Assembly: GCA_035315965.1 (NCBI GenBank)
Contig: DATFXJ010000062.1
Coordinates: 5,007 to 69,006, forward strand
Direction: 5' to 3'
From: Pseudolabrys sp.
Lineage (GTDB): Bacteria; Pseudomonadota; Alphaproteobacteria; Rhizobiales; Xanthobacteraceae
Length of the DNA stretch: 64,000 bases
Shown: piece by piece, positions 1-64,000 of the stretch
Layout: every line of letters begins with the position of its first letter
Numbering within the stretch: position 1 is the stretch's first letter
Translations under genes and position numbers: made by a program
The notes under the pieces: generated by a model
What the model was told of the DNA's origin: nothing
The model's input: the letters and a program-made list of their open reading frames with translations, nothing else
The model's database searches: none

Positions 1-183
1 GGACGACTGCACAAGGAGCGTTGCAACGGCGCCCCAAAAAGCACCGCGCATCGGTGTTGCCGCCGCTTTCGCAAGCACCGTGCGCAGGGCGCAGCCGGCC
101 AGCGCCTTCAAACCGTCGGTCATGACCGTCATGCCAAGCAGAAACAAACCAACGCCGCCGAGGATGGAGATCGTCGTCGACAT
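1..183 (-). CDS. Na/Pi cotransporter family protein, N-terminus (runs off the window)
   Basis: Manual translation from ATG at 183 gives MSTTISILGGVGLFLLGMTVMTDGLKALAG...GAFWGAVATLLVQSS. GGVGLFLLGM and LVQSS are family motifs; AGGAG RBS upstream. Confidence 0.85.
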   Translation of the reverse strand, partial: MSTTISILGGVGLFLLGMTVMTDGLKALAGCALRTVLAKAAATPMRGAFWGAVATLLVQSS

Positions 184-316
184 GCGCGCTCCTAACCTAA
201 AATGAAAATTTCGCCGTCAATTGTAGTGTAGCCTCAACATGAAGGCCGCAACAGTGGCGACAAGCATTGACGATGGCACCAGAACCAACTACCGACAGCA
301 GAACCAGATGATCGCA

Positions 317-1219
317 CTACGATTCGCGGACAAGCGCGGCACGTGCGGCCAACAACTCCTTTTTCTTCTTCGCGTCGACTTGTGGGAATGTGAGGTCGAG
401 TTCCTCCACTGCGGCCACGATAGCTGCGGCAACCAAAAGCCGGGTGAACCATTTGTTGTCGGCCGGTACGACATACCACGGCGCGTGTTTCGATGCGGTA
501 GCGCGGATCGCCTCTTCGAAGGCATGCATGTAGTCGGGCCAAAATTTGCGTTCGTACACGTCGGAGGCGGAGAACTTCCAGTGCTTTTTCGGCTTATCGA
601 GTCGCTCCATAAAGCGATTCTTCTGCTCCTTGCGAGACACGTTTAGAAAGAACTTGAGAATGATGGTACCCTGCCGCGTGAGGTAGTCCTCGAAATGCAC
701 AATATCTGCAAGCCGCTCGTCCCAAATACGTTTGCTAACGAGCGATGGCGGCAACCTCTGGCGCTTGAGAATCTCCTCGTGCACGCGCACGATAAGCACT
801 TCTTCGTAGTAGGACCGGTTGAAGATCCCGATTCGTCCCCGCTCTGGGAGACACTTGGCGTACCGCCACATGAAGTCATGGTCGAGGTCCTCACGCGAGG
901 GCTGCTTGAACGAGAAGACCTGGCAACCCTGTGGATTCACGCCTGACATCACATGTTTGATCGTGCCGTCTTTGCCGGCCGCATCCATCGCTTGGAAAAC
1001 GAGCAATACCGACCAGCGGTCTTGCGCGTAGAGCATTTCTTGCTCTTCTGTGAGCCACGCAGTGCCGCGTTGGAGAAGTTCGGCCGCCTGGCCTTTGTCC
1101 ATCTTCAGGCCGCAAGTATCCCCGGGGTCGAAGTCTTTTAGTCGAAAGTCTTTGCCCTTGGTAATGCAGAACGGGCGGACGTACTTCTCAATCTGGTCCA
1201 GGATCTCTTTTCTGGGCAT
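317..1219 (-). CDS. ppk2: Polyphosphate kinase 2 family protein (probably class III)
   Basis: Walker A-like QAMDAAGKDG, FNRSYYEEVL and KHAPWYVVPADNKW motifs; single domain of 300 aa. Confidence 0.92.
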   Translation of the reverse strand: MPRKEILDQIEKYVRPFCITKGKDFRLKDFDPGDTCGLKMDKGQAAELLQRGTAWLTEEQEMLYAQDRWSVLLVFQAMDAAGKDGTIKHVMSGVNPQGCQVFSFKQPSREDLDHDFMWRYAKCLPERGRIGIFNRSYYEEVLIVRVHEEILKRQRLPPSLVSKRIWDERLADIVHFEDYLTRQGTIILKFFLNVSRKEQKNRFMERLDKPKKHWKFSASDVYERKFWPDYMHAFEEAIRATASKHAPWYVVPADNKWFTRLLVAAAIVAAVEELDLTFPQVDAKKKKELLAARAALVRES

Positions 1220-1295
1220 TAGCGTAACCTCCCTTTTGCGGGGACGCAGTGGAGCGCTAGATACTGAAAGGCACTTTGACCTTGTCGGTCGTGCT

Positions 1296-2177
1296 TTACT
1301 TTATTACGCGATCAAGGCTGCCAAAAGAACGCGATGGGTACACTGAAATAGGTCCCGACAATTTAGGAGGCGACCGGGGTGCTGCGGCAACAGATGTTGT
1401 ACTAATGCCGGGCGGGCAAGGACCGCTTGGATCGAGACTATCGCTAACCACCGGATTGAACACATAGCGCTGATCGCAAACAGCAACCAACGGCGGTCGC
1501 CATGTCGCAAAGAACGCATCGCTCCCCATTTTGAGCAATTCCCAAAACCGCACATTAGGGTCGTCCGCGTGGCGCGCCAAGTTTTGGGTTGTCATTCGGA
1601 AGGGAAAGGCTGCCAACTGAATTTTTTCTTGGCCGCCTTTGAAGGCTTCGTCGACTAGCCCGTAGATCTCTTCCATTTCATAATCTGTCATGGCGTAACA
1701 GCCGACTGACTTGCATCCGCCATGCACCATAAGAAAACTACCGGTTCGCCCAAGAGATTGATCAAAGGCATTGGGAAAACCAATATTAAAGGAGAGATAT
1801 TCACGCGAGTATGGATTCATTTGCTCTGGTGTAATGTCGTAAAAGCCTTCAGGCGCTTGGTGATCACCCTCGAGAATTTTTGGTCCAAGGTTTCCTGAAA
1901 ATTTGCAGATCGGATAGGATTTGAGCAGTGCAAACTCGCCGGTCCGATCCTGCTTCCAGATCTCTAACGTGCTTTCCTCCTTATAGATGTGGATGAGGAT
2001 TGGTGCAGCGCGGTCCATGTTGAGGCTTTCCATGTGACGGAGTGTCGACGTCCGGACTGTGCCCGTTCTCACTATCGGTTCGGTCCTGGAACGTGGGCCC
2101 GAACAACCAACAACATGCGCCGCGGTGACTGCGAGAATCAACGCTCTCACAAAAATGACGATTAATCTCACGCGCAC
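1296..2177 (-). CDS. L,D-transpeptidase family protein (YafK/DpaA-like)
   Basis: N-terminal hydrophobic segment with a Cys (possible lipobox), GDHQAPEGFY and catalytic HGGCKSVGC motifs. Confidence 0.88.
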   Translation of the reverse strand: MRVRLIVIFVRALILAVTAAHVVGCSGPRSRTEPIVRTGTVRTSTLRHMESLNMDRAAPILIHIYKEESTLEIWKQDRTGEFALLKSYPICKFSGNLGPKILEGDHQAPEGFYDITPEQMNPYSREYLSFNIGFPNAFDQSLGRTGSFLMVHGGCKSVGCYAMTDYEMEEIYGLVDEAFKGGQEKIQLAAFPFRMTTQNLARHADDPNVRFWELLKMGSDAFFATWRPPLVAVCDQRYVFNPVVSDSLDPSGPCPPGISTTSVAAAPRSPPKLSGPISVYPSRSFGSLDRVIK

Positions 2178-2342
2178 TCGCTAACCGACCGTTCACTCTG
2201 ACACATCAAGCGGCGACCCGCCCCGCCGCAATTCGATTAGGAAATGTTTATTTAACAATTAATTTTCACGGCGCTCTTTATCTGCTTTGTCTCGCTAGCT
2301 GATCGCGCTAAGCGATCAGCCGTGCTCGTAGCCGACGGACGC

Positions 2343-2785
2343 TCATGGCTTGGACTTCTTTTCCAACGCGGCCAAGCGGGCCTCGATTTCCGTAACCTCG
2401 AGTACGCGGACGTGAGAAGAAATCAAAGCCATGATTTCTGAGGCTTCACTCGGAGAGAGATTCCCCGCGGTCGGTACCAGTGATGAGCACGGGCTGCGTC
2501 TGCAGCAGTTTCGATTTTAATAGGTAACTCAAAACTCATCCCGCGCTCGCGTTTTGGTGCTAAGAGCCGGTCAAAACAAAGCCGCAAGGCAGCCGTATCG
2601 CCTTCCAAGGCTTTGTCGACCAACCTGCGAGTTATCGCCTCAGCTTCACCGTCCAGCAGGGCCTCGGCGATCATGGTGGCTTGGTTGCGCGATCCCTTCG
2701 GCCGTCCTTTTGGATTTCCGCTTTGCCCTGGTTCGAAAGGACGTCCCCGCTGTTTCACCGCTGTATTTTCAGCTTGATGGTCCAT
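2343..2785 (-). pseudogene. DUF5681-like protein (phage/terminase-small-subunit associated), frameshifted
   Basis: RGRPFEPGQSGNPKGRPKGSRN N-terminal motif. The expected C-terminus (NLSPSEASEIMALISSHVRVLEVTEIEARLAALEKKSKP*) is in another frame, ending at 2343. Confidence 0.7.
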
Positions 2786-3033
2786 AAAACCGCTCCTCTT
2801 TTAAACCAAACAGATCAATATTGGATTTGATGTTAAATTAAGTACTAACGTCGCAAGGAAAGTGCTTGGCTTTAACTTCTAGTCTTGCGCTCAACGGCGA
2901 TTATTCAGCCCAACTTTTGGGCTTTCGCGGCACCGTTAGACTGGGAAAGCGCTAGTCTACCTTTAACGACATCATTCCGGGCCAATGTCCGGGATGCGAA
3001 TGGCCGAACGAGGTCAATGAGGCCTAAGGGCGG

Positions 3034-4170
3034 CTATATGCAGATCCGGGCCACAGTATTTCTTGCTTCTACATATACGCGGTGGCGATGGACACGATCT
3101 TCATCGACATCGACACCGAGTCCGAGACGGTCGAGGTTGTCAACGTGGCCTTTGGCGGTCGGAACTGGTGCTGCAGCGACGTCCTCCGCGAGCCCGGTAT
3201 GCGTTAGCGTTAGTCCCCAGGCAATATTCGGGATGACGGCGGCAACGTGAAGCGCGGCCGCGCAGGCGACGCTCGATTCGCCGGTCTTGCAGGAAATATT
3301 CACGCTCATGCCGAGGCGGTCGCACAGACTTCCCGCTTCCGTCAGCGCACGGATGCCGCCCAATTTGATTGCCTTCAGGCTCACGCCGCGCGCAGCCTTG
3401 TGCTCGTAATGGCGTCTGATGTCTTCGAGCGAATGAATGCCTTCATCGGCGCCAATCGCAATGTCGGTTGCTGCAGCTACCGCGGCCATGCCGGCGAGAT
3501 CAGCAGCTGCCACCGGCTGTTCGAAGAAATCGAGCCCCGATCCGTTCACCGCTCGCACATAGGTGAGGGCCTGTTCCGTGGTGTAGCCCTGGTTCGCATC
3601 GGCGGAAATAAGCATGCCGCTGCCCAGCACCTTGCAAATTTCGCGCGTGCGTGCCGCATCGTCTACAGGCCTATCGATGCCGACCTTGATCTTGTAGGCA
3701 GTTACGCCTGCTGCCTTTTTCTCTTCGGCATCGCGCAGGTCGCTCTCGTAATCGCCGCCACCGATGACGCCGAGCAGCGACATGCGGCTGCGCTTTTTTT
3801 TGCCCAGCAGCGCATGCACCGGCTTTCCTGTCGCACGGCCGGTGAGATCATGCAGGGCAATCTCGATTGCAGCCTTGGCGCCGTGATTGCCATACATACG
3901 GGCGTCCATCACTGCCAGTGCGCCGGCAATGTCGCCTACATCGCGGCCTCGCAACGCTGCGGTTAGATAATGTACCGCGGAAACTATGCTCTCCAGCGTA
4001 TCGCCCGTCATTACCGGCGCCGAAGCCGCTTCGCCCCAGCCGATGAGTCCGTTATCCGCCTCGATCCGCACCAGCACGTTGTCCGCGCGGTGGACTTCCT
4101 CGCCCGCCATAATGACGGGCTTGAGCATCGGCAGACTGACTGCGATCGGCTCGATAGTTTTGATATGCAC
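3034..4170 (-). CDS. Enolase superfamily, muconate-lactonizing-enzyme-like protein
   Basis: GWGEA N-domain motif, KIK catalytic motif, metal ligands DAN, EQP and ADE, and second Lys in SLKAIK. Confidence 0.88.
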   Translation of the reverse strand: MHIKTIEPIAVSLPMLKPVIMAGEEVHRADNVLVRIEADNGLIGWGEAASAPVMTGDTLESIVSAVHYLTAALRGRDVGDIAGALAVMDARMYGNHGAKAAIEIALHDLTGRATGKPVHALLGKKKRSRMSLLGVIGGGDYESDLRDAEEKKAAGVTAYKIKVGIDRPVDDAARTREICKVLGSGMLISADANQGYTTEQALTYVRAVNGSGLDFFEQPVAAADLAGMAAVAAATDIAIGADEGIHSLEDIRRHYEHKAARGVSLKAIKLGGIRALTEAGSLCDRLGMSVNISCKTGESSVACAAALHVAAVIPNIAWGLTLTHTGLAEDVAAAPVPTAKGHVDNLDRLGLGVDVDEDRVHRHRVYVEARNTVARICI

Positions 4171-4274
4171 GGCTCACTCCCCGTCCATTCCGAATGCCGC
4201 AAAGCGGCGATCCGGAATGCACACTCTGCCGCAACGGTTATGGATTCCGGACCGCCTCGGAATAACGAATGTTG

Positions 4275-5291
4275 TCACAATTTTTGAATACCGGCCTGGT
4301 CAATAATTTCCTTAAACATGGTGATTTCTTTGGTCACGCGCGCCCACGCCGCGTTAGCGCCCTTCGCCCGCACCTGGAAACCGGACTGGTACAATTTCTC
4401 TTTCATCTCCGGCGTGCCAAGCACCTTGAGCGTTTCTGTTTCCAGCCATTTGATGATTTCCGACGGAGTTTTTGCGGGTGCCAGTAGAGTGGTATCGGTC
4501 GCGAAAACAAAATCCTTGTAGCCGGCTTCCACCATCGTCGGAACGTCGGGCAAGTCCGGCCAGCGGGTTTCGCCGGTTACAACAAGGCATCGCAGCGTCC
4601 CGGCCTTGATGTGCGGTGCGGCCGGCGGCAACGAACCAGAGCTTAATTGCGCTGTCCCGCTCAGCAAAGCTTGGATAGCGTCGCCACCGCCTTTGTAGAC
4701 AACGTTTTCCAGCTTGGGCAGTTTTTCACGGATCTTGAGAACTTCAAGCTGGATCTGTGGGGTGGTGCCAATCGGTGGCGTTGCGCAGTTGAACTTGTCT
4801 GGATTGGCCCGCGCCAGCGCAACAAATTCCTTTATCGTTTTCGCCGGCAGCTCCGATTTGACGACGAAGGTGTTGGGTGAGGTCGCCAATTCACTCACCC
4901 CCACGAAATCCTTGAGCGGATCGTACGGAATCTTGTTGTAAAGGCTGACATTGACAGACCAGGCATTGGTTGCGAGCAGGATTGTGTAGCCATCAGGGGT
5001 GGCATGCGCGGCATTGCCAAAACCGATGTTGCCCCCAGCGCCGCCGATATTTTCGATGATAAAAGTCTTGCCGGTCGATTGCTGAAGCGCGGCGGCTGTA
5101 ATACGGCCGACGATATCAGACGGTCCGCCGGGCGTATTGGCCACGACGATCTTCACTGGCCGGTCAGGGTAGGCGGCATAAACCGAGCGCACGCGCAAGA
5201 ATGTCGGTGCAGCGACGCCGGCAGCGAGGGCACCCGCGCCTTTGATGATAATGCGCCGCGACGGCAGGGAATGTCGGTTGGATTTTGTCAT
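4275..5291 (-). CDS. Bug/TctC tripartite tricarboxylate transporter substrate-binding protein
   Basis: Tat-like SRRIIIKG leader, YPDRPVKIVV, PGGPSD, ENIGGAGG and YKGGG motifs. Start moved to ATG 5291, which has a GAGGGGAGG RBS. Confidence 0.9.
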   Translation of the reverse strand: MTKSNRHSLPSRRIIIKGAGALAAGVAAPTFLRVRSVYAAYPDRPVKIVVANTPGGPSDIVGRITAAALQQSTGKTFIIENIGGAGGNIGFGNAAHATPDGYTILLATNAWSVNVSLYNKIPYDPLKDFVGVSELATSPNTFVVKSELPAKTIKEFVALARANPDKFNCATPPIGTTPQIQLEVLKIREKLPKLENVVYKGGGDAIQALLSGTAQLSSGSLPPAAPHIKAGTLRCLVVTGETRWPDLPDVPTMVEAGYKDFVFATDTTLLAPAKTPSEIIKWLETETLKVLGTPEMKEKLYQSGFQVRAKGANAAWARVTKEITMFKEIIDQAGIQKL

Positions 5292-5459
5292 CGTCCTCCC
5301 CTCAAGTTTTCGCATTATTTTCTGATTAGCGCCGTTATTTATCTTAGGCTAAGCTTTTGCGATTACTGGAGCAATGGTCCCTAAAACGAGCGCCGACAAT
5401 CAGATCAAAAAGATCAAATTTCACGCTATCTAAACGGCAGCGGCCCGGTCCTTCCGGTC

Positions 5460-5996
5460 ATGACAGATACCCAAACGCGAGTAACCACCTGGCATGAGAT
5501 CGTGCTCGCAACCCTGAAAGCGAACGACGTCAAACTCGTCGTTTACGTTCCCGACCGTGTGTTCACGCCGCTGATCAAAGCCATTCACGCCGACACATTT
5601 TTCACCACTTTTGCCGCGACCCGTGAAGAAGAGGCACTCGGCATCATCGCCGGCGCATGGATGGGCGGACTGCGCGGCGCGGCGCTGATGCAAACCAGTG
5701 GCTTCGGTACGATCCCGAATGCGCTCGCTTCTCTGGTCGTGCCCTGCCAGATCCCGGCACTCATCTTCGTATCGGAACGCGGCACACTTGGTGAGTTCAA
5801 TCTCGGCCAGGCACTCGTATGCAAGACCATGCGGCCGGTGCTCAACTCGCTTGCGGTGGAAAACATTACGATAACGCGCCTAGACGAGCTTGCGTTTACC
5901 GTCGACCGGTCGATCAAACAGGCTGTGGCGACGCAGGCGCCGGTGACCTTCATCCTCTCGCCGCTGCTGACCGGCGGCAAAGTATTCGAGGGATGA
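5460..5996 (+). CDS. ThDP-dependent decarboxylase alpha subunit (sulfopyruvate/phosphonopyruvate decarboxylase ComD-like)
   Basis: YVPD, TREEEALGIIAGA (cofactor-activating Glu) and MQTSG motifs of the PYR domain. Confidence 0.8.
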   Translation: MTDTQTRVTTWHEIVLATLKANDVKLVVYVPDRVFTPLIKAIHADTFFTTFAATREEEALGIIAGAWMGGLRGAALMQTSGFGTIPNALASLVVPCQIPALIFVSERGTLGEFNLGQALVCKTMRPVLNSLAVENITITRLDELAFTVDRSIKQAVATQAPVTFILSPLLTGGKVFEG

Positions 5997-6003
5997 GGTC
6001 ATC

Positions 6004-6630
6004 ATGACTGCGAAACCGGCCAGAGCGATAGGCGCACACAATGCCAAGGTGATGAACCGTTTCGAGTTGACCAAGCGGCTGGTTATGCAACTCAAACGCG
6101 ACGAAGCGGTCATCGGTGGTATTGGTAACGCCAATTTCGACCTGTGGGCGAGCGGTCAGCGCCCACAGAATTTTTATATGCTCGGCAGTATGGGCCTTGC
6201 TATTCCAATTGCGCTTGGGGTCGCCATCGCGCAGCCGCGCCGGCACGTGATTGCGCTCGAAGGCGAAGGCTCGCTACTGATGCAGCTCGGCTGTCTCGCC
6301 ACTGTCGCCGAACGCGCCCAGAAAAATCTGACTATCGTTGTGTGGGATAACGGCATCTATCAGATCACGGGCGGACAGCCGACGGCGAGCGCAACGGTCG
6401 CCGACCTTGTCGCCATCGCGCGCGGGGCCGGCATCGCAAACAGCGCCTGGGCTGCCGACGAAGCAAATTTCGATCAACTAACGGCATCCGCGCTCAAGGG
6501 CGAGGGGCCCAGTCTCATCGCCGCGCGCATCGACAACAAGCCGGCGGTGGCAACAACCGATCGCGATCCGGTGCAAATTCGGGAGCGCTTCATGCGCGGA
6601 CTGGGAGTAAAAGCCGGTCCCAACAGCTGA
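6004..6630 (+). CDS. ThDP-dependent decarboxylase beta subunit (ComE-like)
   Basis: FYMLGSMG and GEGSLLM...WDNGIY ThDP/Mg-binding region; 7 nt downstream of the alpha subunit. Confidence 0.8.
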   Translation: MTAKPARAIGAHNAKVMNRFELTKRLVMQLKRDEAVIGGIGNANFDLWASGQRPQNFYMLGSMGLAIPIALGVAIAQPRRHVIALEGEGSLLMQLGCLATVAERAQKNLTIVVWDNGIYQITGGQPTASATVADLVAIARGAGIANSAWAADEANFDQLTASALKGEGPSLIAARIDNKPAVATTDRDPVQIRERFMRGLGVKAGPNS

Positions 6631-6651
6631 AATCTGCAAGACGGGGGCAAT

Positions 6652-6862
6652 ATGGCGGAATTCGATGGCGTCGTGATTGGGGCCGGCCACAATGGCCTGA
6701 CGCTCGCCGCTTATCTTGCACGTGCCGGCTTGCGAGTCGCCGTGCTCGAGCGCAACGGCCGCATCGGAGGCGGCTGGTTACATCGCCGCCAACGCTATTG
6801 CCGACGACTTGCAGCTCAAGCGTGCCTGGAGGCCCATGCCTGCGCCGGAATGGAAGCATTGA
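6652..6862 (+). pseudogene. Phytoene-dehydrogenase-like FAD oxidoreductase with internal deletion
   Basis: N-terminal [33 protein letters not shown] joined out of frame to C-terminal [30 protein letters not shown] (TGA 6860-6862). Confidence 0.75.
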
Positions 6863-6996
6863 CGTAAAAGCTAGTGCCCACCGCCCTACTGCATTGCTGT
6901 TCGATGGTCGTCCCGCGTTGCGGTCGAGCTAGCCCTGTTTGACCCGGCTTTGCGCCCTCCCCGAATGACAATTGGGAGTCTGTGTCCGCGCCCGGC

Positions 6997-7497
6997 CTAC
7001 GCCAACGTCACCGTGTCGAAATTGGCCGGCATGATGATTTCCAGCAATTCGCAATCGTCGGAATAGCCGACCACGGCGTGCTTGATGCGCGGCGGCTGGA
7101 TCCAGCACGAGCCGGCATGGAACGTATGCGTGCCTTCGCCTTCGAACTCGCTCTTGATCCACCCCTTGAGCACATAGACCATCTGGAAATCGACGTCGTG
7201 ATAATGCCGCTTGGAGACTTCTTCCGGGCGGAACGGAGGAATAAAACGGATGACGTGCGCATGCACCATGCCATCGGTTGCCGTCGCGATACCGAGGTCG
7301 CGGTACTTGGCGTAAGAGCGCAGGCCCTGGTCGAAATCTTCCTCGCGATGATGGCTGAAGGTGAAACGCTGCGGCTTTCGCGCCTTCACGTGTGACGCCC
7401 CCGATGCGCGATGTGCACGTTTCGCGGATTTGACGGCGGTCTTTGTCTTCTTTGTTTTCGCCCTGCTTGCCTTTTCCTTGCGTTTTGCTTTCGCCAT
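6997..7497 (-). CDS. Cupin domain protein with Lys/Arg-rich N-terminal tail
   Basis: Cupin motifs HYHDVDFQMVYVLKG and GSCWIQPPRIKH. Confidence 0.85.
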   Translation of the reverse strand: MAKAKRKEKASRAKTKKTKTAVKSAKRAHRASGASHVKARKPQRFTFSHHREEDFDQGLRSYAKYRDLGIATATDGMVHAHVIRFIPPFRPEEVSKRHYHDVDFQMVYVLKGWIKSEFEGEGTHTFHAGSCWIQPPRIKHAVVGYSDDCELLEIIMPANFDTVTLA

Positions 7498-7517
7498 GAC
7501 AGGCCTCCTTGTGAACC

Positions 7518-7609
7518 GTCATGGCCGGGGCTTGTCCCGGCCGTCCCGCTCAAGGTGGCAACGCGGTTGCGCCCCTAAGTGAGATGCCCGCGATAAGCGC
7601 GGGCATGAC
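7518..7609. repeat. REP-like palindromic element, family A (CTTGTCCCGG core)
   Basis: GTCATG...CATGAC termini with internal GCCGGGGCTTGTCCCGGC and GCCCGCGATAAGCGCGGGC hairpins; homologous copies at 27309 and 50845. Confidence 0.8.
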
Positions 7610-7618
7610 AAGTGAAAG

Positions 7619-8314
7619 TCACTCCGCCGCCTCGGCTGCTCCGCCGTGCGCCTTCGACCAGCCCGCCGGATCGGCGATAAATTTCTCCACCTCTGCCAGC
7701 ATCGTCGGCTCGAATTTCCCGCTCGCTTTCGCAACCGCCAAAACGTGTTTCCAGGTGGTGAGCGGATGCAATCTGACGCCAAGGTCATCAAGGATTTTCT
7801 TACCTTGCGGGTAGATGTCGTAAAAGAAAATCACGAAGCAGTCATCGCACTTGCCGCCTGCTTCGCGCAGCGCGTTGATGAAGTTGACCTTGCTCTTGCC
7901 GTCGGTAGCGAGATCCTCGACCAGCAGCACGCGTTGGCCCGGAATTAATTGCCCCTCGATCTGAGCGCCGCGGCCGAAACCTTTCGGCTTTTTACGCACA
8001 TATTGCATCGGTAGGTGCATGCGGTCGGCCACCCAGGCCGCAAATGGGATGCCGGCGGTTTCGCCGCCCGCCACCGCGTCGATCTTATTGCGGCCGATTT
8101 CGCGTTCGATCGTGTGAACCGCAAAATTCATCAACGTCGAGCGGACGTCGGGAAACGACATCAGCCAGCGCGAGTCGTTGTAGACCGGGCTCGCCCAACC
8201 GCTCGTAAAGATGAACGGCTTGTCGCTCATAAAGCGCACAGCGCCGGTGTCGAGGTACATCCGCGCGGTTAACTCGGCGATGGTTTGCTTGTCGAGAAAC
8301 TGGTTTGACACCAT
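7619..8314 (-). CDS. pyrE: Orotate phosphoribosyltransferase
   Basis: FTSGWASPVYND, VRKKPKGFG and PRPP-binding VLLVEDLATDG motifs. Start set at ATG 8314. Confidence 0.88.
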   Translation of the reverse strand: MVSNQFLDKQTIAELTARMYLDTGAVRFMSDKPFIFTSGWASPVYNDSRWLMSFPDVRSTLMNFAVHTIEREIGRNKIDAVAGGETAGIPFAAWVADRMHLPMQYVRKKPKGFGRGAQIEGQLIPGQRVLLVEDLATDGKSKVNFINALREAGGKCDDCFVIFFYDIYPQGKKILDDLGVRLHPLTTWKHVLAVAKASGKFEPTMLAEVEKFIADPAGWSKAHGGAAEAAE

Positions 8315-8366
8315 GTTGTTTTGCGATCCGCAGACGCTACATGGCTCAGTCAAAGCACAAAACGCC

Positions 8367-9563
8367 TCACGCCGCCATGCCGCAGTGACGCGGCAATTCA
8401 CAGGCAAGATCCAGGAGCGCCTCATCTCCGCCCGCCCAGCCAATGAAGGACAGGCCGATTGGGCATCCGTCGATCGTCCCTGCCGGGATGCTCATTTGCG
8501 GCAAGCCGGAGACGCCGGAGGTGCATGTCAATCGCATGACCCGAACGCGGAATTCTTCCAGTTCCGCGCCTGAAATTTCGACCTTGGGTGCAATGCACGG
8601 TGCAGTCGGCAACGCAAGAATCGTTCCGGGAGCCGTGATCTGCCGGATGTGCTCGCGTGCCTTGATCTGTACGCTGCGAGCGGCGTCGGCCTGCGTCCTC
8701 GTGACAGTGGCGGCAAATTCCATGCGCTCCCGCACGCCCGGACCGATGTTCGGCTTGTGCCTGGTGATAAATCCGCCGAATGTCTGCCACGTTTCGTAAG
8801 CCTGGACGATTCTGAACGCCTCGCGCCAGGTATCGAGACTCTCGGGCGCGATCTTGCCATGCACCATCTCCGGCAAGTCATCGCTCATGAATTCGAGGGC
8901 CGTGCGTAGCAGGTCCGCCACTGGTTCCTCCGCCTGCGCAAAAGCGTCTTCCAGCACGACAACGCGCTCGATCTTCACGGTCACACCACGGTCGTCCAGC
9001 AGCACAGCACCGATCTTACGGAATACGCCCGGCGTTGCCGCGAACCAGCCCGGTACGTCGAAGGTTGGGGCCATGTCGACAACGCCGCTGTGCTCGATGC
9101 GGTCATGCGTGGGCCGAAGGCCATAAATGCCGTTAAAGGACGCGGGGACTCGCACCGAGCCGCCGGTATCGCTGCCGAGCGCGAAATCGCACAAACCAGC
9201 GCCGCAGGCAGCAGCTGCGCCCGCGGACGATCCTCCGGGCAAGCGACCTGGTGCGCGTGCATTCACGGGCGTGCCGTAGTGCGCATTGGCGCCGCTCACG
9301 CTGTAGAAGAATTCATCGCACACAGTTTTGCCGGTGATGGTCGCGCCGGCGTTGAGTATTTTCTGCACCGGCGGGCAATGGCGCGTGGCAGGCGCGTGGC
9401 TTGCGAGCCATTCCGGGTTGCCGCAGCCAGTGCGCTCGCCCGCGATGTCGTACATGTCCTTGACCACCGCACTCAAGCCCGCGAGCGGCCCGCTGGCAGC
9501 GCCTTTGATCGGAGCTTTGATGTCATGCGGAACGAAGCAAGTGCGATAGGCATGCGGCAGCAT
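8367..9563 (-). CDS. Amidase signature family amidase
   Basis: VKDMYD (catalytic Lys), PGGSSAG and GSDTGGSVRVPAS (Ser-cisSer-Lys triad). Start set at ATG 9563. Confidence 0.9.
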   Translation of the reverse strand: MLPHAYRTCFVPHDIKAPIKGAASGPLAGLSAVVKDMYDIAGERTGCGNPEWLASHAPATRHCPPVQKILNAGATITGKTVCDEFFYSVSGANAHYGTPVNARAPGRLPGGSSAGAAAACGAGLCDFALGSDTGGSVRVPASFNGIYGLRPTHDRIEHSGVVDMAPTFDVPGWFAATPGVFRKIGAVLLDDRGVTVKIERVVVLEDAFAQAEEPVADLLRTALEFMSDDLPEMVHGKIAPESLDTWREAFRIVQAYETWQTFGGFITRHKPNIGPGVRERMEFAATVTRTQADAARSVQIKAREHIRQITAPGTILALPTAPCIAPKVEISGAELEEFRVRVMRLTCTSGVSGLPQMSIPAGTIDGCPIGLSFIGWAGGDEALLDLACELPRHCGMAA

Positions 9564-9579
9564 TTTGCGGTGTGTCTCT

Positions 9580-10467
9580 TTATTTGTGCGCGTTATTCTG
9601 CGCGGCCAGATACCAGTCGAGGATTTTTGCGCCATCCCAGGTTACGACGCCGTCATGCGAAAGGATCTCCGCAAATGTCCGCTCCACATGGCCGATGCGA
9701 TGAGGCACGCCAGAGAGATAGGGGTGGCAGGCCATCGCCATAATTTTCGGCCGCTCGGCCGATTCCTTATAGAGCGTCATAAAGTGGTCTAGCGCACGGG
9801 CGTGCCATTCGTTTGAGGGAAGGTGTTGCAGCGCCATCATGACGATGTCGTGGATTTCGAAATTGTAAGGCAGCGCCACAACCGGTTTGTGAGCGGTCTC
9901 CAGCGTCACCGGCTCATCGTCGAGCACCCAGTCACCGATATATTCGACACCCGCTTCCGAAAGATAGTCGAGCGTATCGAAGGTCTGGGTCAGCCCCGGA
10001 CCAAACCAGCCGCGCGGACGATTGCCGGAGAATTTCTCGATTACGTCCATGGACTTCATGATGACGGCGCGCTGGTTGTCGAGTTTGTGCATCGGGATTT
10101 GGTCGTAACCGTGCGCGTTGAGCTCCCAGCCGCTGTCGAGACACGCTTGGACGACCAGCGGATATGTTTCGCAGACTTTGGCATTAAGCGTTACCGTCGG
10201 AGTGATCCCGAGCTTGAGCATCATCTTGCGCAGCCGCCAGAATCCGACGCGCATGCCGTATTCATGCCAACTCCAGTTCGGATGGTCCGGTAGCATCGGC
10301 TGCCCTTGCGGCGGCGAAATGACCATGCGCGCCATTGGCCGCGCCATGTCCCACTCCTCAAGCGCCAGCACCGGCCAGATCACCAGCCGCACACCTTTCG
10401 GCAATTTGAGCGGCGGCCGGCCGTCGATCGGCGAATAGGCTAGTCGTTCACGCGGATGCATGGGCAT
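9580..10467 (-). CDS. CE4/polysaccharide deacetylase fold, PuuE-like hydrolase (paralog 1)
   Basis: RLAYSPIDGRPPLKLP, LEEWD, WHEYGMRVGFWR, AHGYDQ, DDEP and HPY motifs. Confidence 0.85.
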   Translation of the reverse strand: MPMHPRERLAYSPIDGRPPLKLPKGVRLVIWPVLALEEWDMARPMARMVISPPQGQPMLPDHPNWSWHEYGMRVGFWRLRKMMLKLGITPTVTLNAKVCETYPLVVQACLDSGWELNAHGYDQIPMHKLDNQRAVIMKSMDVIEKFSGNRPRGWFGPGLTQTFDTLDYLSEAGVEYIGDWVLDDEPVTLETAHKPVVALPYNFEIHDIVMMALQHLPSNEWHARALDHFMTLYKESAERPKIMAMACHPYLSGVPHRIGHVERTFAEILSHDGVVTWDGAKILDWYLAAQNNAHK

Positions 10468-10472
10468 AAGGG

Positions 10473-11378
10473 CTACGCCGATTTCGGCCCGACCTTTGTA
10501 TACCAGTCGGCGATCCGCGATCCGGTCCAGAACAGCACGTCGCGCTTTTTGCGGATCTTCTCGTAGATCTTACGGAAATATTTCGTTCGGTGCGGCGCGC
10601 CCATGATGTAAGGGTGCACTGAAATCGCCATCACCCGCGCCGAGCCCTTAGCATCCTTGTAGATCTGCTCGAACTGGTCCATCGCCCGCTCATAGAACTC
10701 CGACGCCTTGTGATGCTGAATCAGCATCATGGCGACGTCGTTGCATTCTTGCGTATAGGGAATGTTGAGGATCGACTTGGTGCGCGTCTTCATCCATACG
10801 GGCTGGTCGTCGAGCACCCAGTCGGCCACATAGTCGTAGCCTTCTTCCGCCAGGATATCGGGCGTTTCCCAGGTTTCAGTCAGGCCGGGTCCGAGCCAGC
10901 CGCGCGGACGCTTTCCCGTCGCTTTTTCCAGCACCTCAGCGCTCCTGCGGATATCCACACGCTCGTTTTCGACCTTTTGCATGTTTCGCTGGGTGTATCC
11001 ATGGCCGATGAATTCCCAGTTGCGCTCGATGCAAGCCTTCACGATGTCCGGATAGGTCTGCACCGCGACACCGTTGACGTTCATCACGCCAGGAATCTTG
11101 AAGTCGTCGTAAACCTGTAGCAGCCGCCAGAAGCCAACGCGGTTGCCGTATTCGTGCCAGCACCAATTCGGAATGTCAGGCATCGGCGAGCCGCCGGCGG
11201 GCGGGGTGAGCACCGTCCGCGGCATAGTCTGCGTCGGGTCCCATTCCTCGACATTGGTGATGGTCCACACCACCATGCGCGCGCCGTTCGGCAACTTCAG
11301 CGGCTTGCGTGTGGTGATCGCGGAATAATCGAGACGGTCGTTTGGCAGCATGCCGACAGCGGGCTTGGGGAAATTCAT
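10473..11378 (-). CDS. CE4/polysaccharide deacetylase fold, PuuE-like hydrolase (paralog 2)
   Basis: RLDYSAITTRKPLKLP, NVEEWD, WHEYGNRVGFWR, GHGYTQ, DDQP and HPY motifs. Confidence 0.85.
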   Translation of the reverse strand: MNFPKPAVGMLPNDRLDYSAITTRKPLKLPNGARMVVWTITNVEEWDPTQTMPRTVLTPPAGGSPMPDIPNWCWHEYGNRVGFWRLLQVYDDFKIPGVMNVNGVAVQTYPDIVKACIERNWEFIGHGYTQRNMQKVENERVDIRRSAEVLEKATGKRPRGWLGPGLTETWETPDILAEEGYDYVADWVLDDQPVWMKTRTKSILNIPYTQECNDVAMMLIQHHKASEFYERAMDQFEQIYKDAKGSARVMAISVHPYIMGAPHRTKYFRKIYEKIRKKRDVLFWTGSRIADWYTKVGPKSA

Positions 11379-11444
11379 GCGCGGGCGTTCCTCGGGATAT
11401 GATTGGCTGGCAGTTTTACAGTTAGCCCGGGTATTGTACAGGCC

Positions 11445-12287
11445 ATGAAGCTTGTTCGTTATCGCTCTGCGGTTGGTGAAAAGCCCGGTCTGATTCTAGA
11501 TGGCGAAGTGTTCGACCTGTCGGGTAGCTTTGCCGCCCTCAACCCGCGCGCACCGACGTTTGCCGACATCGAGGCGATCGCGGCTGTACCTGCGAAAGCA
11601 CTGTCGAAAGCGGAGAAGGGCGTCGTGCTGGGCCCGCCTTTGCGCGGCATCGGCAAAATCATTGGCGTTGGCCTGAACTATCGCGATCATGCGGAGGAAA
11701 CCGGCCTACCTTTGCCGAAGGAGCCGACGCTATTTCTAAAAGCCACCAGCGCGCTTTGCGGGCCGACCGACGATCTCGTCGTGCCGCACGGGGCAAAGAG
11801 CGTCGACTGGGAGATCGAGCTCGGCGTGGTGATCGGCAAGCCCGGCGTCTATATCGCGGAGCGGGACGCGCTCGACCATGTGCTTGGTTATTGCGTCGGC
11901 ATCGATTTTTCCGAGCGTGACTTCCAATTCAATCGTGGCGGGCAGGGCTTCAAGGGCAAGAGCGCCGATACTTTCGCGCCGCTCGGTCCGTTCCTGGCGA
12001 CACGCGACGAGATCGCGGATCCACAGAAACTGGCACTGCGCCTCGCAGTCAACGGCGTCGGCAAGCAGAACGGCAATACGCGCGAGATGATTTTTTCGGT
12101 TGCCGAGCTTGTTTCCTACATCAGCCGCTTCATGAGTCTTCAGCCGGGCGACGTGATCCTCACCGGCACGCCTGCGGGCGTCGGCCTCGGCCACAAGCCG
12201 CCGGTTTATCTTAAGGCCGGCGATGTGGTGACGGCCTCGATCGAAGGCCTCGGCGAGCAGAGCCATAAAGTGGTGACTGGCGGATAG
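11445..12287 (+). CDS. Fumarylacetoacetate hydrolase family protein
   Basis: GVGLNYRDH, DWEIELG, DFSERD, KSADTF and GDVILTGTPAGVG motifs. Start at ATG 11445. Confidence 0.9.
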   Translation: MKLVRYRSAVGEKPGLILDGEVFDLSGSFAALNPRAPTFADIEAIAAVPAKALSKAEKGVVLGPPLRGIGKIIGVGLNYRDHAEETGLPLPKEPTLFLKATSALCGPTDDLVVPHGAKSVDWEIELGVVIGKPGVYIAERDALDHVLGYCVGIDFSERDFQFNRGGQGFKGKSADTFAPLGPFLATRDEIADPQKLALRLAVNGVGKQNGNTREMIFSVAELVSYISRFMSLQPGDVILTGTPAGVGLGHKPPVYLKAGDVVTASIEGLGEQSHKVVTGG

Positions 12288-12322
12288 GTGACAGCAGCGC
12301 GGCCATACGTTGGATGACGGCC

Positions 12323-13324
12323 TCAGCTCCCCTTCTCGTCGTGGATCTCTGGGAAGAAGTAATCTTTCCACGACGCGGGCTTGGCCTTGAGGGTGCCGAC
12401 CACCGCCATGAAGTCCGCATATTTCATGGTGTTTTCGGGGGTCAGAGTCCAGCGCACCTGCGGGCCGGCGACAATCTTGCCGACCATGTCGATCGACAGT
12501 TTCGATTTCGAATCCTCGATCCACAGAGCAGCCGCGGCCGTCTTGTCCTTATTGACGATATCGGTCGCTTCCTTCAGTGCCGCCACCAGCGCCTTGTAAA
12601 GAACCGGATTGCCGTCGCGGAATTTCGCCGGAGCCCAGACGGCGGTGAATGTATGCGAGCCGCTCATCACGTCGAAGGAATTGAGCACGGTGTGAACGGC
12701 GGGATCCTCGAGCTGCTGATACTGAAACGGCGGCACGCTGAATGCGGCACTGATCTGAGCGCCGCCCTTGAGCAACGCGACTGTGGCATCCGGCGGCGTC
12801 ATCGAAACCGTCAGCGGATCGAATCTCGCAAATTGTTTCGTGCCATACTCCTTCGCCGCCGCCATTTGCAGCGTGATCGCCTGCACCGAGGATCGCACAG
12901 CGGGCACGGCGATGCGGTCGCTTTCCTTGAAGTCCTTGATGGTCTTGATGGCGGGATCGCGACTGTTGAGCAAGAATGGCTGCGAGCTCAGCGCAGAAAT
13001 TCCGCGCACCTCCTGCGGAGTGCCTTTGCTGCGCGCCCAAAGCATGAGCAGTCCAGGCACACCGCCCGAACCGACATCAATATTGCCGGAAATCAGCGCT
13101 TCGTTGACCGCGGTTGGCCCGTTGAAGGTGAACCATGAAACTTTCACATCGTCGAGGCCGAGCGCTTTTGAATGCTTCTCAATGAGCTGTTGGTGCTCCA
13201 TCACGTTGAGCTGCAGGTAGCCCATGGAAAATTGCCGCGCGAGACGGATTTCCTCAGCCGGTGCAGACGCCTCCGCAAACAGCGCGAACGCTCCAATGAG
13301 GCTCGCGAATGCCTTGATACGCAT
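12323..13324 (-). CDS. ABC substrate-binding protein, SsuA/NMT1-like
   Basis: Sec-type signal peptide, FNGPTAVNEALISGNIDV and IAVPAVRSS motifs typical of class II binding proteins. Confidence 0.82.
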   Translation of the reverse strand: MRIKAFASLIGAFALFAEASAPAEEIRLARQFSMGYLQLNVMEHQQLIEKHSKALGLDDVKVSWFTFNGPTAVNEALISGNIDVGSGGVPGLLMLWARSKGTPQEVRGISALSSQPFLLNSRDPAIKTIKDFKESDRIAVPAVRSSVQAITLQMAAAKEYGTKQFARFDPLTVSMTPPDATVALLKGGAQISAAFSVPPFQYQQLEDPAVHTVLNSFDVMSGSHTFTAVWAPAKFRDGNPVLYKALVAALKEATDIVNKDKTAAAALWIEDSKSKLSIDMVGKIVAGPQVRWTLTPENTMKYADFMAVVGTLKAKPASWKDYFFPEIHDEKGS

Positions 13325-13375
13325 TTGAGTCTTCCCAAGACCGCCGATCTTGCTCTTATGGGCGGCGGCGCAACG

Positions 13376-14272
13376 CTATGCGGCAGCTTCGATCTTGGCA
13401 ATGCTGCGGTACCAGTCGAAGATCTGCTCGCCGTTCCAGTGCAGCACGCCTTCATGCTTGTTCACGTGATCGTAGATCTGCTCGAGATATTTGATCCGGT
13501 GCGGCTGCCCGCTAATGTAGGGATGGATCGCCAGCGCGCAGAATTTGGCGCGGGTCGTGCTCTCGCCATAAAGCCGGTCGAACTGGTCGATGGTGCGATT
13601 TAGCAGATAGTCGCTCTCGTGATGTTGGATTAGCATCATCGGAATGTCGTTTAGCTCGATGCTGTAGGGCAGGGTGACGAGCGGCCCCTTAGCGGTGCGG
13701 ATCACCGTCGGCTCATCGTCATAGACCCAGTCACCGATATATTTCACGCCCGCTGCCGCGAGCAATTCCGGCGTGTCCAGCGTTTGTGTCAGGCCCGGCC
13801 CGAGCCAGCCAACCGGCTTCTTGCCGGTGAATTTGGTCAGAATGTCCATGGTCCGCTTGATCATGACGGCCTGGTCGGTTTCCTTGTGAATCGGACCCTG
13901 CTCATAGGCGTGGGCCATAAACTCCCAGCCGGCATCGCGCGCCGCCTTTGCCACGCGCGGATAGTCCCCGCAGATACGCGCATTGGCGGCAAGCGTCGGC
14001 TTGATGCCGAGGCGTTTGAACAAATCGAAGAAACGCCAGCAGCCGACCCGCATGCCGTATTCGTGGAAGGCCCAATGCACGACGTCGGGCATGAGCTGAA
14101 CTCCCGTTGGGGCCGGGAGCAATTGCCGCGCCATCGGCTTGCCGATGTCCCAGACCTCGAAATTGACAGTGGTCCAGAATACAATGCGGGCATTGCCCGG
14201 CAATTTGAGCGGCGGGCGGTCGACGATCGCCGAGTAGTCGGCACGTTCGCGCGGAATCATCGGGCTGGACAT
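13376..14272 (-). CDS. CE4/polysaccharide deacetylase fold, PuuE-like hydrolase (paralog 3)
   Basis: RADYSAIVDRPPLKLP, NFEVWD, FHEYGMRVGCWR, AHAYEQ, DDEP and HPY motifs. Confidence 0.85.
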   Translation of the reverse strand: MSSPMIPRERADYSAIVDRPPLKLPGNARIVFWTTVNFEVWDIGKPMARQLLPAPTGVQLMPDVVHWAFHEYGMRVGCWRFFDLFKRLGIKPTLAANARICGDYPRVAKAARDAGWEFMAHAYEQGPIHKETDQAVMIKRTMDILTKFTGKKPVGWLGPGLTQTLDTPELLAAAGVKYIGDWVYDDEPTVIRTAKGPLVTLPYSIELNDIPMMLIQHHESDYLLNRTIDQFDRLYGESTTRAKFCALAIHPYISGQPHRIKYLEQIYDHVNKHEGVLHWNGEQIFDWYRSIAKIEAAA

Positions 14273-14292
14273 AAGAGACTTTCCTTTTCGAC

Positions 14293-14320
14293 GTCATTCC
14301 GGGGGCGGCGAACCCGTAAT
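14293..14320. repeat. Truncated REP-like element, family B
   Basis: GTCATTCCGGGGGCGGCGAACCCG matches the left arm of the copies at 17736 and 34955. Confidence 0.5.
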
Positions 14321-14330
14321 GTCAAGCATC

Positions 14331-15050
14331 TCACGCCGTCGCGGCCACGCGCAACCCGACCAGCCGTTCGAGCGTGGCGCTATCTCTCAACAACTGCGCA
14401 GAAGTTGCGCGGTGCGCCACAGCGCCACGCTCCAACACGATAGCTTCAGCCGTCAGTTCGAGCGCGAAGTCCGTGTGCTGCTCGACAAGGATAATGGCGA
14501 TGCGGCGGTCGGAGAGCATCGTCTTCATCGCGGCAATGAGCTCGTCGACGATTACAGGCGCGAGACCCTCGAATGGCTCATCGAATAGCATCAGTGTCGG
14601 ATTGGTCATCAGTGCGCGCGCGATTGCGAGCATTTGCTGCTCGCCGCCGGAGAGCTGGTTACCCATGTTGCGGCGGCGCTCGGCGAGGCGCGGAAAAAGT
14701 CTGAAAACCGCGTCAAGATCCCAGGAGCCTGGCTGCGCCGCGACCGTGAGATTCTCCTCGACCGACAGCGAGGGAAAGATTTCCCGCTCCTGGGCGACCC
14801 AGCCGATACCTTTGGTCGCGCGGCGGTTCGGAGGCATGCGCGAAATATCCTGACCGTGCCAAGTCACCTGACCACTGCGCAATTGTGTGTAGCCCATGAT
14901 GGTCATCAGCAATGTCGACTTACCGACGCCATTGCGGCCGAGCACTGCCAGGCTGCTGTTCTCTGGCAAGTCGAGCGAAATACCGTGCAGCACGACGGCG
15001 TCGCCATAACCGGCAGTAACGTTGTTGACCTTGAGCAAGGAGTCAGCCAT
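14331..15050 (-). CDS. Branched-chain-type ABC transporter ATPase (LivF-like)
   Basis: Walker A GRNGVGKS, LSGGEQQ signature and Walker B LMLFDEP. Start at ATG 15050. Confidence 0.9.
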   Translation of the reverse strand: MADSLLKVNNVTAGYGDAVVLHGISLDLPENSSLAVLGRNGVGKSTLLMTIMGYTQLRSGQVTWHGQDISRMPPNRRATKGIGWVAQEREIFPSLSVEENLTVAAQPGSWDLDAVFRLFPRLAERRRNMGNQLSGGEQQMLAIARALMTNPTLMLFDEPFEGLAPVIVDELIAAMKTMLSDRRIAIILVEQHTDFALELTAEAIVLERGAVAHRATSAQLLRDSATLERLVGLRVAATA

Positions 15051-15837
15051 GTTTGCGCTTGCCCAGATAGACTTCCCGCACGCCCGGGTCGGCAGCGATC
15101 TCGGCCGGCGAACCTTCCGTAAAGATCGCACCGCCGACCAGCACGATGATGTGGCTTGCGAAGCGAAACACAACGTGCATGTCGTGCTCAATAAACAATA
15201 AGGTGAGATCGTCCGACAGGCTCGCCACAGCCTCGAAGACTTCGCCGCTTTCTTCCTGCGGGACTCCGGCCGCCGGTTCGTCGAGCAGTAGAACTTTCGG
15301 CCCGGTTGCGAGCGCTAGCGCGATTTCCAGCAACCGTTGACGGCCGTAAGGCAATTCGCGCGTAACCTGGTAGCAGGACTCGCCTAGCCGCAATTTGCGT
15401 AGTATCTCGTAAGCCTCGTCGATGGCTTCGCCATGCGAGCCAAGGCCGCGCCAGAACTGCCCGGCGAGCCCGCGCCGTTCGGCCACTGCCAAGGTCACCG
15501 CCTCCAGCGCGTTGAGACCGGCGAACAGTGTGTTGATCTGGAATGTGCGCGCGAGCCCACGCCGCACCCGCTCCTGCGGACCAAGTTCGGTGATGTCCTT
15601 GCCGCCGAGCATAATTTGTCCGGCGTTGGGCGCCAGCATGCCAGTCATCAGGTTGATGAGCGTCGTCTTGCCCGCGCCGTTCGGCCCGATCAGCGCGTAG
15701 CGCGCGCCGACCGGTAGATTGATCTCGATGTTGCGTGCCACCGGCAGCGAACCGAACGCTTTTGACAGGCCGCGGGTAGCTAAAGCGATTGTGCGACTAG
15801 CGATCGCGTTCTCAGCTGGAGGCGTGGGTGTGCTCAT
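15043..15837 (-). CDS. Branched-chain-type ABC transporter ATPase (LivG-like)
   Basis: GPNGAGKT, LPYGRQR, LLDEPAAG and IEHDM motifs. Start at ATG 15837. Confidence 0.9.
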   Translation of the reverse strand: MSTPTPPAENAIASRTIALATRGLSKAFGSLPVARNIEINLPVGARYALIGPNGAGKTTLINLMTGMLAPNAGQIMLGGKDITELGPQERVRRGLARTFQINTLFAGLNALEAVTLAVAERRGLAGQFWRGLGSHGEAIDEAYEILRKLRLGESCYQVTRELPYGRQRLLEIALALATGPKVLLLDEPAAGVPQEESGEVFEAVASLSDDLTLLFIEHDMHVVFRFASHIIVLVGGAIFTEGSPAEIAADPGVREVYLGKRKHG

Positions 15838-16823
15838 TTGCGTCTCCACCGCGCATAGAATTCCGATAGGCCGCCGAGAATGCCGTTGGGGAGCACCATG
15901 ACAACCGTCACCAGGAGCATGCCCATCCAGAAATACCAATATTGCGGGGCGATGCCGGAGAACTGATCACGCGCGATCATGAAAATCGTCGCGCCGACCA
16001 ATCCACCATAAAGCCGCCCGGCACCACCCAGCACCAGCATCACAAGCACGTCAGCTGATCGCTGGAAACTGATCGATTCAAGCGAGACGTTTTCAGTCGT
16101 CTGCGCCAGCAGCGCTCCGGCAAGTCCCGCAATCGTTGCAGCGATGGTGTAAGCCTTGCGGATATGCGCGCGGCTGTCGGCGCCGATCGCCGGCATTCGT
16201 ATCCAGTTCTCCCGGATGCCACGCAGCGCCAGACCAAACGGGGAGTTGATCAGCCGGCGCACGCCCAGGAAAATGACGAACAATGCAGCCAGCGAATAGA
16301 TGTAGGCGACGTAGCCATAGAGATCGAACTTGAACAAACCGAGCACCGGCCACATCGAAATGCCTTGCAATCCGTCGCTGCCGCCGGTGAGCCAATGTGC
16401 GCGGTTTGCCGCCTCGAACGCGAGCAGACCAAGGCCGAGCGTGATCATGATGAGCGTAAAATGTCGGAAGCGCGAAATGACAAAACTGACAGCAAAACCG
16501 ACAAGTCCGGCCGCAACCGACGCCAGCACGAGACCGGTCAGTGGTTCGCCCCAGCCAAATTTGGAGATCAGTCCAGCGGAGTAAGCGCCGATGCCGAAGA
16601 AGGCCGCGTGGCCGAGCGAAACAATACCGGCATAGCCGAGGATGAGGTCAAGAGAGAGCGCGAACAGCGCGGTGATAGCAATCTGGCTTGTAAGCGACAA
16701 ATAGTTCGGGAACAGGAAGAACGGCAGCAGCGTCGAAAGCCAGAACGCAATCTCGAGCGGATGCCAGCGGCTCTGTGCCTGTAGATAGGCCTGCGGTGCC
16801 AACGCTGCGACTGCGGGCGGCAT
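15834..16823 (-). CDS. Branched-chain-type ABC permease (LivM-like)
   Basis: GYAGIVSLGHAAFFGIGAY, SPFGLALRGIREN and VMLVLGG motifs. Confidence 0.9.
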   Translation of the reverse strand: MPPAVAALAPQAYLQAQSRWHPLEIAFWLSTLLPFFLFPNYLSLTSQIAITALFALSLDLILGYAGIVSLGHAAFFGIGAYSAGLISKFGWGEPLTGLVLASVAAGLVGFAVSFVISRFRHFTLIMITLGLGLLAFEAANRAHWLTGGSDGLQGISMWPVLGLFKFDLYGYVAYIYSLAALFVIFLGVRRLINSPFGLALRGIRENWIRMPAIGADSRAHIRKAYTIAATIAGLAGALLAQTTENVSLESISFQRSADVLVMLVLGGAGRLYGGLVGATIFMIARDQFSGIAPQYWYFWMGMLLVTVVMVLPNGILGGLSEFYARWRRK

Positions 16824-16826
16824 GGT

Positions 16827-17690
16827 CTAGCGCCTCCCGAACAAGCCGGCTGGGCGCCACATGAGCACCACGACCATGACCAGATAAATCAGAAAGGCGC
16901 CAAGCTCAGGCGCGTAATATTTGCCGGCGACGTCGCTGACACCGATCAGAATTGCGGCGGCAAACGAGCCGGCAATGGAGCCGAGGCCGCCGACCGAAAC
17001 GATGATCAGCACATAGACCAAGTACGTGAAGGCGAAATTTGGATCGAGGCCGACGACCTCGATCGCGAGGGCGCCGCCGAGGCCCGCAAGACCGGATCCG
17101 AGAGCGAAGGTCGAGGCGAAGGTGCGATCGACATCGATGCCGAGCCCGCGCGCCATGCGCTGATTGTCAACCGCCGCGCGAACCTGCGCGCCGAAGCGCG
17201 TGTATTCCAGGCCTGCGACCAGCAGCATCGTGACTACCAATGCGATGCCGATCAGGAACAACCGGTACTTTCCAAGCCCGAGGCCGAGGAAATCGACCAC
17301 GCCGCGCAGTCCACTAGGCGTTTCGACCGGCTGCTGGGTCGTGCCGAAGATATAGGCGGCGATGGCGACGGAAATGAATGCAAGCCCGATGGTGAGCAGC
17401 ACCTGATCGAGGTCGCTGGCACGGTAGAGCCGTCTGTAAAGCACGCGTTCAAGAACGACACTCGCGATTGCCGCGGCCGCGAACGCCGGCGGCAGCGTCG
17501 CGAGGAACGGCCAATGAAGTTCGTTCACCAGCGTAATGGTAACGTAGCCGCCGAGCATTGCGAAAGCGCAATGGGCTAGGTTGACGAAGTTCATCAACCC
17601 GAGCGTCACCGACAACCCAACCGACAGCACGAACAGCAACATGCCGTAGGCGATGCCATCAAACAGGACACCAAAGACTGGGGAAAGCAT
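16827..17690 (-). CDS. Branched-chain-type ABC permease (LivH-like)
   Basis: GLSVTLGLMNFVNLAH, TRFGAQVRA and VSVGGLGS motifs. Confidence 0.9.
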   Translation of the reverse strand: MLSPVFGVLFDGIAYGMLLFVLSVGLSVTLGLMNFVNLAHCAFAMLGGYVTITLVNELHWPFLATLPPAFAAAAIASVVLERVLYRRLYRASDLDQVLLTIGLAFISVAIAAYIFGTTQQPVETPSGLRGVVDFLGLGLGKYRLFLIGIALVVTMLLVAGLEYTRFGAQVRAAVDNQRMARGLGIDVDRTFASTFALGSGLAGLGGALAIEVVGLDPNFAFTYLVYVLIIVSVGGLGSIAGSFAAAILIGVSDVAGKYYAPELGAFLIYLVMVVVLMWRPAGLFGRR

Positions 17691-17735
17691 GATGGCGCCG
17701 GTTGCCTTTGCTTAGCCCTTGCGCGGGGTTTGCCT

Positions 17736-17833
17736 CATCATTCCGGGGCGCGAATACCATGAACCCGGAATCCATACGCCCAGTTGGTGATTATGGATTC
17801 CTCGCTCATGGCTGTGCAGCGCCCCGGGATGAC
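17736..17833. repeat. REP-like palindromic element, family B (GAACCCGGAATCC...GGATTCC core)
   Basis: CATCATTCCGGGGCGC...GCGCCCCGGGATGAC terminal inverted repeat between livK and livH; homolog at 34955. Confidence 0.8.
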
Positions 17834-17958
17834 GAATAGATTGGTCAAACGCAACCATCATACGGATTTCTTGTCTATGGCGGCCATCCCGAATGCAGCG
17901 AATGGGACGACCTTGAGATCGCCCCATCCGGAAGTTCGTAAGAGCTCAGGGCGGCAAG

Positions 17959-19128
17959 CTACTTGTGCGTCGGGTCTTTCACATTCGGCACAGTGTCGAA
18001 CTCGACATTGACGATATCGTTGCCAACTTTCTCCACCCTGCGGACATATACGTTCTGCACGATGTCGCGGGTCTCCGGATCGATGGAGATTGGCCCGCGC
18101 GGGCTTTCCCATTTCATGCCTTTGGCCGCGGCGATCAAGGCATCGCCATCGGTCTTGCCGCCGGTCTTCTTGAGCGCCTCGTAGATGAGATGCATGCCGT
18201 CATAGCCGCCGACCGCGAAGAAATCCGGATTGCGCTTAAATTCCGCGTTGAAGGCTTTCACGAAATCGGCATTCATCTTTGACTTGTGATTGTAATCGTA
18301 GTGCCAGGCACTGAGGCGGCCCAAAGCAAGATCGCCCAGACTTTTGATCGCAGTTTCGTCAACCGGCTCGCCGGTGCTCAGGATCTTGATCTTGTTGGGG
18401 TCGACTTGACGCTCGGCAAAGGCCTTGCCAATCGCGGCCGGCTGCGCGCCGCCCGGCACAAATAGGAAAATCGATTCCGGATTGAGATCCTTCGCACGCT
18501 GTACGAAGGCCGAGAAGTCCGGGTTGGCGATCGGCATGCGCACCGAACCCACAATCTCGCCGCCCGCTGCCTTAAATGCTTTCTGGAACGCGGTTTCGGC
18601 ATCGATGCCGGGACCGAAGTCGGTCACCATGGTATAGGCTTTCTTGATCTTGCCCTTGGTGGCCGCCCAGGTACCGAGCGTTTCGCCGATCTGCGGCAGC
18701 GTCAGTGACACGCGCACGATGTAGGGCGACTTCTCGGTAATGACCGACGTCGCGGCGTTCATGTCGACCATGAATTTCTTGGCTTCGGCTGAAATGCCCG
18801 AGGCGCCGAGCGCTTCCGGCGTGAGCGTAAAGCCGGCCAGCATGTCGGCCTTGTCACGCACGATCAATTCCTGCGCCAGGCGCTTGGCGACATCCGGGTT
18901 CGGGCCGCCGCTGTCTTTGCGGATGATCTCGATCTTCTTGCCGGCGACGGTGTCGCCGTGTTGCTTCATATAGAGCTTGATGCCGTTGTCGATCTGCGCG
19001 GTGGTGTCGGCGAACTGTCCGGAATAGGCAGAAATAACGCCGATCTTGATGGTTTCTTGGGCGCTAGCGCCTACCGGCAGCATGGCCGCCGCGAGGATGG
19101 CGGCGCCGGCGAATAACACGCGTTTCAT
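17959..19128 (-). CDS. Branched-chain-type ABC substrate-binding protein (LivK-like, PBP1)
   Basis: Signal peptide, IKIGVISAYSG, GKKIEIIRKDS and WESPRG motifs. Resembles the subfamily that binds aromatic acids (recalled, not tested). Confidence 0.88.
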   Translation of the reverse strand: MKRVLFAGAAILAAAMLPVGASAQETIKIGVISAYSGQFADTTAQIDNGIKLYMKQHGDTVAGKKIEIIRKDSGGPNPDVAKRLAQELIVRDKADMLAGFTLTPEALGASGISAEAKKFMVDMNAATSVITEKSPYIVRVSLTLPQIGETLGTWAATKGKIKKAYTMVTDFGPGIDAETAFQKAFKAAGGEIVGSVRMPIANPDFSAFVQRAKDLNPESIFLFVPGGAQPAAIGKAFAERQVDPNKIKILSTGEPVDETAIKSLGDLALGRLSAWHYDYNHKSKMNADFVKAFNAEFKRNPDFFAVGGYDGMHLIYEALKKTGGKTDGDALIAAAKGMKWESPRGPISIDPETRDIVQNVYVRRVEKVGNDIVNVEFDTVPNVKDPTHK

Positions 19129-19269
19129 GATGGTCCTCCCCTGAAAATCGTTTGCTTCGTATTGTTGTTGTTAGAATGCCTGAGGTTTCATGCAAAGAAA
19201 AGCGCTGCGGCCGGAGGTCGCGGCGTATTGGTTGGAAGCCAGTGCAGGCCAGTATCGCCCATTCTTACT

Positions 19270-19360
19270 GTCGTCCCCGCGAAGCCGAGGACCCAAAGTT
19301 GCAGCCTGACAAAAGATACAGGCTATCGTCCCGGGACTCCGCTCGGTTGCCCGGGACGAC
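19270..19360. repeat. REP-like palindromic element, family C (GTCGTCCCCGCGAA...GGGACGAC)
   Basis: Terminal inverted repeat GTCGTCCC/GGGACGAC in the spacer upstream of livK. Confidence 0.7.
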
Positions 19361-19389
19361 CTTGATTTTCTAGGGCGTCGCGGCTTCGC

Positions 19390-20262
19390 TCACGCCAGCG
19401 ACAGCGTTGCCCGCTCGTATTGGGCGCTGCCCATTTTCCCTTCCGGGAAAATGCGGTGGGCAGCAATCCACTCGAAGGATTCCTCGTAGATTTCCTTGGT
19501 ATAGGGCTCGAACACCAGCCTTTCTCCAGGACCCCAGCGCCGCGTGTCCATTTTGGCGTGGAAGCGGTCGGGGAATTCCTTCTTGTAATAATGAGTATAG
19601 AGTTCGGGCCGCAGGTCGATGTCACGCTGGGCCTTGCGGAGTGCGCGGAAGAACTTGCGCAGGTCTTCAGGATCGGGATCGCCATGGATCATGGTGCCGA
19701 TCATGAAGGTGGCGTCGATCACCTTGCGGAACCCAAGCTGTTCGGCGAAGTAATAGGGCCCCCCAAAGAGGTGCACGGCCGGCGCCTTGCCCTCGAACAG
19801 CCGCTCCATGCGCGCAAACAGCATGCCGTCGGAATAGACGAGGTTCATCTCCTCCGGCTTCAGGTACTGTTCGAGTGCCTGCACCGTCGAATAATGACTA
19901 CCGGATTGATAGCCGACCGAAACCGGCACGCCAGCCAGATCGGTCGGATCTTTTATCTTCGAATCGCCGGCGACAAAGATACCAGCGGGCGCCACCGAAT
20001 AGACGTCGGTGTACATCTTGCCGTGCCCGTTGGACGCAGCGACGTTGACGGTCCAGTGGCAGGCGCAGCTGACGTTCGATTTGCGACCTTCCTCGAATGA
20101 CTGGTAGGCGCCAACTTTGTCGCCTTTGTCGTGAATCTTGCCGCCGGTCGAGCGCATTAGCTCGCGGAATTCGTATTCAAGGCCTTCCTTGCGGAAGTAG
20201 TCCTTCTCCTCGGCCACCCATTCCTGCAGTCGGAAATGCGGTTCGATCAGGAATTTCGCCAT
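19390..20262 (-). CDS. Class II binding-protein-fold protein (NMT1/SsuA-like) lacking a signal peptide
   Basis: WVAEEKDYFRKEGLEYE and DLAGVPVSVGYQSGSH patterns. An in-frame TAA 18 nt upstream of the ATG excludes an N-terminal extension; AAGGGAG RBS. Confidence 0.75.
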   Translation of the reverse strand: MAKFLIEPHFRLQEWVAEEKDYFRKEGLEYEFRELMRSTGGKIHDKGDKVGAYQSFEEGRKSNVSCACHWTVNVAASNGHGKMYTDVYSVAPAGIFVAGDSKIKDPTDLAGVPVSVGYQSGSHYSTVQALEQYLKPEEMNLVYSDGMLFARMERLFEGKAPAVHLFGGPYYFAEQLGFRKVIDATFMIGTMIHGDPDPEDLRKFFRALRKAQRDIDLRPELYTHYYKKEFPDRFHAKMDTRRWGPGERLVFEPYTKEIYEESFEWIAAHRIFPEGKMGSAQYERATLSLA

Positions 20263-20284
20263 GGTTTTGTTCTCCCTTTAGTTT

Positions 20285-21058
20285 CTAGCAGCATGATTGT
20301 CCTTGGTGCCCGCGTTCGGCCACGCGCCGGGCGCGGATCATCTTGACGTGGTCGTCCATCAGCGCGCGCGCAGCGGCTGCATCACGCATCTCAATCAGGT
20401 CGGTAAGCTGGGTGTGAATGTCCAGGATGTGCCGCGCGAGCTTAGGCGTTGCGGTAACGTTGCGGCGGGGCCAGGAGACGTGCTCAAGCGAGATGAGCTG
20501 CACGACCAGCACTCGGTTGTGCGAAGCTTCGGCGACGGCAAGGTGAAAGTCGCGCGATAGGCGCGTGAACAGGTCGAGGTCGCCGATCACGCCTTCAGCG
20601 TCGCGCAACAGTTGGCGCAATCTGGCGATATCGGTGGCGGTCGCATTCTCGGCCGCGAGTTCTGCGCCAAGGGTCTCGATCGCGCGCTGCGCGTCCATGA
20701 TCTCGGCGGTGGACACGCCGGTAAGGTCGAGCTGGACGGCTAGCGCCTCGGCGAAGAGGCGCGGATTGCCCTGCGCGATACGCGCCCCGCCACCCTTGCC
20801 CATGCGGATTTCGACGATGCCAAGTGCTTCCAGTGTGCGCAATGCATCGCGCGCGACGATCCGGCTGGCGCTGAAGCGTGCCGCGAGGTCCTTCTCGGTG
20901 CCGAGAAAATCACCGGGTTTAAGTTTCTTGGCGAAGAGGGCGTCGCGCACCCAGGTGACGATCTGCGCCGACAGCGAGGCGGAACGGCCAGCAAGCATAA
21001 TTCGGGCGGTGAGGTCACCGTTCATCGTCACCGGCTGCCGCAGTGCCATTCGTGACAT
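20285..21058 (-). CDS. GntR/FadR family transcriptional regulator (FCD domain)
   Basis: wHTH LKPGDFLGTEKDLAARFSASRIVARDAL and FCD motifs DFHLAVAEASHN and DIHTQLTDLI. Confidence 0.92.
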   Translation of the reverse strand: MSRMALRQPVTMNGDLTARIMLAGRSASLSAQIVTWVRDALFAKKLKPGDFLGTEKDLAARFSASRIVARDALRTLEALGIVEIRMGKGGGARIAQGNPRLFAEALAVQLDLTGVSTAEIMDAQRAIETLGAELAAENATATDIARLRQLLRDAEGVIGDLDLFTRLSRDFHLAVAEASHNRVLVVQLISLEHVSWPRRNVTATPKLARHILDIHTQLTDLIEMRDAAAARALMDDHVKMIRARRVAERGHQGQSCC

Positions 21059-21107
21059 ATCGACGCCCTTGTTGAGAGAATGAGTATGGAGGGATGGCTT
21101 AAAATAG

Positions 21108-21129
21108 TAAAGATATCATCTTATCTTTA
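21108..21129. promoter_or_regulatory. Palindromic operator candidate TAAAGATA-N6-TATCTTTA
   Basis: Perfect 8-bp inverted repeat 50-71 nt upstream of the GntR start, adjacent to a minus-strand TACTAT -10-like hexamer. Confidence 0.6.
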
Positions 21130-21278
21130 TTTTCATCCAGTTACGGCAGCGTTTTTCGCGGTTACTGTCATGCCGCGAGCCATGCTTCCGAGCCCGCCTG
21201 GCAAGATCTCCGTGAACTAACGAGCGTGCTGCGGGAAAAACCAAACCGAAGCTGCTTCTGATCTGAAGCAGCCGATAT

Positions 21279-21657
21279 TTATTTGATCACTTCGTCTGCA
21301 AAAGAGATCAGCCCTGCCGGAATAGCAAGGCCCAAAGTTTTGGCGGTCTTAAGATTGATCACGAGTTCGAATTTTGTCGGCTGAAGCACTGGCAGATCGG
21401 CCGGCTTCGCGCCTTTCAGAATCTGTCCGACATAATTGCCAGTGTGAGCGCCCATCGATATTCGATCGTAACGTTCTTGCCCTCGACGAAACCGGTCTCG
21501 CTCAGGCCTTGGAGGAACGCGGCAAGCAAATGCTTGGAATCGTCAGGCGAGCGGCCCTCATAAAGCCGATAATCGGGGTCACCTGCTGCTGTGCCCGGAT
21601 CACCGTCGGCCACACAGCTGCTGCGCCCAACAAGATAATGAATTTCCGCCTTCTCAC
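21279..21657 (-). pseudogene. ABC_sub_bind-type substrate-binding protein remnant (frameshift plus internal deletion)
   Basis: GTG start, RRRKFIILLGAAAVWPTVIRAQQ, frameshift, [36 protein letters not shown], then directly the family C-terminus [37 protein letters not shown]...ADEVIK*. Confidence 0.85.
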
Positions 21658-21917
21658 TTTCGGCCCCTTAGGTCCCACAGTAGCATAGTTTTTGCGTTAG
21701 TGGATGTGCCGCTCGTTTCGAAGCCAGTCACCCATAGCTGATTGGCCAACAAAGTCCGCAGAATGCTCGACAACCCTGAAGCGTCAAGGGGGCCATAATC
21801 GGCCGGCCCCGCTTACGAAATAAGCACGCAAAAACCGCTTTGAGTTGGAGCTGCAGACATTTATTGCTCATTCAGCCGCAATCAATCACTTTAATAGTTA
21901 ATAATTGGCCAGCACTC

Positions 21918-23495
21918 ATGCTTTGGAAAAGCCAGCCAATCGCTTCGAAACCGAGACCTGTGAGATCCCGCTCGCTTGATTTTTCCGTTTCGCAGGTTTT
22001 GGTACTATTTGTGGCGTTGATATTGCTGATATCGATTCCGATTTGGACACACCCGCTGCCACCGCTTTCAGATTACGTAAATCACCTCGCGCGTATGCAG
22101 GTGATCGCAGAGTTGTCCCGCGATCATCCGATTGCGAAGTTCTATGAATTGCATTGGCAGGTGATCCCAAATTTGGCGATGGACATTGTCGTGCCGCCGC
22201 TGGCACGGATCATGAATGTTTATCTCGCCGGCCAAGTTTTTCTCGTGTTGATGTTCGTGGTCATTATTTCTGGGATTCTTGTACTGAATCGGGCACTGGT
22301 CGGCCGATTTTCCGTACTGCCTTTATTCGCGATCCCTCTGCTCTACAACTTTGTATTCCTCGTTGGACTAATGAATTACATATTCGGAATCGGCATCGCG
22401 ATATGGGCGTTGGCTGGCTGGTTTGCTGTTCGGGAACGCACATGGCCGATACGGTTTGTACTATCCTCGTTTTTTATTGTGGTCCTCTTTTTTTGCCATC
22501 TCTCAGCACTTGGCATTTACGGGATTGGTTTGCTTTCCGCTGAGCTTTTGCGGCTATGGGAGCGTCGGACGGAGCCTTGGCCTCGCAGGATCGCCGAATT
22601 TTTCCTTAGCGGTATGCCGTTTCTCATCGTCGTGCCACTGCTGTACACCAGTCCGACAATGCAACTTGTCGTCGCCACGTCGTGGGAACAGCGCGGCAAA
22701 CTGGATGGATTGATATATGTAATCGCCAATTACACCGATATTACCGCTTTTGCATTGGTTACAATCTTGGCTGCTTGCGCAGTCTGGGCATTCCGCCACC
22801 GTGTCCTGAAATTTCATCCGCTTGCTTTGGCGCTGCTTATTGTCGGCGGCGTCATTTATTTTGCAATGCCACGCGTCATGTTCGACACCTATATGGCCGA
22901 TCAGCGGGTGCCGCTCGGTATTGCTTTCATTCTTTTCGCATGTGGCGATTTGGACGCGCGGCGCCGCCTTGTAAGACGAGGGTTTTTGATTGTCCTTATC
23001 GTTTTGATCGCTGGTCGGCTCCTAGAGATTGACTACAACTGGTCGCAATTGTCGGATTCAACCAGCGAGTTTCGCTCATCCGTGCGCCGTATTGCGCCGG
23101 GTTCAAAAGTTTTTGTGGCATATGCAAGCGCCGCGTCCGGCGAAGACGTGCGCGACCTTGGCCTTGTCCATGCCGCTTGCATCGCCACAATTGAGCGTTC
23201 CGCGCTGGTTACGACCTTATTCAGCGTGGACGGCAAGCAGGTAATACATGTTCGACCTGAATATCGCGACTACGCCGACATCCACGATGGAACTCCACCT
23301 TCGGCCGCGCAACTCATTCTTGCAGCAGATCGTCCATTGCCGAACATGCCGGCTTTCTGGCTCAATTGGACAAAATTTGACTATATCTACATTCTCTTCA
23401 CGGAAGACGACGCGCCCAATCCGGATCCATCACGTCTGCGCCTCGTAACCGATGGCGATCGTTTTCAACTTTATCGCATAGTGAAGACAGATTAA
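21918..23495 (+). CDS. Polytopic membrane protein, possible GT-C-fold glycosyltransferase
   Basis: Many TM segments, PPLSDYVNHLAR acidic motif after TM1 and a soluble C-terminal domain. Start set at ATG 21918. Confidence 0.65.
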   Translation: MLWKSQPIASKPRPVRSRSLDFSVSQVLVLFVALILLISIPIWTHPLPPLSDYVNHLARMQVIAELSRDHPIAKFYELHWQVIPNLAMDIVVPPLARIMNVYLAGQVFLVLMFVVIISGILVLNRALVGRFSVLPLFAIPLLYNFVFLVGLMNYIFGIGIAIWALAGWFAVRERTWPIRFVLSSFFIVVLFFCHLSALGIYGIGLLSAELLRLWERRTEPWPRRIAEFFLSGMPFLIVVPLLYTSPTMQLVVATSWEQRGKLDGLIYVIANYTDITAFALVTILAACAVWAFRHRVLKFHPLALALLIVGGVIYFAMPRVMFDTYMADQRVPLGIAFILFACGDLDARRRLVRRGFLIVLIVLIAGRLLEIDYNWSQLSDSTSEFRSSVRRIAPGSKVFVAYASAASGEDVRDLGLVHAACIATIERSALVTTLFSVDGKQVIHVRPEYRDYADIHDGTPPSAAQLILAADRPLPNMPAFWLNWTKFDYIYILFTEDDAPNPDPSRLRLVTDGDRFQLYRIVKTD

Positions 23496-23593
23496 GGCCG
23501 GTCTGCCATCGCGCTGCTTAGCGGCCTATCTCGATAGCCGGGCACAGCGCCTAGGTTGATTGAATCGCGCAACTAGCTCGCTCCCCTGCACGC

Positions 23594-24772
23594 TCACGCT
23601 ACTTTCTTGCCCCAAAGTCTTGCCGAGGCAATGTCGGCGCCCTGACGGATCGCGGCAAGCTTCAGCCAGACCACGGGCTCGATCACCCATTCGCGCTTGG
23701 TGAAAGTACCGAAGCCGCAGTCGGTCGAAGCGATCACACGCTCGCGTTCACCGACCGCGCGTACCGCCTCCTCGATACGGCGCGCCACCACCTCCGGATG
23801 CTCGACGAAGTTGCTGGTGGTTTCCACCACGCCCGGGATCAGCAGCATGTCTTTCGGCAGTGGATATTTCTTTAGCGTGTCGTATTCGTGCGCGTGACGC
23901 GGGTTCGAGAACTCAATCGACAGCGCACCGACCTTGGCTTGGTAGAGCGCCGGCAGGATTTTCTCCAGCGCTATGTCGTGAATGTGCGGGCCCTCCCAGT
24001 TGCCGTAACAAATGTGCAGCCGCACGCGATCGCGCGGGATCCCTGCAATGCCATCATTGATCGCCTGTACGTGCCGCTCGACGCGTTTGACGAAGCCGAT
24101 ATCATCGAGGTCGCGATACATCATGGTGCGATCCATGGCGAGATCGGGCGCATCGATTTGCAACAACAGTCCGGCTTTATGGATAATCTGATATTCGTTT
24201 TTCATCTCGCGCGCGATCGCATCGAGATAATCGTCATGTGTCTGGTAGAACGCGTTGAGCATGGTGGTCGAAATGATGCCAGGTGAGGGCGCGGTCATGA
24301 ACCGCTCCGAAAAGGCCCCGAGCTCGTCGGCGATCTTGTTGAAGCCCGTGGTCTCCTCATTAATCGGCTTGAGATCCTTGTATTTGATGTCGGCCTGGGC
24401 CTCCGGCGCGCCTTGCTGGCTCTTAGCCGGGTTCGGGAAGCGCCGCATCAGATAGGCCAGCAGTTCGGGGAATTCCTCGAATTCACGTCCGCGCCGACGC
24501 TTCGACACGCCCCCAAAGCCAGTCATGCGCTGCGGCACATAGGTCTGAAAGCTGATGCGGCGCTGCTCGCCGTCATTGCCGATATCGATGCCGGCTTTCA
24601 ACTGCCTATCGACGACATGGCGCACCGCCTTATCCATTTCCGCAATCAGCACCTTCATGTCATAGGGCTTGCCTTCTTCCTGCGCCATCAATAGGTCCGA
24701 CAGTTTTTCGTTGCGCGGCAAGCTCCCGACATGAGTGGTGAGAATGCGGTCCCGGCTGAAGATCATACGCAT
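23594..24772 (-). CDS. Cobalamin-independent methionine synthase II family (single-barrel MetE-like Zn enzyme)
   Basis: TTHVGSLPR, NDGE, LQIDAPD and Zn ligands HICYGN and STDCGF. Confidence 0.85.
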   Translation of the reverse strand: MRMIFSRDRILTTHVGSLPRNEKLSDLLMAQEEGKPYDMKVLIAEMDKAVRHVVDRQLKAGIDIGNDGEQRRISFQTYVPQRMTGFGGVSKRRRGREFEEFPELLAYLMRRFPNPAKSQQGAPEAQADIKYKDLKPINEETTGFNKIADELGAFSERFMTAPSPGIISTTMLNAFYQTHDDYLDAIAREMKNEYQIIHKAGLLLQIDAPDLAMDRTMMYRDLDDIGFVKRVERHVQAINDGIAGIPRDRVRLHICYGNWEGPHIHDIALEKILPALYQAKVGALSIEFSNPRHAHEYDTLKKYPLPKDMLLIPGVVETTSNFVEHPEVVARRIEEAVRAVGERERVIASTDCGFGTFTKREWVIEPVVWLKLAAIRQGADIASARLWGKKVA

Positions 24773-24844
24773 GGCTCCTGTTCGGCGGACATTGCGGCGT
24801 TTCGTTCGCCCTTGCATAATACGAATGTCTCGGGAGGAACAACA

Positions 24845-26443
24845 ATGACGGTCGTGGAAGCGCGCGCGGCAAAATCGGTCACGCCCGAATCCATGGGCGC
24901 TGTCCCACGCGACTACAATTTTGCCGCCGATGTTCTAGAAAGTAATCTTGCCGCCGGACGTGCCAACAAATCGGCCTATATCGACGCGCGCGGCACACAT
25001 ACCTATGGCGAACTTGCCGACCGCGTGGCGCGTTTTGGTTCCGTGTTACGTGGGCTTGGAATTAAGCGCGAAGAGCGCGTGCTGCTGGCGCTGCTTGATA
25101 CCATCGATTGGCCTACTGCGTTTCTCGGCTGTTTGAAAGCAGGCTTCATCGCGGTGCCTGTAAACACGCTGCTCACAGAGGACGACTATCGCTTCATGTT
25201 GGCCGATAGTCGCGCGAAATGCTTGGTGGTCTCGGAGGCGCTGTTTCCGAAATTCGAGAAGCTCATCAAGCAAAGCCCAGATCTCGAGCACGTCATCGTG
25301 TCGGGCACCAGTCCGCACGGCTATCGTCTGTTCGAGGATGTGATCGGGTCCAACGACCCGGAATCTTATACGGCGCCGACCACCTGTGACGATATCGCAT
25401 TCTGGCTGTACACGTCGGGATCAACCGGAAAGCCGAAAGGCGCGGTACACGTCCATGCAAGTCTCAAGCTCACTGCCGATCTTTATGGCACGCCTGGCGT
25501 GGGCCTGAAGGAAAGCGACATGTGCTATTCGGTCGCGAAATTGTTTTTCGCCTACGGCCTCGGCAATGCCATGACCTTTCCAATGACCGTCGGTGCGACC
25601 ACTATACTTAACGCTGAAAGACCGACACCGGATGGCGTTGCGGCGTTATTGCGGAAACATCCGATCACAGTGTTTTTCGCTGTACCGACTTTTTATGCCG
25701 CGTTCCTAGCTAATCCGAACGCGCCGCAGAAATCGGAAGTGAAAATCCGCCGCTGCATTTCTGCCGGCGAGGCGTTGCCCGAAGAAATCGCGCGCAAGTG
25801 GAAGGATCGTTATGGCGTCGAAATTTCAGACGGGCTAGGCACGACGGAGATGCTTCACATCTATCTCACCAACGCGCCGGGCGCGACCAAATACGGCACG
25901 ACTGGGAAGCCGGTGCCGGGTTATGAGATCAAACTGATCGGTGATGACGGTCAGCCAGTGAGGAAAGGCGAAATGGGCGAACTTTATGTACGCGGGCCGA
26001 CCAGCGCAATCATGTACTGGAACAATCGCGACAAATCGCGCTCCACTTTCCAGGGCGAATGGACGCGCTCAGGCGACAAATATATCGAGGATGTCGAAGG
26101 CTATTACGTATGCTGTGGGCGGCAGGACGACATGCTGAAAGTATCGGGTATGTATGTCTCGCCGTTCGAGGTCGAGGCAGCGCTGTCATCGCATCCCGAC
26201 GTGCTAGAGGCGGCGGTGGTGGGCTGGCACGACGAGCAAAAATTGATCAAGCCGAAGGCCTTTGTGGTGCTCAAATCGCCGGACAGGGCCAGCGATGCCC
26301 TAGTCCAGGCGTTGCAGGAACACGTCAAAGCAAAGCTCGCGCCGTACAAATATCCGCGCTGGATCGAATTCCGCAAAGACTTGCCGAAAACCGCGACGGG
26401 CAAAATTCAGCGGTTCAAATTGAGGGCAGAGGGTAAACAGTAA
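24845..26443 (+). CDS. Benzoate-CoA ligase family aryl-CoA ligase
   Basis: YNFAADVL, YTSGSTGKPKG (A3), FAYGLGN, CISAGEAL, DGLGTTEMLHI and PKTATGKIQR (A10). Start ATG 24845 with GGAGG RBS. Confidence 0.9.
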   Translation: MTVVEARAAKSVTPESMGAVPRDYNFAADVLESNLAAGRANKSAYIDARGTHTYGELADRVARFGSVLRGLGIKREERVLLALLDTIDWPTAFLGCLKAGFIAVPVNTLLTEDDYRFMLADSRAKCLVVSEALFPKFEKLIKQSPDLEHVIVSGTSPHGYRLFEDVIGSNDPESYTAPTTCDDIAFWLYTSGSTGKPKGAVHVHASLKLTADLYGTPGVGLKESDMCYSVAKLFFAYGLGNAMTFPMTVGATTILNAERPTPDGVAALLRKHPITVFFAVPTFYAAFLANPNAPQKSEVKIRRCISAGEALPEEIARKWKDRYGVEISDGLGTTEMLHIYLTNAPGATKYGTTGKPVPGYEIKLIGDDGQPVRKGEMGELYVRGPTSAIMYWNNRDKSRSTFQGEWTRSGDKYIEDVEGYYVCCGRQDDMLKVSGMYVSPFEVEAALSSHPDVLEAAVVGWHDEQKLIKPKAFVVLKSPDRASDALVQALQEHVKAKLAPYKYPRWIEFRKDLPKTATGKIQRFKLRAEGKQ

Positions 26444-26490
26444 CTGTCATCAGCGGGGCCGCCGCGAAGCCGCGTGAAGCTGAAATTCTA

Positions 26491-27300
26491 ATGACAAATC
26501 TTTCCGATTTCGGCTTTCTCATCATTGGCCCGCAACGTCTCGAGTACCGCTTCGTCGGCCCGCAGCCCGACAAAGCGCCGACGCTCGTTTTGCTGCATGA
26601 GGGTCTCGGTTGCGTCGGTTTGTGGGGCGATTTTCCGGACGAGCTTTCGGCTGCCACCGGCGCCGGCGTATTCGTTTATTCGCGCGCCGGTTATGGCCAA
26701 TCCAGCACCGTGACACTGCCGCGGCCGCTCTCATTTATGCACGATGAAGCGCGCGAGACGCTGCCCCGCTTGCTCGACGCCATTGGTTTTCAACGCGGCC
26801 TGCTGGTTGGTCATAGTGACGGCGCTTCGATTGCGGTGATCTATGCCGGCAGTCGTCAGGATCACCGCGTTAGCGGTCTCGTGCTGATCGCGCCGCATTT
26901 CTTTACCGAGGATTCGGGCATAGCCTCGATCGTCGAGGCGCAAAAAAACTACGAGACTAGCGACCTGCGTGCACGTCTTTCGCGTTGGCACGACGACGTC
27001 GACAATGCGTTCAGAGGCTGGAACGGGGCGTGGCTCGATCCAGAATTCCGCAAGTGGGATATCACGGAATTCCTTGCCTATATCCGGGTGCCGGTGTTGA
27101 TCGTGCAGGGCAACGATGACCAGTATGGCACGGTGAAGCAGATCGAGGTCGCACAGGAAGAATGCTACTGCCCGGTCGAGGTCACGCTATTGCCGAGCGC
27201 GCGCCATTCGCCGCAGCGGGAAGCACCTGAGGCGACGCTCAAGGCGATTTCGGAATTTGTAATTCGTGTGCTGCAGGCGAATGAAACGAGTGTGGCGTAA
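26491..27300 (+). CDS. Alpha/beta hydrolase of the type often found beside benzoate-CoA ligases
   Basis: LLHEGLG oxyanion region, GHSDG nucleophile elbow, DQYG acid and HSP His motifs. Confidence 0.88.
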   Translation: MTNLSDFGFLIIGPQRLEYRFVGPQPDKAPTLVLLHEGLGCVGLWGDFPDELSAATGAGVFVYSRAGYGQSSTVTLPRPLSFMHDEARETLPRLLDAIGFQRGLLVGHSDGASIAVIYAGSRQDHRVSGLVLIAPHFFTEDSGIASIVEAQKNYETSDLRARLSRWHDDVDNAFRGWNGAWLDPEFRKWDITEFLAYIRVPVLIVQGNDDQYGTVKQIEVAQEECYCPVEVTLLPSARHSPQREAPEATLKAISEFVIRVLQANETSVA

Positions 27301-27308
27301 TGATAGCT

Positions 27309-27396
27309 TTCATCCCCGTGCTTGTCCCGGCGATCCCGCTAAGTTGTGTGCAGTGCCTCCATAAGCGAATCGGCCGGCACAAGGCCGGCCATGATG
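27309..27396. repeat. REP-like palindromic element, family A
   Basis: CTTGTCCCGG core and GGCCGGCACAAGGCCGGCCATGA arm; lies between convergent genes. Confidence 0.75.
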
Positions 27397-27412
27397 AGCA
27401 CCAGCGAAAAGC

Positions 27413-28621
27413 TCACTCCGCTGCCTGTTTCGCCAAACTGCCGTGCGCGGAGACGAGATAATCCATCGCCGCCTGCACGCCACCTTTCTTGTGTGGCACA
27501 TTAGCGAGAGCCAGCGCTAGTTCGGTCGCTGCCAATCCACCCAGCAACATCGCGTCATTGATGTCACCGAGGTGACCTATGCGGAACATCTTGCCGGCGA
27601 AGCGGCCGAAGCTTGCGCCGTACGAAATATTGAACTGCTCGAGTGCCAGCGCGCGGAACGTATCGGCGTCATGTCCTTCGGGCATCAGGACGCCAGTGAT
27701 TGTCGGCGAATAATATTTCGGGTCGCGGCAGATGATGTCGAGGCCCCATGCCTTGATTGCACGGCGGGTCGCTTCCGCGAGCCGGTCGTGGCGGGCGAAC
27801 ACGTTGCCCAACCCCTCCTCATGCAGCATCTCGATGCCGGCAGCGAGGCCGTGCAGCATTTGAGTCGCCGGCGTGTAGGGGAAGAAACCCTGCTTGTTCA
27901 TCATCAACATTTCGTCCCAGGCCCAGAACGACTTGGTGAGTTTGGACGTCCTGTTTGCCGCCAGTGCCTTGTCGCTGACCGCGTTGAACGACATTCCAGG
28001 CGGCAGCATGAGACCTTTTTGCGCTCCGCCGATGGAAACGTCGACGCCCCATTCGTCATGCCGATAATCCGCTGAAGCCAGCGAGGAGATGGTATCCACC
28101 ATCAGCAGCGCGGGATGGCGAGCCTTGTCGATTGCCTTGCGGATTTCCGCCACCGGTGAAAGACATCCGGTCGACGTTTCATTGTGCAGGAAGCAGACCG
28201 CCTTGACCTCCTTGCGTTTATCCTCGCGCAGGCGCGCTTCGATCACTGCCGGGTCCGCGCCGATGCGCCAGTCAGTTGCAATGAATTCAAGAACGAGACC
28301 GAGATTCTCGGCCATTTTTTTCCAAAGCGTGGCGAATTGGCCCGTTTCCACCATCAGCACCTTGTCGCCGGGCGAGAGCGTATTAACGAGAGCGGCTTCC
28401 CAGGCGCCGGTTCCGGTCGCGGTGTAGATGATGACCGGATTCGTGGTCTTGAAGATGGTCTTGATGCCCTCCAGGCACTTCTTCGCAAGCCGCGCAAATT
28501 CCGGCCCGCGATGATCAATGATGGGCGTGTCCATTGCCCGAAGGATGCGGTCCGGGAGCGGTGTAGGCCCCGGAATGTGCAGAAAATGTCGCCCGACCGG
28601 ACGCGAGGAATTCTTAGCCAT
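27413..28621 (-). CDS. Class V aminotransferase, serine/alanine-glyoxylate aminotransferase-like
   Basis: HIPGPT, TGTGAWEAA, HNETSTG, VDTISS and GAQKGLM (PLP Lys). Confidence 0.9.
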   Translation of the reverse strand: MAKNSSRPVGRHFLHIPGPTPLPDRILRAMDTPIIDHRGPEFARLAKKCLEGIKTIFKTTNPVIIYTATGTGAWEAALVNTLSPGDKVLMVETGQFATLWKKMAENLGLVLEFIATDWRIGADPAVIEARLREDKRKEVKAVCFLHNETSTGCLSPVAEIRKAIDKARHPALLMVDTISSLASADYRHDEWGVDVSIGGAQKGLMLPPGMSFNAVSDKALAANRTSKLTKSFWAWDEMLMMNKQGFFPYTPATQMLHGLAAGIEMLHEEGLGNVFARHDRLAEATRRAIKAWGLDIICRDPKYYSPTITGVLMPEGHDADTFRALALEQFNISYGASFGRFAGKMFRIGHLGDINDAMLLGGLAATELALALANVPHKKGGVQAAMDYLVSAHGSLAKQAAE

Positions 28622-28805
28622 AGGCAGTCTGCTCCTGAACGGCAGCTTTTAAGGAAATTTCGTGGTTTGGCCACGGGCGCGTCCCAACTAGGAAGCGGCG
28701 CTTGTGGCGTTGAACTATGAATGCAACATTGCGGTCAAGCAGTTTTCCGTAGGACAAACTATCCCTGATGCATAGGCCTGGCGTAGCCCAAAAAGGATAA
28801 AAAAC

Positions 28806-31775
28806 GTGGCGGTACTCATGCCCGGTCTGGAACGTCGGCTGAAGGCCGAATTGACTGGCGAGGTTCAATTCGACCGGTTTACTCGCGGCCGCTATGCCAC
28901 CGATGCATCCCATTACCAGATCATGCCAATCGGGGTGGTCGCTCCACGCACCATTGAAGAAGCCGATCGGGCACTAGCCATCGCACGCAACGAAGGTGCA
29001 ACGGTTCTGGCGCGCGGCGGCGGCACGTCGCAGGCCGGGCAGGCCATTGGGAAATCGCTCGTCATCGACTGTTCAAAATATCTGACACGAATTCTCGATC
29101 TTGACGTCAAGCGTGCCCGTTGCACGGTCGAGCCTGGGATCGTGCTCGACGAACTCAACCGTCAACTCAAACCGCATGGATTGTGGTTTCCGGTCGATAT
29201 CTCGACCTCCTCGCGCGCGACGATAGGCGGCATGGCCGGCAACAATTCCTGCGGGGGTCGTTCGATGCGCTACGGGACCATGCGCGACAATGTGATCTCG
29301 ATCGAGGCGCTGCTCGCGGACGGCACGCTTGCGCATTTCGGTCGCATCGGCGGCAGTCTCAAGGATGTACCGGTGCCTTTGCGGCCACTGGCGAAAGATC
29401 TGCTCGCGATTGGTGCGCGAGAGGCTGATGAGATTGCCGAGCGCTTTCCCAAGGTTCAGCGACGTGTCGGCGGCTACAATCTCGACGCGCTCGTGCCAGG
29501 CAAAAACGATATCAACCTCGCGCATGTGCTGGTTGGTGGCGAAGGCACGCTCGCGTTTTCCACGCGCATCGAATTGAAGCTTGCGCCCTTGCTTGGCCGC
29601 CGCGCAGTGGGCGCTTGCCATTTCGGCAGCTTCTACGAGGCGATGAATTCGGCACAACATATTGTTCGCCTCAAGCCGATCGCCGTCGAGCTGATCGACC
29701 GCACGATGATCGAACTCGCACGTCAGATTTCGATTTTCCAGCCGACGCTGGAGAAATTCATCCGGGAGACTCCGGAAGCCATCCTCCTAGTCGAATTCGG
29801 CGAGGAGGACCACGAAATCAACCTGCGCATGTTGAAGCAGCTCAAGGATCTGATGGGCGATCTCGGATTTGGTTGGAACAAAAGCGGCGCCAAATGGGGT
29901 GGCGTTGTCGAAGTGCTCAACCCCGACTTGCAGGCCGCGATTACCGAGATGCGTACATCGGGCCTCAACATCATGATGTCGATGAAAGAGGAGGGGAAGC
30001 CTGTCTCCTTCGTTGAAGACTGCGCGGTTCCGCTCGAACATCTCGCCGATTACACGTCACGTCTCACCGAAATTTTCGAGAAGCACGGCACGCGTGGGAC
30101 CTGGTACGCGCATGCCGGTTCTGGCTGTCTGCATGTGCGCCCAATTCTCAATCTGCGACAGGAAAAAGACGTGTATGCCATGCGAGAGATCGCCGAAGAG
30201 GCGTTCGCGATGGTACGGGAATACAAGGGCTCACACTCCGGCGAGCATGGCGACGGGCTTGTGCGTTCGGAATTCAACGAGCCGATGTTCGGCGCGCGCC
30301 TCGCCCGCGCCTTCGAAGAGGTAAAGGACCGGTTCGACCCCAAGGCATTCTTCAATCCCGGCAAGATCGTACGGGCACCCAAATTCGATGATCGCAGCCT
30401 CTTTCGTTACACTCCCGACTATCACGGCGAGCCGCTCAAGACTCATCTGGATTGGTCTGCATATCCGGGAACTGGCGGCGGTCTTCAGGGCGCAGTCGAG
30501 ATGTGCAACAACAACGGTGCCTGCCGCAAATTGGCGGGCGGCGTAATGTGCCCGAGCTACCGCGTAACCCGGGACGAGCGCGACGTCACGCGCGGGCGCG
30601 CCAACACACTGCGGCTGGCGATTAGTGGGCAACTTGGCGCGGCCGCGCTTATCTCCGATGAAATGGCAGAGACGCTGAAGCTCTGCGTTTCCTGTAAGGC
30701 CTGCCGCCGCGAGTGCCCGACCGGCGTCGACATGGCGCGCATGAAAGTCGAGGTGCTGGCTGCGCGGGCCGCGAAGTTCGAACTTTCACTGCACGACAAA
30801 TTAGTCGGTTTTTTGCCGCACTATGCGCCTTATGCTTCGAAGTGGCATCACTTCTTCAATATGCCGACTCGCAGCGCGCTCTTGCGTAAAGCTTTGCAGG
30901 TCGTTGCTGGTTTTTCCTCCAACCGCACCCTGCCACAGTGGCGCAAGGACATTTATCATGACCGCTCCGATTGGCGTTACACAACACGGGAAGAAAATGC
31001 GCGGGCGCGAGAAGTGGTGCTCTTCGCCGATACATTCAACCGCTATTTTGAGCGAGAAAATCTGGATGATGCATTGAGCGTTCTGGTCGCCGGCGGATAT
31101 CGCGTCTACGCCTCGCTGCCGACCAATCCCAATGATCGGCCATTGTGCTGCGGCCGCACCTTCCTCGCTGTTGGGCTGGTCGATGAAGCGCGGCACGAAA
31201 TGCAGCGCACATTGGATGTGCTTGCACCGTACGTAATGCGCGGATTGCCGGTCATCGGCCTTGAACCGAGCTGCCTCTTCACGTTCCGCGACGAATTGCC
31301 AGCCTTACTCAAAGGCGAGGTGGTGGATGCGCTTGCGGCAAACGCCCTGCTGTTCGAGGAATTTTTAGCCCGAGAGCAGAAGGACGGCCAACTCAAGTTG
31401 TCGCTCGGGCCGTTACCAAAGAAAGCGCTACTTCACGGGCATTGCCATCAGAAGGCATTCGACACCATGGGCGTCGTTGAGAGCGCACTCCGATTGATCC
31501 CGCAGCTTTCGGTCGAAACGGTAGAATCGAGCTGCTGCGGCATGGCGGGTAGCTTCGGCTATCACACCACGACAATCGACGTTTCACGGAAAATGGGCGA
31601 ACTATCATTGCTGCCTGCGGTCCGCAGGGCTGCCGCCGATACATTAATCGTTGCCGACGGCACTTCGTGCCGCCACCAGATTTACGACGGCACAGAACGG
31701 GAAGCTGCCCACGTCGCGCGCGTATTGGCGATGAGTGTGGCGGCTGGCTCAACGAAAGCTGTGCAGCCATACTAG
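28806..31775 (+). CDS. FAD-linked oxidase with 4Fe-4S and CCG domains (GlcD/GlcF fusion, 2-hydroxyacid dehydrogenase-like)
   Basis: RGGGTSQAGQ, GEHGDG, CNNNGAC, CVSCKACRRECP, CCGRT and CCGMAGSFG motifs. Confidence 0.9.
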   Translation: MAVLMPGLERRLKAELTGEVQFDRFTRGRYATDASHYQIMPIGVVAPRTIEEADRALAIARNEGATVLARGGGTSQAGQAIGKSLVIDCSKYLTRILDLDVKRARCTVEPGIVLDELNRQLKPHGLWFPVDISTSSRATIGGMAGNNSCGGRSMRYGTMRDNVISIEALLADGTLAHFGRIGGSLKDVPVPLRPLAKDLLAIGAREADEIAERFPKVQRRVGGYNLDALVPGKNDINLAHVLVGGEGTLAFSTRIELKLAPLLGRRAVGACHFGSFYEAMNSAQHIVRLKPIAVELIDRTMIELARQISIFQPTLEKFIRETPEAILLVEFGEEDHEINLRMLKQLKDLMGDLGFGWNKSGAKWGGVVEVLNPDLQAAITEMRTSGLNIMMSMKEEGKPVSFVEDCAVPLEHLADYTSRLTEIFEKHGTRGTWYAHAGSGCLHVRPILNLRQEKDVYAMREIAEEAFAMVREYKGSHSGEHGDGLVRSEFNEPMFGARLARAFEEVKDRFDPKAFFNPGKIVRAPKFDDRSLFRYTPDYHGEPLKTHLDWSAYPGTGGGLQGAVEMCNNNGACRKLAGGVMCPSYRVTRDERDVTRGRANTLRLAISGQLGAAALISDEMAETLKLCVSCKACRRECPTGVDMARMKVEVLAARAAKFELSLHDKLVGFLPHYAPYASKWHHFFNMPTRSALLRKALQVVAGFSSNRTLPQWRKDIYHDRSDWRYTTREENARAREVVLFADTFNRYFERENLDDALSVLVAGGYRVYASLPTNPNDRPLCCGRTFLAVGLVDEARHEMQRTLDVLAPYVMRGLPVIGLEPSCLFTFRDELPALLKGEVVDALAANALLFEEFLAREQKDGQLKLSLGPLPKKALLHGHCHQKAFDTMGVVESALRLIPQLSVETVESSCCGMAGSFGYHTTTIDVSRKMGELSLLPAVRRAAADTLIVADGTSCRHQIYDGTEREAAHVARVLAMSVAAGSTKAVQPY

Positions 31776-31779
31776 GTTT

Positions 31780-32811
31780 ATGGCCAAACTTTTACCCACC
31801 TCTCTCGTTGGATCCTATGCTCAGCCGGAGTGGCTGATCGATCGCGTGAAGCTTGCAAGCCGCTTTCCGCCGCGCGTGCGCGCCAGGGAGCTTTGGCGTA
31901 TTGCCCCGGATTACCTGAAGCAGGCGCAGGACGACGCGACCTTGCTTGCGATCCGCGATCAGGAGCGGGCTGGACTCGACATCATCACCGACGGCGAGAT
32001 GCGACGCGAAAGCTATTCCAATCGTTTCGCTACGGCGCTCGATGGCGTCGACATCGAAAATCCCGGCAGCGCACTCGACCGCTCAGGCCATCCCAATCCA
32101 GTGCCTCGCGTAGTCGGCAGGGTCAGCCGCCGGCATCCAGTTGAGGTGGATGATGTAAAATTTCTACGCGCCAATACCGATCGTATGATCAAGATGACAG
32201 TACCTGGGCCGTTCACGATGTCGCAGCAGGCGCAGAACGATTTCTACAAAGACGAAGAGGAGATGGCCCTGGACTATGCCAGAGCAGTGAACGCGGAAAT
32301 CAAGGACCTGTTCGTAGCTGGCGCCGATATCGTGCAAATTGATGAGCCCTACATGCAAGCGCGGCCGGAAAAGGCACGCCTATATGGCCTCAAGGCACTT
32401 AATGCCGCGCTTAAAGGAGTTAGCGGGCCAACCGCGGTCCATCTCTGTTTCGGCTATGCTGCTATCATTCATGCGCGCCCAAAAGGATATTCGTTCCTGC
32501 CGGAGTTGGCCGGATCGCCGGTCGAGCAAGTTTCGATCGAAACCGCGCAGTCCAATCTCGACTGCACTGTACTCGAGAAGTTGTCGGGAAAGACTATTAT
32601 TCTTGGTACCCTTGATCTTTCTGATATGACGATCGAGAAGCCCGAGACGGTGGCCGCACGTATCCGCCGCGCCTTGCCTCACGTAGCGGCCGACCGGATT
32701 ATCGTTGCGCCCGATTGTGGTCTAAAATATCTGCCGCGAGAGGTCGCTTACGGAAAGATGTGCGCCATGGTCGAAGGTGCGAAGATAGTGCGCGCCGAAT
32801 TGACCAAATAA
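31780..32811 (+). CDS. Single-barrel MetE-like Zn enzyme (tandem copy A)
   Basis: PTSLVGSY, TDGEMRRES, QIDEP, HLCFGY and APDCG. Start ATG 31780, 4 nt after the oxidase stop. Confidence 0.87.
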   Translation: MAKLLPTSLVGSYAQPEWLIDRVKLASRFPPRVRARELWRIAPDYLKQAQDDATLLAIRDQERAGLDIITDGEMRRESYSNRFATALDGVDIENPGSALDRSGHPNPVPRVVGRVSRRHPVEVDDVKFLRANTDRMIKMTVPGPFTMSQQAQNDFYKDEEEMALDYARAVNAEIKDLFVAGADIVQIDEPYMQARPEKARLYGLKALNAALKGVSGPTAVHLCFGYAAIIHARPKGYSFLPELAGSPVEQVSIETAQSNLDCTVLEKLSGKTIILGTLDLSDMTIEKPETVAARIRRALPHVAADRIIVAPDCGLKYLPREVAYGKMCAMVEGAKIVRAELTK

Positions 32812-32813
32812 CG

Positions 32814-33848
32814 ATGCCGGCCAAGTTGTTTCCTACTTCTCTCGTGGGCTCCTATCCGCAACCGGATTGGCTCATCGACCGCGCACGTTTGTCAAAGATG
32901 GTGCCACGTGTGCGGATGGATGATCTTTGGTTGATCGATCCAAAGGAGCTCGAGGAAAAACAGGACGAGGCAACGCTTCTTGCGATTCGCGAACAGGAAC
33001 GCGCCGGACTCGACATCATCACCGATGGCGAACAGCGACGCGAAAGCTACTCCAATCGTTTTGCCACCGCGCTCGAGGGCATCGACACCGCCAACCCCGG
33101 CTCGACCCTCAATCGTAGCGGCAAGCCGATTCCGGTTCCGCGAGTAACGGGCAAGATTCGCCGCAAGCATCCTGTGGAACTGCGCGACCTGCAATTTCTT
33201 CGCGCCAATACGAAAAGGCCGGTGAAGATCACAGTGCCCGGACCTTTCACGATGTCCAAACAGGCACAGAATGAATTATACAAGTCGGACGAGTCTATGG
33301 CTCTTGATTACGCTGCTGCAGTGAATGACGAGATTAAGGATCTGTTCGTGGCCGGCGCCGATGTTGTACAAATCGACGAGCCGTGGATGCAGCAACATCC
33401 GGAAAAAGCGCGTGAGTATGGACTAAAAGCACTCGATCGCGCGCTTGATGGCGTGACCGGCACCGTCGCGGTGCATCTGTGCTTTGGTTATGCTGCCATT
33501 GTGCATGAAAAGCCAGCCGGTTACTCGTTCCTGGCCGAACTGGAGACTTCGAAGGCCACGCAGATCTCTATCGAGGCCGCGCAGCCGAAGCTCGATCTTG
33601 GCGTTCTGAAAAAGTTGCCGTCAAAAACCATCATTCTCGGCGTCATCGATTTGTTAGACATGAACATAGAAACGCCTGAAACAGTAGCAGCGCGTATCCG
33701 CATGGCATTGCCACATGTGCCCGCCGAACGCATTGTGATTGCGCCCGATTGTGGGATGAAGTATCTGCCCCGCGACGTGGCATTCGGCAAAATGCAAGCT
33801 ATGGTGCGGGGTGCGTCGATCGTGCGTCTCGAGCAATCGGACGATTAG
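32814..33848 (+). CDS. Single-barrel MetE-like Zn enzyme (tandem copy B)
   Basis: PTSLVGSY, TDGEQRRES, QIDEP, HLCFGY and APDCG. Start ATG 32814, 2 nt after copy A. Confidence 0.87.
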   Translation: MPAKLFPTSLVGSYPQPDWLIDRARLSKMVPRVRMDDLWLIDPKELEEKQDEATLLAIREQERAGLDIITDGEQRRESYSNRFATALEGIDTANPGSTLNRSGKPIPVPRVTGKIRRKHPVELRDLQFLRANTKRPVKITVPGPFTMSKQAQNELYKSDESMALDYAAAVNDEIKDLFVAGADVVQIDEPWMQQHPEKAREYGLKALDRALDGVTGTVAVHLCFGYAAIVHEKPAGYSFLAELETSKATQISIEAAQPKLDLGVLKKLPSKTIILGVIDLLDMNIETPETVAARIRMALPHVPAERIVIAPDCGMKYLPRDVAFGKMQAMVRGASIVRLEQSDD

Positions 33849-33955
33849 GCTGCCAGCGGCTTGAACTTGGGCCCAATACCCGCAAAATGGGGCCAATAAC
33901 AACGACAGCACGGGCCATTTCCAGGAACCGTGAAAATCACACTAGGGAGGAAGCA

Positions 33956-34945
33956 ATGAAGAATTTTGTTGTTGGCGGCGCGACCATTGCGGCGATTGCA
34001 TTGGCAAATGCGCCGGCGATGGCGTGGGAGCCGTCCAAGCCGGTTGAAATCGTGGTAGCGGCCGGTGCTGGCGGCGCTTCCGATCAGATGGCACGCATGA
34101 TTCAGGCTGCCATCCAGAAGCACAGCCTGATGAAGCAACCGATGGTGGTGTCGCTCAAGGGAGGTGCCTCCGGCGCTGAAGCGCTGATGTACATGAAGTC
34201 GAGCGACGGTGATCCCAACAAGGTGCTCATTGCCTATTCATTGATCTACATGTTGCCGCTGTCGGCCAAGATTCCATTCAACTGGCGCGAGCTCACGCCA
34301 GTGTCGGTAATCGCGATGGACCAGTTCGTCCTGTGGGATAACACGACGCTGCCCTACAAGAACGTCAAGGAGTTCATCGAAGCGGCGAAGGCCTCGCCGC
34401 AGCCGTTCAAGATGGGCGGCACCGGCTCCAAGCGCGAAGACCACATCCTGACCGTGTTCATGGAGAAAAAGACCGGCGCGAAGTTCGCCTATCTCCCGTA
34501 CAAGTCGGGGGGCGAGGCCGCGACGCAGTTAGTCGGCAATCACACCGCCTCCAACGTCAATAATCCGTCGGAAAATCTTGAAGTGTGGCGTGCTGGTCAG
34601 GTCCGGGCACTGTGCGTCTTCGACAAGGAACGCATTTCGTACAAGACCAAGATCACAGATACGCAATCGTGGAATGACATCCCGACTTGCAAGGAAGAAG
34701 GGCTCGACGTGCAATATTTGATGCTGCGCGCCATGTTCCTCCCGGGGAAAGTTACACCTGAACAGACTGCCTTCTACGTTGACCTGTTCAAGAAACTTTC
34801 GGAGACGCCTGAATACAAGGACTACATGGAAAAGCAGGCGCTCAAGCCGATCTTCCTGGCCGGCAAGGACATGGTCAATTTCCTTGAGGAAGACGACAAG
34901 CTGAACTCGAGCCTGATGCACGAAGCCGGCTTCGTCGCGCAGTAA
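33956..34945 (+). CDS. tctC: TTT substrate-binding protein TctC
   Basis: Signal peptide, KPVEIVVAAGAGGASD and PYKSGGEA motifs. GGGAGG RBS before ATG 33956. Confidence 0.88.
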   Translation: MKNFVVGGATIAAIALANAPAMAWEPSKPVEIVVAAGAGGASDQMARMIQAAIQKHSLMKQPMVVSLKGGASGAEALMYMKSSDGDPNKVLIAYSLIYMLPLSAKIPFNWRELTPVSVIAMDQFVLWDNTTLPYKNVKEFIEAAKASPQPFKMGGTGSKREDHILTVFMEKKTGAKFAYLPYKSGGEAATQLVGNHTASNVNNPSENLEVWRAGQVRALCVFDKERISYKTKITDTQSWNDIPTCKEEGLDVQYLMLRAMFLPGKVTPEQTAFYVDLFKKLSETPEYKDYMEKQALKPIFLAGKDMVNFLEEDDKLNSSLMHEAGFVAQ

Positions 34946-34954
34946 AAAACAACG

Positions 34955-35055
34955 GTCATTCCGGGCCGGCACACCGTGCCGCACCCGGAATCCAGATGCA
35001 GGCACGGCGTGTGGCTCTGGATTCCGGGTTCGTTTCTTGCGCGCCGCGGACCGAC
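34955..35055. repeat. REP-like palindromic element, family B
   Basis: GTCATTCCGGG...CACCCGGAATCCAGA...TCTGGATTCCGGGT...GAC; lies between tctC and tctB. Confidence 0.8.
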
Positions 35056-35068
35056 AGACAGGTAAGCG

Positions 35069-35608
35069 ATGCCCTCCGATACCGAAATCGTCGTTGAAGA
35101 TCCGGACGCACCGGTCGCAGAGTCGCCTGCGGTCACGGGAGTGCGCACGATCGAAACCGTGGTCTATCTGCTGCTTGCAGCCCTGGCGTTGCTGTTGGCT
35201 TTCGACAACTGGCGCACTGGCATGGGATGGGCCGCGGACGGTCCACAGGCCGGATATTTCCCCTTCTACCTGTCTGTCATTTTGGCTGCCGCCAGCATCT
35301 ATGGTCTGGTCTCGATTTTCTTGAGCCGGATGGATGAAGGCAGAATATTCGTCACCCGCGACCAGCTTCGCCGGGTAATGCAGGTATTCGTTCCAACATT
35401 ACTGTTCTGTCTATGCACCCAGTGGCTCGGGCTTTATGTCGCCAGCTTCCTGCTGATTGCCGGTTTTATGTGGATAGTCGGGCGCCTCGCACTATGGAAA
35501 TCGCTGCTGACCAGCTTTTTATTCTCGATGGCCATGTTCATTACGTTCGATATCGCCTTTGACGTGATCATGCCGAAGGGGCCGATCGAAGCGATGTTTG
35601 GATACTAG
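35069..35608 (+). CDS. tctB: TTT small membrane subunit TctB
   Basis: Four TM segments, GPQAGYFPFY motif, position between tctC and tctA. Confidence 0.85.
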   Translation: MPSDTEIVVEDPDAPVAESPAVTGVRTIETVVYLLLAALALLLAFDNWRTGMGWAADGPQAGYFPFYLSVILAAASIYGLVSIFLSRMDEGRIFVTRDQLRRVMQVFVPTLLFCLCTQWLGLYVASFLLIAGFMWIVGRLALWKSLLTSFLFSMAMFITFDIAFDVIMPKGPIEAMFGY

Positions 35609-35612
35609 ACGC

Positions 35613-37130
35613 ATGGAAGCTTTTACTCTGCTTGTTCACGGCTTCGCGGTCCTGCTGACCTGGAAAACGCTTGCCTTGATGATGGTTGGGCTGGTGCTCG
35701 GTATCTTCGTAGGCGTACTGCCGGGCTTGGGTGGGCCGAATGGCGTCGCGATCCTGCTGCCGCTCACGTTCACAATGGACCCGACTTCGGCGATCGTAAT
35801 GCTGTCTTGTATCTATTGGGGCGCACTGTTCGGCGGCGCCATCACTTCTATTTTGTTCAATATTCCCGGCGAGGCCTGGTCCGTGGCGACGACGTTCGAC
35901 GGCTATCCGATGGCCCAGCAGGGACGAGCGGCGGAAGCTCTCACTGCCGCCTTTACGTCTTCATTTATCGGCTCGCTGTTCGCGGTGCTTCTCATTACCT
36001 TTTTGGCGCCCGGCATTGCCTCATTCGCGCTGCGGTTCGGGCCACCTGAATTCTTTGCGGTCTATTTGCTCACCTTCTGCTCGTTCGTAGGCTTGGGCCG
36101 CGAGGCCAAGCACAAAACGATCATTTCGATGGCGCTCGGCCTGCTGCTCGCCGGCGTCGGAATGGATACCGTATCAGGTCAACTGCGCATGACCTTCGGC
36201 TTCAGCGATTTGTTGCGCGGCATCAACTTCCTGGTTGCGGTCATCGGTTTGTTCGGTATCAGCGAAATCCTGCTCACCATGGAGGAGCGGCTGGCGCTTC
36301 GTGGCCATACAGCGCGCATCAGCCTGCGCGTGCTGTGGAATGTGTGGAAGGATCTGCCCCGCTACTGGATAACGCTACTGCGGTCTTCGGCAATCGGCGC
36401 CTGGCTTGGTATCACGCCTGGCGGTGCGATCGCGGCCTCGTTCATGGGCTACAACCTCGCCAAGCGTTTCTCAAGGAACCCGGAAGATTTTGGCTACGGG
36501 CGCATAGAAGGGGTATTCGCGCCGGAAACCGCGGCGCATGCATCGGGCACCGCTGCCCTGCTGCCGATGCTGGCGCTGGGAATTCCCGGTTCGGGTACGG
36601 CCGCCATACTCCTCGGCGGGCTGATGGTCTGGGGTCTCAATCCCGGACCGCTGCTGTTCGTTGAGCACAAGGATTTCGTCTGGGGTCTGATCGCCTCGAT
36701 GTATCTCGGCAATATCGTCGGACTGGTCATGGTACTCACCACCGTGCCGGCATTCGCCGCGGTGCTCCGCGTGCCATTCGCTGCGATCGCGCCGATGATC
36801 GTAGTGTCCTGCGCGATCGGCGCCTACGCCATTCAAAATGCCATGTTCGACATCTGGCTCATGCTGTTATTCGGCGTGGTTGGCTATGTGTTCAAAAAGA
36901 TCGAGATTCCTCTGGCGCCATTCACCCTCGCGCTCGTACTGGGCAGCCGGGCGGAAGACGCTTTTCGCCTGGCGATGATCGGCGCCGGCGGCGATCTGCG
37001 CGTATTCTGGTCGAACGGCCTTGTCGGCTCGATCACTTCGCTGGCGTTTATCCTGCTGTTCTGGCCTCTGATCGGGAAACTCGTTGGGCGCATCGGCGAG
37101 CTTGTGCAGTTGCGCAAGCCGATAACCTGA
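35613..37130 (+). CDS. tctA: TTT large membrane subunit TctA
   Basis: GVLPGLGG, NIPGE, TTFDGYPM and ALGIPGS motifs. Start ATG 35613. Confidence 0.92.
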   Translation: MEAFTLLVHGFAVLLTWKTLALMMVGLVLGIFVGVLPGLGGPNGVAILLPLTFTMDPTSAIVMLSCIYWGALFGGAITSILFNIPGEAWSVATTFDGYPMAQQGRAAEALTAAFTSSFIGSLFAVLLITFLAPGIASFALRFGPPEFFAVYLLTFCSFVGLGREAKHKTIISMALGLLLAGVGMDTVSGQLRMTFGFSDLLRGINFLVAVIGLFGISEILLTMEERLALRGHTARISLRVLWNVWKDLPRYWITLLRSSAIGAWLGITPGGAIAASFMGYNLAKRFSRNPEDFGYGRIEGVFAPETAAHASGTAALLPMLALGIPGSGTAAILLGGLMVWGLNPGPLLFVEHKDFVWGLIASMYLGNIVGLVMVLTTVPAFAAVLRVPFAAIAPMIVVSCAIGAYAIQNAMFDIWLMLLFGVVGYVFKKIEIPLAPFTLALVLGSRAEDAFRLAMIGAGGDLRVFWSNGLVGSITSLAFILLFWPLIGKLVGRIGELVQLRKPIT

Positions 37131-37140
37131 TCTGCCAAAT

Positions 37141-40100
37141 CTATTGCGCCGGTCCGGGTTCGACGGCGCGGCTGCGGCGTGTCGCCGCCGTCTTTTGCAC
37201 GGCTGGTATCGCCAGGCGCGCAAAGGTCGGGATCACAAGCAGGCTGCATATCGGCGACAGCAGCATGCCGCCGACAATGACGCAGGCAAGCGGTTGTTGC
37301 ACCTGCGAACCGATGCCGGTTGATATCGCCGCCGGTACGAGACCGATACATGCGGAAAGACCGGTCATGAAAATCTGTCGCATGCGGGTTTGCGCCGCAT
37401 TAATGATGGCCTCTTCCTTGCCGAGCCCCTCGTCCAGCCGGCGACGTATGTATGAGACCAGCAGGATGCCATCCATAGCCGAAACTCCAAACAGCGAGAT
37501 AAATCCGACAGCGGCCGACACACTGGCGTTCAAGCCGAAAAAGTATAGTCCGAGAATTCCGCCGCACGCCGCGAATGGAATGCCGGCCAGAGCCAATAGG
37601 CTGTCGCGCACCGAATTGAACAGGCTGTAGAGCAGCATCAAGATAAGCAACAGGCTCAACGGGATGATGATTGCGAGGCGTTTCTTGGCTTCAACCAAGG
37701 CGCCGAATTCCCCAGACCATTCCAGCGAATACCCATCCTTGAGATCGACGTTTTTTTTGATGCGCGCCTGCGCTTCGGCTACCGTGGAGCCGAGATCACG
37801 GCCGCGCACACTATATTTGATCGGTACAAAGCGTTGGGTGTTCTGTCGGTAGATATAGGCGGCTCCGGTCTCGAGCCGCACCTTGGCGACGTCGCCGAGC
37901 GCAATATAAACAGTCGGCGATTTCGGATCGGAGTTTGGCAAAGCCACAGGCACCGAACGGATAGCATCGATATTGTCACGGTACTGCGGCGCCAGCCGTA
38001 CCGTGAAGGGGAAGTTCATTTCGCCCTCGAAGACTCGAGTTGCTTCCTGGCCGCCGATCGCTGCGTGCACCACCGTGTTCATGTCGTTAACGGTGATGCC
38101 GTAACGCGCGGCCTTGGCGCGATCCGCTTCGATCACCAGGTTGGGCTGGCCAAGCAGATTGAACGCGCCCGGATCGTTGACACCCGGTACTTTCGCCAGT
38201 TCCGCCTTGACCGCCTTCGACAGTCGCTCGAGCTCGGCCAGGTCGGGGCCGAATATCTTGACGGAGTTTTCACCCTTAACGCCGGAAACCGCTTCCTCGA
38301 TATTATCCTGAATGTATTGCGAAAAATTGAGGTCGAGGCCGATAAACTCGTTCCCGAGTCTCTCGGACAGCTCCTTCACCAGTTTCGGTTTGGTGAGGCC
38401 ATTTGGCCATTCCTCGAAAGGCCTGAGCGGCACAAAGAATTCCGCAACGAAGGAGCCATCAGGGTCAGTTGCATCTTCGCCGCGCCCTTGCTCGGACACT
38501 ACTGTCTTGACCGGGGGATAGCTGGCGATCACCTGACGAATCTTGTCAACGGTCTCGCGTCCGGCATCCAGCGTGATCGTGGGGGGAAGCAGGGCGCGGA
38601 TCCAGAGATTGCCTTCTTCCAGTTTTGGAAGAAATTCGGTGCCGAGCCGCATGCCAAGCGTGCCACAGATCACTAGGAAAGCGACTGCGATCATCGCGGC
38701 CAGCCGCGCGTTGCGCACCGCGAGGACCAGCAAACGCTGATAGACACTGCGGATGCCGCGCACGAGAATCGTCTCTACCTCATTGACCTTATCCGGCAAC
38801 AGTAGCGACGCCATCACTGGCGTCACCGTGAACGTCGCGAACACCGCACCGAGCAGCGCATAGGCATAAGTGCGCGACATTGGACCGAAGATCTGTCCTT
38901 CGACGCCCTGCATCGTGAAAAGTGGAAGGAAGGCGGCGATTGTAATAATCACCGAGAAGAAGATCGCCTTGTCCACTTCGACGGCGGCGGCAAGGATCCG
39001 TTGCAGTTTTTCTGCGAGCCTGCTCTCGCGGTCGGCGAACGCGCGATGCGTATGATGGGCGAGATGGCGGAAAATGTTCTCCACCATGATCACGGTACCG
39101 TCGACGATGATACCAAGGTCGATCGCGCCGACCGACAGTAGATTGGCGGAATCTCCTCGCAGCACCGTGATTATAACGGCCGTAAACAGGGCCACCGGGA
39201 TAGTCGCGGACACGATCAGCGCACAGCGCAAATTGCCAAGAAAAATCCACTGAATAAGAAATATAAGGACGATGCCAAACAGCATATTGTGCAATACCGT
39301 CCGCACCGTGATGCCAACCAGATCTCCGCGATCATAGAATGGTTCGATCCTGACGCCGTGTGGCAGGCTGCCGTCGCTATTAATACGCGCGATCGCTGCT
39401 CGCACGCGCGTGACCACGTCCATCGTGCGCTCGAGCTTTTGCATCAGGACAATGCCGAATATGATGTCGTCCTGATCGTCGCGGCCAGCAATGCCAAGGC
39501 GCGGTGTGAATCCGATCTGATTACGTGACACATCCTTCAATACGACTGGCAATCCGCCCTGTTGGCTCAGGACGATATTGTCGATATCGGTCAGCGAGCC
39601 GAGCGTACCCACACCGCGAATATTCACCGACTGCTCGCCTAACGCGATTGTGCGGCCGCCGACATTGGCGTTGTTCGTTGAGATAGCATTGATGATCTGG
39701 GGCAATGTGAGGCCAAAGGCCCGCATGCGGTCGAGATCAATCTCTGCTTGATATTCCTTGGTTTTACCGCCTAATACCACAACATCGGCCACACCCGGCA
39801 CGATGCGCAATTTTCGCTCGACCACCCAGTCCTGGATGGTCTTGAGCTGGATCAGGTCCATCCCGGATGGACCCTTAAGCTGATAGCGCAGAATCTCACT
39901 GATGCCGCCGGCGGGAGAAATCACCGGAGTTACCGCCGTTGGCAGCGTCGCATCTTTCAGCCGGTTGGTGACCTGCTGACGCACAAAGTTATAGTCGCGG
40001 CCGTACTCAAATTGCAGGCGAATGAACCCAAGGGCGAACACCGTGTTTGAACGGATGTAGGTAAGTCCCGGCGTGCTCGCGACTGCGATCTCAAGCGGGA

Positions 40101-40299
40101 TGGTGACGTAACGTTCAACTTCCTCGGGCGACTGGCCGGGATATTGGGCGATGATCTCAATAATCGGCGGCGCCGGGTCGGGGTAGGCCTCGACATTGAG
40201 CGTCCTAAATGCCGCGTAACCGGCGGCGATAAACATCACAAAGCCGACCAGCGCTAGCGGTCGCCGTGACAGACCGAACGAAATCAGACCACGCAACAT
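37141..40299 (-). CDS. Heavy-metal efflux RND permease, CzcA-type
   Basis: EAYPD N-terminal motif, TM4 DLGIIVDGTVIMVEN (acidic pattern of divalent-cation HME pumps), FLPKLEEG and QQPLA motifs; 1052 aa. Confidence 0.92.
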   Translation of the reverse strand: MLRGLISFGLSRRPLALVGFVMFIAAGYAAFRTLNVEAYPDPAPPIIEIIAQYPGQSPEEVERYVTIPLEIAVASTPGLTYIRSNTVFALGFIRLQFEYGRDYNFVRQQVTNRLKDATLPTAVTPVISPAGGISEILRYQLKGPSGMDLIQLKTIQDWVVERKLRIVPGVADVVVLGGKTKEYQAEIDLDRMRAFGLTLPQIINAISTNNANVGGRTIALGEQSVNIRGVGTLGSLTDIDNIVLSQQGGLPVVLKDVSRNQIGFTPRLGIAGRDDQDDIIFGIVLMQKLERTMDVVTRVRAAIARINSDGSLPHGVRIEPFYDRGDLVGITVRTVLHNMLFGIVLIFLIQWIFLGNLRCALIVSATIPVALFTAVIITVLRGDSANLLSVGAIDLGIIVDGTVIMVENIFRHLAHHTHRAFADRESRLAEKLQRILAAAVEVDKAIFFSVIITIAAFLPLFTMQGVEGQIFGPMSRTYAYALLGAVFATFTVTPVMASLLLPDKVNEVETILVRGIRSVYQRLLVLAVRNARLAAMIAVAFLVICGTLGMRLGTEFLPKLEEGNLWIRALLPPTITLDAGRETVDKIRQVIASYPPVKTVVSEQGRGEDATDPDGSFVAEFFVPLRPFEEWPNGLTKPKLVKELSERLGNEFIGLDLNFSQYIQDNIEEAVSGVKGENSVKIFGPDLAELERLSKAVKAELAKVPGVNDPGAFNLLGQPNLVIEADRAKAARYGITVNDMNTVVHAAIGGQEATRVFEGEMNFPFTVRLAPQYRDNIDAIRSVPVALPNSDPKSPTVYIALGDVAKVRLETGAAYIYRQNTQRFVPIKYSVRGRDLGSTVAEAQARIKKNVDLKDGYSLEWSGEFGALVEAKKRLAIIIPLSLLLILMLLYSLFNSVRDSLLALAGIPFAACGGILGLYFFGLNASVSAAVGFISLFGVSAMDGILLVSYIRRRLDEGLGKEEAIINAAQTRMRQIFMTGLSACIGLVPAAISTGIGSQVQQPLACVIVGGMLLSPICSLLVIPTFARLAIPAVQKTAATRRSRAVEPGPAQ

Positions 40300-40306
40300 G
40301 GATAGA

Positions 40307-41584
40307 TCAGCTTCCGGCGGCGGCGCGATCGACGAACAGGCTACCCTTGCTCACGACGCTTTCACCGCGATGCAAGCCCTCGATGATTTCGATCATCTGT
40401 CCATTGGAAAGTCCGGTCTTGACGTCGCGACGTTCGACCGATTGGTCTTCGCGAGCAAGCCAGACATGAGCAGTCTTGCCGTCGTAGATGATTGCCTCGC
40501 GTGGCACCGCGAGTGAGCTGTCTCCTTCGCCGGTAAGAATGGTAACGTTCGCAAACATTTCAGGCCGCAGGAGCTGCTGCGAATTGTCAATTGTCGCGCG
40601 CACCAGCAGCCGGCGTGTCCCTGTATCGAGCGAAGTCGCGACATACGAGATGTTCGCGGGGAACACCCGATTAGGATAGGCAAGAACGGTGAAGTGCACT
40701 GCTTGCCCGACTTTAACGTTTGGCGCTTCAGATTCGCGGACATAAGCCACGAGCCAAACCGTGGACAGATCGCCGATGATGAAAGACGGATCACTGGCAC
40801 TCGTATTTTGCGAAGACGTGTTGATATATTGACCAGGGCCTACCTTGCGCTGGATCACCGTGCCGGCGATCGGCGCATAAATAGTCATGTGCGAACTTAC
40901 CGCGCCAGTATCGCTGAATTTTGTTATATCATCGTCGGTCATGCCGAGAATGCGCAGGCGGTTCCGCGCCGCTTCGAGTAACGTCTGGGCCGCGCGCACA
41001 TCATTATCAGCTGCGCGGGTGGTCGCCTGCGCCTGCTGCAGGTCACGTAACGATCCGGCGCGAGAGTCAAACAGCGTCTTGTTCTGCTGCTCGACAATCT
41101 TGGCAAGCTCAAGTGCCGATCGAGCTTTGTTCAATGCGGAAATAGCGTTGATGAAATCGTTTTGCGCCTGCACCATATCCGGCGCTTCGACGATGAAAAG
41201 CGGCTGCCCCGCTTTCACAGCGTCGCCGGGCTTGGCGAGCAGCTTGATTACTCGACCGGAGTAGGGCGAGAACACAAGCGTAGAGCGGTCTTCGTCGACC
41301 GCTATCTTGCCTTCGGTCATGTGTTCGGACCGAAACACGACTTCACTGACCGGCGCCATGGTCAGCGCTTCCCATTGTTTCGGTGTGGGATAGTAGAGCG
41401 CGCCAACGCGACGACCTTGAGCCGTGGCTTCTTGCTGGCCGTCTGCGCTGGGAGCGCGTGTATTCGCGGCCACCGCAAGCCAGGTACAAACGATTAATAC
41501 GACCGCAGCGATCACGCCGTTGCGGGCATTGATCACCGGTTGCAACTTGAGCTGCCCTACGATCGACCCGACAATACGATCCAA
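40307..41584 (-). CDS. RND efflux membrane fusion protein (CzcB/CusB-like)
   Basis: SPYSGRV, APIAGTVIQRKV and LRPEMFA motifs. Probable TTG start at 41584 behind an AGGGGA RBS. Confidence 0.88.
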   Translation of the reverse strand: MDRIVGSIVGQLKLQPVINARNGVIAAVVLIVCTWLAVAANTRAPSADGQQEATAQGRRVGALYYPTPKQWEALTMAPVSEVVFRSEHMTEGKIAVDEDRSTLVFSPYSGRVIKLLAKPGDAVKAGQPLFIVEAPDMVQAQNDFINAISALNKARSALELAKIVEQQNKTLFDSRAGSLRDLQQAQATTRAADNDVRAAQTLLEAARNRLRILGMTDDDITKFSDTGAVSSHMTIYAPIAGTVIQRKVGPGQYINTSSQNTSASDPSFIIGDLSTVWLVAYVRESEAPNVKVGQAVHFTVLAYPNRVFPANISYVATSLDTGTRRLLVRATIDNSQQLLRPEMFANVTILTGEGDSSLAVPREAIIYDGKTAHVWLAREDQSVERRDVKTGLSNGQMIEIIEGLHRGESVVSKGSLFVDRAAAGS

Positions 41585-41893
41585 GGCTTCCCCTTTCGAT
41601 AATCCTCCCAAATAATCAGCCTTATACCTCAGGCAACTGACAGCGGTGTTACCGCGGCATAAACATTTCAAGCCGTCGAAAGAACCCGTGGAAAATTGGT
41701 CAACGCCGGTTCGACCCGAAAGCCAGCGCCGTCGCTAGGTATCTGATCCTACAATCCCTTGTTAAGAATCATTTGCAACTGGAATTTTCGTGGATATGGT
41801 TGCTATTGGAATGCCGTCATACAGGCAAACAACTCGCCGGGGCATAAGCTGACCATCGCAGCAAAGAATATCGAGTGTTTGTAGCTTCATCCG

Positions 41894-42375
41894 ATGAAGA
41901 AATATCTCTTCCCGCTCATTGGCATTTTGATTTTTGGGTCCGAGCACTCGATCCAATGCCTACGCAGGCGCAGACGGGCCCTTATGATTGGCGGGGTTTC
42001 TATTGGGGGGTCATGTCGGTTACGGCCATGCAAATGAAGACATTTCTGTTCACGATCCTGGCCCGATAAACGCAAGTCCTACGTTAGGCAGTCTCTTTGG
42101 CGGTCTCCAATTCGGATACAACTACGTATTTCCTTCGCGCATTCTGATTGGGGGTGAAGCCGACATTACGTTCCCCAACGCTTATCCATCGGATGCCGAA
42201 GTATGGCGAGGGACGACACCAAGCATTCTCGCCGAACAGCTCGACTACATCGCTACGCTTCGCGCTCGCTTTGGCTACGCATTCGACAGGACGCTGCTCT
42301 ACGCGACCGGCGGATTCGCCGTATCGAGTGGTCATTTCGTCCGGACCGATCCGGCATCGGGCAGCGATGAGGTCC
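41894..42375 (+). pseudogene. Outer-membrane beta-barrel/porin N-terminal remnant (possibly MnoP-like), two frameshifts, truncated
   Basis: Signal peptide MKKYLFPLIGILIFG, then PYDWRGFY, then LGGHVGYG...FGGLQFGYNY...IGGEAD...LRARFGYAFDRTLLYATGG, each in a different frame. Confidence 0.7.
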
Positions 42376-42474
42376 ACGGCCGCGATTTGGATAGGTCGCG
42401 CCGGTGGCCGAAAAGGGTCAATGCGGTCTGCCGACGGGTTGCTCGGCGGGGCCGGCCAGTGACAAAGTGTCTAA

Positions 42475-43470
42475 ATGACGAGGTTCGTCCCGATTTTATT
42501 GAGTTTTACCGCCGCCCTCGCGGCGGCGCAGGCGCAGGCACTCGATCGGGTCCGCTTCGGCACCAATTGGGTGGCCCAGGCCGAGCAGGGCGGCTTCTAC
42601 CAGGCGCTCGCCGACGGCACCTACAAGAAATATGGACTTGATGTGGTCATCGTGCCGGGTGGGCCGAACACGAACAATCGGATGCTGCTTCCGGTCGGCC
42701 GGCTCGACTTCTACATGAGCGCCAATTCGCTGCAGTCATTTGACGCTGTTGAAAATAACATTCCGACCGTCGTGGTGGCGGCGAGCTTCCAGAAAGATCC
42801 GCAGGTATTCGTCGCGCATCCCGACGTGACGACGCTCGCGGACCTGAAGATGCGCACGTTATTCATCTCCAAGGAAGGCATGGCCACTTATTTCCAGTGG
42901 CTCAAATCCGAACTCGGTTTCAATGAATCAAAGGTGAAGCCCTACACATTCAATGCCCAGCCTTTCCTTGCCGATAGGAACTCTGCGATGCAGGGCTATG
43001 TAACTTCAGAACCCTTCGCGATCGAGCATCAGGGCGGCTTCAAGCCGGTTGTGCTCGTACTCGCCGACTACGGATTTGATGCGTACTCGACTCTGATCGA
43101 GACGCGCCGCGATATGGTCGAGAAGCAGCCCGACATTGTGCAACGCTTCGTCGACGCGTCAGCAATCGGTTGGTACAACTACATTTACGGCGACAGCCGG
43201 CCGGGAAATGATCTGATCAAGACGCTTAATCCGGAAATGACGGACGCGCTGCTGGCATATTCCATCGCTAAGATGAAAGAATATGGCATCGTTGATTCTG
43301 GCGACTCGCTGAAGCTCGGCATTGGAGCCATGACTGACGTCCGCTGGAAGAGCTTCTTCGAAAAAATGATGCGCGCAGGCGTGGTCAAGGCCGGCACCGA
43401 TTACAAGCGGGCTTATACGCTGCAGTTCATCAACAAGAAGGTTGGCTTAGACCTTCGACCGAAAAACTGA
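42475..43470 (+). CDS. ABC substrate-binding protein, NMT1/THI5-like
   Basis: Signal peptide, FGTNWVAQAEQGGFYQA and QGYVTSEP motifs. Confidence 0.9.
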   Translation: MTRFVPILLSFTAALAAAQAQALDRVRFGTNWVAQAEQGGFYQALADGTYKKYGLDVVIVPGGPNTNNRMLLPVGRLDFYMSANSLQSFDAVENNIPTVVVAASFQKDPQVFVAHPDVTTLADLKMRTLFISKEGMATYFQWLKSELGFNESKVKPYTFNAQPFLADRNSAMQGYVTSEPFAIEHQGGFKPVVLVLADYGFDAYSTLIETRRDMVEKQPDIVQRFVDASAIGWYNYIYGDSRPGNDLIKTLNPEMTDALLAYSIAKMKEYGIVDSGDSLKLGIGAMTDVRWKSFFEKMMRAGVVKAGTDYKRAYTLQFINKKVGLDLRPKN

Positions 43471-43851
43471 TGATGTCAGCCATTCAGCCGGGACGCGAAT
43501 GCTGTCCGCTCCCCTTGCACCACCAATCAGCCGAACAACAGCATCGCCGCGAATACAGTGAGCGACCCACGGTGCGCCGGTGTCATGTCCAGTATGGACG
43601 AGGCCGAACCGTGAGGATGATGGTACCGAAGATCCGGTGACCTGGATGAGGGCGGCTCAGTTGCGGTCAATTGCGGGGTACAGGTGCAGCGCTCGGTCTC
43701 GCACTCAGTTTCCATACATGGCGCTCACTAGCCAAGGATGGTGGACTGAGCCTCGAAGCCGCTGTGGAGTTTATGGTGCGTGCGATACGCTGTACCGTCG
43801 AAGAACGAAATTGATACCCGACCATCGACGGGTGTTTGACAAGGCGCACCA

Positions 43852-44631
43852 TTGCCGGCCCCGCCACTGAATAACTCACCGAGCACCTCGCGTATCGTCG
43901 CTTTGCGCGGCGTCGAAAAGAATTTCGCTAAAGGCGTGCGCGCGCTCGATCGTTTCGATCTTGACGTGCGCGCGGGCGAATTCGTTTCGCTTCTTGGGCC
44001 TTCGGGGTGCGGCAAGTCAACTGCGCTACGCATCATTGCAGGCCTCAGCGTGCCATCCGCGGGCGCCGTCGAATGGCCGGACGGAGCGGGCCGGATCGGC
44101 TTCGTCTTTCAGGAGCCGACTCTGATGCCCTGGGCCGACGTCACCACCAATGTACGACTGCCGCTCAAGCTCGCGAACAATGATGATATGGTCGCCGTCG
44201 TGCAGGCGCTTGAAAGCGTCGGCCTTGCGAGCTTTGCGCGCAGCTACCCGCGCGAACTGTCCGGCGGCATGAAGATGCGCGTCTCGATCGCGCGCGCTTT
44301 AGTAACTACGCCGCAGCTGCTACTGATGGACGAGCCCTTCGCCGCCCTCGATGAGATCACACGCTTTAAGCTTAACAACGATCTGCTGGCTATATGGCAC
44401 GCGCTGCGGCGTACGGTAATCTTCGTCACCCACTCGGTGTTCGAGTCGGTGTATCTGTCGCAACGCATCGTAGTCATGACACCGCGTCCGGGCCGGGTCT
44501 TTGCTGAAATATTCGTCGACGCATCGTATCCTCGCGACGAGCGTTTCCGAACCTCATCAGAATACGCGGGGTTCTGCCGACAGGCCGCCGAGGCACTTGC
44601 GCAAGCCATGGCAAGTGGAGCTGCGTCGTGA
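43852..44631 (+). CDS. ABC ATPase, NitT/TauT family
   Basis: GPSGCGKS, FQEPTLMPW, LSGGMKMR and MDEPF motifs. Confidence 0.92.
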   Translation: MPAPPLNNSPSTSRIVALRGVEKNFAKGVRALDRFDLDVRAGEFVSLLGPSGCGKSTALRIIAGLSVPSAGAVEWPDGAGRIGFVFQEPTLMPWADVTTNVRLPLKLANNDDMVAVVQALESVGLASFARSYPRELSGGMKMRVSIARALVTTPQLLLMDEPFAALDEITRFKLNNDLLAIWHALRRTVIFVTHSVFESVYLSQRIVVMTPRPGRVFAEIFVDASYPRDERFRTSSEYAGFCRQAAEALAQAMASGAAS

Positions 44632-45410
44632 GTCAGCGCTCCCTTCGGATCTGTCTTCCGATCTTTGCGCTGGCGCTGGTGATACTTTGCTGGGATTTGG
44701 TCGTTCGTAAGTTCGCTATCCCGCCGTTTGTGTTGCCGAGCCCCGGACTGGTGCTGACGACTTTGATCTCAGATGGAGGTCTACTCTGGCACTCGCTGCT
44801 GGTGACCCTCACCCTCACCTTTGAAGGCTTTCTACTGGCTTCGGTCGGCGGGGTGGTACTGGCAGTCGCGTTCAACCAATGGCGCTTGGTGGAATACTCG
44901 CTGTATCCATACGCCGTCATCCTTCAGGTGACGCCGGTCGTGGCCATCGCGCCGCTATTGCTGATTTATCTTCCGCAGCCCTTGGCAGTGCTAGCCTGCG
45001 CATGGATCGTCGCGTTCTTTCCGGTTTTGGCGAACACAACGCTTGGATTGAATTCGGTCGACCATAACCTGCTCGCTCTTTTCGAGCTTTACAAGGCGTC
45101 ACGCTGGCAGGTGCTGTGGAACCTGAAATTACCGTCAGCCCTGCCTCAAATGCTCGCCGGTCTTCGCATTGCCGGGGGCCTGTCGCTAATTGGCGCGGTA
45201 GTCGCCGAAATTGCCGCCGGCTCCGCAGGCGCGGGTTCGGGGCTGGCATACCGCATTGCGGAGTCCGGCTACCGACTCAATATCCCACGTATGTTCGCTG
45301 CGTTGCTCTTATTGTCCCTCGCGGGTGTAGCGATCTTCTTCGCACTGTCGGCCATCTCGCATTTGGTATTGCGCCGGTGGCACGAGAGTGCGATCGAACG
45401 CGAACGCTAG
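44628..45410 (+). CDS. ABC permease, NitT/TauT family
   Basis: LPSPGLV, QVTPVVAIAP and EAA-like region; GTGA overlap with the ATPase stop. Confidence 0.9.
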   Translation: MSQRSLRICLPIFALALVILCWDLVVRKFAIPPFVLPSPGLVLTTLISDGGLLWHSLLVTLTLTFEGFLLASVGGVVLAVAFNQWRLVEYSLYPYAVILQVTPVVAIAPLLLIYLPQPLAVLACAWIVAFFPVLANTTLGLNSVDHNLLALFELYKASRWQVLWNLKLPSALPQMLAGLRIAGGLSLIGAVVAEIAAGSAGAGSGLAYRIAESGYRLNIPRMFAALLLLSLAGVAIFFALSAISHLVLRRWHESAIERER

Positions 45411-46735
45411 GTTCCAAAAACCAGCCGAACAAAGGCCCCGAGCGCGGCCATTGCTACCACAACTTCGATCAGGCTGCGGTGCAAACCAAATGCTAGCACG
45501 GCTGCAATTGCGGCCAGGGCTGTAGCGCGCAGATCAAGCGCCAACGGATTGAACGCATACCACCGCAAGGGGCCGGCATGAATTTCGGTAACGTTGCCGA
45601 ACAGGACATGGAGCGCGAACCATACTGACAGATTCAAAATTACGCCGACAACGGCGGCCGTAATTGCTGCAAGTGCGCCGGACAATTGGTGATTGGCGCG
45701 GAGCGGCTCGACGAATGGTGCGCCTGCAAAAATCCAGAGCATGGACGGCACGAACGTGACCCATGTGGTCATCGCTGCACCCAAGACACCGGCGGTGATT
45801 GGAGAGAAAGGGGCCGCGTCGCGAAAGGCTGCGAGGAAGCCGACGAATTGAGTGACCAGAATAAGCGGGCCTGGCGTAGTTTCGGCAAGGCCTAGTCCGT
45901 CAACCATCTCAGGTGCTGTCATCCAGCCGTAGGTTTGCACCGCTTCCTGCGCCATGTAGGCAAGCAGCGCATAGGCGCCCCCAAAACTGACGACTGCGAG
46001 CTTCGAGAAAAACATTCCTATGCTCACCAGCACGTGTTCTGGTCCGAAGGTGAGTGCTGCAAGCGCGACCGGCGCCCACCACAAAATCAGACCGATCACC
46101 GACGCTATGGCGAATTGTTGCCAGTGATCCTTTGCGGGCGGTGCGACGCTGTCGACTTTTTCACCGAGGCCAAGCTGGTCTGGCGACCGACGTGCGACAA
46201 CGTAGCCGATGAGCGCCGCTGCCGCGACAATGAGCGGAAAGGGCAGCCCGAGAAAAAAGATGCCGACGAACGCGGCGGCGGCCAGTGAAAGCAGCAGGGA
46301 CGTTTTTAGCGCGCGCTTGCCGATGCGGATCAGCGCCTCGATCACGATCACTAGCACTGCCGCTTTGATGCCATATAGCGCGCCGTCGATGATCGTAATC
46401 CCGCGTCCGAGCGCGTACAGCAGGCTTAGGCCCAGCATCACGAACGCGCCCGGCAGGACGAACAGAATGCCTGCTGTGAGCCCCCCCTGTACGCCGTGCA
46501 GCAGCCAGCCCAGATAAGTCGCAAGCTTTTGTGCCTCTGGGCCGGGTAACAGCATGCAGAAATTCAACGCGTGCAAGAAACGCGCCTCGTCCACCCACTT
46601 CTTTTCGTCGACGACGACGCGATGCATCAAGGCAATCTGCCCGGCCGGCCCACCGAAATTGATGCAGCCGATCTTCAGCCAGGCCATGAAGGCCTCGCCG
46701 AAACTTGACCGGACAGTCGTTTCAATAGTTGCCAT
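45407..46735 (-). CDS. chrA: Chromate efflux transporter
   Basis: FGGPAGQI, LLPGPEAQ, SFGGAYA and AETTPGP motifs of the long-chain CHR family. Confidence 0.92.
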   Translation of the reverse strand: MATIETTVRSSFGEAFMAWLKIGCINFGGPAGQIALMHRVVVDEKKWVDEARFLHALNFCMLLPGPEAQKLATYLGWLLHGVQGGLTAGILFVLPGAFVMLGLSLLYALGRGITIIDGALYGIKAAVLVIVIEALIRIGKRALKTSLLLSLAAAAFVGIFFLGLPFPLIVAAAALIGYVVARRSPDQLGLGEKVDSVAPPAKDHWQQFAIASVIGLILWWAPVALAALTFGPEHVLVSIGMFFSKLAVVSFGGAYALLAYMAQEAVQTYGWMTAPEMVDGLGLAETTPGPLILVTQFVGFLAAFRDAAPFSPITAGVLGAAMTTWVTFVPSMLWIFAGAPFVEPLRANHQLSGALAAITAAVVGVILNLSVWFALHVLFGNVTEIHAGPLRWYAFNPLALDLRATALAAIAAVLAFGLHRSLIEVVVAMAALGAFVRLVFGT

Positions 46736-46740
46736 GCTCG

Positions 46741-46936
46741 TCACGCGGCTTTGGCCGGCCAATTATGTCGTTCTTCCGCAAGTTCTGGCTGCATCCCGCC
46801 AGACTGCACCCGGCAACAAGTGCGGCGACTGTTCATACGCATCGCGTCGCCTGACATCAACGACTTGCGGCGCAACGTACGTCGCAAACGCATTCCATAG
46901 ATCTTTTGGAGAGATCGGAAAGCTCGGAGACAGCAT
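46741..46936 (-). pseudogene. chrB-like (rhodanese plus chromate resistance) gene with internal deletion
   Basis: MLSPSFPISPKDLW...VVDVRRRDAYEQSPHLLPGAVWRD (rhodanese-like start) joined out of frame to LAEERHNWPAKAA*, resembling a ChrB C-terminus; ends 5 nt before chrA. Confidence 0.72.
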
Positions 46937-47017
46937 AGGTCTCCTCCGTAAACGAAGGAGACGGTGCTTGGGCTCGGAGCCTTTTGTGGGCGGGGCGACC
47001 GTCATTGCCCCACATCC
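46937..47017 (-). ncRNA. Structured cis-regulatory leader (chrB RNA motif-like) with pseudoknot and RBS-sequestering hairpin
   Basis: GTGGGGC/GCCCCGC stem; its loop GACGGT is complementary to downstream ACCGTC; GGCT/AGCC hairpin; GTCTCCTTCG/CGGAGGAGAC hairpin containing the SD 2 nt before the ATG. Confidence 0.7.
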
Positions 47018-47129
47018 CTAAACTTACATCACACTGCCTGCCCGTACAAGGGCGTCGCATCGCACCACCGCGTTTTCGTCACTCGCCACCGGGCGCTGCC
47101 TTCGCTAGTTTTTGTGTCGGAGGCCCGTC

Positions 47130-47885
47130 ATGGGTAACAAAATTGATCTTGGTGCACGCAATGCGGTGGTCACCGGCGGTGCGCAAGGCATCGGGCGTGC
47201 GATCGTTGAGCGCTTTCTGGAGTCTGGCGCGGCAGTTGCGATCTGGGATCGCGACAGCGATTTAGCCAAAAAAACGACGATGCAGTTGCAGAACCTTGGC
47301 CGCATTGCATCCTTCGTCGTTGACGTTACCAATTATTCTGACGTGGAACGCGCGCGCGATGACACGATAAAAACGCTCGGCCGCATCGACATTCTGGTCA
47401 ACAATGCAGGTATTGCGGGGCCGAACATTAAGACCTGGGATTATCCGCTCGACGCCTGGCGTAAAGTGCTTGCGATTAATCTTGACGGACCATTCCATTG
47501 CTGCCGCGCCTTGGCACCGGGGATGATCGCGCAGAATTACGGCCGCATCGTCAACATCGCCTCAATCGCAGGCAAAGAGGGCAATCCAAACGCGCCGGCC
47601 TATTCAGCATCGAAGGCGGGCCTCATCGCGCTGACCAAATCACTTGGCAAAGAGCTTGCATCCCATGACATATCGGTGAATTGCATCACACCTGCCGCTG
47701 CGAAAACGGCAATTTTCGATCAGATGACCCAGGAGCATATCGACTTCATGCTCGCTAAGATTCCGCGGGGGCGCTTTGTCACCGTCGAGGAGATCGCGGC
47801 CCTTGCAGCCTTTTGCGCTTCGGCAGACTGTTCGTTCACCACCGGCGCGGTATTCGATATTTCCGGCGGGCGGGCGACCTATTGA
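47130..47885 (+). CDS. SDR oxidoreductase resembling 2-keto-3-deoxy sugar-acid dehydrogenases (LRA5-like)
   Basis: TGGAQGIG, NNAG, YSASK, GKEGNPNA and DCSFTTG...DISGGRATY, recalled as close to Sphingomonas LRA5. Confidence 0.85.
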   Translation: MGNKIDLGARNAVVTGGAQGIGRAIVERFLESGAAVAIWDRDSDLAKKTTMQLQNLGRIASFVVDVTNYSDVERARDDTIKTLGRIDILVNNAGIAGPNIKTWDYPLDAWRKVLAINLDGPFHCCRALAPGMIAQNYGRIVNIASIAGKEGNPNAPAYSASKAGLIALTKSLGKELASHDISVNCITPAAAKTAIFDQMTQEHIDFMLAKIPRGRFVTVEEIAALAAFCASADCSFTTGAVFDISGGRATY

Positions 47886-48793
47886 GCGATCCCGCACAGC
47901 AGCGTCGCCAGCGGTTGACGGGTATCGCCTTGATGTGCGGCGCGGTGGCGGCGTTTTCTTGTCTCGACGCCACTGGAAAATATTTGCTCCGCTACATGGA
48001 CCCATTGCAGGTCGTTTGGGCTCGTTACTTCGGGGCCTTCCTGTTGGCGCTTATTTTTCTCAATCCGATAACCAAACCGAAGATGATGACAACGTCGCGG
48101 CCATTCATGCAAATTGGCCGATCTACGCTATTGCTTGGTTCCACGGCGCTGAGTTTTTTTGCGCTGCGCTATCTTCAGCTTGACGAAGCGCTAGCAATTC
48201 TTTTCTCGACGCCATTCATTGTTGCCTTGCTTTGCGGTCCGTTGCTTGGCGAATGGGTTGGCTGGCGGCGCTGGACCGCAATCGGCGTCGGTTTCTTTGG
48301 CGTGCTGCTAGTGGCGCGCCCGGGATTTGCCGGCCTTCACCCCGCGGCACTCTTAACGCTGGGCAGTGCCATCTGTTACGCGCTTTACGTGATCTCAACG
48401 CGCGTGCTGGCGCGCACCGACTCGAGTGAAACAACACTGTTTTATTCGAACCTGGTCGGCGCGGTCGCTATGCTGCCGGTCATTTCGTTTGTGTGGACTA
48501 CGCCGGAAAACGCTCTTGCGGTGGCGCTGATGGTGCTTATCGGTGCGCTCGGCAGTGGCGGACATTATCTCCTCATCCTCGGCCACCGATTGGCGCCAGC
48601 GTCGACCCTGGCGCCCTTCATCTACACGCAGATGATCTGGACGACCGCGCTCGGCTTCCTGGTGTTCGGCGACGTGCCCCACTACTGGACCATCGTGGGC
48701 GGTTCAATCGTGATCGTCTCGGGCCTTTATCTGCTCCACCGCGAAACAGTGCGGGGGCCGCACCGGTTGCCTAATCATCGTAGGGGGCGCTAA
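47882..48793 (+). CDS. DMT/EamA family transporter
   Basis: About 10 TM segments with two EamA repeats (LGEWVGWRRW, LVFGDVP). Probable TTG start overlapping the SDR stop. Confidence 0.85.
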   Translation: MSDPAQQRRQRLTGIALMCGAVAAFSCLDATGKYLLRYMDPLQVVWARYFGAFLLALIFLNPITKPKMMTTSRPFMQIGRSTLLLGSTALSFFALRYLQLDEALAILFSTPFIVALLCGPLLGEWVGWRRWTAIGVGFFGVLLVARPGFAGLHPAALLTLGSAICYALYVISTRVLARTDSSETTLFYSNLVGAVAMLPVISFVWTTPENALAVALMVLIGALGSGGHYLLILGHRLAPASTLAPFIYTQMIWTTALGFLVFGDVPHYWTIVGGSIVIVSGLYLLHRETVRGPHRLPNHRRGR

Positions 48794-48836
48794 GTTCCGC
48801 CCGCTAAACAAAGCTTTCCATCGTGAAGGATCATTT

Positions 48837-49871
48837 ATGGCCACAGCAAAGGACCGCGCGCAGGTCAAGGCCGGCTCCGGGCTGAACGACGACATCGGCG
48901 AGCAAAAGCGGCTCGAATTGTACCGGACGCAGGTCGTGATTCGCGAGGCGGAGCAGCGGGCCTACGACCTGTTCCTGCAGAATTTGGTCAAAGGAACCAG
49001 CCATCTTTCGCTTGGGCAGGAAGCGGTCGCGGCAGGTTTTGCTGGCGCAATGAAGCCGGGCGACCTTTCATTCTGCACATATCGTGGCCACGCCCATACT
49101 TTGGCGCGTGGTGTGTCGGTCGAGAAGGTGCTGGGCGAGCTGATGCAGCGCGACAACGGTTTGATGCGCGGCAAGGGCGGCTCGATGCATCTTACCTCTG
49201 TCGACCATGGCGTGATGGGTTCGTACGCCATCATTGGTGCACATCTTCCGATCGCATGTGGTGCTGCCTGGCGCGCGCAGTACAAGGGCGCGAAAGATGT
49301 CTCAGTTTGCTTTTTCGGCGACGGCACCACGAATATTGGGGCCTTTCATGAGGCGCTCAATTTTGCCGCGGTCTGGAAGCTGCCGGTCATCTTTGTCTGC
49401 GAAAACAATATGTACATGGAATACACGCCGATCGGCGAGGTGACGGCGGTGCCGCAGCCGGCCGCCGATCGTGCGTCGGCCTACGGACTGGAACGCATCG
49501 TCATCGATGGCAACGACGCTGACGTCGTGTACCGCGCGGCGCAAACCGCATTCGAAAAGGCCCGCGCAGGGGAAGGACCATCACTGATCGAATGCCTCAC
49601 GTATCGTTACAGCGGACACTCGCGCGCGGATCCGGCGAAGTACCGACCGGAAGGCGAACTTGACCGTTGGAAGTTACGCGATCCGATCAAGATCTACCGT
49701 GAGCGGCTGCTCCAGTTCGGTGTGGCGGATAAGGTAGTCTCCGACATCGATGCGCAGGTGCGAAAAATCGTTGATGACGCAACTGAAGCCTGCAAGGCTG
49801 CGCCACCGCCACCGCTCGATATCATCGCCACAGACGTCTATGCCGATGGAGGCTGGGCATGGCGGAACTGA
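48837..49871 (+). CDS. ThDP-dependent dehydrogenase E1 alpha (acetoin dehydrogenase AcoA-like)
   Basis: GTSHLSLGQEA, TYRGH, GKGGSMH, GDG...ENN and YRYSGHSRAD motifs. Confidence 0.92.
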   Translation: MATAKDRAQVKAGSGLNDDIGEQKRLELYRTQVVIREAEQRAYDLFLQNLVKGTSHLSLGQEAVAAGFAGAMKPGDLSFCTYRGHAHTLARGVSVEKVLGELMQRDNGLMRGKGGSMHLTSVDHGVMGSYAIIGAHLPIACGAAWRAQYKGAKDVSVCFFGDGTTNIGAFHEALNFAAVWKLPVIFVCENNMYMEYTPIGEVTAVPQPAADRASAYGLERIVIDGNDADVVYRAAQTAFEKARAGEGPSLIECLTYRYSGHSRADPAKYRPEGELDRWKLRDPIKIYRERLLQFGVADKVVSDIDAQVRKIVDDATEACKAAPPPPLDIIATDVYADGGWAWRN

Positions 49872-50839
49872 CCTATCGCGACGCGGTCATCCGGGGTATT
49901 GCGCAGGAGATGAGCCGCGATCCGGATGTCGTATTCCTTGGCGAAGACGTGGCCAGAGCCGGTGGGGTTTTCAAAGCGACCGTCGGTTTGTACGAGCAGT
50001 TCGGGCCTTTGCGTGTGCGCGACACTCCGATTTCCGAGCAGGCAATTCTCGGTGCTGCCATGGGTGCGGCGATGACCGGCCTTAAGCCGATTGCCGAAAT
50101 CATGTTCTCCGATTTCTTCGCGGTCTGCTTCGATTACATTGCCAATGAATTTCCTAAGAGCCGTTATATGTCGAATGGTCAGGTCAAGTGCCCGCTGGTT
50201 GTGCGTACGGGTAACGGCGCAGGTTCACGATTCGGCGCGCAGCACAGCCAGAGCGTCGAAAATTGGTGTATGATGATCCCGGGACTAAAGGTGGTCGCGC
50301 CGTCGAACCCGCGCGACGTCATCGGGCTGTTGGCGGCATCGGTGCGCGATCCCGATCCGGTGATTTTCCTTGAGCACAAATCGCTGTACCCGACAAAAGG
50401 CGAAGTTCCCGACGGCGAGATCGTCGACACGCTTGGCACGGCAAAAATCCTGCGTTCCGGCAAAGACGCAACTATCTGCGCATTGGCACTGATGGTGCCG
50501 CGCGCGCTTGAAGCCGCTGAGAAGCTTAAGACGGACCACGGCATTGATTGCGAGATTGTCGATGTGCGTTCGCTGGTGCCGCTGGATACGCGAACCATTC
50601 TCGGCTCGGTGGGGAGGACACACCGGCTATTCACGGTCGAGGAAAATCCACGGCTTTGTGGTTGGGGCGCCGAGATCGTGTCAATCGCGGCGGACGAGGC
50701 CTTCTATGATCTTGACGGCCCGCCAGTCCGCATCACAACGCCGCATATTCCGTTGCCGGCTGCCGATATTCTGGAAGACGTTGTGCTGCCGACACCTGAT
50801 CGCATTACCGAAACCATCCGGCGGAGCTTGGGGAGTTAG
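49859..50839 (+). CDS. ThDP-dependent dehydrogenase E1 beta (AcoB-like)
   Basis: LGEDV, DTPISE, AEIMFSDF, AQHSQ and VDVRSLVPLD motifs. Confidence 0.92.
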   Translation: MAELTYRDAVIRGIAQEMSRDPDVVFLGEDVARAGGVFKATVGLYEQFGPLRVRDTPISEQAILGAAMGAAMTGLKPIAEIMFSDFFAVCFDYIANEFPKSRYMSNGQVKCPLVVRTGNGAGSRFGAQHSQSVENWCMMIPGLKVVAPSNPRDVIGLLAASVRDPDPVIFLEHKSLYPTKGEVPDGEIVDTLGTAKILRSGKDATICALALMVPRALEAAEKLKTDHGIDCEIVDVRSLVPLDTRTILGSVGRTHRLFTVEENPRLCGWGAEIVSIAADEAFYDLDGPPVRITTPHIPLPAADILEDVVLPTPDRITETIRRSLGS

Positions 50840-50844
50840 TTTCT

Positions 50845-50930
50845 GTCGTCATCGGGCTTGTCCCGGTGACCCCGCTTGGGAATGCAGTGCGTCCCCTAAG
50901 CGAGATGGCTAGGACAAGCCCGGCCGCGAC
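50845..50930. repeat. REP-like palindromic element, family A
   Basis: GGGCTTGTCCCGG and GGACAAGCCCGG arms with CCCTAAGCGAGATG, shared with the 7518 copy. Confidence 0.78.
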
Positions 50931-50954
50931 AATCGAGAGTGAGGAAACATAGTT

Positions 50955-52406
50955 ATGTACGAAAATCTTCTCGCCAACGTTCCAACCGACCTATGGATTG
51001 GCGGAAAGTGGTGCAAGGCCTCCGATGGTGGCCGCTTTGACGTCATCGATCCTGCGACGGAACGCAAGATCGCATCGGTTGCCAGCGCGACAGTCGACGA
51101 TGCAAAAGCCGCGCTTGATGCCGCCGAAGGTGCTTTTGAGGGTTGGGCGGGGCGCAAACCGCGCGAGCGCGCTGAGATCCTGCGCAAGGCCTATGAACTG
51201 ATTATGCGCGACGCCGAGCGTTTCGCGAAGCTGATTACACTGGAAAATGGCAAGGCTTTGCAGGATTCACGGAGCGAGGTGGCATATGCCGCCGAGTTCT
51301 TCCGTTGGTACGCCGAGGAAGCTGTGCGCAATATCGGTGAGGTGTCGCGCGCCCCGGCCTCGGGTGCCCGCATCTTCGTATATCACAAGCCCGCCGGCAT
51401 CGCCGTTCTGGTAACGCCTTGGAATTTCCCGGCGGCGATGGCGACGCGAAAGATCGGGCCGGCGCTCGCCGCGGGCTGCCCCGTGGTGCTCAAGCCTGCT
51501 TCCGATACACCGCTCACCATGCTGGCGCTGATGCCGGCGCTGGAAGAAGCCGGCGTCCCTGCCGGTGTCGTCAACGTCATTCCGTCGCGTTCGTCGGGCA
51601 AGGTGGTCAGTGCCATGTTGCACGATCCGCGCGTGCGCGTTGTCTCTTTCACCGGCTCAACCGAAGTCGGGCGCAAGTTGCTGCACGAGGCCGCCGATAA
51701 TATCGTCAAGCCGGCAATGGAGCTCGGCGGGAATGCGCCGTTTATCGTCTTTGAAGACGCCGATATCGACGCCGCGATTGATGGGGCCATGATCGCGAAA
51801 ATGCGCAACATGGGCGAGGCCTGCACGGCCGCCAATCGTTTCTATGTGCATGAGAAAGTCCACGAAGAGTTTGCGAAAAAACTCACCGCCAAAATGAGCT
51901 CGCTGAAGATGGGCAACGGCCTTGATGAAGGCATCAATCTTGGGCCGCTGGTTAACAAAGACGGTCGCGACAAGGTGATCGAATTAGTTGACGACGCCGT
52001 AAAAAAGGGCGCCAAAGTGCTGGCTGGCGGGAAATTGCCAGAGGGCCCAGGGTTTTTCTATCCGGCGACTGTGCTGACCAATGTGCCGGACTCAGCCAAG
52101 ATGCTAAACGAAGAAATCTTCGGACCGGTCGCGTCAATCCAGACCTTCAAGACTGAGGATGAGGCGATCAAGCGTGCCAACGACACCGAGTATGGTCTGG
52201 TTGCTTACCTGTACACGAAGGATTTAACCCGCGGCATGCGTGTTTCCGAGAAACTCGATTTCGGCATGGTCGGCCTCAATCGTGGTCTCGTCTCCGATCC
52301 GGCAGCGCCATTCGGCGGCACCAAGCAGTCCGGCCTCGGTCGCGAAGGGGCGCACGAAGGCATGATGGAGTTTCTTGAGACACAATACGTGTCAGTCTCG
52401 TGGTAA
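50955..52406 (+). CDS. NAD(P)-dependent aldehyde dehydrogenase, succinate-semialdehyde dehydrogenase (GabD)-like
   Basis: TPWNFP, FTGSTEVG, MELGGNAP, GEACTAAN and EEIFGP motifs. Confidence 0.9.
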   Translation: MYENLLANVPTDLWIGGKWCKASDGGRFDVIDPATERKIASVASATVDDAKAALDAAEGAFEGWAGRKPRERAEILRKAYELIMRDAERFAKLITLENGKALQDSRSEVAYAAEFFRWYAEEAVRNIGEVSRAPASGARIFVYHKPAGIAVLVTPWNFPAAMATRKIGPALAAGCPVVLKPASDTPLTMLALMPALEEAGVPAGVVNVIPSRSSGKVVSAMLHDPRVRVVSFTGSTEVGRKLLHEAADNIVKPAMELGGNAPFIVFEDADIDAAIDGAMIAKMRNMGEACTAANRFYVHEKVHEEFAKKLTAKMSSLKMGNGLDEGINLGPLVNKDGRDKVIELVDDAVKKGAKVLAGGKLPEGPGFFYPATVLTNVPDSAKMLNEEIFGPVASIQTFKTEDEAIKRANDTEYGLVAYLYTKDLTRGMRVSEKLDFGMVGLNRGLVSDPAAPFGGTKQSGLGREGAHEGMMEFLETQYVSVSW

Positions 52407-52435
52407 GGCCTGCCGAACAAATTTAGGGGACTCGC

Positions 52436-53731
52436 GTGGATGTTCTGATGCCGCAGCTCGGCGAAACCGTTGCCGAGGGCAAGATCACGAAATGGTTCAA
52501 GGCGACCGGCGATGCTGTGAAGCCAGGCGACTACCTCTTTGAGATCGAGACCGACAAGACTTCGATGGAAGTACCATCGACCACCGCCGGCACACTGACC
52601 GAAATTCGCTTCAATGTCGGCGAGGTGGCGAAGGTCGGCGCCGTGGTGGCGGTGATTTCAGGCGCTGGCGCTGTTGCAAGCCCAGCGGCAAATGCCGCGC
52701 CAAACACTCCTTCATCGAGCATGCCTTTTGCCGCGGCTCCGGTCGTCCATCCCATGCCACGTATTACTCCCATGGATCCTTTTCGCGAAGTGCGGACGCC
52801 CGAGCGTAACTACGGCCCGGCCAAGCTTGCCAGCGGCACAACGGTCACTCCGCTTGCGCGAAGGCTGGCGGGCGAGCGTGGCATTGATCTGAGACGGGTG
52901 ACCGGCTCCGGCCCGCATGGCCGCATTGTCGCGCGCGACATCGAGCAGGCCGCGCCCAGTTCGGCCCCTGCAGCAACTGCAAGCGGCGCCAGCGCAGCCC
53001 AGGTGAAGGCTCTGTACGAGGGGGTCGCTTATGACGAAGTCCCCCTCAATTCAATGCGCCGCACCATCGTCACGCGATTGGTTGAGGCCAAACAAACCAT
53101 TCCACACTTCTATCTGACTGCCGATCTCGACGCCGGCCGTCTGATAGCGATGCGTGAGGAAGCGAATGCTGCCGCGCCGAAAAACAAATATGGCCAACCA
53201 GCGTTCAAACTCTCGCTCAACGATTTCATCATCAAAGCCTGGGCTGCAGCGCTGCAGCGCATTCCGGCCGCCAATGCGGTCTGGGCGGGTGACCGCATTC
53301 TGCAGTTCCGGAATTCCGATATTGGCGTGGCCGTTGCCCTCGAGGGCGGACTCATCACACCAGTTGTGCGCAATGCCGAAACAAAATCGCTGACCGCAAT
53401 TTCAACCGAGATGCGTGATCTGGCAGACCGTGCGCGCCACAAGAAACTCAGGCCGAATGAATACCAGGGTGGCTCGAGCGCCATCTCTAATCTCGGCATG
53501 TACGGGGTGCGCGAGTTTTCGGCCATCATCAATCCGCCGCACGCCACAATTCTCGCCGTCGGCGCGACTCGCCGAGCTCCGATCGAAGCCCAAGACGGTG
53601 GCGCAAAATTTGTCAGCCAAATGACCGTCACTCTGTCGTGCGATCACCGGGTCGTCGACGGTGCGCTGGGAGCTGAATTGTTGGCCGCGTTCAAGAAATT
53701 CGTCGAGGCGCCCGTGACGGCGCTGGTCTAG
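52436..53731 (+). CDS. Dihydrolipoamide acyltransferase E2
   Basis: Lipoyl EIETDK, peripheral-subunit-binding TPLARRLA...GSGPHGRI and catalytic DHRVVDG; GTG start. Confidence 0.92.
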   Translation: MDVLMPQLGETVAEGKITKWFKATGDAVKPGDYLFEIETDKTSMEVPSTTAGTLTEIRFNVGEVAKVGAVVAVISGAGAVASPAANAAPNTPSSSMPFAAAPVVHPMPRITPMDPFREVRTPERNYGPAKLASGTTVTPLARRLAGERGIDLRRVTGSGPHGRIVARDIEQAAPSSAPAATASGASAAQVKALYEGVAYDEVPLNSMRRTIVTRLVEAKQTIPHFYLTADLDAGRLIAMREEANAAAPKNKYGQPAFKLSLNDFIIKAWAAALQRIPAANAVWAGDRILQFRNSDIGVAVALEGGLITPVVRNAETKSLTAISTEMRDLADRARHKKLRPNEYQGGSSAISNLGMYGVREFSAIINPPHATILAVGATRRAPIEAQDGGAKFVSQMTVTLSCDHRVVDGALGAELLAAFKKFVEAPVTALV

Positions 53732-53746
53732 TAAGGAGAATAGGAA

Positions 53747-54724
53747 ATGACTGGCGACAAGCCGGATGTGCTGATGATCGGCGCCAAGAAGCCCGTTATG
53801 ATGAAGGGCTTCGAAGGCAAGGTGACGCTTCACCACTGGCTCGACGCCAAGGACAAGGCCGCCTTCGTCAAGGAGGTTGGCAATGAAATCAAAGCAATCG
53901 CGATTGCCTACACTGCCAACAAGGTCGACGGAAATTTTCTCCGGCAGTTCCCGAACGTCGAGCAGGTCTCGAGTTTTGGCGTAGGTTACGACCATATCGA
54001 TACCAAATGGGCGGGTGAGCACGGTATTGTCGTCACCAACACTCCGGAGGTGCTCAATGAGGAGGTGGCAGATACTGCGCTCGGTCTTCTGCTTTGCACC
54101 GTTCGTGAGCTGCCGCAGTCAGAACGCTATTTGCGCGCCGGCAAGTGGAAGGACGCTCACTACCCGCTAACCAAGGCGACGCTGCGCGATCGCACCGTCG
54201 GAATGGTCGGAATGGGCCGCATCGGCAAGGCAATTGCGCGGCGGCTCGAAGCGTTCGGTATCCCGGTTGTCTATCACAGCCGAAACCCGCAAGCGGGCGT
54301 CAAATACAAGTACTATCCAAAGCTGCTCGACATGGCGCGGGACGTCGACACGCTCATGGTGATCGTGCCGGGAGGCACCAGTACCAGGAACATGATCAAT
54401 GCCGAGGTGCTCAACGCTCTTGGTCCACGCGGCGTGCTGATCAACATGGCGCGCGGCTCTGTTGTCGATGAGCCCGCGCTGATTGAGGCGCTGCAAAAAC
54501 GTACGATCTACTCTGCCGGCCTCGACGTGTTCGCCAATGAGCCCGACGTCCCGAAGGAATTGATCGAGATGGACCACATCGTGCTGTTCCCTCATCTCGG
54601 CTCGTCGACCGAAGCAACCCGAGCAGCGATGGACCAGCTCGTGGTCGACAACATTCTGGCTTGGGCCGCGGGCAAGCCGCCGCTGACGCCGGTTCCAGAA
54701 ACGCCGTGGCCTCCGAAACGTTAG
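53747..54724 (+). CDS. D-isomer 2-hydroxyacid dehydrogenase (glyoxylate/hydroxypyruvate reductase-like)
   Basis: GVGYDHID, GMGRIG, NMARG, DVFANEP and PHLGS motifs. Confidence 0.92.
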   Translation: MTGDKPDVLMIGAKKPVMMKGFEGKVTLHHWLDAKDKAAFVKEVGNEIKAIAIAYTANKVDGNFLRQFPNVEQVSSFGVGYDHIDTKWAGEHGIVVTNTPEVLNEEVADTALGLLLCTVRELPQSERYLRAGKWKDAHYPLTKATLRDRTVGMVGMGRIGKAIARRLEAFGIPVVYHSRNPQAGVKYKYYPKLLDMARDVDTLMVIVPGGTSTRNMINAEVLNALGPRGVLINMARGSVVDEPALIEALQKRTIYSAGLDVFANEPDVPKELIEMDHIVLFPHLGSSTEATRAAMDQLVVDNILAWAAGKPPLTPVPETPWPPKR

Positions 54725-54761
54725 GCGCGCGGTGTGCAAACGCTGATGTTATAGTTCGATC

Positions 54762-55445
54762 ATGACACGTCTTGTGATTGGTCTTGGAGCCTTCTGTTTT
54801 GCCGGTATTGCCTTCGCGCAGCCAGCGGGGCTCGGTGAGTCCGCTCGACGGATGATCGGCAGTTGGGAATTTTCCAATGCGGATCGCGACCGGATATGCA
54901 CCGCCACCTTCAAGAGTGATCCAGGTCCGGGCGGTTTCAAGGTCGAGTTTGACGCCAATTGCGTTAATCTTTTTCCGCTTGTCCGCCAGATCGTAGGCTG
55001 GAAATTTCCGGAAAATGATCTGCTTTATCTGGTCGATGCACGTGGCAGAACAGTTGTGGAATTCAGCGAAGTCGAGGATGGAATCTTCGAGGCGCCGACG
55101 CCCGGCGTCGGCGTGCTGTTTCTGCAAAATGCCGAAGCGGCTGGCGCGCCGCCGAGACCGCCCGAACAGGTCGCCGGTGATTGGGCGATCGTGCGGAAGG
55201 CCGGCCCGCCGATTTGCAGTTTGACACTGGCGATGACCAAGGCCAGTGATGGATTTGCCATCACTGTGAAGCCGGGCTGCGATCCGGTCATTGCCCGGCT
55301 GAATTTCACGCAATGGCGAATCGACCGCGACCAGATCATGTTGGTCCCCTCGCGCGGCAATCCATGGCGCTTCGAGGAAGTCGATAACGCGGTGTGGCGA
55401 CGTGTGCCGGAAAGCGCTGATCAGATCACGCTGGTGCGGCAGTAG
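54762..55445 (+). CDS. AprI/Inh family metalloprotease inhibitor-like protein, two domains
   Basis: Signal peptide and two repeats of G-x-W...C...C...W (GSWEFS, GDWAIV). Confidence 0.75.
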   Translation: MTRLVIGLGAFCFAGIAFAQPAGLGESARRMIGSWEFSNADRDRICTATFKSDPGPGGFKVEFDANCVNLFPLVRQIVGWKFPENDLLYLVDARGRTVVEFSEVEDGIFEAPTPGVGVLFLQNAEAAGAPPRPPEQVAGDWAIVRKAGPPICSLTLAMTKASDGFAITVKPGCDPVIARLNFTQWRIDRDQIMLVPSRGNPWRFEEVDNAVWRRVPESADQITLVRQ

Positions 55446-55529
55446 TTCTCAAATCAACCGTAAGCTCTTAAAGCTTGAGTGGCTTTCCTCTTCTTACTAT
55501 TTATCCTTACCGTGCCGACCGTGAGTGAG

Positions 55530-55558
55530 TTGATCTCATTTCACAAGAAATTCATATT
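55530..55558 (+). promoter_or_regulatory. Sigma70-type promoter candidate TTGATC-N17-CATATT
   Basis: Hexamers at 55530-55535 and 55553-55558 with exact 17-nt spacing in an AT-rich spacer. Confidence 0.55.
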
Positions 55559-55564
55559 CACAAA

Positions 55565-55672
55565 TCTGCAAGGGTGATAAAAATGGAGCCGCTCTCGATC
55601 CCCAAGAGAGCGCGGCCCCGATCTCACGTCCCAAGCCCTCGAAAGCCCCCAGAGGTCGGGGCTGTTTTATTT
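55565..55672 (+). ncRNA. Candidate ~105-nt sRNA
   Basis: Lies between the promoter and an intrinsic terminator; GCCGCTCTC/GAGAGCGCGGC hairpin with a C-rich GATCCCCAA loop. Confidence 0.45.
55644..55672 (+). terminator. Intrinsic terminator
   Basis: AGCCCC-N8-GGGGCT followed by GTTTTATTT. Confidence 0.65.
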
Positions 55673-55799
55673 ACAATAATTCGTAGCCGCTTGTGAGCGT
55701 ATTGCCATCACAAATTCTTTGGGATTGTTGCGGTGGGGTCAATCAAGGACTAGTCGGGTCGCTCTAATTTGAACGCCTGGACGCGCCGTAAAAACGCCC

Positions 55800-55900
55800 C
55801 GGCTTTACACCGGGCGCCATCCGCAGAGCCTCGGTGCCCACCTGCCGGAGGCAGCCTCGCAACCGCTCTCTTGAAAGGCCGGTCCGTCCTGCTTTTCTCC
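55800..55900 (-). pseudogene. Possible radC N-terminal remnant
   Basis: GLSRERLRGCLRQVGTEAL resembles the RadC N-terminal GHRERLR...AG.DAL motif, immediately downstream of map. The map-radC adjacency in rhizobia is recalled, not checked. Confidence 0.4.
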
Positions 55901-55935
55901 GACACGCTAAGTTCGTGGAGGGAGGGATGGGCTCG

Positions 55936-56760
55936 CTAGCGCTTATACGGCGGCTTGTGCAGTCCAGCCGGAGAGAAGGTAAACACCTCGACGCCGTCAT
56001 TGGTGACACCAACGGTGTGCTCGAACTGCGCTGATAACGAACGATCGCGTGTAACCGCCGTCCATCCGTCAGACAACACCTTCACGTGCGGGCGGCCCAG
56101 ATTGATCATCGGCTCCACTGTGAAAAACATTCCCGGTTTTAGAACGATTCCTTCTCCGGGCCGTCCGACGTGCACAACATTCGGCTCATCGTGGAACAGC
56201 CGGCCGAGTCCGTGGCCGCAGAAGTCACGGACCACGCTCATATGCTGCGCTTCGACATAAGTCTGGATTGCGTGACCGATGTCGCCGCTTGTTGCTCCTG
56301 GCCGGATCGCGGCAATGCCGCGCATCATCGCCTCATGTGTAACGTCGATCAGACGCTCGGCGCGACGTGGAATTTCGCCGATCGTAAACATGCGGCTGGA
56401 ATCGCCGTGCCAACCGTCGAGGATGAGCGTCACGTCAATATTGACGATATCTCCATCTTTCAATGGTTTGTCGCCGGGAATTCCGTGACACACGACGTGA
56501 TTGAGCGACGTGCAAGTGGATTTCTTGTAGCCGCGGTACATCAGCGTGGCGGGCAGGGCACGGTGATCCATGGCATAGTCGAATACCAGCCGGTCGATCT
56601 TTTCAGTCAGCATTCCCGGACCGACATTCATCGCCAGCATGTCCAGACACCGTGCAACAAGCTGACCGGCCTTGCGCATGGCTTCAAAGGCGGCGGGGCC
56701 ATGAATCTTGATCTGACCGGTTTTTCGCAGTGGAGCGACAGCGGCGTCGACGTAAGTCAT
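55936..56760 (-). CDS. map: Type I methionine aminopeptidase
   Basis: CHGIP, DVT...DSS, GHGLG, EPMIN and QFEHT metal-ligand motifs. Confidence 0.95.
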   Translation of the reverse strand: MTYVDAAVAPLRKTGQIKIHGPAAFEAMRKAGQLVARCLDMLAMNVGPGMLTEKIDRLVFDYAMDHRALPATLMYRGYKKSTCTSLNHVVCHGIPGDKPLKDGDIVNIDVTLILDGWHGDSSRMFTIGEIPRRAERLIDVTHEAMMRGIAAIRPGATSGDIGHAIQTYVEAQHMSVVRDFCGHGLGRLFHDEPNVVHVGRPGEGIVLKPGMFFTVEPMINLGRPHVKVLSDGWTAVTRDRSLSAQFEHTVGVTNDGVEVFTFSPAGLHKPPYKR

Positions 56761-56820
56761 AGAGTCAATGTAAGGTTTGCAGCATTTGATGCAAGCATGC
56801 GTGGCGAGTATCGAACAACG

Positions 56821-57798
56821 TCAATTCGCAATCTTTCCCTCTAATTCATCCTCGATGTGAGCAAGGATAATGTCGTCGAAGCTGGCCTCGGCTTTAAATC
56901 CAAGATTGCGCGCGCGTTTCGCATCGAGCTGCTCGGCCCAGCCGGCAACGATTCGCTGGACAAGCTCGTCCGGTGCCCGACGGATGCGTGCGGCTACCTT
57001 GTTGCCGGCGACACGGCGCAGCGCTTCAATTTGTTCTCCCACCGTGCACGATATGCCGGGCATGGAAAGGTTGATGCGCGTTCCGAGCTGTTGGCGTGTC
57101 AGCCCCGCCGCATGAACAAGAAATCCGACCGCGGCACGCGGGCTTGCATGAGTGTGCCGCACAGTATCGGCGACCGGTAGCAGCGCTTCCTGGCCCGCCA
57201 AAGGTTCTCGAATGATGCTTGAGAAAAAGCCGGAGGCCGCCTTGTTTGGCTTGCCGGGGCGCACGCAAATAGTCGGCAGCCTGATGCCGACGCCGTCGAG
57301 AAATCCACGCCGCGTATAGTCAGCGAGCAATAATTCGCAAATGGCCTTTTGCGTCCCGTACGAAGTAAGGGGCGTGAGATGAAAGTCATCGGGAATGGAA
57401 GGGGGAAACGGCGTGCCGAATACGGCTATTGAAGAAGTAAACACGACCTTCGGTTTGAAGTCCGCAGTGCGGATCGCCTCAAATAGGGTGCGAGTTCCGT
57501 CAAGATTGACGCGGTAGCCCTTCTCGAAATCAGTTTCCGCCTCGCCCGAAACCACACCTGCCAGGTGGAAGATCACCTCCGGCCTGTCTGCGACAGCCTT
57601 AGCTGCGGCGCCTGGGCTGGAAAGATCGCTTGGCGAGAAGTCGACCGTTCCCGCAAAACCGGCCGGCTTTTCCGGAGCGATGACGTCAATCAGTGTCAGT
57701 CGATCAATCTTATGTCCGTTTAAGTGACCATCCTTGACCAGCCTTGCACTAAGCTTGCGGCCGATCATGCCTGCGGCCCCGGTGACAAGAATATGCAT
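56821..57798 (-). CDS. denD: NAD-dependent epimerase/dehydratase family, D-erythronate dehydrogenase-like
   Basis: TGAAGMIG, HLAGVVSGEAETDF, YGTQK and VRPGKPNKAASGF motifs recalled from DenD. Confidence 0.72.
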   Translation of the reverse strand: MHILVTGAAGMIGRKLSARLVKDGHLNGHKIDRLTLIDVIAPEKPAGFAGTVDFSPSDLSSPGAAAKAVADRPEVIFHLAGVVSGEAETDFEKGYRVNLDGTRTLFEAIRTADFKPKVVFTSSIAVFGTPFPPSIPDDFHLTPLTSYGTQKAICELLLADYTRRGFLDGVGIRLPTICVRPGKPNKAASGFFSSIIREPLAGQEALLPVADTVRHTHASPRAAVGFLVHAAGLTRQQLGTRINLSMPGISCTVGEQIEALRRVAGNKVAARIRRAPDELVQRIVAGWAEQLDAKRARNLGFKAEASFDDIILAHIEDELEGKIAN

Positions 57799-58262
57799 CA
57801 CGCCCTCACTTTTTCGCGATTCGCCGGCTCGTAACGATCCATACGGCGCAGATCAGGGAATAGCATCATCTAGACGGCTACCACCAGCAGCCAGCCTAGT
57901 CCGCCAATCACCACGGAAAATATCGCACCAAGCCAGGCGGCGACCAAGCCAGATTCGAATTCGCCCAGCGTGTTCGAAGAGCCCACAAACAGGTAGTTGA
58001 TAGCGCTTACGCGGCCGCGTTTTTCATTCGGTGTTTCGATCTGTATCAGCGAAAAGCAGATGACGATGCTCACAGCGTCAGAAGCGCCAAGTATGGCGAG
58101 CGCCAGTAACGAGAGCGGAAACGATGTCGACAACCCGAACACGATTGTCGTCACGCCAAAGATTCCAACCGCCGCGAGCATTTTGTGACCGATATGCCGT
58201 TCGACCAGCGCAAAGGGCTGCTGTTGCACGAGGCCGGCCGAAGACACAGTGGCAGCATTCAT
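57798..58262 (-). pseudogene. MFS transporter (MFS_3-like) with in-frame internal deletion and nonsense codon
   Basis: MNAATVSSAGLVQQQPFAL fused to late TMs (VERHIGHK...RGRVSAIN...SNTLGEFESG). TAG at 57870-57872 interrupts VAV*MMLFPDLRR...; the following TGA overlaps the denD ATG. Confidence 0.78.
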
Positions 58263-58515
58263 TCTGTTATGTTTTTGGTCGACGTTGGGGAATGACAAAA
58301 TAGCCACCTCTGATGCAGCACACGAAATGTGCTGCGTTTATCAGCGATGCTCATGACTAAGATCCGTCGCGCGGGAGGGTCACAATCCCCCCAACCGAGA
58401 CTCGATTGCAATCTGTGCGGCCTTTGAGCGACAGGTCCCGCCAGGGCGAGCGGGGTGGCGGCGTAACACCCGAGCCGTCCCGATATTCCGACACTGAGAT
58501 GTGATCAACTTGATG

Positions 58516-58531
58516 TGGCATTTCCTTTGCG
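58516..58531 (+). promoter_or_regulatory. Sigma54 -24/-12 promoter candidate
   Basis: TGGCAT-N5-TTGCG with exact GG-N10-GC spacing, about 50 nt upstream of ATG 58582. Confidence 0.4.
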
Positions 58532-58581
58532 CTGCAGTGCCTATTCGTTAAATACCTCGCACGCAGCGTAATTGGATTCCC

Positions 58582-58845
58582 ATGTCATCAATTCCGCTCA
58601 AGCTACTCGGCCTCGTATTGGTTTCAGCTTTCGTGCTGGCGTCGCCAGCCGACGCTGCCAAAGCACACAAGCATAAGAAGGCCATTACAGCCGAGACTGC
58701 TGGCTCCATATATTGGGGTACGAACTTGGTTCGGGCCGGCCCACTATATTTCAGTGGCGTTTATCTCGGCGACGATCCCGATCCGAACATCCGCTTCCAA
58801 ATCATGCGTGATACCAGCGGTCGGTTTGGCGGCGACAGTAATTGA
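58582..58845 (+). CDS. Small secreted hypothetical protein
   Basis: Signal peptide ending ASPADA, basic stretch, and YLGDDPDPNIRFQIMRD C-terminal motif of the kind seen in small rhizobial secreted proteins. Confidence 0.7.
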   Translation: MSSIPLKLLGLVLVSAFVLASPADAAKAHKHKKAITAETAGSIYWGTNLVRAGPLYFSGVYLGDDPDPNIRFQIMRDTSGRFGGDSN

Positions 58846-58983
58846 CCGTCAGCCCTTGTTTCGATCAAGGCTCTGACTCCGTTTGATTTTTGCTGTCTGA
58901 TCGGCTGAAGTGCCGCCTGATTGACGAGACGTTCCCTGCGGTCGTGCCGGAAAGGGGGCGTCCGCGCGGGGAGGATAGGAATT

Positions 58984-60165
58984 ATGCTTCGGACAATCGC
59001 GCCGTTCGACCGCATCGGCGAGGAAAATGCCTTTGCGGTGCTCGCTCGCGCCAATGCGCTGGCCGCCCAGGGTCGTAACATCATCAACCTTGGCATCGGT
59101 CAGCCAGATTTCAGGACACCGGATTTCATCGTAGAGGCGGCGGTCAAGGCGCTCCGCGATGGCCACCATGGCTATACGCCCGCCAACGGTATTCCGCCCC
59201 TGCGAGAGGCAGTTGCGGCGGACCTAGCGAAGCGCTTCAAGGTCGAGGTTTCTCCCGACAGTGTGATGATCATGCCGGGCGGGAAACCAACCATGTTCAT
59301 GTCGATCCTGATGTTCGGCGAGCCGGGCGTGGAGATCATGTACCCCGATCCCGGATTTCCAATCTATCGCTCGATGATCGAATTCACTGGGGCCAGACCG
59401 GTGCCGGTGCCCGTTCGCGAGGAGAATGGCTTCGCATTTTCAGCCGACGAAACACTGAAGCTGATCACACCCCGTACGCGGCTGTTGATTGTTAATTCGC
59501 CGGCTAATCCGACTGGCGGTGTCACACCGAAGACTGAGATCGACAAGCTCGTGACCGGACTGGATATATGGCCGGACGTTGCTATCATGTCCGACGAGAT
59601 CTACGACCACATGGTCTATGACGGTGAGACCCATGTGTGCTTGCTGTCTTATCAATCGATTCGTAACCGACTAATCCTGCTTAATGGCTGGTCAAAAACT
59701 TACGCCATGACAGGTTGGCGGCTCGGCTATGCGGTATGGCCAGGCGAGCTTTATGACTATGCGCGCAAGCTCGCAGTGAATCTGCATTCATGCGTCAACG
59801 CCTCGGCGCAGTATGCCGGCCTCGCTGCTCTTAAAGGCCCACAAGACGAAGTTCACGAGATGGTCGCCGAATTTGACAAGCGACGAAAGGTGGTGGTCAA
59901 GGGGCTCAATAAATTGCCAGGCGTTTCATGTGCCACGCCCAAAGGTGCATTTTATGCATTTCCCAACATCAAGCGCACCGGATGGAAGGCGAAGGCGCTC
60001 GCATCGGCGCTATTGGAGGACGTAGGCGTCGCCATCATCGGGGGACCGGATTTCGGAATTCTCGGGGAAGGCTATGTACGTCTGTCCTATGCCAACTCGA
60101 GCGAAAACATTCTGAAGGCGCTCGACCGCATGGGTGACTTCTTGTCGAACAGGAAGGCAGCGTAG
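58984..60165 (+). CDS. Class I/II PLP aminotransferase (aspartate aminotransferase-like)
   Basis: GIGQPDF, NSPANPTG, SDEIY, SKTYAMTGWRLGY and PKGAFY motifs. Start ATG 58984. Confidence 0.92.
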   Translation: MLRTIAPFDRIGEENAFAVLARANALAAQGRNIINLGIGQPDFRTPDFIVEAAVKALRDGHHGYTPANGIPPLREAVAADLAKRFKVEVSPDSVMIMPGGKPTMFMSILMFGEPGVEIMYPDPGFPIYRSMIEFTGARPVPVPVREENGFAFSADETLKLITPRTRLLIVNSPANPTGGVTPKTEIDKLVTGLDIWPDVAIMSDEIYDHMVYDGETHVCLLSYQSIRNRLILLNGWSKTYAMTGWRLGYAVWPGELYDYARKLAVNLHSCVNASAQYAGLAALKGPQDEVHEMVAEFDKRRKVVVKGLNKLPGVSCATPKGAFYAFPNIKRTGWKAKALASALLEDVGVAIIGGPDFGILGEGYVRLSYANSSENILKALDRMGDFLSNRKAA

Positions 60166-60205
60166 CTTTTTATTTTTGGCGCTAGCGTTAAGGAAGGAAG
60201 TCACA

Positions 60206-61456
60206 ATGCTCGACCGTACGTCCGCAGACCGGGGCCTGTCCGAAGAGCAACGAATGATGCGGCAGAGTTGCCGTGATTTTGTCGACGAAGTTGTGCTTCC
60301 ATTCATCAAGCAGAATTGGCAACGCGAATGGTCGATGGTTCCGGAAGATCGACTACCACTGCGCATTCTGGAAGAAGCCGAGAAGATCGGCATTCGCACG
60401 TTGGGCGTCCCCGAAGAATATGGCGGGGTCGAGATCGAAAAGGGTACTGAGGTCCGTACGTTCGCCATGATTGCGGAGGAAATCGCGCGCGGCGATTCCG
60501 GGCTTGCCGACAAACTGGTGCAGAACTGGAAAGTATCGGTTCTGCTGCGCCAGTTTGCGCCCAAGCATCTGCAGGAAAAATGGTTCAAGCGCCTAGTCGC
60601 CGAACCGCAGTTTTTGATGGCGCATTGTCTCACGGAGCCGCGCGGCGCCTCCGACCGCTGGCTGCCCTACAACGTACCGGAAGCGGCTATGCAAACCAAA
60701 GCAGCCAAGACAAACGGCGGATGGATCATCAACGGCCGCAAACAGTTTATCTCTAACGGCTATGATGCCGGCCTTTTTGTCGTCTACGCCAACACAAATC
60801 AAAAAGTTGGAATGTTGCAGGGCACCTCATCATTTCTGGTGCCGCGCGAAACGAAGGGCTTTTCGGTTGTGCGCTGTAATGAGACTCTCGGCTGCCGCTT
60901 CATGAACAACGGCGAGATGGTGTTCGAGGACCTGTTTGTTCCCGACGATCACCTGCTGGTGGAGAACACCGCCCTGGGTTCAGCCGGCATCTATTTCCGT
61001 CCAGGCAAGATCATCCAGGCTGCGAAGAATCTCGGTGTCGGAGTGCGCGCATTCGAGGCGACCGCCGACTACGTGCAGAACTACGTGCAGGGGGGCCGCA
61101 TCCTGATTAAGCATCAGGCGGTGGCGCTGCGGCTCGCTGATATGGCGACGCGCATTGAAGCTGTTCGAGCGTTGCTCGACCGCGCATCGCAGGCCCTTGA
61201 CGACAATGCGCCGGATGCCGAGGTTCTCGTTAACATGGCCAAAATGTTTGCTTCTGAAGAGGTCATGAAGGTCGCTCAGCATGCGGTCGAATTGCACGGC
61301 GGCAATGGCATCATGCTCGACTTTGGCATCGAAAAAGTGCTGCGCGATGCAGTGATCTTCTTGCACATGGACGCGACGGTCGACATCTCCAAGTTCAAGA
61401 TCATCAAGAACCTGTTTCCAGAGACTGCCGGAAAATACGCGGGTCCGGAAGCGTAG
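60206..61456 (+). CDS. Acyl-CoA dehydrogenase family protein
   Basis: CLTEPRGASD, NGRKQFISNG, QAVALRLADM and VELHGGNG motifs. Start ATG 60206. Confidence 0.88.
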   Translation: MLDRTSADRGLSEEQRMMRQSCRDFVDEVVLPFIKQNWQREWSMVPEDRLPLRILEEAEKIGIRTLGVPEEYGGVEIEKGTEVRTFAMIAEEIARGDSGLADKLVQNWKVSVLLRQFAPKHLQEKWFKRLVAEPQFLMAHCLTEPRGASDRWLPYNVPEAAMQTKAAKTNGGWIINGRKQFISNGYDAGLFVVYANTNQKVGMLQGTSSFLVPRETKGFSVVRCNETLGCRFMNNGEMVFEDLFVPDDHLLVENTALGSAGIYFRPGKIIQAAKNLGVGVRAFEATADYVQNYVQGGRILIKHQAVALRLADMATRIEAVRALLDRASQALDDNAPDAEVLVNMAKMFASEEVMKVAQHAVELHGGNGIMLDFGIEKVLRDAVIFLHMDATVDISKFKIIKNLFPETAGKYAGPEA

Positions 61457-61881
61457 GCAGCCCAATCCTCCTCGGGATCGTAGCAATGGCGTATGCAATT
61501 CAGGACGTGCGAATCAGCACGTCTCTAAATCCTGCCTTTGTGAGCCAGCCGACAACGTTAAGCGGCGCGGTTCGTGAAGATGTCCTCACGCCGCCGAAAC
61601 CGATTTCGAGCACACGATCGGAAGGGTCAAGTTGAAGCTATTGGACAGCAAACACATTGATTCGCGCATTGCGCCGGTTCATCAGATATCTGATGGCGAC
61701 GCCAATAAATCCACTTGGGCGAGAAAGCTGCTTGGCGATGAAACGGCGCACCATTTGTTAAATCCCGATTCCGTATCGCGCGACGTTTCAATTTAGAGTC
61801 GATATCGATCACCGAATTTCCGTTCGAGATATTCTTATTCGCGTCAAAGGTCTTCGCTAAGGCGCGATCCCAGGGGTTCAT

Positions 61882-62778
61882 TCAATGCCGCAAGGTGAAC
61901 TGGAAGCCTACCAGGACAATCAGCATGCCGACGAGTTGCGCGATAGTTGGAACCACGCCGAGCGCGAGGAATCCGATCACCACTCCGAACACCGGCACCA
62001 GAGCTGGGAACGTTGCCGCGCGCCCACCGCCGAGTGCGATGACAGCATGGGCGAACAAGTAGATCGGCAGTGATCCTGCTAAACCACCCTGCACGACAGC
62101 TTGCAGAAGATTTTCGAACGAGCTGTGCCGTCCCAATGCACTTAGACCATAAATAAATAAATAAATCGGCGCGAACACGAAGATCGAAACTGTACCGACC
62201 GCCATTACCGCCCGTGTGCCGGGCACACTCCATAGCCGCAGCAGCGTCCCGAACGACGCCCAGAACACTCCGGCCGCAACGAACAGCAGGTCGCCCGCGA
62301 CCCCGCTACCGCCGATGGTGGCAAGCGATTCCGCGCCGAAGACCAGGAGGCCGATGATGATTGCAGCGCCGCCAAACAACCGCTGCGGCGAGATGTGCTC
62401 CTGCAATATAACCCCGGCAAGGATGAGACCTGAAAGTGCAGCGCAAGCTGGCTGGATAGTAGTGCCATGGCCGAGTGGCACCAGAATGAAGCCGCTATAG
62501 GCGAGCAGTGACTGCGGCGGCCCAGACAGGATGCTCATCACAAATCCGCGCCCCCAGCCGACGCCGCCAAGGTCACTCAAGCCATCACGCACAATCAGCG
62601 GCAACACCAGCAGACCGGACCAGAAGAAGCGATGAAACGCGAGATCGGCTGGAGAAAAGCCGATCTGGATCCCGTGCTTTGCAACGACAAAGCCCGTCGC
62701 CCACGCGAAGGCCGCGAGCGTGCCGCACGTGATCCCGATGATCATTGTGGGTCTATGCACTTTGTCGGGTGCAGCCAT
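61882..62778 (-). CDS. DMT/EamA family transporter
   Basis: About 10 TM segments with two repeats (LQEHIS; LALGVVPT...GMLIVLVG). Confidence 0.82.
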   Translation of the reverse strand: MAAPDKVHRPTMIIGITCGTLAAFAWATGFVVAKHGIQIGFSPADLAFHRFFWSGLLVLPLIVRDGLSDLGGVGWGRGFVMSILSGPPQSLLAYSGFILVPLGHGTTIQPACAALSGLILAGVILQEHISPQRLFGGAAIIIGLLVFGAESLATIGGSGVAGDLLFVAAGVFWASFGTLLRLWSVPGTRAVMAVGTVSIFVFAPIYLFIYGLSALGRHSSFENLLQAVVQGGLAGSLPIYLFAHAVIALGGGRAATFPALVPVFGVVIGFLALGVVPTIAQLVGMLIVLVGFQFTLRH

Positions 62779-62890
62779 GGGCTCTCAATATCAAACCGAG
62801 AAAGGTGACTTCGCTATGGCTGATACTCTAGGATCGATGGCGAAGTCCATTTGCCAATCGACAACCCTCACTTCATCGGATGGAAAGCTC

Positions 62891-63826
62891 ATGGCGAAGT
62901 CGCGCAAAGTCATTATCACGTGCGCTGTTACCGGTTCGATCCACACCCCGTCGATGTCACCACATCTTCCGGTGACTGCGCAGGAAATCGCAGATGCTGC
63001 TATTGGGGCGGCTGAGGCAGGTGCAGCGATCGTGCACCTGCATGCGCGCAATCCGCGTGACGGACGTCCAGACCAGACACCAGAAGCCTTTGCTCCATTC
63101 CTCAAAGTGATTAAACAACGCTCCAACGTGGTGGTGAACATCACCACCGGCGGTGCACCCACGATGACAGCAGAAGAGCGCGTTCGGCCGGCTGCGGCCT
63201 TCAAGCCGGAAGTTGCTTCGCTCAATATGGGAACGATGAACTTCGGGCTGTATCCGATGATCCCGCGCTACAAAGGCAAATTCAAATACGACTGGGAGGA
63301 GCCATATCTCGAAGGTTCCAAGAAGGGTATGTTCAAGAATACCTTCGCTGACATCGAATACATTCTGACTACGTGCGCGGGAAATGGCACCCGCTTCGAG
63401 ATCGAGTGCTACGACATTGGGCACCTCTACACGCTGCGGCACTTTCTCGACCGCGGCCTGGTGAAGCCGCCGCTATTTGTACAATCCGTGTTTGGCATCC
63501 TCGGCGGCATTGGGCCGCACCCCGAAGATGTCATCATGATGAAGCGCACGGCTGATCGTTTGCTCGGAGACAACTATCATTGGTCGGTCCTGGGCGCGGG
63601 TGCCAACCAGATGCGGGTCGCGGCTATCGCTGCCGCCATGGGCGGCAACGTTCGGGTCGGCATGGAGGATTCGCTCTGGATCGGTGCCGGCAAGCTAGCG
63701 GAATCGAACGCCCAGCAGGTCACCAACGTGCGAAAGATCCTCGAAGGGCTCGGCCTTGAGATCGCGACATCCGACGAGGCACGTGAAATCCTCTCGCTCA
63801 AGGGCGGCGATAAAGTGGCGTTTTGA
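62891..63826 (+). CDS. 3-keto-5-aminohexanoate cleavage enzyme (BKACE) family
   Basis: IITCAVTGS, AAIVHLHAR, PEVASLNMG, EIECYD and RVGMED motifs. Start ATG 62891. Confidence 0.92.
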   Translation: MAKSRKVIITCAVTGSIHTPSMSPHLPVTAQEIADAAIGAAEAGAAIVHLHARNPRDGRPDQTPEAFAPFLKVIKQRSNVVVNITTGGAPTMTAEERVRPAAAFKPEVASLNMGTMNFGLYPMIPRYKGKFKYDWEEPYLEGSKKGMFKNTFADIEYILTTCAGNGTRFEIECYDIGHLYTLRHFLDRGLVKPPLFVQSVFGILGGIGPHPEDVIMMKRTADRLLGDNYHWSVLGAGANQMRVAAIAAAMGGNVRVGMEDSLWIGAGKLAESNAQQVTNVRKILEGLGLEIATSDEAREILSLKGGDKVAF

Positions 63827-63905
63827 TCCTCTATTGAGCAGCGGCAACGTTTCCCGTTGCTCTTATGACCGCGAAACCTTCCTATAGCGGAAGGAGATTC
63901 GCGCA

Positions 63906-64000
63906 ATGCGCTCGCTCGACGCCGTCAGTCTTTCCATATTGCTTGGCAGTTTGCTGGTTCTCACCGGCATCCTGTCTAGCCTTATCGCGCTGCGATTCGG
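63906..64000 (+). CDS. Potassium/proton antiporter (CvrA/NhaP2-like), N-terminus, truncated by window end
   Basis: MRSLDAVSLSILLGSLLVLTGILSSLIALRF resembles the CPA1/CvrA start; GGAGA RBS. Confidence 0.7.
   Translation, partial: MRSLDAVSLSILLGSLLVLTGILSSLIALRF

Follow-up and report, generated by a model that had tools for sequence, protein, structure and literature searches.

A mosaic gene stretch in Pseudolabrys sp. encoding three putative ring-opening hydrolases from a Glu-His-Gln sister family of PuuE

We report that a 14-kb stretch of Pseudolabrys sp. DNA, lying in a window of 64,000 nucleotides (the whole stretch of DNA that was analysed), encodes three PuuE-like CE4 hydrolases, here called H1, H2 and H3, with a Glu-His-Gln triad in the active site. 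The explanation we favour, to which we give somewhat better than an even chance, is a three-layered mosaic in which ring-opening hydrolases are accompanied by an amidase; the chemistry, the order of the steps and the link of the hydrolases to the importer are what we infer. The first layer is the genus-conserved set, in which gntR (FCD) and the gene for a cytoplasmic NMT1-fold protein accompany an ABC importer of the LivKHMGF type; the second consists of the flank genes, namely housekeeping pyrE and a cupin; and between these two lies the third, a variable insert some 6 kb long composed of H3 (with an SsuA-like binding protein and an FAH enzyme) plus H2, and of H1 plus the amidase. Each hydrolase would act on a different small cyclic compound, be it an amide, imide or ureide, and break its C-N bond without the help of a metal.

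The genes, strands, gaps and motifs listed in an earlier account made from the letters of the DNA (the sequence-only reading) were confirmed by the open reading frames and by family profile matches (Table 1). The FAH gene is the sole plus-strand gene between 6997 and 21129 and divides the genes between two or more transcription units. H2 and H1 are separated by 5 nt, and H1 and the amidase by 16 nt when the Met at 9563, where the NF006169 match begins, is taken as the amidase start.

Table 1. Features of the stretch, in order along the minus strand.
Feature	Coordinates	Strand	Basis
GntR-family regulator, FCD ligand domain	20285-21058	-	PF00392 and PF07729
NMT1/THI5-fold protein, cytoplasmic	19390-20262	-	weak PF09084 match
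LivK-type periplasmic binding protein, predicted aromatic-acid-binding group	17959-19128	-	56% identity to 4EY3/4EYG/4EYK
livH, livM, livG, livF, permeases and ATPases of a HAAT-type (LivFGHMK-like) ABC importer	14331-17690 (livH 16827-17690; livM 15834-16823; livG ~15043-15837; livF 14331-~15056)	-	ORFs
Hydrolase 3 (H3 clade), PuuE-like CE4 fold	13376-14272	-	Glu39-His121-Gln125 and His250
SsuA/NMT1_2-like periplasmic binding protein, orphan	12323-13324	-	PF13379, TIGR01728 (below cut-off)
FAH-family enzyme	11445-12287 (ORF from 11403; 11445 is the probable start)	+	PF01557, 242 bits
Hydrolase 2 (H2 clade)	10473-11378	-	Glu44-His126-Gln130 and His255
Hydrolase 1 (H1 clade)	9580-10467	-	Glu37-His119-Gln123 and His248
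Amidase-signature (AS) amidase	8367-~9563 (ORF extends to 9635)	-	PF01425, NF006169
pyrE, orotate phosphoribosyltransferase	7619-8311	-	NF001729
Small cupin, Lys-rich N-terminal tail	6997-7497	-	PF07883

The three hydrolases share 44-49% pairwise identity and represent three old, separately conserved orthologue clades far from true PuuE; together with adjacencies that recur in other species, this places the observed pattern beyond chance. Their translations have no signal peptides or hydrophobic N-termini, and from sequence H1, H2 and H3 are predicted to be cytoplasmic members of a large sister family of PuuE. The structure model of H2 (pLDDT 94.6) has a predicted CE4/NodB-type barrel with the PuuE-specific topology, its top fold match being PuuE 3CL6 (TM 0.83), and PuuE is also the top PDB match by sequence, at 23-26% identity. 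The motifs HGYDQ, HGYTQ and HAYEQ, together with HPY, were found in the three proteins; PuuE 3CL6 has HGYRW at the position aligned to HxYxQ, and the true PuuEs of relatives carry HGLKW. Alignment showed the triad of Glu, His and Gln, as well as the C-terminal His, to be kept in 102 of 103 relatives, with the Gln standing for the Trp of PuuE; in the family, a Glu-His-Gln/Asn triad plus the C-terminal His takes the place of both the Asp-His-His metal site of the deacetylases and the Glu-His-Trp of PuuE. The retention of Glu and both His residues described in the sequence-only reading holds, with the position of the Glu corrected to that of an N-terminal N-x-E motif (E37/E44/E39 in H1/H2/H3); the exchange of Trp for Gln is likewise real in all three, and the wider family has either Asn or Gln there, so that Gln is not special to them. 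A second conserved Glu of the hydrolases sits in WHEYG. When the 17 pocket residues given for BpIH/PuuE (PMC11424739) were taken as reference, six positions were changed in every clade (W131Q, Y165F/L, G167P, R168G, Y190V, and R265Y), several more also differed, and clade-specific residues were present at N36, L217, and N220. The differing pockets are compatible with different steps or substrates for the three clades. All three proteins retain the full catalytic set, and thus there is no obvious non-catalytic partner among them. Species-representative genomes contain at least 589 stretches that encode a relative of the Glu-His-Gln/Asn proteins, and 713 representatives were matched at E<=1e-30, a count which may include some true PuuEs; no characterised member of the family was found in the literature.

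That H1, H2 and H3 act in purine breakdown as ordinary PuuE allantoinases, as would fit both the top matches given above and the JGI annotation, which labels many relatives "allantoinase," is very improbable. Their TIGR03212 scores (102.9, 136.8, and 103.9 bits, respectively) fall far below the PuuE cut-off of 424.6, reaching a quarter to a third of it, Trp131, Arg168, Arg265, Tyr165, and Tyr190 are all substituted, and a true PuuE is present beside the H-type paralogs in five species of the same genus (5 of 24 genomes). Furthermore, neither an OHCU decarboxylase nor a gene of the ureidoglycolate lyase/allantoicase family was found in the organism's own genome, which is 90% complete. We give even less credence to the NCBI annotation of the three as polysaccharide or peptidoglycan deacetylases. 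Their PF01522 scores (32.3, 46.3, and 34.7 bits for H1, H2 and H3) do exceed the gathering score of 23.1, but Glu-His-Gln stands where the metal triad aligns, no export signal is present, and the neighbours are catabolic or transport genes and never cell-wall or exopolysaccharide genes. The alignment and the gene context thereby uphold the proposal of the sequence-only reading that these are neither ordinary allantoinases nor deacetylases, and instead form a distinct Glu-His-Gln subfamily encoded beside an amidase and an FAH enzyme.

The same account had treated the 14 kb as one GntR-linked cluster with pyrE and the cupin among its genes; comparison across the genus shows that it is not co-conserved as a single unit and that these two genes stand outside it. 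Pseudolabrys sp. FHR47 carries the order gntR-NMT1-livKHMGF-pyrE-cupin with livF running directly into pyrE and the hydrolase genes absent, and at least eight different contents occupy the livF-pyrE site within the genus. The block of approximately 6 kb from H3 to the amidase is the filling of this variable site and is composed of two independently conserved modules, H3 (plus FAH) with H2, and H1 with the amidase, which occur apart in most genomes; the full gene order is repeated in the closest relatives (loci L007 and L017). The pyrE gene, a housekeeping gene whose product scores above the equivalog cut-off (NF001729, 353 bits versus 245), is the only copy in the genome, and pyrE and the cupin are therefore flanking genes, bystanders outside the system; pyrE is missing from this position in L013 and L107, and the cupin gene lies downstream in hydrolase-free FHR47 also. 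Nor is gntR tied to the hydrolases, as the pair of gntR and the NMT1-fold gene, with or without liv, is found without any hydrolase and is kept in one locus (L099) where neither transporter nor hydrolase occurs.

Genome neighbourhoods did reveal recurring adjacencies in other species. H3 is upstream of H2 in 15 out of 16 species loci, H2 is downstream of H3 in 14 out of 24, and in 11 out of 19 a liv-type ABC system is encoded no more than 6 kb from H3, with liv-type transporters near H3 recurring in other families. The amidase gene is immediately downstream of H1, overlapping it or 16 nt apart, in 23 of 39 species loci, the remaining 16 having H1 without an adjoining amidase. In one locus (L025) H1 and the amidase form a two-gene unit amid housekeeping genes, while in another (L113) the amidase adjoins H2 with no H1 there. 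The order in Bradyrhizobium is isochorismatase-H3-FAH-H2-livHMKGF, where the FAH is another paralog (35-40% identical), and the module has among its neighbours an alpha/beta hydrolase, an isochorismatase-like amidase, Amidohydro_2 proteins, and FAH. There are also solitary H2-like genes, set in an MFS-CE4-EamA arrangement, whose products share 75-76% identity with H2.

Within the genus-conserved layer the NMT1-fold gene always follows gntR in the loci compared. Its product has no signal peptide, shows 81-89% identity to 120 cluster representatives among the matches listed, returned no PDB relative by sequence search, and gave a structure model of low confidence (pLDDT 41); this cytoplasmic protein is possibly an enzyme. 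The livHMGF genes are conserved together with livK across the genus. LivK aligns with 4EY3/4EYG/4EYK (423 bits, 56% identity over 362 residues) and is also near 4F06 and 4EVS; these, like 4EVQ, are benzoate-derivative binding proteins of Rhodopseudomonas palustris, and the resemblance predicts that LivK belongs to the group binding benzoate-type aromatic acids. A Rhodopseudomonas binding protein of the 4EY3 family was reportedly crystallised with hydroxybenzoates, and the PDB ligands of this group are presumably 4-hydroxybenzoate, vanillate, and protocatechuate. The binding protein of Bradyrhizobium, which is not orthologous to LivK, is nearest to 4ZPJ/4EY3/4EVQ, and TctC genes are present near many H1 loci. 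As the partner uptake systems are of the carboxylate or aromatic-acid type, the substrate of the hydrolases probably bears a carboxylate. Since the insert occupies a variable site, its co-orientation with the importer could reflect operon hitch-hiking and not shared function.

Assignment of the amidase is based on PF01425 (189 bits), NF006169 (454 bits versus a cut-off of 391), and the amidase signature GGSS...GSDTGGSVRVPA readable in the translation, which follows the family pattern GGSS...GSDTGGS(I/V)R.PA with the catalytic Lys; among solved structures, 2DC0 and malonamidase E2 come nearest to it. The FAH enzyme is nearest to 8GSR, an L-2,4-diketo-3-deoxyrhamnonate hydrolase (3e-75). The SsuA-like binding protein carries a signal peptide and is confined to close relatives. 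By analogy with PuuE, the most likely activity of the hydrolases is the metal-free opening of an amide, imide or ureide ring in a carboxylated substrate. The amidase would then hydrolyse the terminal amide or carbamoyl group so exposed, giving an acid and ammonia, and the FAH enzyme may cleave or decarboxylate a beta-dicarbonyl acid product.

The hydrolases share with PuuE of Pseudomonas fluorescens (3CL6; TIGR03212) the CE4/NodB-type fold, a cytoplasmic location, a length of about 300 aa and, among the catalytic residues, the triad Glu, the first His and the C-terminal His, but differ in having Gln for the triad Trp and in most of the 17 pocket residues, both Arg included. PuuE-type enzymes hydrolyse glutarimides, and the imidases BpIH and AfIH act on 3-isobutylglutarimide, indicating that the metal-free fold shared with H1, H2 and H3 opens cyclic imides besides allantoin; these two are nonetheless true PuuE-family proteins, 61-63% identical to PuuE and with the Glu-His-Trp triad, and their imidase is a side activity found for biocatalysis and not a known physiological role (PMC11424739). 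The nicotinate pathway of Aspergillus uses the CE4-fold cyclic imidase HxnM and, after it, the amidase HxnN; this pair, with CIH of Pseudomonas putida YZ-26, is like H1 plus amidase in that an imidase opens the ring and an amidase releases ammonia, although HpPgdA (3QBU) is the protein that HxnM and CIH most resemble (PMC9304392). H2 matches 3QBU more weakly than it does PuuE (2e-16 versus 4e-28), and unlike in the Aspergillus system neither a nicotinate hydroxylase nor a ring reductase is present in the window. The order of amidase after hydrolase, conserved across taxa, resembles the imidase and half-amidase pathway class. Blastobacter sp. A17p-4, a relative within the Bradyrhizobium group, reportedly degrades succinimide, maleimide and glutarimide by such ring opening followed by half-amide hydrolysis; the subunits are said to be of ~35 kDa and ~48 kDa, sizes that fit H1 (33 kDa) and the amidase (~43-45 kDa). 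To our knowledge these enzymes have never been linked to gene sequences, and their identity with H1 and the amidase is only a lead; the term "half-amidase" was absent from the literature returned by our search.

A single GntR-controlled pathway extending from gntR to the cupin, pyrE included, which would degrade one N-heterocycle with the hydrolases acting stepwise or as a hetero-oligomer, appears unlikely to us. It would account for the co-orientation of all genes but one, the short gaps, the full order in L007 and L017, the near-constancy of H3 before H2, the Liv-type transporters near H3 in other families, and the existence of distant relatives of the hydrolases as fused double domains. Against it stand FHR47, with regulator, transporter, pyrE and cupin and no hydrolases, the changing content of the site among species of the same genus, the sole and housekeeping pyrE, the separation of the two modules in most genomes, the break in transcription at the FAH gene, the solitary H2-like proteins and the full catalytic set in all three hydrolases.

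We likewise doubt that the hydrolases act on N-acyl amides or imides of the open-chain kind and not on rings, for example by deformylation or deacetylation of N-formylmaleamate-type products of (hetero)aromatic ring cleavage, with the amidase acting like a maleamate amidohydrolase. De-N-acylation is the ancestral activity of the CE4 fold, the binding protein belongs to the aromatic-acid type, and the enzymes beside the Bradyrhizobium module form a set which we take to resemble the lower nicotinate/picolinate pathways (NicD/NicF, PicC/E/F). However, no ring-cleaving dioxygenase is present in the window cluster or beside the H1-amidase pairs, the metal site of the CE4 deacylases is missing, and rings are the substrates of PuuE and BpIH, the closest relatives to have been characterised (PMC11424739).

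Only tentatively do we extend the reading to the whole group, such that the Glu-His-Gln/Asn proteins would be widespread, undescribed metal-free imidases or ureidases. The modules H3 plus H2 (with FAH or an isochorismatase-like amidase) and H1 plus amidase would then be the front ends of unknown bacterial pathways by which cyclic imides or ureides bearing a carboxylate serve as sources of nitrogen and carbon, and H2 and H3 might form a hetero-oligomer. On this tentative view the substrates could be oxidation products, of maleimide or hydantoin type, that derive from tetrapyrroles, purines or pyrimidines; alternatively, the ring opened could be the pyrimidine ring of an alloxazine/pteridine-type carboxylate, comparable to the LumH/I/M steps of lumichrome breakdown. 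These hydrolases are found in hundreds of bacteria from soil and water under the labels "polysaccharide deacetylase" and "allantoinase," both wrong for this clade, and assigning a substrate would correct much annotation, add Glu-His-Gln/Asn as a third active-site variant to the metal-free CE4 amidohydrolases, and probably reveal a missing breakdown route for cyclic imides, ureides or lactams, compounds that include natural oxidation products, many pollutants, and drugs. In these genomes a neat run of co-oriented genes can turn out to be a patchwork, as the bystander pyrE illustrates. A distant double-domain relative of the hydrolases is also encoded together with an AS amidase and an ABC transporter, alongside a GntR/FCD regulator.

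Contig 62 of a 2.99-Mb metagenome-assembled genome carries the window, whose closest relatives are found in Pseudolabrys and other Xanthobacteraceae. ORF listing together with Pfam and NCBIfam scans bore out the gene list of the sequence-only reading; its gaps of 5 nt and 16 nt are real and its motifs HGYDQ, HGYTQ, HAYEQ and HPY are present, with PuuE 3CL6 carrying HGYRW at the aligned place. The FAH gene, alone on the plus strand, has its probable start 66 nt from the start of hydrolase 2, so that the run from hydrolase 2 to the amidase requires its own promoter, and the minus-strand genes form at least two transcription units. A promoter and terminator scan gave counts not above those of shuffled sequence. 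Lys, Ala and Arg abound in the N-terminal ~40 residues of the cupin ORF (MAKAKRKEKASRAKTKKTKT...); in relatives the match starts no earlier than residues 29-43, which means that the start is misplaced or that this tail is evolving fast.

Features of the stretch under study and its flanks, from the regulator onward along the minus strand (H1 to H3, PuuE-like CE4-fold hydrolases 1 to 3)
Feature	Window positions	Strand	Remarks
ORF divergent from gntR, 551 aa	21840-23495	+	no Pfam hit with the threshold relaxed to E 0.01
GntR/FCD regulator		-	first in order
NMT1/THI5-like (NMT1-fold) protein, 290 aa	19390-20262	-	no signal peptide
LivK-type binding protein	17959-19128	-	
livH, livM, livG, livF		-	
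H3	13376-14272	-	
SsuA/NMT1_2-like (SsuA-like) binding protein	12323-13324	-	signal peptide
FAH-family protein	11445 (probable start)-12287	+	sole plus-strand gene of the stretch
H2	10473-11378	-	
H1	9580-10467	-	
Amidase-signature amidase		-	NF006169, 454 bits (cut-off 391)
pyrE		-	NF001729, 353 bits (cut-off 245)
Small cupin	6997-7497	-	last in order
Thiamin-diphosphate enzyme, two adjacent genes	5460-6630	+	178 aa (N-terminal half) and 208 aa (C-terminal half)

The three hydrolases are 44-49% identical to one another and score only 103-137 bits against the PuuE model, for which the cut-off is 424.6. The nearest solved protein is PuuE, both by sequence (4e-28) and by fold, and the AlphaFold model of H2 (pLDDT 94.6) matches PuuE 3CL6 with a TM score of 0.83 at 24% identity. 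In a tree that joined six true PuuEs to 103 relatives from species-representative genomes, H1, H2 and H3 fell into three separate and well-supported clades, all of them far from PuuE, as is a fourth, betaproteobacterial clade. PuuE is described in PMC11424739, which cites Ramazzina et al. (2008) on this point, as having Glu-His-Trp in place of the Asp-His-His metal triad of the deacetylases. The 17 PuuE pocket residues listed in the same paper were mapped onto the alignment of hydrolase relatives: the Glu, the His and the C-terminal His are retained in essentially all aligned sequences, the Trp of PuuE is Gln in 102 of 103, and pocket residues Y165, G167, R168, Y190 and R265 are all substituted. 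Further positions are clade-specific, N36 being Ala or Ser and N220 being His in the H1 clade, while L217 differs by clade (Phe/Tyr, Gln or Val/Ile). As the catalytic residues are kept and the clade-specific positions differ, H1, H2 and H3 all look, from their sequences, catalytically competent with distinct pockets. Across the wider family, which has 7,394 representatives at E<=1e-3 and 713 at E<=1e-30, the triad position is either Asn or Gln, and the Gln is thus the mark of a subfamily within a continuum and not a singular change. Literature searches did not reveal any characterised protein of the Glu-His-Gln/Asn family.

The possibility raised in the sequence-only reading that the paralogs are ordinary allantoinases or polysaccharide deacetylases does not agree with these data. 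Besides the low PuuE scores, the paralogs are present in 22 of 24 same-genus genomes, five of which also carry a true PuuE above the cut-off, and all three hydrolases of the window lack both an export signal and the metal triad. They are surrounded by transport and catabolic genes, and in their own genome (90% complete) there was no OHCU decarboxylase and no gene of the allantoicase/ureidoglycolate lyase family.

Adjacency was counted across 80 loci in species-representative genomes, and two modules proved to be conserved, H1 with the amidase and H3 with H2. H1 is directly followed by the amidase in 23 of 39 loci from Xanthobacteraceae, other Hyphomicrobiales and Burkholderiales; in one of them (L025) the two genes overlap by 25 nt and the pair is surrounded by housekeeping genes, and several loci have a 2-hydroxyacid dehydrogenase or TctC binding protein next to it. 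H3 was found upstream of H2 in 15/16 loci, H2 downstream of H3 in 14/24, and a liv-type ABC system at no more than 6 kb from H3 in 11/19. The order in Bradyrhizobium sp. McL0615 is aldo-keto reductase, Amidohydro_2, FrsA-like hydrolase, isochorismatase-like amidase, H3, a 235-aa FAH, H2, livHMKGF and Amidohydro_2. The FAH of this strain is only 35-40% identical to that of the window, which indicates that the loci share an FAH-type activity as partner and not one orthologue. In metagenome-assembled genomes of Xanthobacteraceae (L092-L096) lone proteins 75-76% identical to H2 are encoded with MFS and EamA transporters on either side and a Rieske oxygenase alpha/beta pair adjoining; since such proteins stand alone, H2-type enzymes need not rely on H3.

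The proposal of a single GntR-linked catabolic cluster stood only in part: the distinctness of the hydrolase family is supported, but the linkage into one system is contradicted by the Pseudolabrys relative FHR47 and by the contents of a variable site between livF and pyrE/cupin. The complete genome of FHR47 has gntR, the NMT1-fold gene, livKHMGF, pyrE and the cupin with no hydrolase or amidase there, and the single-contig same-genus genome G009, probably FHR47 itself, lacks such hydrolases throughout. One further genome has the gntR and NMT1-fold pair only. Among members of the genus the site holds nothing, H3-H2, H3-SsuA-H2, H3-SsuA-...-FAH-H2, H3-SsuA-FAH-H2-amidase without H1, H3-aldehyde dehydrogenase-H2-H1-DUF1326-PpoB2-amidase, H1-amidase only, or the full set as in the window. 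In the locus with the aldehyde dehydrogenase (L108, G018:C9) that gene is on the opposite strand and replaces the SsuA-like and FAH genes, and H1 is separated from the amidase by genes for DUF1326 and PpoB2 (copper chaperone family). Two loci (L106 and L110) have ~4 kb between the SsuA-like gene and FAH with short ORFs only and no Pfam matches, which could be the remains of genes or an unrecognised element. At the insert edges the only repeats were paralog-derived, and GC content was uniform with no shift in composition. An orotate system uniting pyrE, the pyrimidine-type binding folds and the ureide hydrolases was also considered; it was not retained, since the genome has no orotate phosphoribosyltransferase gene other than pyrE, two relatives (L013 and L107) lack pyrE at this position, and in the absence of the hydrolases pyrE adjoins livF. 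A metal-free CE4-fold cyclic amidohydrolase with an amidase is a known kind of system, of which a putative variant is embedded here in a patchwork locus and not in one GntR-linked system.

In the most likely mechanism, by analogy with PuuE and the imidases, each hydrolase would need no metal to open a cyclic amide, imide or ureide, after which the amidase would take off the exposed amide or carbamoyl nitrogen, and FAH would act on a beta-dicarbonyl product. We infer this chemistry, the order of its steps and a functional tie to the importer. The amidase has a complete amidase-signature motif and is nearest to 2DC0 and to malonamidase E2, a half-amide hydrolase of Bradyrhizobium, while FAH is nearest to L-2,4-diketo-3-deoxyrhamnonate hydrolase, a beta-diketo acid C-C hydrolase. 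We take the nearest functional model for H1 and the amidase to be the Blastobacter imidase/half-amidase pathway. The closest precedents for such a mechanism are PuuE, the glutarimide imidases of PuuE type (PMC11424739), and HxnM, a CE4-fold imidase after which the amidase HxnN acts (PMC9304392).

The LivK of the window shares 56% identity over 362 residues with PDB 4EY3/4EYG/4EYK, and 4F06 and 4EVS are also close. The binding protein of Bradyrhizobium shares only 24-27% identity with it, yet is likewise nearest to structures of this group (4ZPJ, 4EY3 and 4EVQ). These are the Rhodopseudomonas palustris proteins reportedly crystallised by Michalska et al. in 2012 with 4-hydroxybenzoate, vanillate, protocatechuate and benzoate. 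Lignin-derived aromatics are bound by RPA0668 (PMC12223119). This kinship of the binding proteins, together with the TctC genes found near many H1 loci, points to carboxylated, probably planar substrates.

The SsuA-like and NMT1-fold proteins, like the regulator and the cupin, were found only in close relatives. The NMT1-fold gene always follows a GntR/FCD gene, even without the transporter (window, and relatives L097 and L099). Its product is very highly conserved, with 81-89% identity to the 120 cluster representatives among the matches listed and an invariant SCACHW motif, and its homologues carry no functional names. A sequence search of solved structures gave no relative of it, and structure prediction from a shallow alignment reached a pLDDT of 41; 4,5-dihydroxyphthalate decarboxylase presumably has the same fold. 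One candidate homologue (L063:7086-7964) was ruled out for want of homology.

Distant relatives of the hydrolases (P0251, P0255, P0256 and P0262; loci L120 and L121) from Acidimicrobiia (sponge symbionts), Rhodoferax and others are 628-686 aa long and consist of two fused CE4 domains, the second of which lacks the C-terminal catalytic His (VRPW for HPY). At L120 the double-domain gene adjoins genes for an AS amidase, a PrpD-family protein, a MetNIQ-like ABC system and a GntR/FCD regulator, so the combination of a hydrolase with an amidase, a transporter and a regulator recurs independently. The lumichrome pathway, with its ring hydrolases LumH/I/M, two-subunit thiamin enzyme, FAH protein and cupin, resembles in its protein families the set in and around the stretch (PMC12746152). 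Neither that paper nor its supplement states a family or accession for LumH; LumH was tried as a double-domain CE4 protein, but none of the double-domain proteins found was from Nocardioides. Two-subunit TPP decarboxylases are rare, being known from coenzyme M, rhizocticin and LumK/LumL (PMC12746152). Both thiamin-diphosphate halves encoded next to the stretch match sulfopyruvate decarboxylase subunits below the cut-off, and the 208-aa half matches NF004813 ('hypothetical protein', 352 bits). TctC and a gene of the enolase superfamily adjoin the pair, which is also present in relatives (L006 and L118).

Follow-up and report, generated by a model that had tools for sequence, protein, structure and literature searches.

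Several cytoplasmic proteins built on a binding-protein fold have been described. DszB is a cofactor-free cytoplasmic desulfinase that acts on 2'-hydroxybiphenyl-2-sulfinate, an aromatic acid-like anion, by means of a key catalytic cysteine; this Cys27 (with His60 and Arg70) comes after strand β1. The 4,5-dihydroxyphthalate decarboxylase of aromatic catabolism (Pht5/OphC/PhtD) is likewise cofactor-free and leaderless and has the same binding-protein fold. AmiC is the cytoplasmic amide sensor of the amidase operon of Pseudomonas aeruginosa. THI5 and MqnA/MqnD are further binding-protein folds that have been recruited as enzymes (PMC9672406).

A protein that may add to this list is encoded in the window, the 64,000-nucleotide stretch of Pseudolabrys sp. 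DNA analyzed here. A preliminary description of the sequence had singled it out as either a new enzyme or a cytoplasmic sensor partnered with the neighboring regulator. The gene and its surroundings comprise the following features:

19390..20262, minus strand: the target gene, encoding a leaderless protein with the SsuA/TauA/THI5 fold, subfamily a (open reading frame, Pfam, AlphaFold2, Foldseek)
20263..20284, minus strand: 22-nt spacer from the GntR stop codon to the target ATG (read directly from the sequence)
20285..21058, minus strand: regulator of the GntR family carrying an FCD effector domain; it immediately precedes the target in the same orientation (Pfam GntR and FCD)
17959..19128, minus strand: periplasmic binding protein (Peripla_BP_6) with a signal peptide, of benzoate-derivative type (PDB and Foldseek)
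14331..17690, minus strand: two permeases and two ATPases of a branched-chain-amino-acid-type ABC importer (Pfam BPD_transp_2 twice, ABC_tran twice)
12323-13324: exported SsuA-like protein
24731..26443, plus strand: benzoate-CoA ligase family gene (TIGR02262)

The open reading frame corresponds to 290 amino acids. Its ATG (20262-20260) lies 22 nt from the GntR stop codon (20285-20287), the distance given in the preliminary description, and the spacer contains a ribosome-binding site, GGGAGA. The in-frame stop that had been placed 18 nt upstream is a TAA at 20280-20278. Since both the stop and the ribosome-binding site precede the ATG, the start is well defined and no extension is possible. The gene is real and under strong purifying selection: codon comparison with 71 orthologs gave a median dN/dS of 0.12, with synonymous sites near saturation.

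The protein was described at the outset as lacking a signal peptide or transmembrane segment, and hydropathy analysis agrees. The Kyte-Doolittle mean over 19 residues reaches at most 0.79 anywhere in the sequence and −0.22 in the N-terminal region, compared with N-terminal values of 2.0 and 1.5 for the two binding proteins of this cluster that are genuinely periplasmic. Moreover, among 379 aligned homologs not one shows a hydrophobic segment N-terminal to the conserved Pro8, which in most of them is preceded by just 7-11 residues. The target copy is therefore not truncated, and the concern that its homologs might generally carry signal peptides proved groundless. Its family truly lacks a leader, is cytoplasmic and has the class II binding-protein fold.

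The NMT1/SsuA-like pattern initially recognized in the sequence corresponds to the single Pfam match of the protein, NMT1/THI5-like (PF09084; residues 16-164, 26.8 bits against a cut-off of 20.5), and a precomputed match to the same model is present in many homologs. NCBIfam returned TauA/SsuA models only, all below threshold (TIGR01729 scored 16.6 bits against a cut-off of 304); the curated TIGR01728/TIGR01729 cut-offs for SsuA/TauA are thus not reached, and we found no curated NCBIfam model for the target family. Searching PDB with the target protein alone gave no match, and a profile of the family retrieved TauA, SsuA and THI5 only, weakly.

For structure prediction with AlphaFold2 we used a 34-sequence alignment spanning four subfamilies. 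The resulting model has a pLDDT of 87.8 and a pTM of 0.87, and the only uncertain stretch, residues 39-60, is a variable loop between β2 and β3. A Foldseek search of PDB with this model matched SsuA, TauA, the pyrimidine-binding ThiY, DszB, THI5 and PqqT, with TM-scores of 0.55-0.67 for the first five and 10-17% identity throughout. The best match was SsuA (3ksx, TM 0.67), TauA was represented by 6ssy, and no closer solved relative emerged from this search. The comparison with DszB and THI5 that had been proposed as a check yielded fold matches to both (2de3, TM 0.62, and 4h6d, respectively). At the level of sequence profiles, HHalign identified TauA as the sole significant relative, aligning target residues 88-238 to the E. 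coli protein with a probability of 92.6% and leaving the N-terminal lobe unaligned. The target thus keeps the two-lobed SsuA/TauA binding-protein fold, from which export has been lost.

Which residues are conserved was addressed in 356 sampled members of the family, representing four subfamilies at 28-89% identity. Relative to the target, subfamily b (about 301 aa) is 44-47% identical, subfamily c (Thaumarchaeota and others) 33-35%, and subfamily d (about 296 aa) 28-31%. Two segments of the target are central to what follows:

20053..20073, minus strand: VSCACHW, residues 64-70, at the end of strand β3 and the start of helix α3
19894..19905, minus strand: Ser120-Gly121-Ser122-His123, at the N-terminus of a helix in domain II (HMMER and HHalign to TauA)

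Cys68 (codon at 20059-20061), Trp70, Ser122, Glu131, Arg151 and Gly246-Glu247 occur in all 356 members, His123 and Pro8 in 355 each, and Asp239 in 350. VSCACHW does occupy residues 64-70 and holds the only two cysteines of the protein, but the C-A-C-H within it, for which a conservation check had been suggested, is not conserved as a unit: Cys68 is universal, whereas Cys66 and His69 are fixed only within subfamilies a and b (239/239), being mostly Gly/Ala and mostly Val/Ala/Asn, respectively, in subfamilies c and d. C-x-C-H is therefore a feature of subfamilies a and b, and the universal signature is A-C-x-W. Cys-x-Trp is retained even in plasmid-borne homologs of Mesorhizobium and Natrinema that are only 26-28% identical. 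The window's own exported SsuA-like protein, by comparison, has Gly-Ser-Gly-Gly where the target has its Cys-x-Trp region. We use the term Cys-x-Trp SsuA-fold superfamily for a grouping defined in the present analysis by the lack of a leader, A-C-x-W after β3, a G-S-H helix end, Arg151 and a G-E pair before the last strand. The target has the complete set, and so do 355-356 of the 356 sampled members.

How these residues are placed can be judged from the model and from the relatives. In the AlphaFold2 prediction, residues 64-68 form a strand and 69-77 a helix, so that in lobe I Cys68 closes β3 and His69-Trp70 open α3, and helix 121-130 of lobe II starts at Ser120-His123. HMMER and HHalign both align Ser120-Gly-Ser-His123 with Ser131-Thr132-Thr133-His134 of TauA. 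In the crystal structure of TauA, the sulfonate is bound by Gln30 and by the backbone NH groups of Gly61, Gly79 and Thr132, and Thr132 additionally touches the amine of the ligand (PMC6906117). A manual ungapped register, with α3 anchored on xVAAS in both proteins, would place Cys68 opposite Gly79 in lobe I of TauA. HHalign of the target against THI5 sets Ala67/Cys68 within one residue of Lys62, although at a probability of only 17%; the THI5 sequence used here agrees with the THI5 segments in the profile-search alignments. Judged from topology and these alignments, Cys68 probably faces the cleft. Taken together, the invariant residues appear to line the interlobe cleft where relatives contact ligand or carry catalytic residues, which is the location that had been anticipated for the cysteine.

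The family is large. At 90% identity, homologs form at least 8000 clusters, all scored ones being significant; at the 50% level, E≤0.001 is reached by 1305 representative clusters. Full-length members span 288-303 aa. Thaumarchaeal proteins are among them, and one 7.2-Mb genome encodes subfamilies a and d side by side, with subfamily b 5.7 kb further on. The family is represented by one copy in the 3.0-Mb source genome, and of 201 genomes sampled evenly across the order only 6 have it. Such a patchy distribution, coupled with 71-75%-identical orthologs in groups as distant as Bradyrhizobium, Stellaceae and the acidobacterial Bryobacteraceae, suggests an accessory, horizontally mobile gene. Plasmids yielded only 25-34%-identical homologs in mixed contexts, and a phage search yielded none. 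Soil Alphaproteobacteria and Acidobacteria harbor the family in abundance, and at the present locus it is associated with the import of aromatic acids of the lignin type. We found no solved structure, curated model or paper describing the family, and a literature search for a characterized member or a matching gene cluster returned nothing relevant.

On the minus strand, the gene order begins with GntR(FCD), the target, the Peripla_BP_6 binding protein, two permeases, two ATPases and a PuuE-like CE4 hydrolase, and continues with the exported SsuA-like protein, an opposite-strand FAH-family gene, two PuuE-like hydrolases, an amidase and pyrE. The transporter beside the target is of the BPD_transp_2 type with its own Peripla_BP_6 binding protein, not of the NitT/TauT type. 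Its binding protein matches PDB entries 4EY3, 4EYG and 4EYK with E=1e-125, and its predicted structure (pLDDT 90.8) is close to 4EY3 and 4EYG from Rhodopseudomonas palustris BisB5 (Foldseek TM 0.87-0.93, 55-56% sequence identity). It is also 43-44% identical to RPA0985 (4-hydroxybenzoate complex) and RPB_2270. The ligand in 4EYG is presumably vanillate; that in 4EY3 is p-hydroxybenzoic acid, according to the title of the PDB entry. Because the binding protein matches 4-hydroxybenzoate complexes, the importer, by sequence, is of the benzoate-derivative type rather than a branched-chain amino-acid system. The benzoate-CoA ligase family gene (769 bits against a TIGR02262 cut-off of 375), 3.7 kb from the GntR gene, lends the neighborhood an aromatic-acid theme; its functional link to the target is only putative.

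We had also considered the cluster as a pathway of N-heterocycle or pyrimidine catabolism, given its PuuE-like hydrolases, amidase and phosphoribosyltransferase. Two findings led us to drop this as the lead idea: the phosphoribosyltransferase, encoded at the far end of the cluster, is a standard PyrE (score 354 bits, cut-off 245) and may be no more than a neighbor, and the binding protein matches 4-hydroxybenzoate binders. N-heteroaromatic acids are nonetheless possible substrates of the target protein.

To see how general this arrangement is, we counted neighbors over 80 related loci, the denominators being the loci that could be scored. A GntR ortholog lies immediately 5' of the target in 40 of 75 loci, so that the pairing noted in the window is frequent. 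The other 35, including those of Bradyrhizobium and all but one of the scorable Bryobacteraceae loci, lack an adjacent GntR gene. An ortholog of the binding protein is found immediately 3' of the target in 32/73 loci, and a PuuE-like ortholog within 9 kb in 20/53. The GntR-target pair occurs without the importer in 15 loci and the binding protein without GntR in 8; the latter include the divergent lineages L053, L059, L060 and L062, where only target and binding protein adjoin and the remaining cluster is absent. The two associations are thus partly independent. In the 70-80% identity bin, the binding protein accompanies the target in 11/36 loci and GntR in 9/35. Importer synteny is strongest in genomes resembling that of Pseudolabrys, and shared ancestry could account for part of it; the target stands alone in most loci of Bradyrhizobium and Bryobacteraceae. 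Other subfamilies have neighbors of other kinds: nitroreductase-family and FAD-oxidase (DAO) genes, TctC, RraA-like and luciferase-like genes, and xanthine-dehydrogenase-family molybdoenzymes. A perfect inverted repeat upstream of GntR (21108-21129) was examined as a candidate operator and set aside, as it is not conserved in related loci.

From these observations we infer both that the target protein is an enzyme and what it may do. On balance, we lean toward an enzyme that works without a cofactor, depends on its cysteine and has as its substrate an aromatic or heteroaromatic carboxylate taken up by the cell. The leaderless fold, the single cysteine that never varies, the His, Glu, Asp and Arg residues of the cleft that persist across subfamilies from unrelated contexts, and the lack of a cognate permease fit diversified enzymes better than sensors or parts of transporters. 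The pocket of a sensor or transport protein would vary with its ligand. Moreover, subfamily members stand alone in many unrelated contexts, as would be expected for diversified enzymes.

In the proposed mechanism, the substrate would be an aromatic or N-heteroaromatic carboxylate supplied by the neighboring importer. The Ser-Gly-Ser-His helix end and Arg151 would grip its carboxylate, the lobes would shut over it, and Cys68 would serve as the catalytic thiol. A proton might then be donated to the carbon of the ring to which the leaving group is attached, so that CO2 departs (or SO2, if the substrate is a sulfinate). GntR would respond to this acid, or to what is made from it, and regulate both the target and the importer. 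We prefer this proton-delivery chemistry because of the precedents set by DszB Cys27 and 4,5-dihydroxyphthalate decarboxylase, and by analogy with them; the specific decarboxylase- or desulfinase-type reaction is nevertheless a tentative component of the enzyme reading and rather unlikely to be exactly right. Alternatively, the enzyme could be an isomerase, or a Cys-His-Glu hydrolase whose step precedes those of the CE4 hydrolases and the amidase.

Several observations count against the enzyme reading. Cys68 and His123 are located on different lobes of the model, an arrangement that appears awkward for a rigid catalytic triad, and the positions of Cys68 and of DszB Cys27 do not appear to correspond. 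The PuuE-like hydrolases and the amidase downstream suggest amide chemistry, which a decarboxylase does not explain. In addition, the binding-protein gene begins 261 nt 3' of the target, a gap that makes co-transcription less certain; we detected no intrinsic terminator or clear promoter between the two genes.

Could the protein instead be a cytoplasmic sensor or co-regulator, one that takes the imported acid as its ligand and acts on the neighboring GntR through protein contact, much like AmiC and AmiR in P. aeruginosa? GntR is the commonest neighbor and only 22 nt away, the 15 loci that keep the pair without the importer are readily understood in this way, and the 71-75% identity between proteins of Alphaproteobacteria and Bryobacteraceae could reflect a protein-protein interface. 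There is also the precedent of AmiC itself, which is among the structural relatives of the neighboring class I binding protein. However, the 35 loci without an adjacent GntR weaken this half of the original proposal, just as the leaderless class II fold and the invariant Cys68 strengthen the enzyme half. Furthermore, the FCD domain of GntR has an effector pocket of its own, and the invariant Cys/His/Glu/Arg/Asp set is shared with subfamilies that have no regulator, which is atypical of a sensor. We therefore regard a sensor as unlikely.

Less probable still is a non-catalytic holding protein that captures imported aromatic acids and either buffers their toxicity or passes them to the CoA ligase. 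Such a role would be in keeping with the retained binding-protein fold and anion-binding helix end, with the adjacency of the target to the importer's binding-protein gene in divergent lineages and with the benzoate-CoA ligase family gene close by. Mere binding, on the other hand, has no need of an invariant lone cysteine and acid/base residues, and many members have no transporter nearby.

It is also quite improbable that C-x-C-H forms a structural or catalytic Zn/Fe site. In its favor, Cys66, Cys68 and His69 are strictly kept in subfamilies a and b, and His123 is invariant in 355/356 members; but subfamilies c and d have other residues in place of Cys66 and His69 and yet retain the remaining invariant positions, and because C-x-C-H is not a conserved unit a Cys/Cys/His site is unlikely. 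Besides, the adjacent residues 68 and 69 would seldom co-ligate one metal. THI5 requires iron, but the target has two cysteines only and nothing like the CCCFC motif.

Finally, a decayed or mis-called SsuA/TauA transporter gene that has lost its leader, as the public annotation of its relatives ('ABC transporter substrate-binding protein') might suggest, is refuted by the upstream stop and good ribosome-binding site, the leaderless homologs, the low dN/dS, the lack of an adjacent NitT/TauT permease and the TIGR01729 score, and has practically no chance of being correct.

The cysteine-dependent enzyme that we favor has wider implications. Thousands of family genes carry a transporter annotation that is almost certainly mistaken and that skews the tally of transporters in soil genomes and metagenomes. 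If the target is an enzyme, the family represents another catalytic lineage beside DszB, THI5, MqnA/MqnD and Pht5, and its reaction could be relevant to the turnover of lignin-derived carbon and to biocatalysis, for decarboxylating or carboxylating aromatics. A bolder and, for now, doubtful extension is that the family and its subfamilies are decarboxylases or lyases of aromatic acids that form a class of their own, new, independent of cofactors, dependent on a cysteine and built on the sulfonate-binding-protein fold. If true, soil bacteria and some Thaumarchaeota would have a prenylated-flavin- and metal-independent means of removing carboxyl or sulfinyl groups; the substrates would be hydroxybenzoate-type or N-heteroaromatic acids, and the route would work in direct conjunction with its own high-affinity importer and a GntR switch. 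Since a cultured strain, Pseudolabrys sp. Root1462, carries an 86% identical protein, the function is directly testable.

How, then, does the target compare with the known systems? SsuA and TauA are its best structural matches and share with it the anion-holding Ser-x-x-His helix end, yet identity is only 11-16%, and the signal peptide and the cognate NitT/TauT permease and ATPase are theirs and not the target's. AmiC offers a precedent for a leaderless binding-protein-fold protein that acts through a regulator encoded beside it, but AmiC has a class I (LivJ-like) fold, an antiterminator as its partner rather than GntR, and no invariant cysteine signature. THI5 is also cytoplasmic and shares both PF09084 and the fold with the target, and its active-site Lys62 lies at the end of β3, near the position of Cys68. 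Nonetheless, the target is no equivalent of THI5 in its catalytic set: Lys62, His66 and CCCFC are all missing, and its context is aromatic-acid catabolism, not thiamin.

The comparison with DszB is similarly mixed. The folds match, but sequence similarity is insignificant (E=2.2) and DszB, at 365 aa, is about 75 residues longer. The target cysteine follows β3, and Pro8-His9 is found after β1, where DszB has Cys27, so that a positional equivalence between the two cysteines does not appear to hold. As for Pht5, its N-terminal motifs appear to differ from MAKFxIEPHFRLQEW of the target family, and the NCBIfam search of the target matched no Pht5-type model. Thaumarchaeal genes annotated as Pht5 have been discussed (PMC10773090). 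By analogy, 4,5-dihydroxyphthalate decarboxylase still appears to be the best functional counterpart for the proposed reaction. Overall, the comparison inclines us to view the target family as a binding-protein fold that was probably recruited as a cytoplasmic enzyme, with a signature of its own composed of Cys-x-Trp and Gly-Ser-His.

Genes flanking the leaderless SsuA-fold protein and the adjacent FCD-type GntR regulator were considered on both sides, together with a sequence element upstream of the regulator:

9580-14272 and 8367-9635, minus strand: three PuuE-like paralogues (CE4, 'polysaccharide deacetylase') and an amidase gene, past the ABC importer
12323-13324, minus strand: SsuA-like binding protein within the cluster, exported and bearing a clear signal peptide
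21108-21129: perfect 8-bp inverted repeat, TAAAGATA-N6-TATCTTTA, preceding the GntR start by 50 nt in an AT-rich stretch
21840-23495, plus strand: 551-aa ORF between the GntR and MetE-like genes
23594-27300: benzoate-CoA ligase family gene, MetE-like gene and alpha/beta hydrolase gene

The last of these regions is an aromatic-acid activation module near the pair formed by GntR and the leaderless protein. Its ligase matches TIGR02262 with 769 bits and is followed by the alpha/beta hydrolase, with the MetE-like gene divergent to it. The 551-aa ORF has the appearance of a multi-pass membrane protein and had no match in NCBIfam. The inverted repeat could serve as an operator, but a search of the 80 related loci did not recover it.

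The model in which the leaderless protein is an aromatic-acid decarboxylase does not explain the amide-hydrolysing set of PuuE-like and amidase genes. The three PuuE-like proteins score 103-137 bits against TIGR03212, far under the 425-bit allantoinase cut-off, and the amidase matches NF006169 with 454 bits. The exported SsuA-like protein reaches 70.9 bits with TIGR01728, which is under the cut-off, and no NitT/TauT permease or ATPase gene is nearby. It is an orphan binding protein beside a leaderless relative of the same fold.

At several GntR-containing loci that have no importer (L016, L024, L034 and L042), the next gene downstream of the leaderless protein appears, from its sequence, to encode a xanthine-dehydrogenase-family molybdopterin subunit of about 780 aa. 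Molybdoenzymes of this family typically hydroxylate N-heteroaromatic rings.

Members of the leaderless Cys-x-Trp superfamily also occur at these loci:

L040, 9189-17434 (MAG chromosome OY970184.1): GntR, subfamilies a, d and b, and an MFS transporter
L090, 2798-5529 (Thaumarchaeota MAG): archaeal member P0390, 33% identical to the Pseudolabrys protein
L087, 7962-10827 (Natrinema salinisoli plasmid): tandem array of three genes labelled 'ABC transporter substrate-binding protein'

At L040, the genes for GntR and for the members of subfamilies a and d are neighbours, and the subfamily b gene lies 5.7 kb beyond, followed by the transporter, so that three paralogous leaderless binding-fold proteins are encoded within about 8 kb. 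P0390 is flanked by an RraA-like gene and a luciferase-like monooxygenase gene, with an oligopeptide-type ABC system upstream. The tandem trio of L087 is accompanied by no permease, and only its first gene keeps the Cys-x-Trp signature; the other two proteins look like ordinary SsuA-type proteins.

Follow-up and report, generated by a model that had tools for sequence, protein, structure and literature searches.

A lineage-specific operon fusion joins MesD-related zinc proteins to an oxidase-aminotransferase module and a TTT importer

Layout of the locus

The window (the whole 64,000-nucleotide stretch of Pseudolabrys DNA that was analysed) carries on its plus strand a closely packed run of genes that begins with OX (28806-31775). 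The product of OX has 989 residues and is, according to Pfam and NCBIfam, a fusion of a GlcD-like FAD portion and a GlcF/GlpC-like Fe-S (CCG) portion. After a gap of 4 nt comes A (31780-32811; 343 aa), a single-barrel MetE-fold zinc protein of the A type (PF01717, 115 bits), followed 2 nt later by its paralogue B (32814-33848; 344 aa), of the B-type clade. A further 104 nt separate B from the genes of a TTT importer: tctC (33953-34945; PF03401), encoding the periplasmic binding protein; tctB (35069-35608; PF07331), the small membrane subunit; and tctA (35598-37130; PF01970, 497 bits), the large membrane subunit, whose listed start is a TTG that overlaps the end of tctB. On the minus strand, AT (27413-28621; PF00266) encodes a class-V aminotransferase of the serine-glyoxylate/aspartate-glyoxylate type and is divergent from OX. 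The 184-nt spacer between them (28622-28805), read directly, is the presumed promoter/operator region; it matches no Rfam family. The coordinates bear out the gene anatomy described in the original prediction.

In a consensus scan, the sole strong terminator-like hairpin on the plus strand was a GC hairpin with a T-rich tail at 37174-37188, after tctA, and nothing comparable was found from OX to tctA. This hairpin is the probable end of an OX-A-B-tctCBA transcription unit. At least 14 related contigs show the same gene order; the arrangement is not due to chance.

On the other side of AT lies a third MetE-like gene (23594-24817, minus strand; 407 aa; PF01717), which is divergent from a gene of the benzoate-CoA ligase family (24845-26443, plus strand; TIGR02262, 769 bits against a cut-off of 375). 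Directly 3' of the ligase gene, also on the plus strand, is an alpha/beta hydrolase gene with weak PcaD-like enol-lactonase similarity (26491-27300), whose synteny is conserved. The third MetE-like gene likewise retains its synteny with AT-OX in relatives, and its product is 40% identical to a 380-residue protein (“MetE-like2”) whose gene, in Sphingomonadales and Hyphococcus, shows translational coupling to A-type genes. It may act in the same pathway as A and B.

The oxidase has the Pfam domains FAD_binding_4, FAD-oxidase_C and Fer4_8/17. It scores 530 bits against the NCBIfam model of YdiJ (cut-off 1350) and 175 bits against that of GlpC, and its flavin domain is nearest to the structures of D-lactate dehydrogenase and glycolate oxidase. 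Judging by these similarities, OX is a YdiJ-like, putative D-2-hydroxyacid/glycolate dehydrogenase, presumably quinone-linked. AT reaches 449 bits against the BhcA model, below its cut-off of 650, and among solved structures it comes nearest to 6PK1 (357 bits), a serine-glyoxylate aminotransferase. Of 301 alphaproteobacterial genomes, 49 have a full-length OX orthologue (54-61% identity). Where OX loci of Alphaproteobacteria were compared, 17 of 29 had the divergent AT-OX pair, and none of these 17 had A or B; conversely, linkage of OX to A or B was seen in 14 of 82 loci, all from the Pseudolabrys/Rhodoplanes-type lineage. AT-OX is therefore a self-standing module, widely conserved in Alphaproteobacteria and independent of A and B, and coupling to the oxidase, pointed out in the original prediction, is not supported as a defining feature. 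The link of A and B to AT and OX may be a matter of co-regulation only.

The importer is no more constant. Orthologues of tctC (81-94% identity) lie 3' of A or of A and B in loci L019, L020, L021 and L027, and in sister genomes its place is taken by a TRAP system or is empty, which disposes of the TTT importer as a conserved partner. Among solved structures, the best matches to TctC reach only 66-84 bits and are uncharacterised TctC proteins and binders of terephthalate. The stretch from AT to tctA is an operon fusion of three parts (AT-OX, A/B and the importer) that is specific to one lineage; the tandem and its neighbours are not conserved outside it, an outcome that the original prediction had named as refuting.

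A and B as members of a MesD-related family

Both A and B match a single Pfam domain, Meth_synt_2, as one barrel, and so lack the N-terminal folate barrel, as had been predicted. They score 260 and 247 bits, respectively, against the MesD model NF006589, for which the cut-off is 392 and a true MesD scores 703; against the full-length MetE model (TIGR01371) they reach only 93-99 bits. In pairwise comparison with MesD (3RPD), A is 37.5% identical (205 bits) and B 34.9%. An AlphaFold2 model of A (pLDDT 87.9) superimposes on 3RPD with a TM score of 0.91 and an rmsd of 2.0 Å. Its TM score is about 0.78 to MetE C-terminal barrels and only 0.55 to uroporphyrinogen decarboxylase, the family name under which NCBI labels some members.

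The motifs quoted in the original prediction are present: GSY, DGEM, QIDEPYMQAR, HLCFGY, SIETAQ and APDCG in A, with DGEQ and QIDEPWMQQH as the B counterparts. Seven key residues (S12, E73, D188, H221, C223, E254 and C313) are invariant in 102 members of the family, 81 of the A type and 21 of the B type. Both proteins retain the His-Cys-Glu-Cys zinc site and the Ser, Glu and Asp that hold homocysteine in MetE and MesD. A search for a characterised member found none, nor any biochemical or genetic data for a member in the literature searched, in keeping with the suggestion of an undescribed function. A and B belong to an uncharacterised MesD-related orphan family that is widespread and very conserved.

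The two proteins are 71% identical (241 of 339 residues), slightly above the two-thirds first estimated by eye. Thirteen positions distinguish the two clades, six of them no more than seven residues from a catalytic residue, and the B clade (SH-aLRT 99%) is sister to the whole A clade. The 121 genomes compared from the same bacterial family include about 10 with the A type only, 8 with the B type only and 4 with both, the genes being in tandem in only 2 of those 4. The slot after OX is filled by B alone in a genome of the same genus and by A alone in Rhodoplanes; the tandem itself recurs in about 10 related contigs. A and B are thus old paralogues and separate enzymes rather than subunits of one.

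Neighbourhoods and possible functions

A-type orthologues that are 75-91% identical occur across four phyla; Sphingomonas aquatica, Neorhizobium galegae and Achromobacter spanius are among the carriers. Within the bacterial family their distribution is patchy (about 14 of 121 genomes), and paralogues are numerous: the 3-Mb genome of the window has about 10 MetE-like copies, and Rhodoplanes has 22 matches, five of them consecutive and beside binding proteins. In five loci, a B-type gene directly adjoins a hydroxyquinol-1,2-dioxygenase-like gene. B-type genes precede this dioxygenase gene by 24-25 nt and come after those of two LivJ-type binding proteins. Some A-type genes also neighbour hydroxyquinol-type dioxygenases; others are found with a gentisate dioxygenase, an FAA hydrolase and an MFS transporter, with LigAB, an RraA-type aldolase and a hydrolase, or with a WrbA quinone reductase, a VOC protein/hydrolase, a TonB receptor, IclR and a CoA-transferase/citryl-CoA-lyase-like set. 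These catabolic contexts, which point to the degradation of plant-derived aromatics, span Alpha- and Betaproteobacteria, Acidobacteriota and Actinomycetota. In about a third of A-type loci no neighbour is informative, and many of the contigs are short. Because relatives of A and B repeatedly adjoin uptake proteins for organic acids (TctC, TRAP, MFS, LivJ-type binding proteins and TonB receptors), an imported carboxylate, as originally proposed, is a reasonable substrate class.

From this context we infer that the substrates of A and B are imported aromatics or organic acids, and that the two enzymes work immediately ahead of ring cleavage as stand-alone zinc/thiol alkyltransferases. Plausibly, and we put this forward tentatively, they are O-demethylases independent of folate and corrinoid that methylate homocysteine. 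A zinc-activated thiol, most likely that of L-homocysteine, would be methylated directly by a methoxylated aromatic such as a methoxy-hydroquinone, a methoxy-benzoate or a syringate-type compound, with no need for folate, corrinoid or oxygen. This methyl transfer is the weaker part of the proposal. Methionine would be formed, and the diol or triol so freed would pass to dioxygenases of the hydroxyquinol, gentisate or LigAB type; what would set A apart from B is the substrate or the particular methoxy group removed. Several observations sit uneasily with O-demethylation. Stoichiometric methyl transfer to homocysteine would call for methionine recycling, and no such route is visible in the clusters. 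Aryl methyl ethers, unless activated, donate their methyl group poorly to a zinc thiolate, and the known anaerobic O-demethylases require Co(I). TTT, TRAP and LivJ-type proteins suggest acids, and hydroxyquinol precursors may be neutral. In the window itself, no ring-cleavage dioxygenase lies near A and B. The OX-A or OX-B junction, retained across several genera (OX identity 71-89%), may reflect a real metabolic link that O-demethylation leaves unexplained.

The same catabolic context would also fit enzymes that transfer no methyl group, a possibility we consider doubtful. The zinc thiolate might instead add to an electrophile (an epoxide, a quinone or a maleyl-type double bond), in the manner of epoxyalkane:CoM transferase and thiol-dependent isomerases; alternatively, A and B might be non-oxidative decarboxylases or hydrolases whose “homocysteine” residues would bind the carboxylate or amino group of the substrate itself. 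The WrbA quinone reductase, found in 19 loci, is consistent with such roles, as is a gene of the disulfide-reductase family directly 3' of an A-type gene in Acidobacteriota, which recalls the XecA/2-KPCC pairing of epoxide metabolism. Acid-directed uptake proteins beside hydroxyquinol-type dioxygenases would fit decarboxylation, and so would the NCBI label. However, the fold is far nearer to MetE and MesD than to uroporphyrinogen decarboxylase, and an invariant zinc site with three homocysteine-binding residues is unexpected in a decarboxylase. Further, no context of CoM biosynthesis was seen, and no one electrophile accounts for the gentisate, LigAB and hydroxyquinol settings together, whereas demethylation suits each.

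It is unlikely that A and B are folate-independent methionine synthases of the MesD kind, serving as a B12-free back-up to MetH, with OX in place of MesX to supply or regenerate the methyl donor. MesD is their closest characterised and solved relative, all the zinc and homocysteine residues are kept, the tight OX-A junction persists in related genera, and the recognised methionine synthase of this genome is the B12-dependent MetH. Yet both proteins fall below the MesD equivalog cut-off, and no MesX (DUF1852) gene adjoins A or B in any annotated locus. The window and 7 related loci contained no SAM or cobalamin riboswitch. The genome of the window and all 16 A-type-carrying isolate genomes checked have MetH (17 of 17), with a separate MetE gene in 4 of the 16. 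The patchy distribution, the many paralogues, the ring-cleavage and uptake neighbours, and the pairing of OX with AT alone outside one lineage argue the same way. A and B are probably accessory catabolic enzymes rather than housekeeping methionine synthases, and the prediction that they are not ordinary ones is upheld. More improbable still is the originally proposed heterodimer, or pair of obligatorily consecutive thiol-transfer steps, acting on a carboxylate imported by TctCBA, with OX and AT processing the product. The 2- and 4-nt gaps suggest translational coupling, the tandem recurs, and clade-specific differences adjoin the catalytic motifs. In one Acidobacteriota locus, moreover, an A-type gene lies 3 kb from an AT-MFS-OX-like operon, but this lone case is within chance expectation over some 60 loci. 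An obligate A-B heterodimer is unlikely because these old paralogues are each found alone in other genomes, which outnumber those with both; the exchangeable importer and the conservation of AT-OX without A or B also count against the wider scheme.

Comparison with known systems

The closest known relative of A and B is MesD, the core methionine synthase of aerobic bacteria (ACIAD3523, PDB 3RPD, NF006589; Price et al. 2021, PMC7857596). The single Meth_synt_2 barrel of about 340 residues, the zinc ligands and the homocysteine-site residues are common to both. However, MesD differs at 67 positions that do not vary within the A/B family, many of them flanking catalytic residues (e.g., R75-R82, M192-Q193, D312 and K316-Y317); A and B also lack a MesX partner, and their neighbours are catabolic rather than methionine genes. 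With the C-terminal barrel of MetE they share the fold and the zinc/homocysteine chemistry, but not the folate-binding barrel that precedes it.

XecA (EaCoMT) is a MetE-fold zinc enzyme of catabolism that alkylates a thiol with a donor other than methyl-folate. Set beside A and B by description only, it offers a precedent for the use of this fold in catabolism. A and B differ from it in retaining amino-acid-binding residues, as would be expected with homocysteine but not with CoM, and no epoxide or alkene genes lie near them. Likeness to the aryl O-demethylases (LigM/DesA, the corrinoid MT-I enzymes of anaerobes, VanAB and P450) is one of working only: a peripheral step exposes a diol and, as with the MT-I enzymes, the family forms arrays of paralogues beside uptake proteins. 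LigM and DesA are tetrahydrofolate-dependent (PMC8091115). The folds of LigM, VanA and P450 are unrelated to that of A and B, whose clusters lack corrinoid proteins, folate enzymes and reductase partners and whose methyl acceptor would be a thiol.

Finally, OX shares its architecture of FAD and CCG-type Fe-S domains with YdiJ, Fe-S D-lactate dehydrogenase and GlcDEF, but stays under the YdiJ equivalog cut-off. AT resembles serine-glyoxylate aminotransferase over its full length and differs from BhcA in falling short of that equivalog.

Gene layout and family assignment of A and B

The tandem MetE-like paralogues A (31780-32811, 343 aa) and B (32814-33848, 344 aa) are found in a run of six genes, all on the forward strand. 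They are preceded by OX (28806-31775, 989 aa), an FAD/Fe-S oxidase, and followed by the TTT importer genes tctC (33953-34945), tctB (35069-35608) and tctA (35598-37130). OX and A are separated by 4 nt, A and B by 2 nt, and B and tctC by 104 nt. A divergent class-V aminotransferase gene, AT, occupies 27413-28621 on the reverse strand, with a 184-nt spacer to OX. Because the sole convincing terminator-like hairpin (37174-37188) is located 3' of tctA, a single predicted transcription unit extending from 28806 to 37130 is plausible. The layout described in the original prediction is real: the coordinates were re-read, Pfam upheld each family assignment, and all of the motifs that had been quoted for A and B were found. 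The two proteins are 71% identical. On the reverse strand (37141-41671), a gene encoding an RND-type efflux pump of 1052 aa and a 454-aa ORF upstream of it run towards the end of tctA; a connection with the operon is improbable.

Both A and B consist of a single Meth_synt_2 barrel (PF01717; 114.8 and 123.1 bits, respectively, with a gathering cut-off of 21) and have no Meth_synt_1 folate domain. The nearest solved structure by sequence is 3RPD (E = 2e-59; 37.5% identity to A and 34.9% to B), that of the folate-independent core methionine synthase MesD from Shewanella. It is also the nearest fold to an AlphaFold2 model of A (pLDDT 87.9), with a TM-score of 0.91; the corresponding values are approximately 0.78 for MetE C-terminal barrels, 0.60 for an MtaA-like methyltransferase and 0.55 for uroporphyrinogen decarboxylase. 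Three homocysteine-binding and four zinc-binding residues were named by Price et al. (PMC7857596), from whom we transferred the residue roles. The homocysteine-binding equivalents (S12, E73 and D188) are 100% conserved among 81 A-type and 21 B-type sequences, i.e. members of the respective clades. The zinc ligands (H221, C223, E254 and C313), which align with those of 3RPD, are likewise 100% conserved in the 102 family sequences. From the MesD-like fold and these seven invariant residues, A and B are predicted to be equipped for the zinc-dependent alkylation of a thiol, with a site for a homocysteine-like amino acid. Besides these, 67 residues that differ in MesD are the same in every family member, often flanking catalytic ones (Y13, R75-R82, M192-Q193, A256-Q257, D312 and K316-Y317). 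This pattern would be expected if the second substrate differed from that of MesD.

Neither MesD nor MetE accommodates A and B. The top NCBIfam match is NF006589 (PRK09121), the MesD model, to which solved MesD scores 703 bits. A scores 260.5 bits, B 246.7 bits, and A- and B-type proteins from other phyla 247-283 bits; the equivalog cut-off of 392 is not reached. Membership in MesD was rejected on this score and on the absence of its partner protein, MesX (DUF1852, PF08908). PF08908 is absent among the Pfam-annotated neighbors of family members in 13 loci. It was also not found in the window's genome, by a search that matched no control genome either and is, for want of a positive control, outweighed by the adjacency data. 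MetE is ruled out: its model, TIGR01371, gives 93-99 bits versus a cut-off of 930, the C-terminal half alone aligns, and neither protein is a two-barrel enzyme of about 750 aa. A uroporphyrinogen decarboxylase assignment draws on a URO-D match (PF01208, 30.8 bits) that B alone gives, over part of its length. We ranked this reading lower on account of the much better fold match to MesD and the invariant zinc and homocysteine residues.

Paralogues, partners and the question of methionine supply

Could A and B simply be housekeeping methionine synthases? A full-length MetH (1755 bits) is already encoded in the window's genome, and MetH is present in all 16 of the A-type-carrying isolate genomes, four of which also encode MetE. 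In an Rfam scan, neither a SAM nor a cobalamin riboswitch was detected in the window or in seven related loci. Among 121 genomes of the same taxonomic family, A-type genes (at least 81% identity) are present in about 14 and B-type genes in about 12, and many carry other paralogues at 57-74% identity. The presence of MetH, the riboswitch search and the patchy, multi-copy distribution argue, indirectly, against a supply of methionine by these proteins in vivo, and the genomic context suggests that they do not have a housekeeping role.

The wider family is rich in paralogues. There are approximately 10 Meth_synt_2 paralogues in the 3 Mb of the window's genome and 22 Meth_synt_2-like matches in that of Rhodoplanes sp. 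Z2-YC6860. In the latter, five MetE-like genes encoding proteins of 370-400 aa stand in a row (L145 1004-10242; G436:C1:8041000-8050200), with LivJ-type (Peripla_BP_6) binding proteins between and beside them; the array contains no corrinoid or folate genes. Judged by genomic profile, the relatives of A and B form a substrate-diversified accessory family. A third member of the window (23594-24817, 407 aa) lies 7 kb upstream of A and B, with its zinc and homocysteine motifs intact. It is divergent from a benzoate-CoA-ligase-family gene (TIGR02262, 769 bits), which is followed by an alpha/beta hydrolase gene (the whole spanning 23594-27300). Its product is 40% identical to a 380-aa protein whose gene, in Sphingomonadales and Hyphococcus, shows translational coupling to the A-type gene; a role in the pathway of A and B is possible.

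The original prediction had A and B acting as a heterodimer, or in two steps, on an imported carboxylate. In a maximum-likelihood tree of 105 sequences, B-type proteins group together (SH-aLRT 99) as the sister clade of all A-type proteins (support 98), which come from four phyla; this position implies that the duplication would be old, or that B would have diverged fast. Among the 121 family genomes, about 10 carry A-type genes only, eight B-type only and four both, with the tandem arrangement in two. In a genome of the same genus (L135, L136), the genes for the 407-aa MetE-like protein, CoA ligase, hydrolase, AT and OX are followed by B alone, and A is on another contig; in Rhodoplanes, A alone follows OX. 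It is therefore improbable that A and B are an obligate heterodimer or depend on each other for two successive steps. At 13 positions, conservation reaches 90% or more within each clade and the two clades differ; six of these positions are no more than seven residues, by sequence distance, from a catalytic residue (A/B: 191 Y/W, 194 A/Q, 195 R/H, 222 I/L, 255 T/A and 258 S/P). Their placement suggests that A and B differ in specificity.

Coupling of the pair to OX and the importer fared no better across genomes. OX is a GlcD-like FAD domain fused to a GlcF/GlpC-like Fe-S domain, and thus resembles YdiJ, D-lactate dehydrogenase and glycolate oxidase; AT is nearest to serine-glyoxylate aminotransferase. 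Of 301 sampled alphaproteobacterial genomes, 49 have a full-length OX orthologue (54-61% identical). In 17 of 29 OX loci, belonging to many families (L101-L129), an AT orthologue (57-68% identical) directly adjoins OX, mostly divergently, and the 1.5-kb flanks of these 17 loci contain no A or B homologues. The AT-OX pair most likely converts a D-2-hydroxy acid or glycolate to a 2-oxo acid and then to an amino acid, as far as sequence relationships can indicate. A or B follows OX only in the Pseudolabrys/Rhodoplanes-type lineage (14 of 82 loci). The junction is nonetheless stable across several genera, and a metabolic link, such as transamination of methionine that A and B would produce, is possible. 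In some relatives, genes for a CN-hydrolase, an MFS transporter, a class II aldolase or TctC are inserted between OX and A; they offer no consistent clue. The TTT importer is found here and in four close relatives; a convergent TRAP system replaces it in others, including a genome of the same genus, and Rhodoplanes has neither. Comparison of TctC and the LivJ-type binding proteins with solved structures gave matches too distant for a ligand to be named. Five contigs labeled "Betaproteobacteria bacterium" or "Rhizobium sp. Q54" (L024, L025, L027, L029 and L033) carry A, OX, AT and TctC genes that share 80-86% identity with the Pseudolabrys-type genes and keep their order; the MAG labels or bins look doubtful.

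Distribution and neighbors of the family

Conservation in this family is unusually high: members from Proteobacteria, Acidobacteriota and Actinomycetota share 75-91% identity. A-type orthologues in this range are present in Xanthobacteraceae, Rhizobiaceae, Sphingomonadales, Roseomonas, Hyphomonadaceae, Achromobacter, Pigmentiphaga, Acidobacteriota, Ilumatobacteraceae and other Acidimicrobiia, and SAR324. The discordance of the tree with taxonomy points to horizontal spread under strong constraint. In soil and peat metagenomes the family is abundant, with near-identical matches running into the thousands; a search of 50%-identity representatives yielded mostly fragments and few full-length outgroups.

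Neighbors were counted in 82 A-type loci. The commonest, found in Alphaproteobacteria and Actinomycetota, is a pair comprising a family III CoA-transferase and a citrate-synthase-fold, citryl-CoA-lyase-like protein (29 loci; e.g. L045 7787-9977 and L099 2751-4790); the latter, a short protein, matches NF004868 above its cut-off. An IclR regulator occurs in 27 loci and a VOC-fold protein in 23, as does a second MetE-like protein, divergent and about 380 aa long, whose gene often overlaps the A stop codon. WrbA, an NAD(P)H:quinone oxidoreductase, and a TonB-dependent receptor are each present in 19 loci, an alpha/beta hydrolase in 17, an FAA hydrolase in seven and Amidohydrolase_2 in six. Ring-cleavage enzymes are represented by an intradiol dioxygenase (five loci), gentisate 1,2-dioxygenase (four) and a LigAB-type extradiol dioxygenase (LigB; three, two of them with an RraA-type aldolase). 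Stand-alone B-type genes are found 24-25 nt upstream of an intradiol dioxygenase gene, behind two LivJ-type binding proteins. The intradiol enzymes found beside both types of gene belong with hydroxyquinol 1,2-dioxygenases, scoring 209-276 bits to structures of PnpC and hydroxyquinol/chlorohydroxyquinol dioxygenases versus about 110 bits to catechol 1,2-dioxygenases. In Sphingomonas aquatica (L099 8662-9987), the VOC (glyoxalase-fold) and alpha/beta hydrolase proteins are fused in a 441-aa product encoded directly upstream of the A-type gene; they are separate genes in other clusters.

A possible catabolic function and its relation to known enzymes

The original prediction held that the function would be undescribed for this family, and on this point it stands: the full-text literature yielded no characterized member of a family that is widespread. 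Core-MetE homologues of aerobic bacteria are reported to be of unknown function (PMC12478193). In the one test reported for a Phaeobacter "Mes-like" mutant, the DMSP-induced shortening of lag phase still took place (PMC12366255). We conclude that A and B represent a well-defined orphan enzyme family, and that the reading in which a heterodimer is coupled to OX and the TTT importer fails cross-genome comparison. Our results also suggest that the public labels "methionine synthase" and "uroporphyrinogen decarboxylase" are both probably wrong as to physiological role.

A catabolic role is probable. From the neighbors, we infer that A and B act on imported aromatic compounds directly before ring cleavage. 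A redox-neutral, cofactor-free step common to the gentisate, LigAB/gallate and hydroxyquinol contexts would suit a zinc-thiolate enzyme, which leads us to O-demethylation. The thiolate of homocysteine would attack the methyl group of an aryl methyl ether, so that the phenol is set free and methionine is formed. WrbA would fit if the substrates were methoxy-benzoquinones, with reduction to methoxy-hydroquinones as the first step. The use of dimethoxy compounds would accord with two different MetE-like genes per operon, and the paralogue arrays could be read in the same way, by analogy to the methyltransferase-I enzymes of anaerobic O-demethylases. Three considerations weigh against O-demethylation: methyl groups are poorly donated by an unactivated ether, no route for recycling stoichiometric amounts of methionine is visible, and no ring-cleavage dioxygenase is near A and B in the window. 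We thus hold O-demethylation as a whole to be a tentative reading that falls somewhat short of an even chance, and methyl transfer to homocysteine specifically to be rather doubtful.

The aerobic O-demethylases described so far depend on folate (LigM, DesA) or are Rieske-type or P450 enzymes (PMC8091115). DmtS of Novosphingobium proved to be VanA-like; no report of a MetE-fold O-demethylase, or of any study of the A/B clade, was found in the full-text literature. It is conceivable, though on balance unlikely, that aryl O-demethylases include a fourth mechanistic class, of which the A- and B-type proteins would be the first examples: stand-alone zinc enzymes that would transfer methyl groups from lignin-derived methoxy-aromatics or methoxy-hydroquinones directly to homocysteine without folate, corrinoid, oxygen or reductant.

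The rate-limiting step of microbial lignin conversion is O-demethylation. If A and B are thiol-dependent O-demethylases, a cofactor-free version of this step would be relevant to carbon-cycle models and to engineering, and would bear on the question of the methyl donor for MesD-type synthases. The turnover of lignin methoxyl groups in aerobic soil bacteria would also be tied directly to the supply of methionine and one-carbon units. If they are not, A and B still belong to a large and readily testable orphan family whose genomic context is clear.

In an Acidobacteriota contig (L146 10001-12477), a 53-nt gap separates an A-type gene from a downstream gene of the pyridine-nucleotide disulfide oxidoreductase family (Pyr_redox_2 and Pyr_redox_dim), an arrangement that recalls the known pairing of XecA with 2-KPCC. 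An AT-MFS-OX-like operon (14267-19804) lies 3 kb beyond these genes. No alkene or epoxide genes occur among the annotated neighbors of the A/B family. At the level of the active site, the family is like MetE and MesD; compared by description only, it is nearest in spirit to XecA, a MetE-fold enzyme that has been recruited to catabolism.
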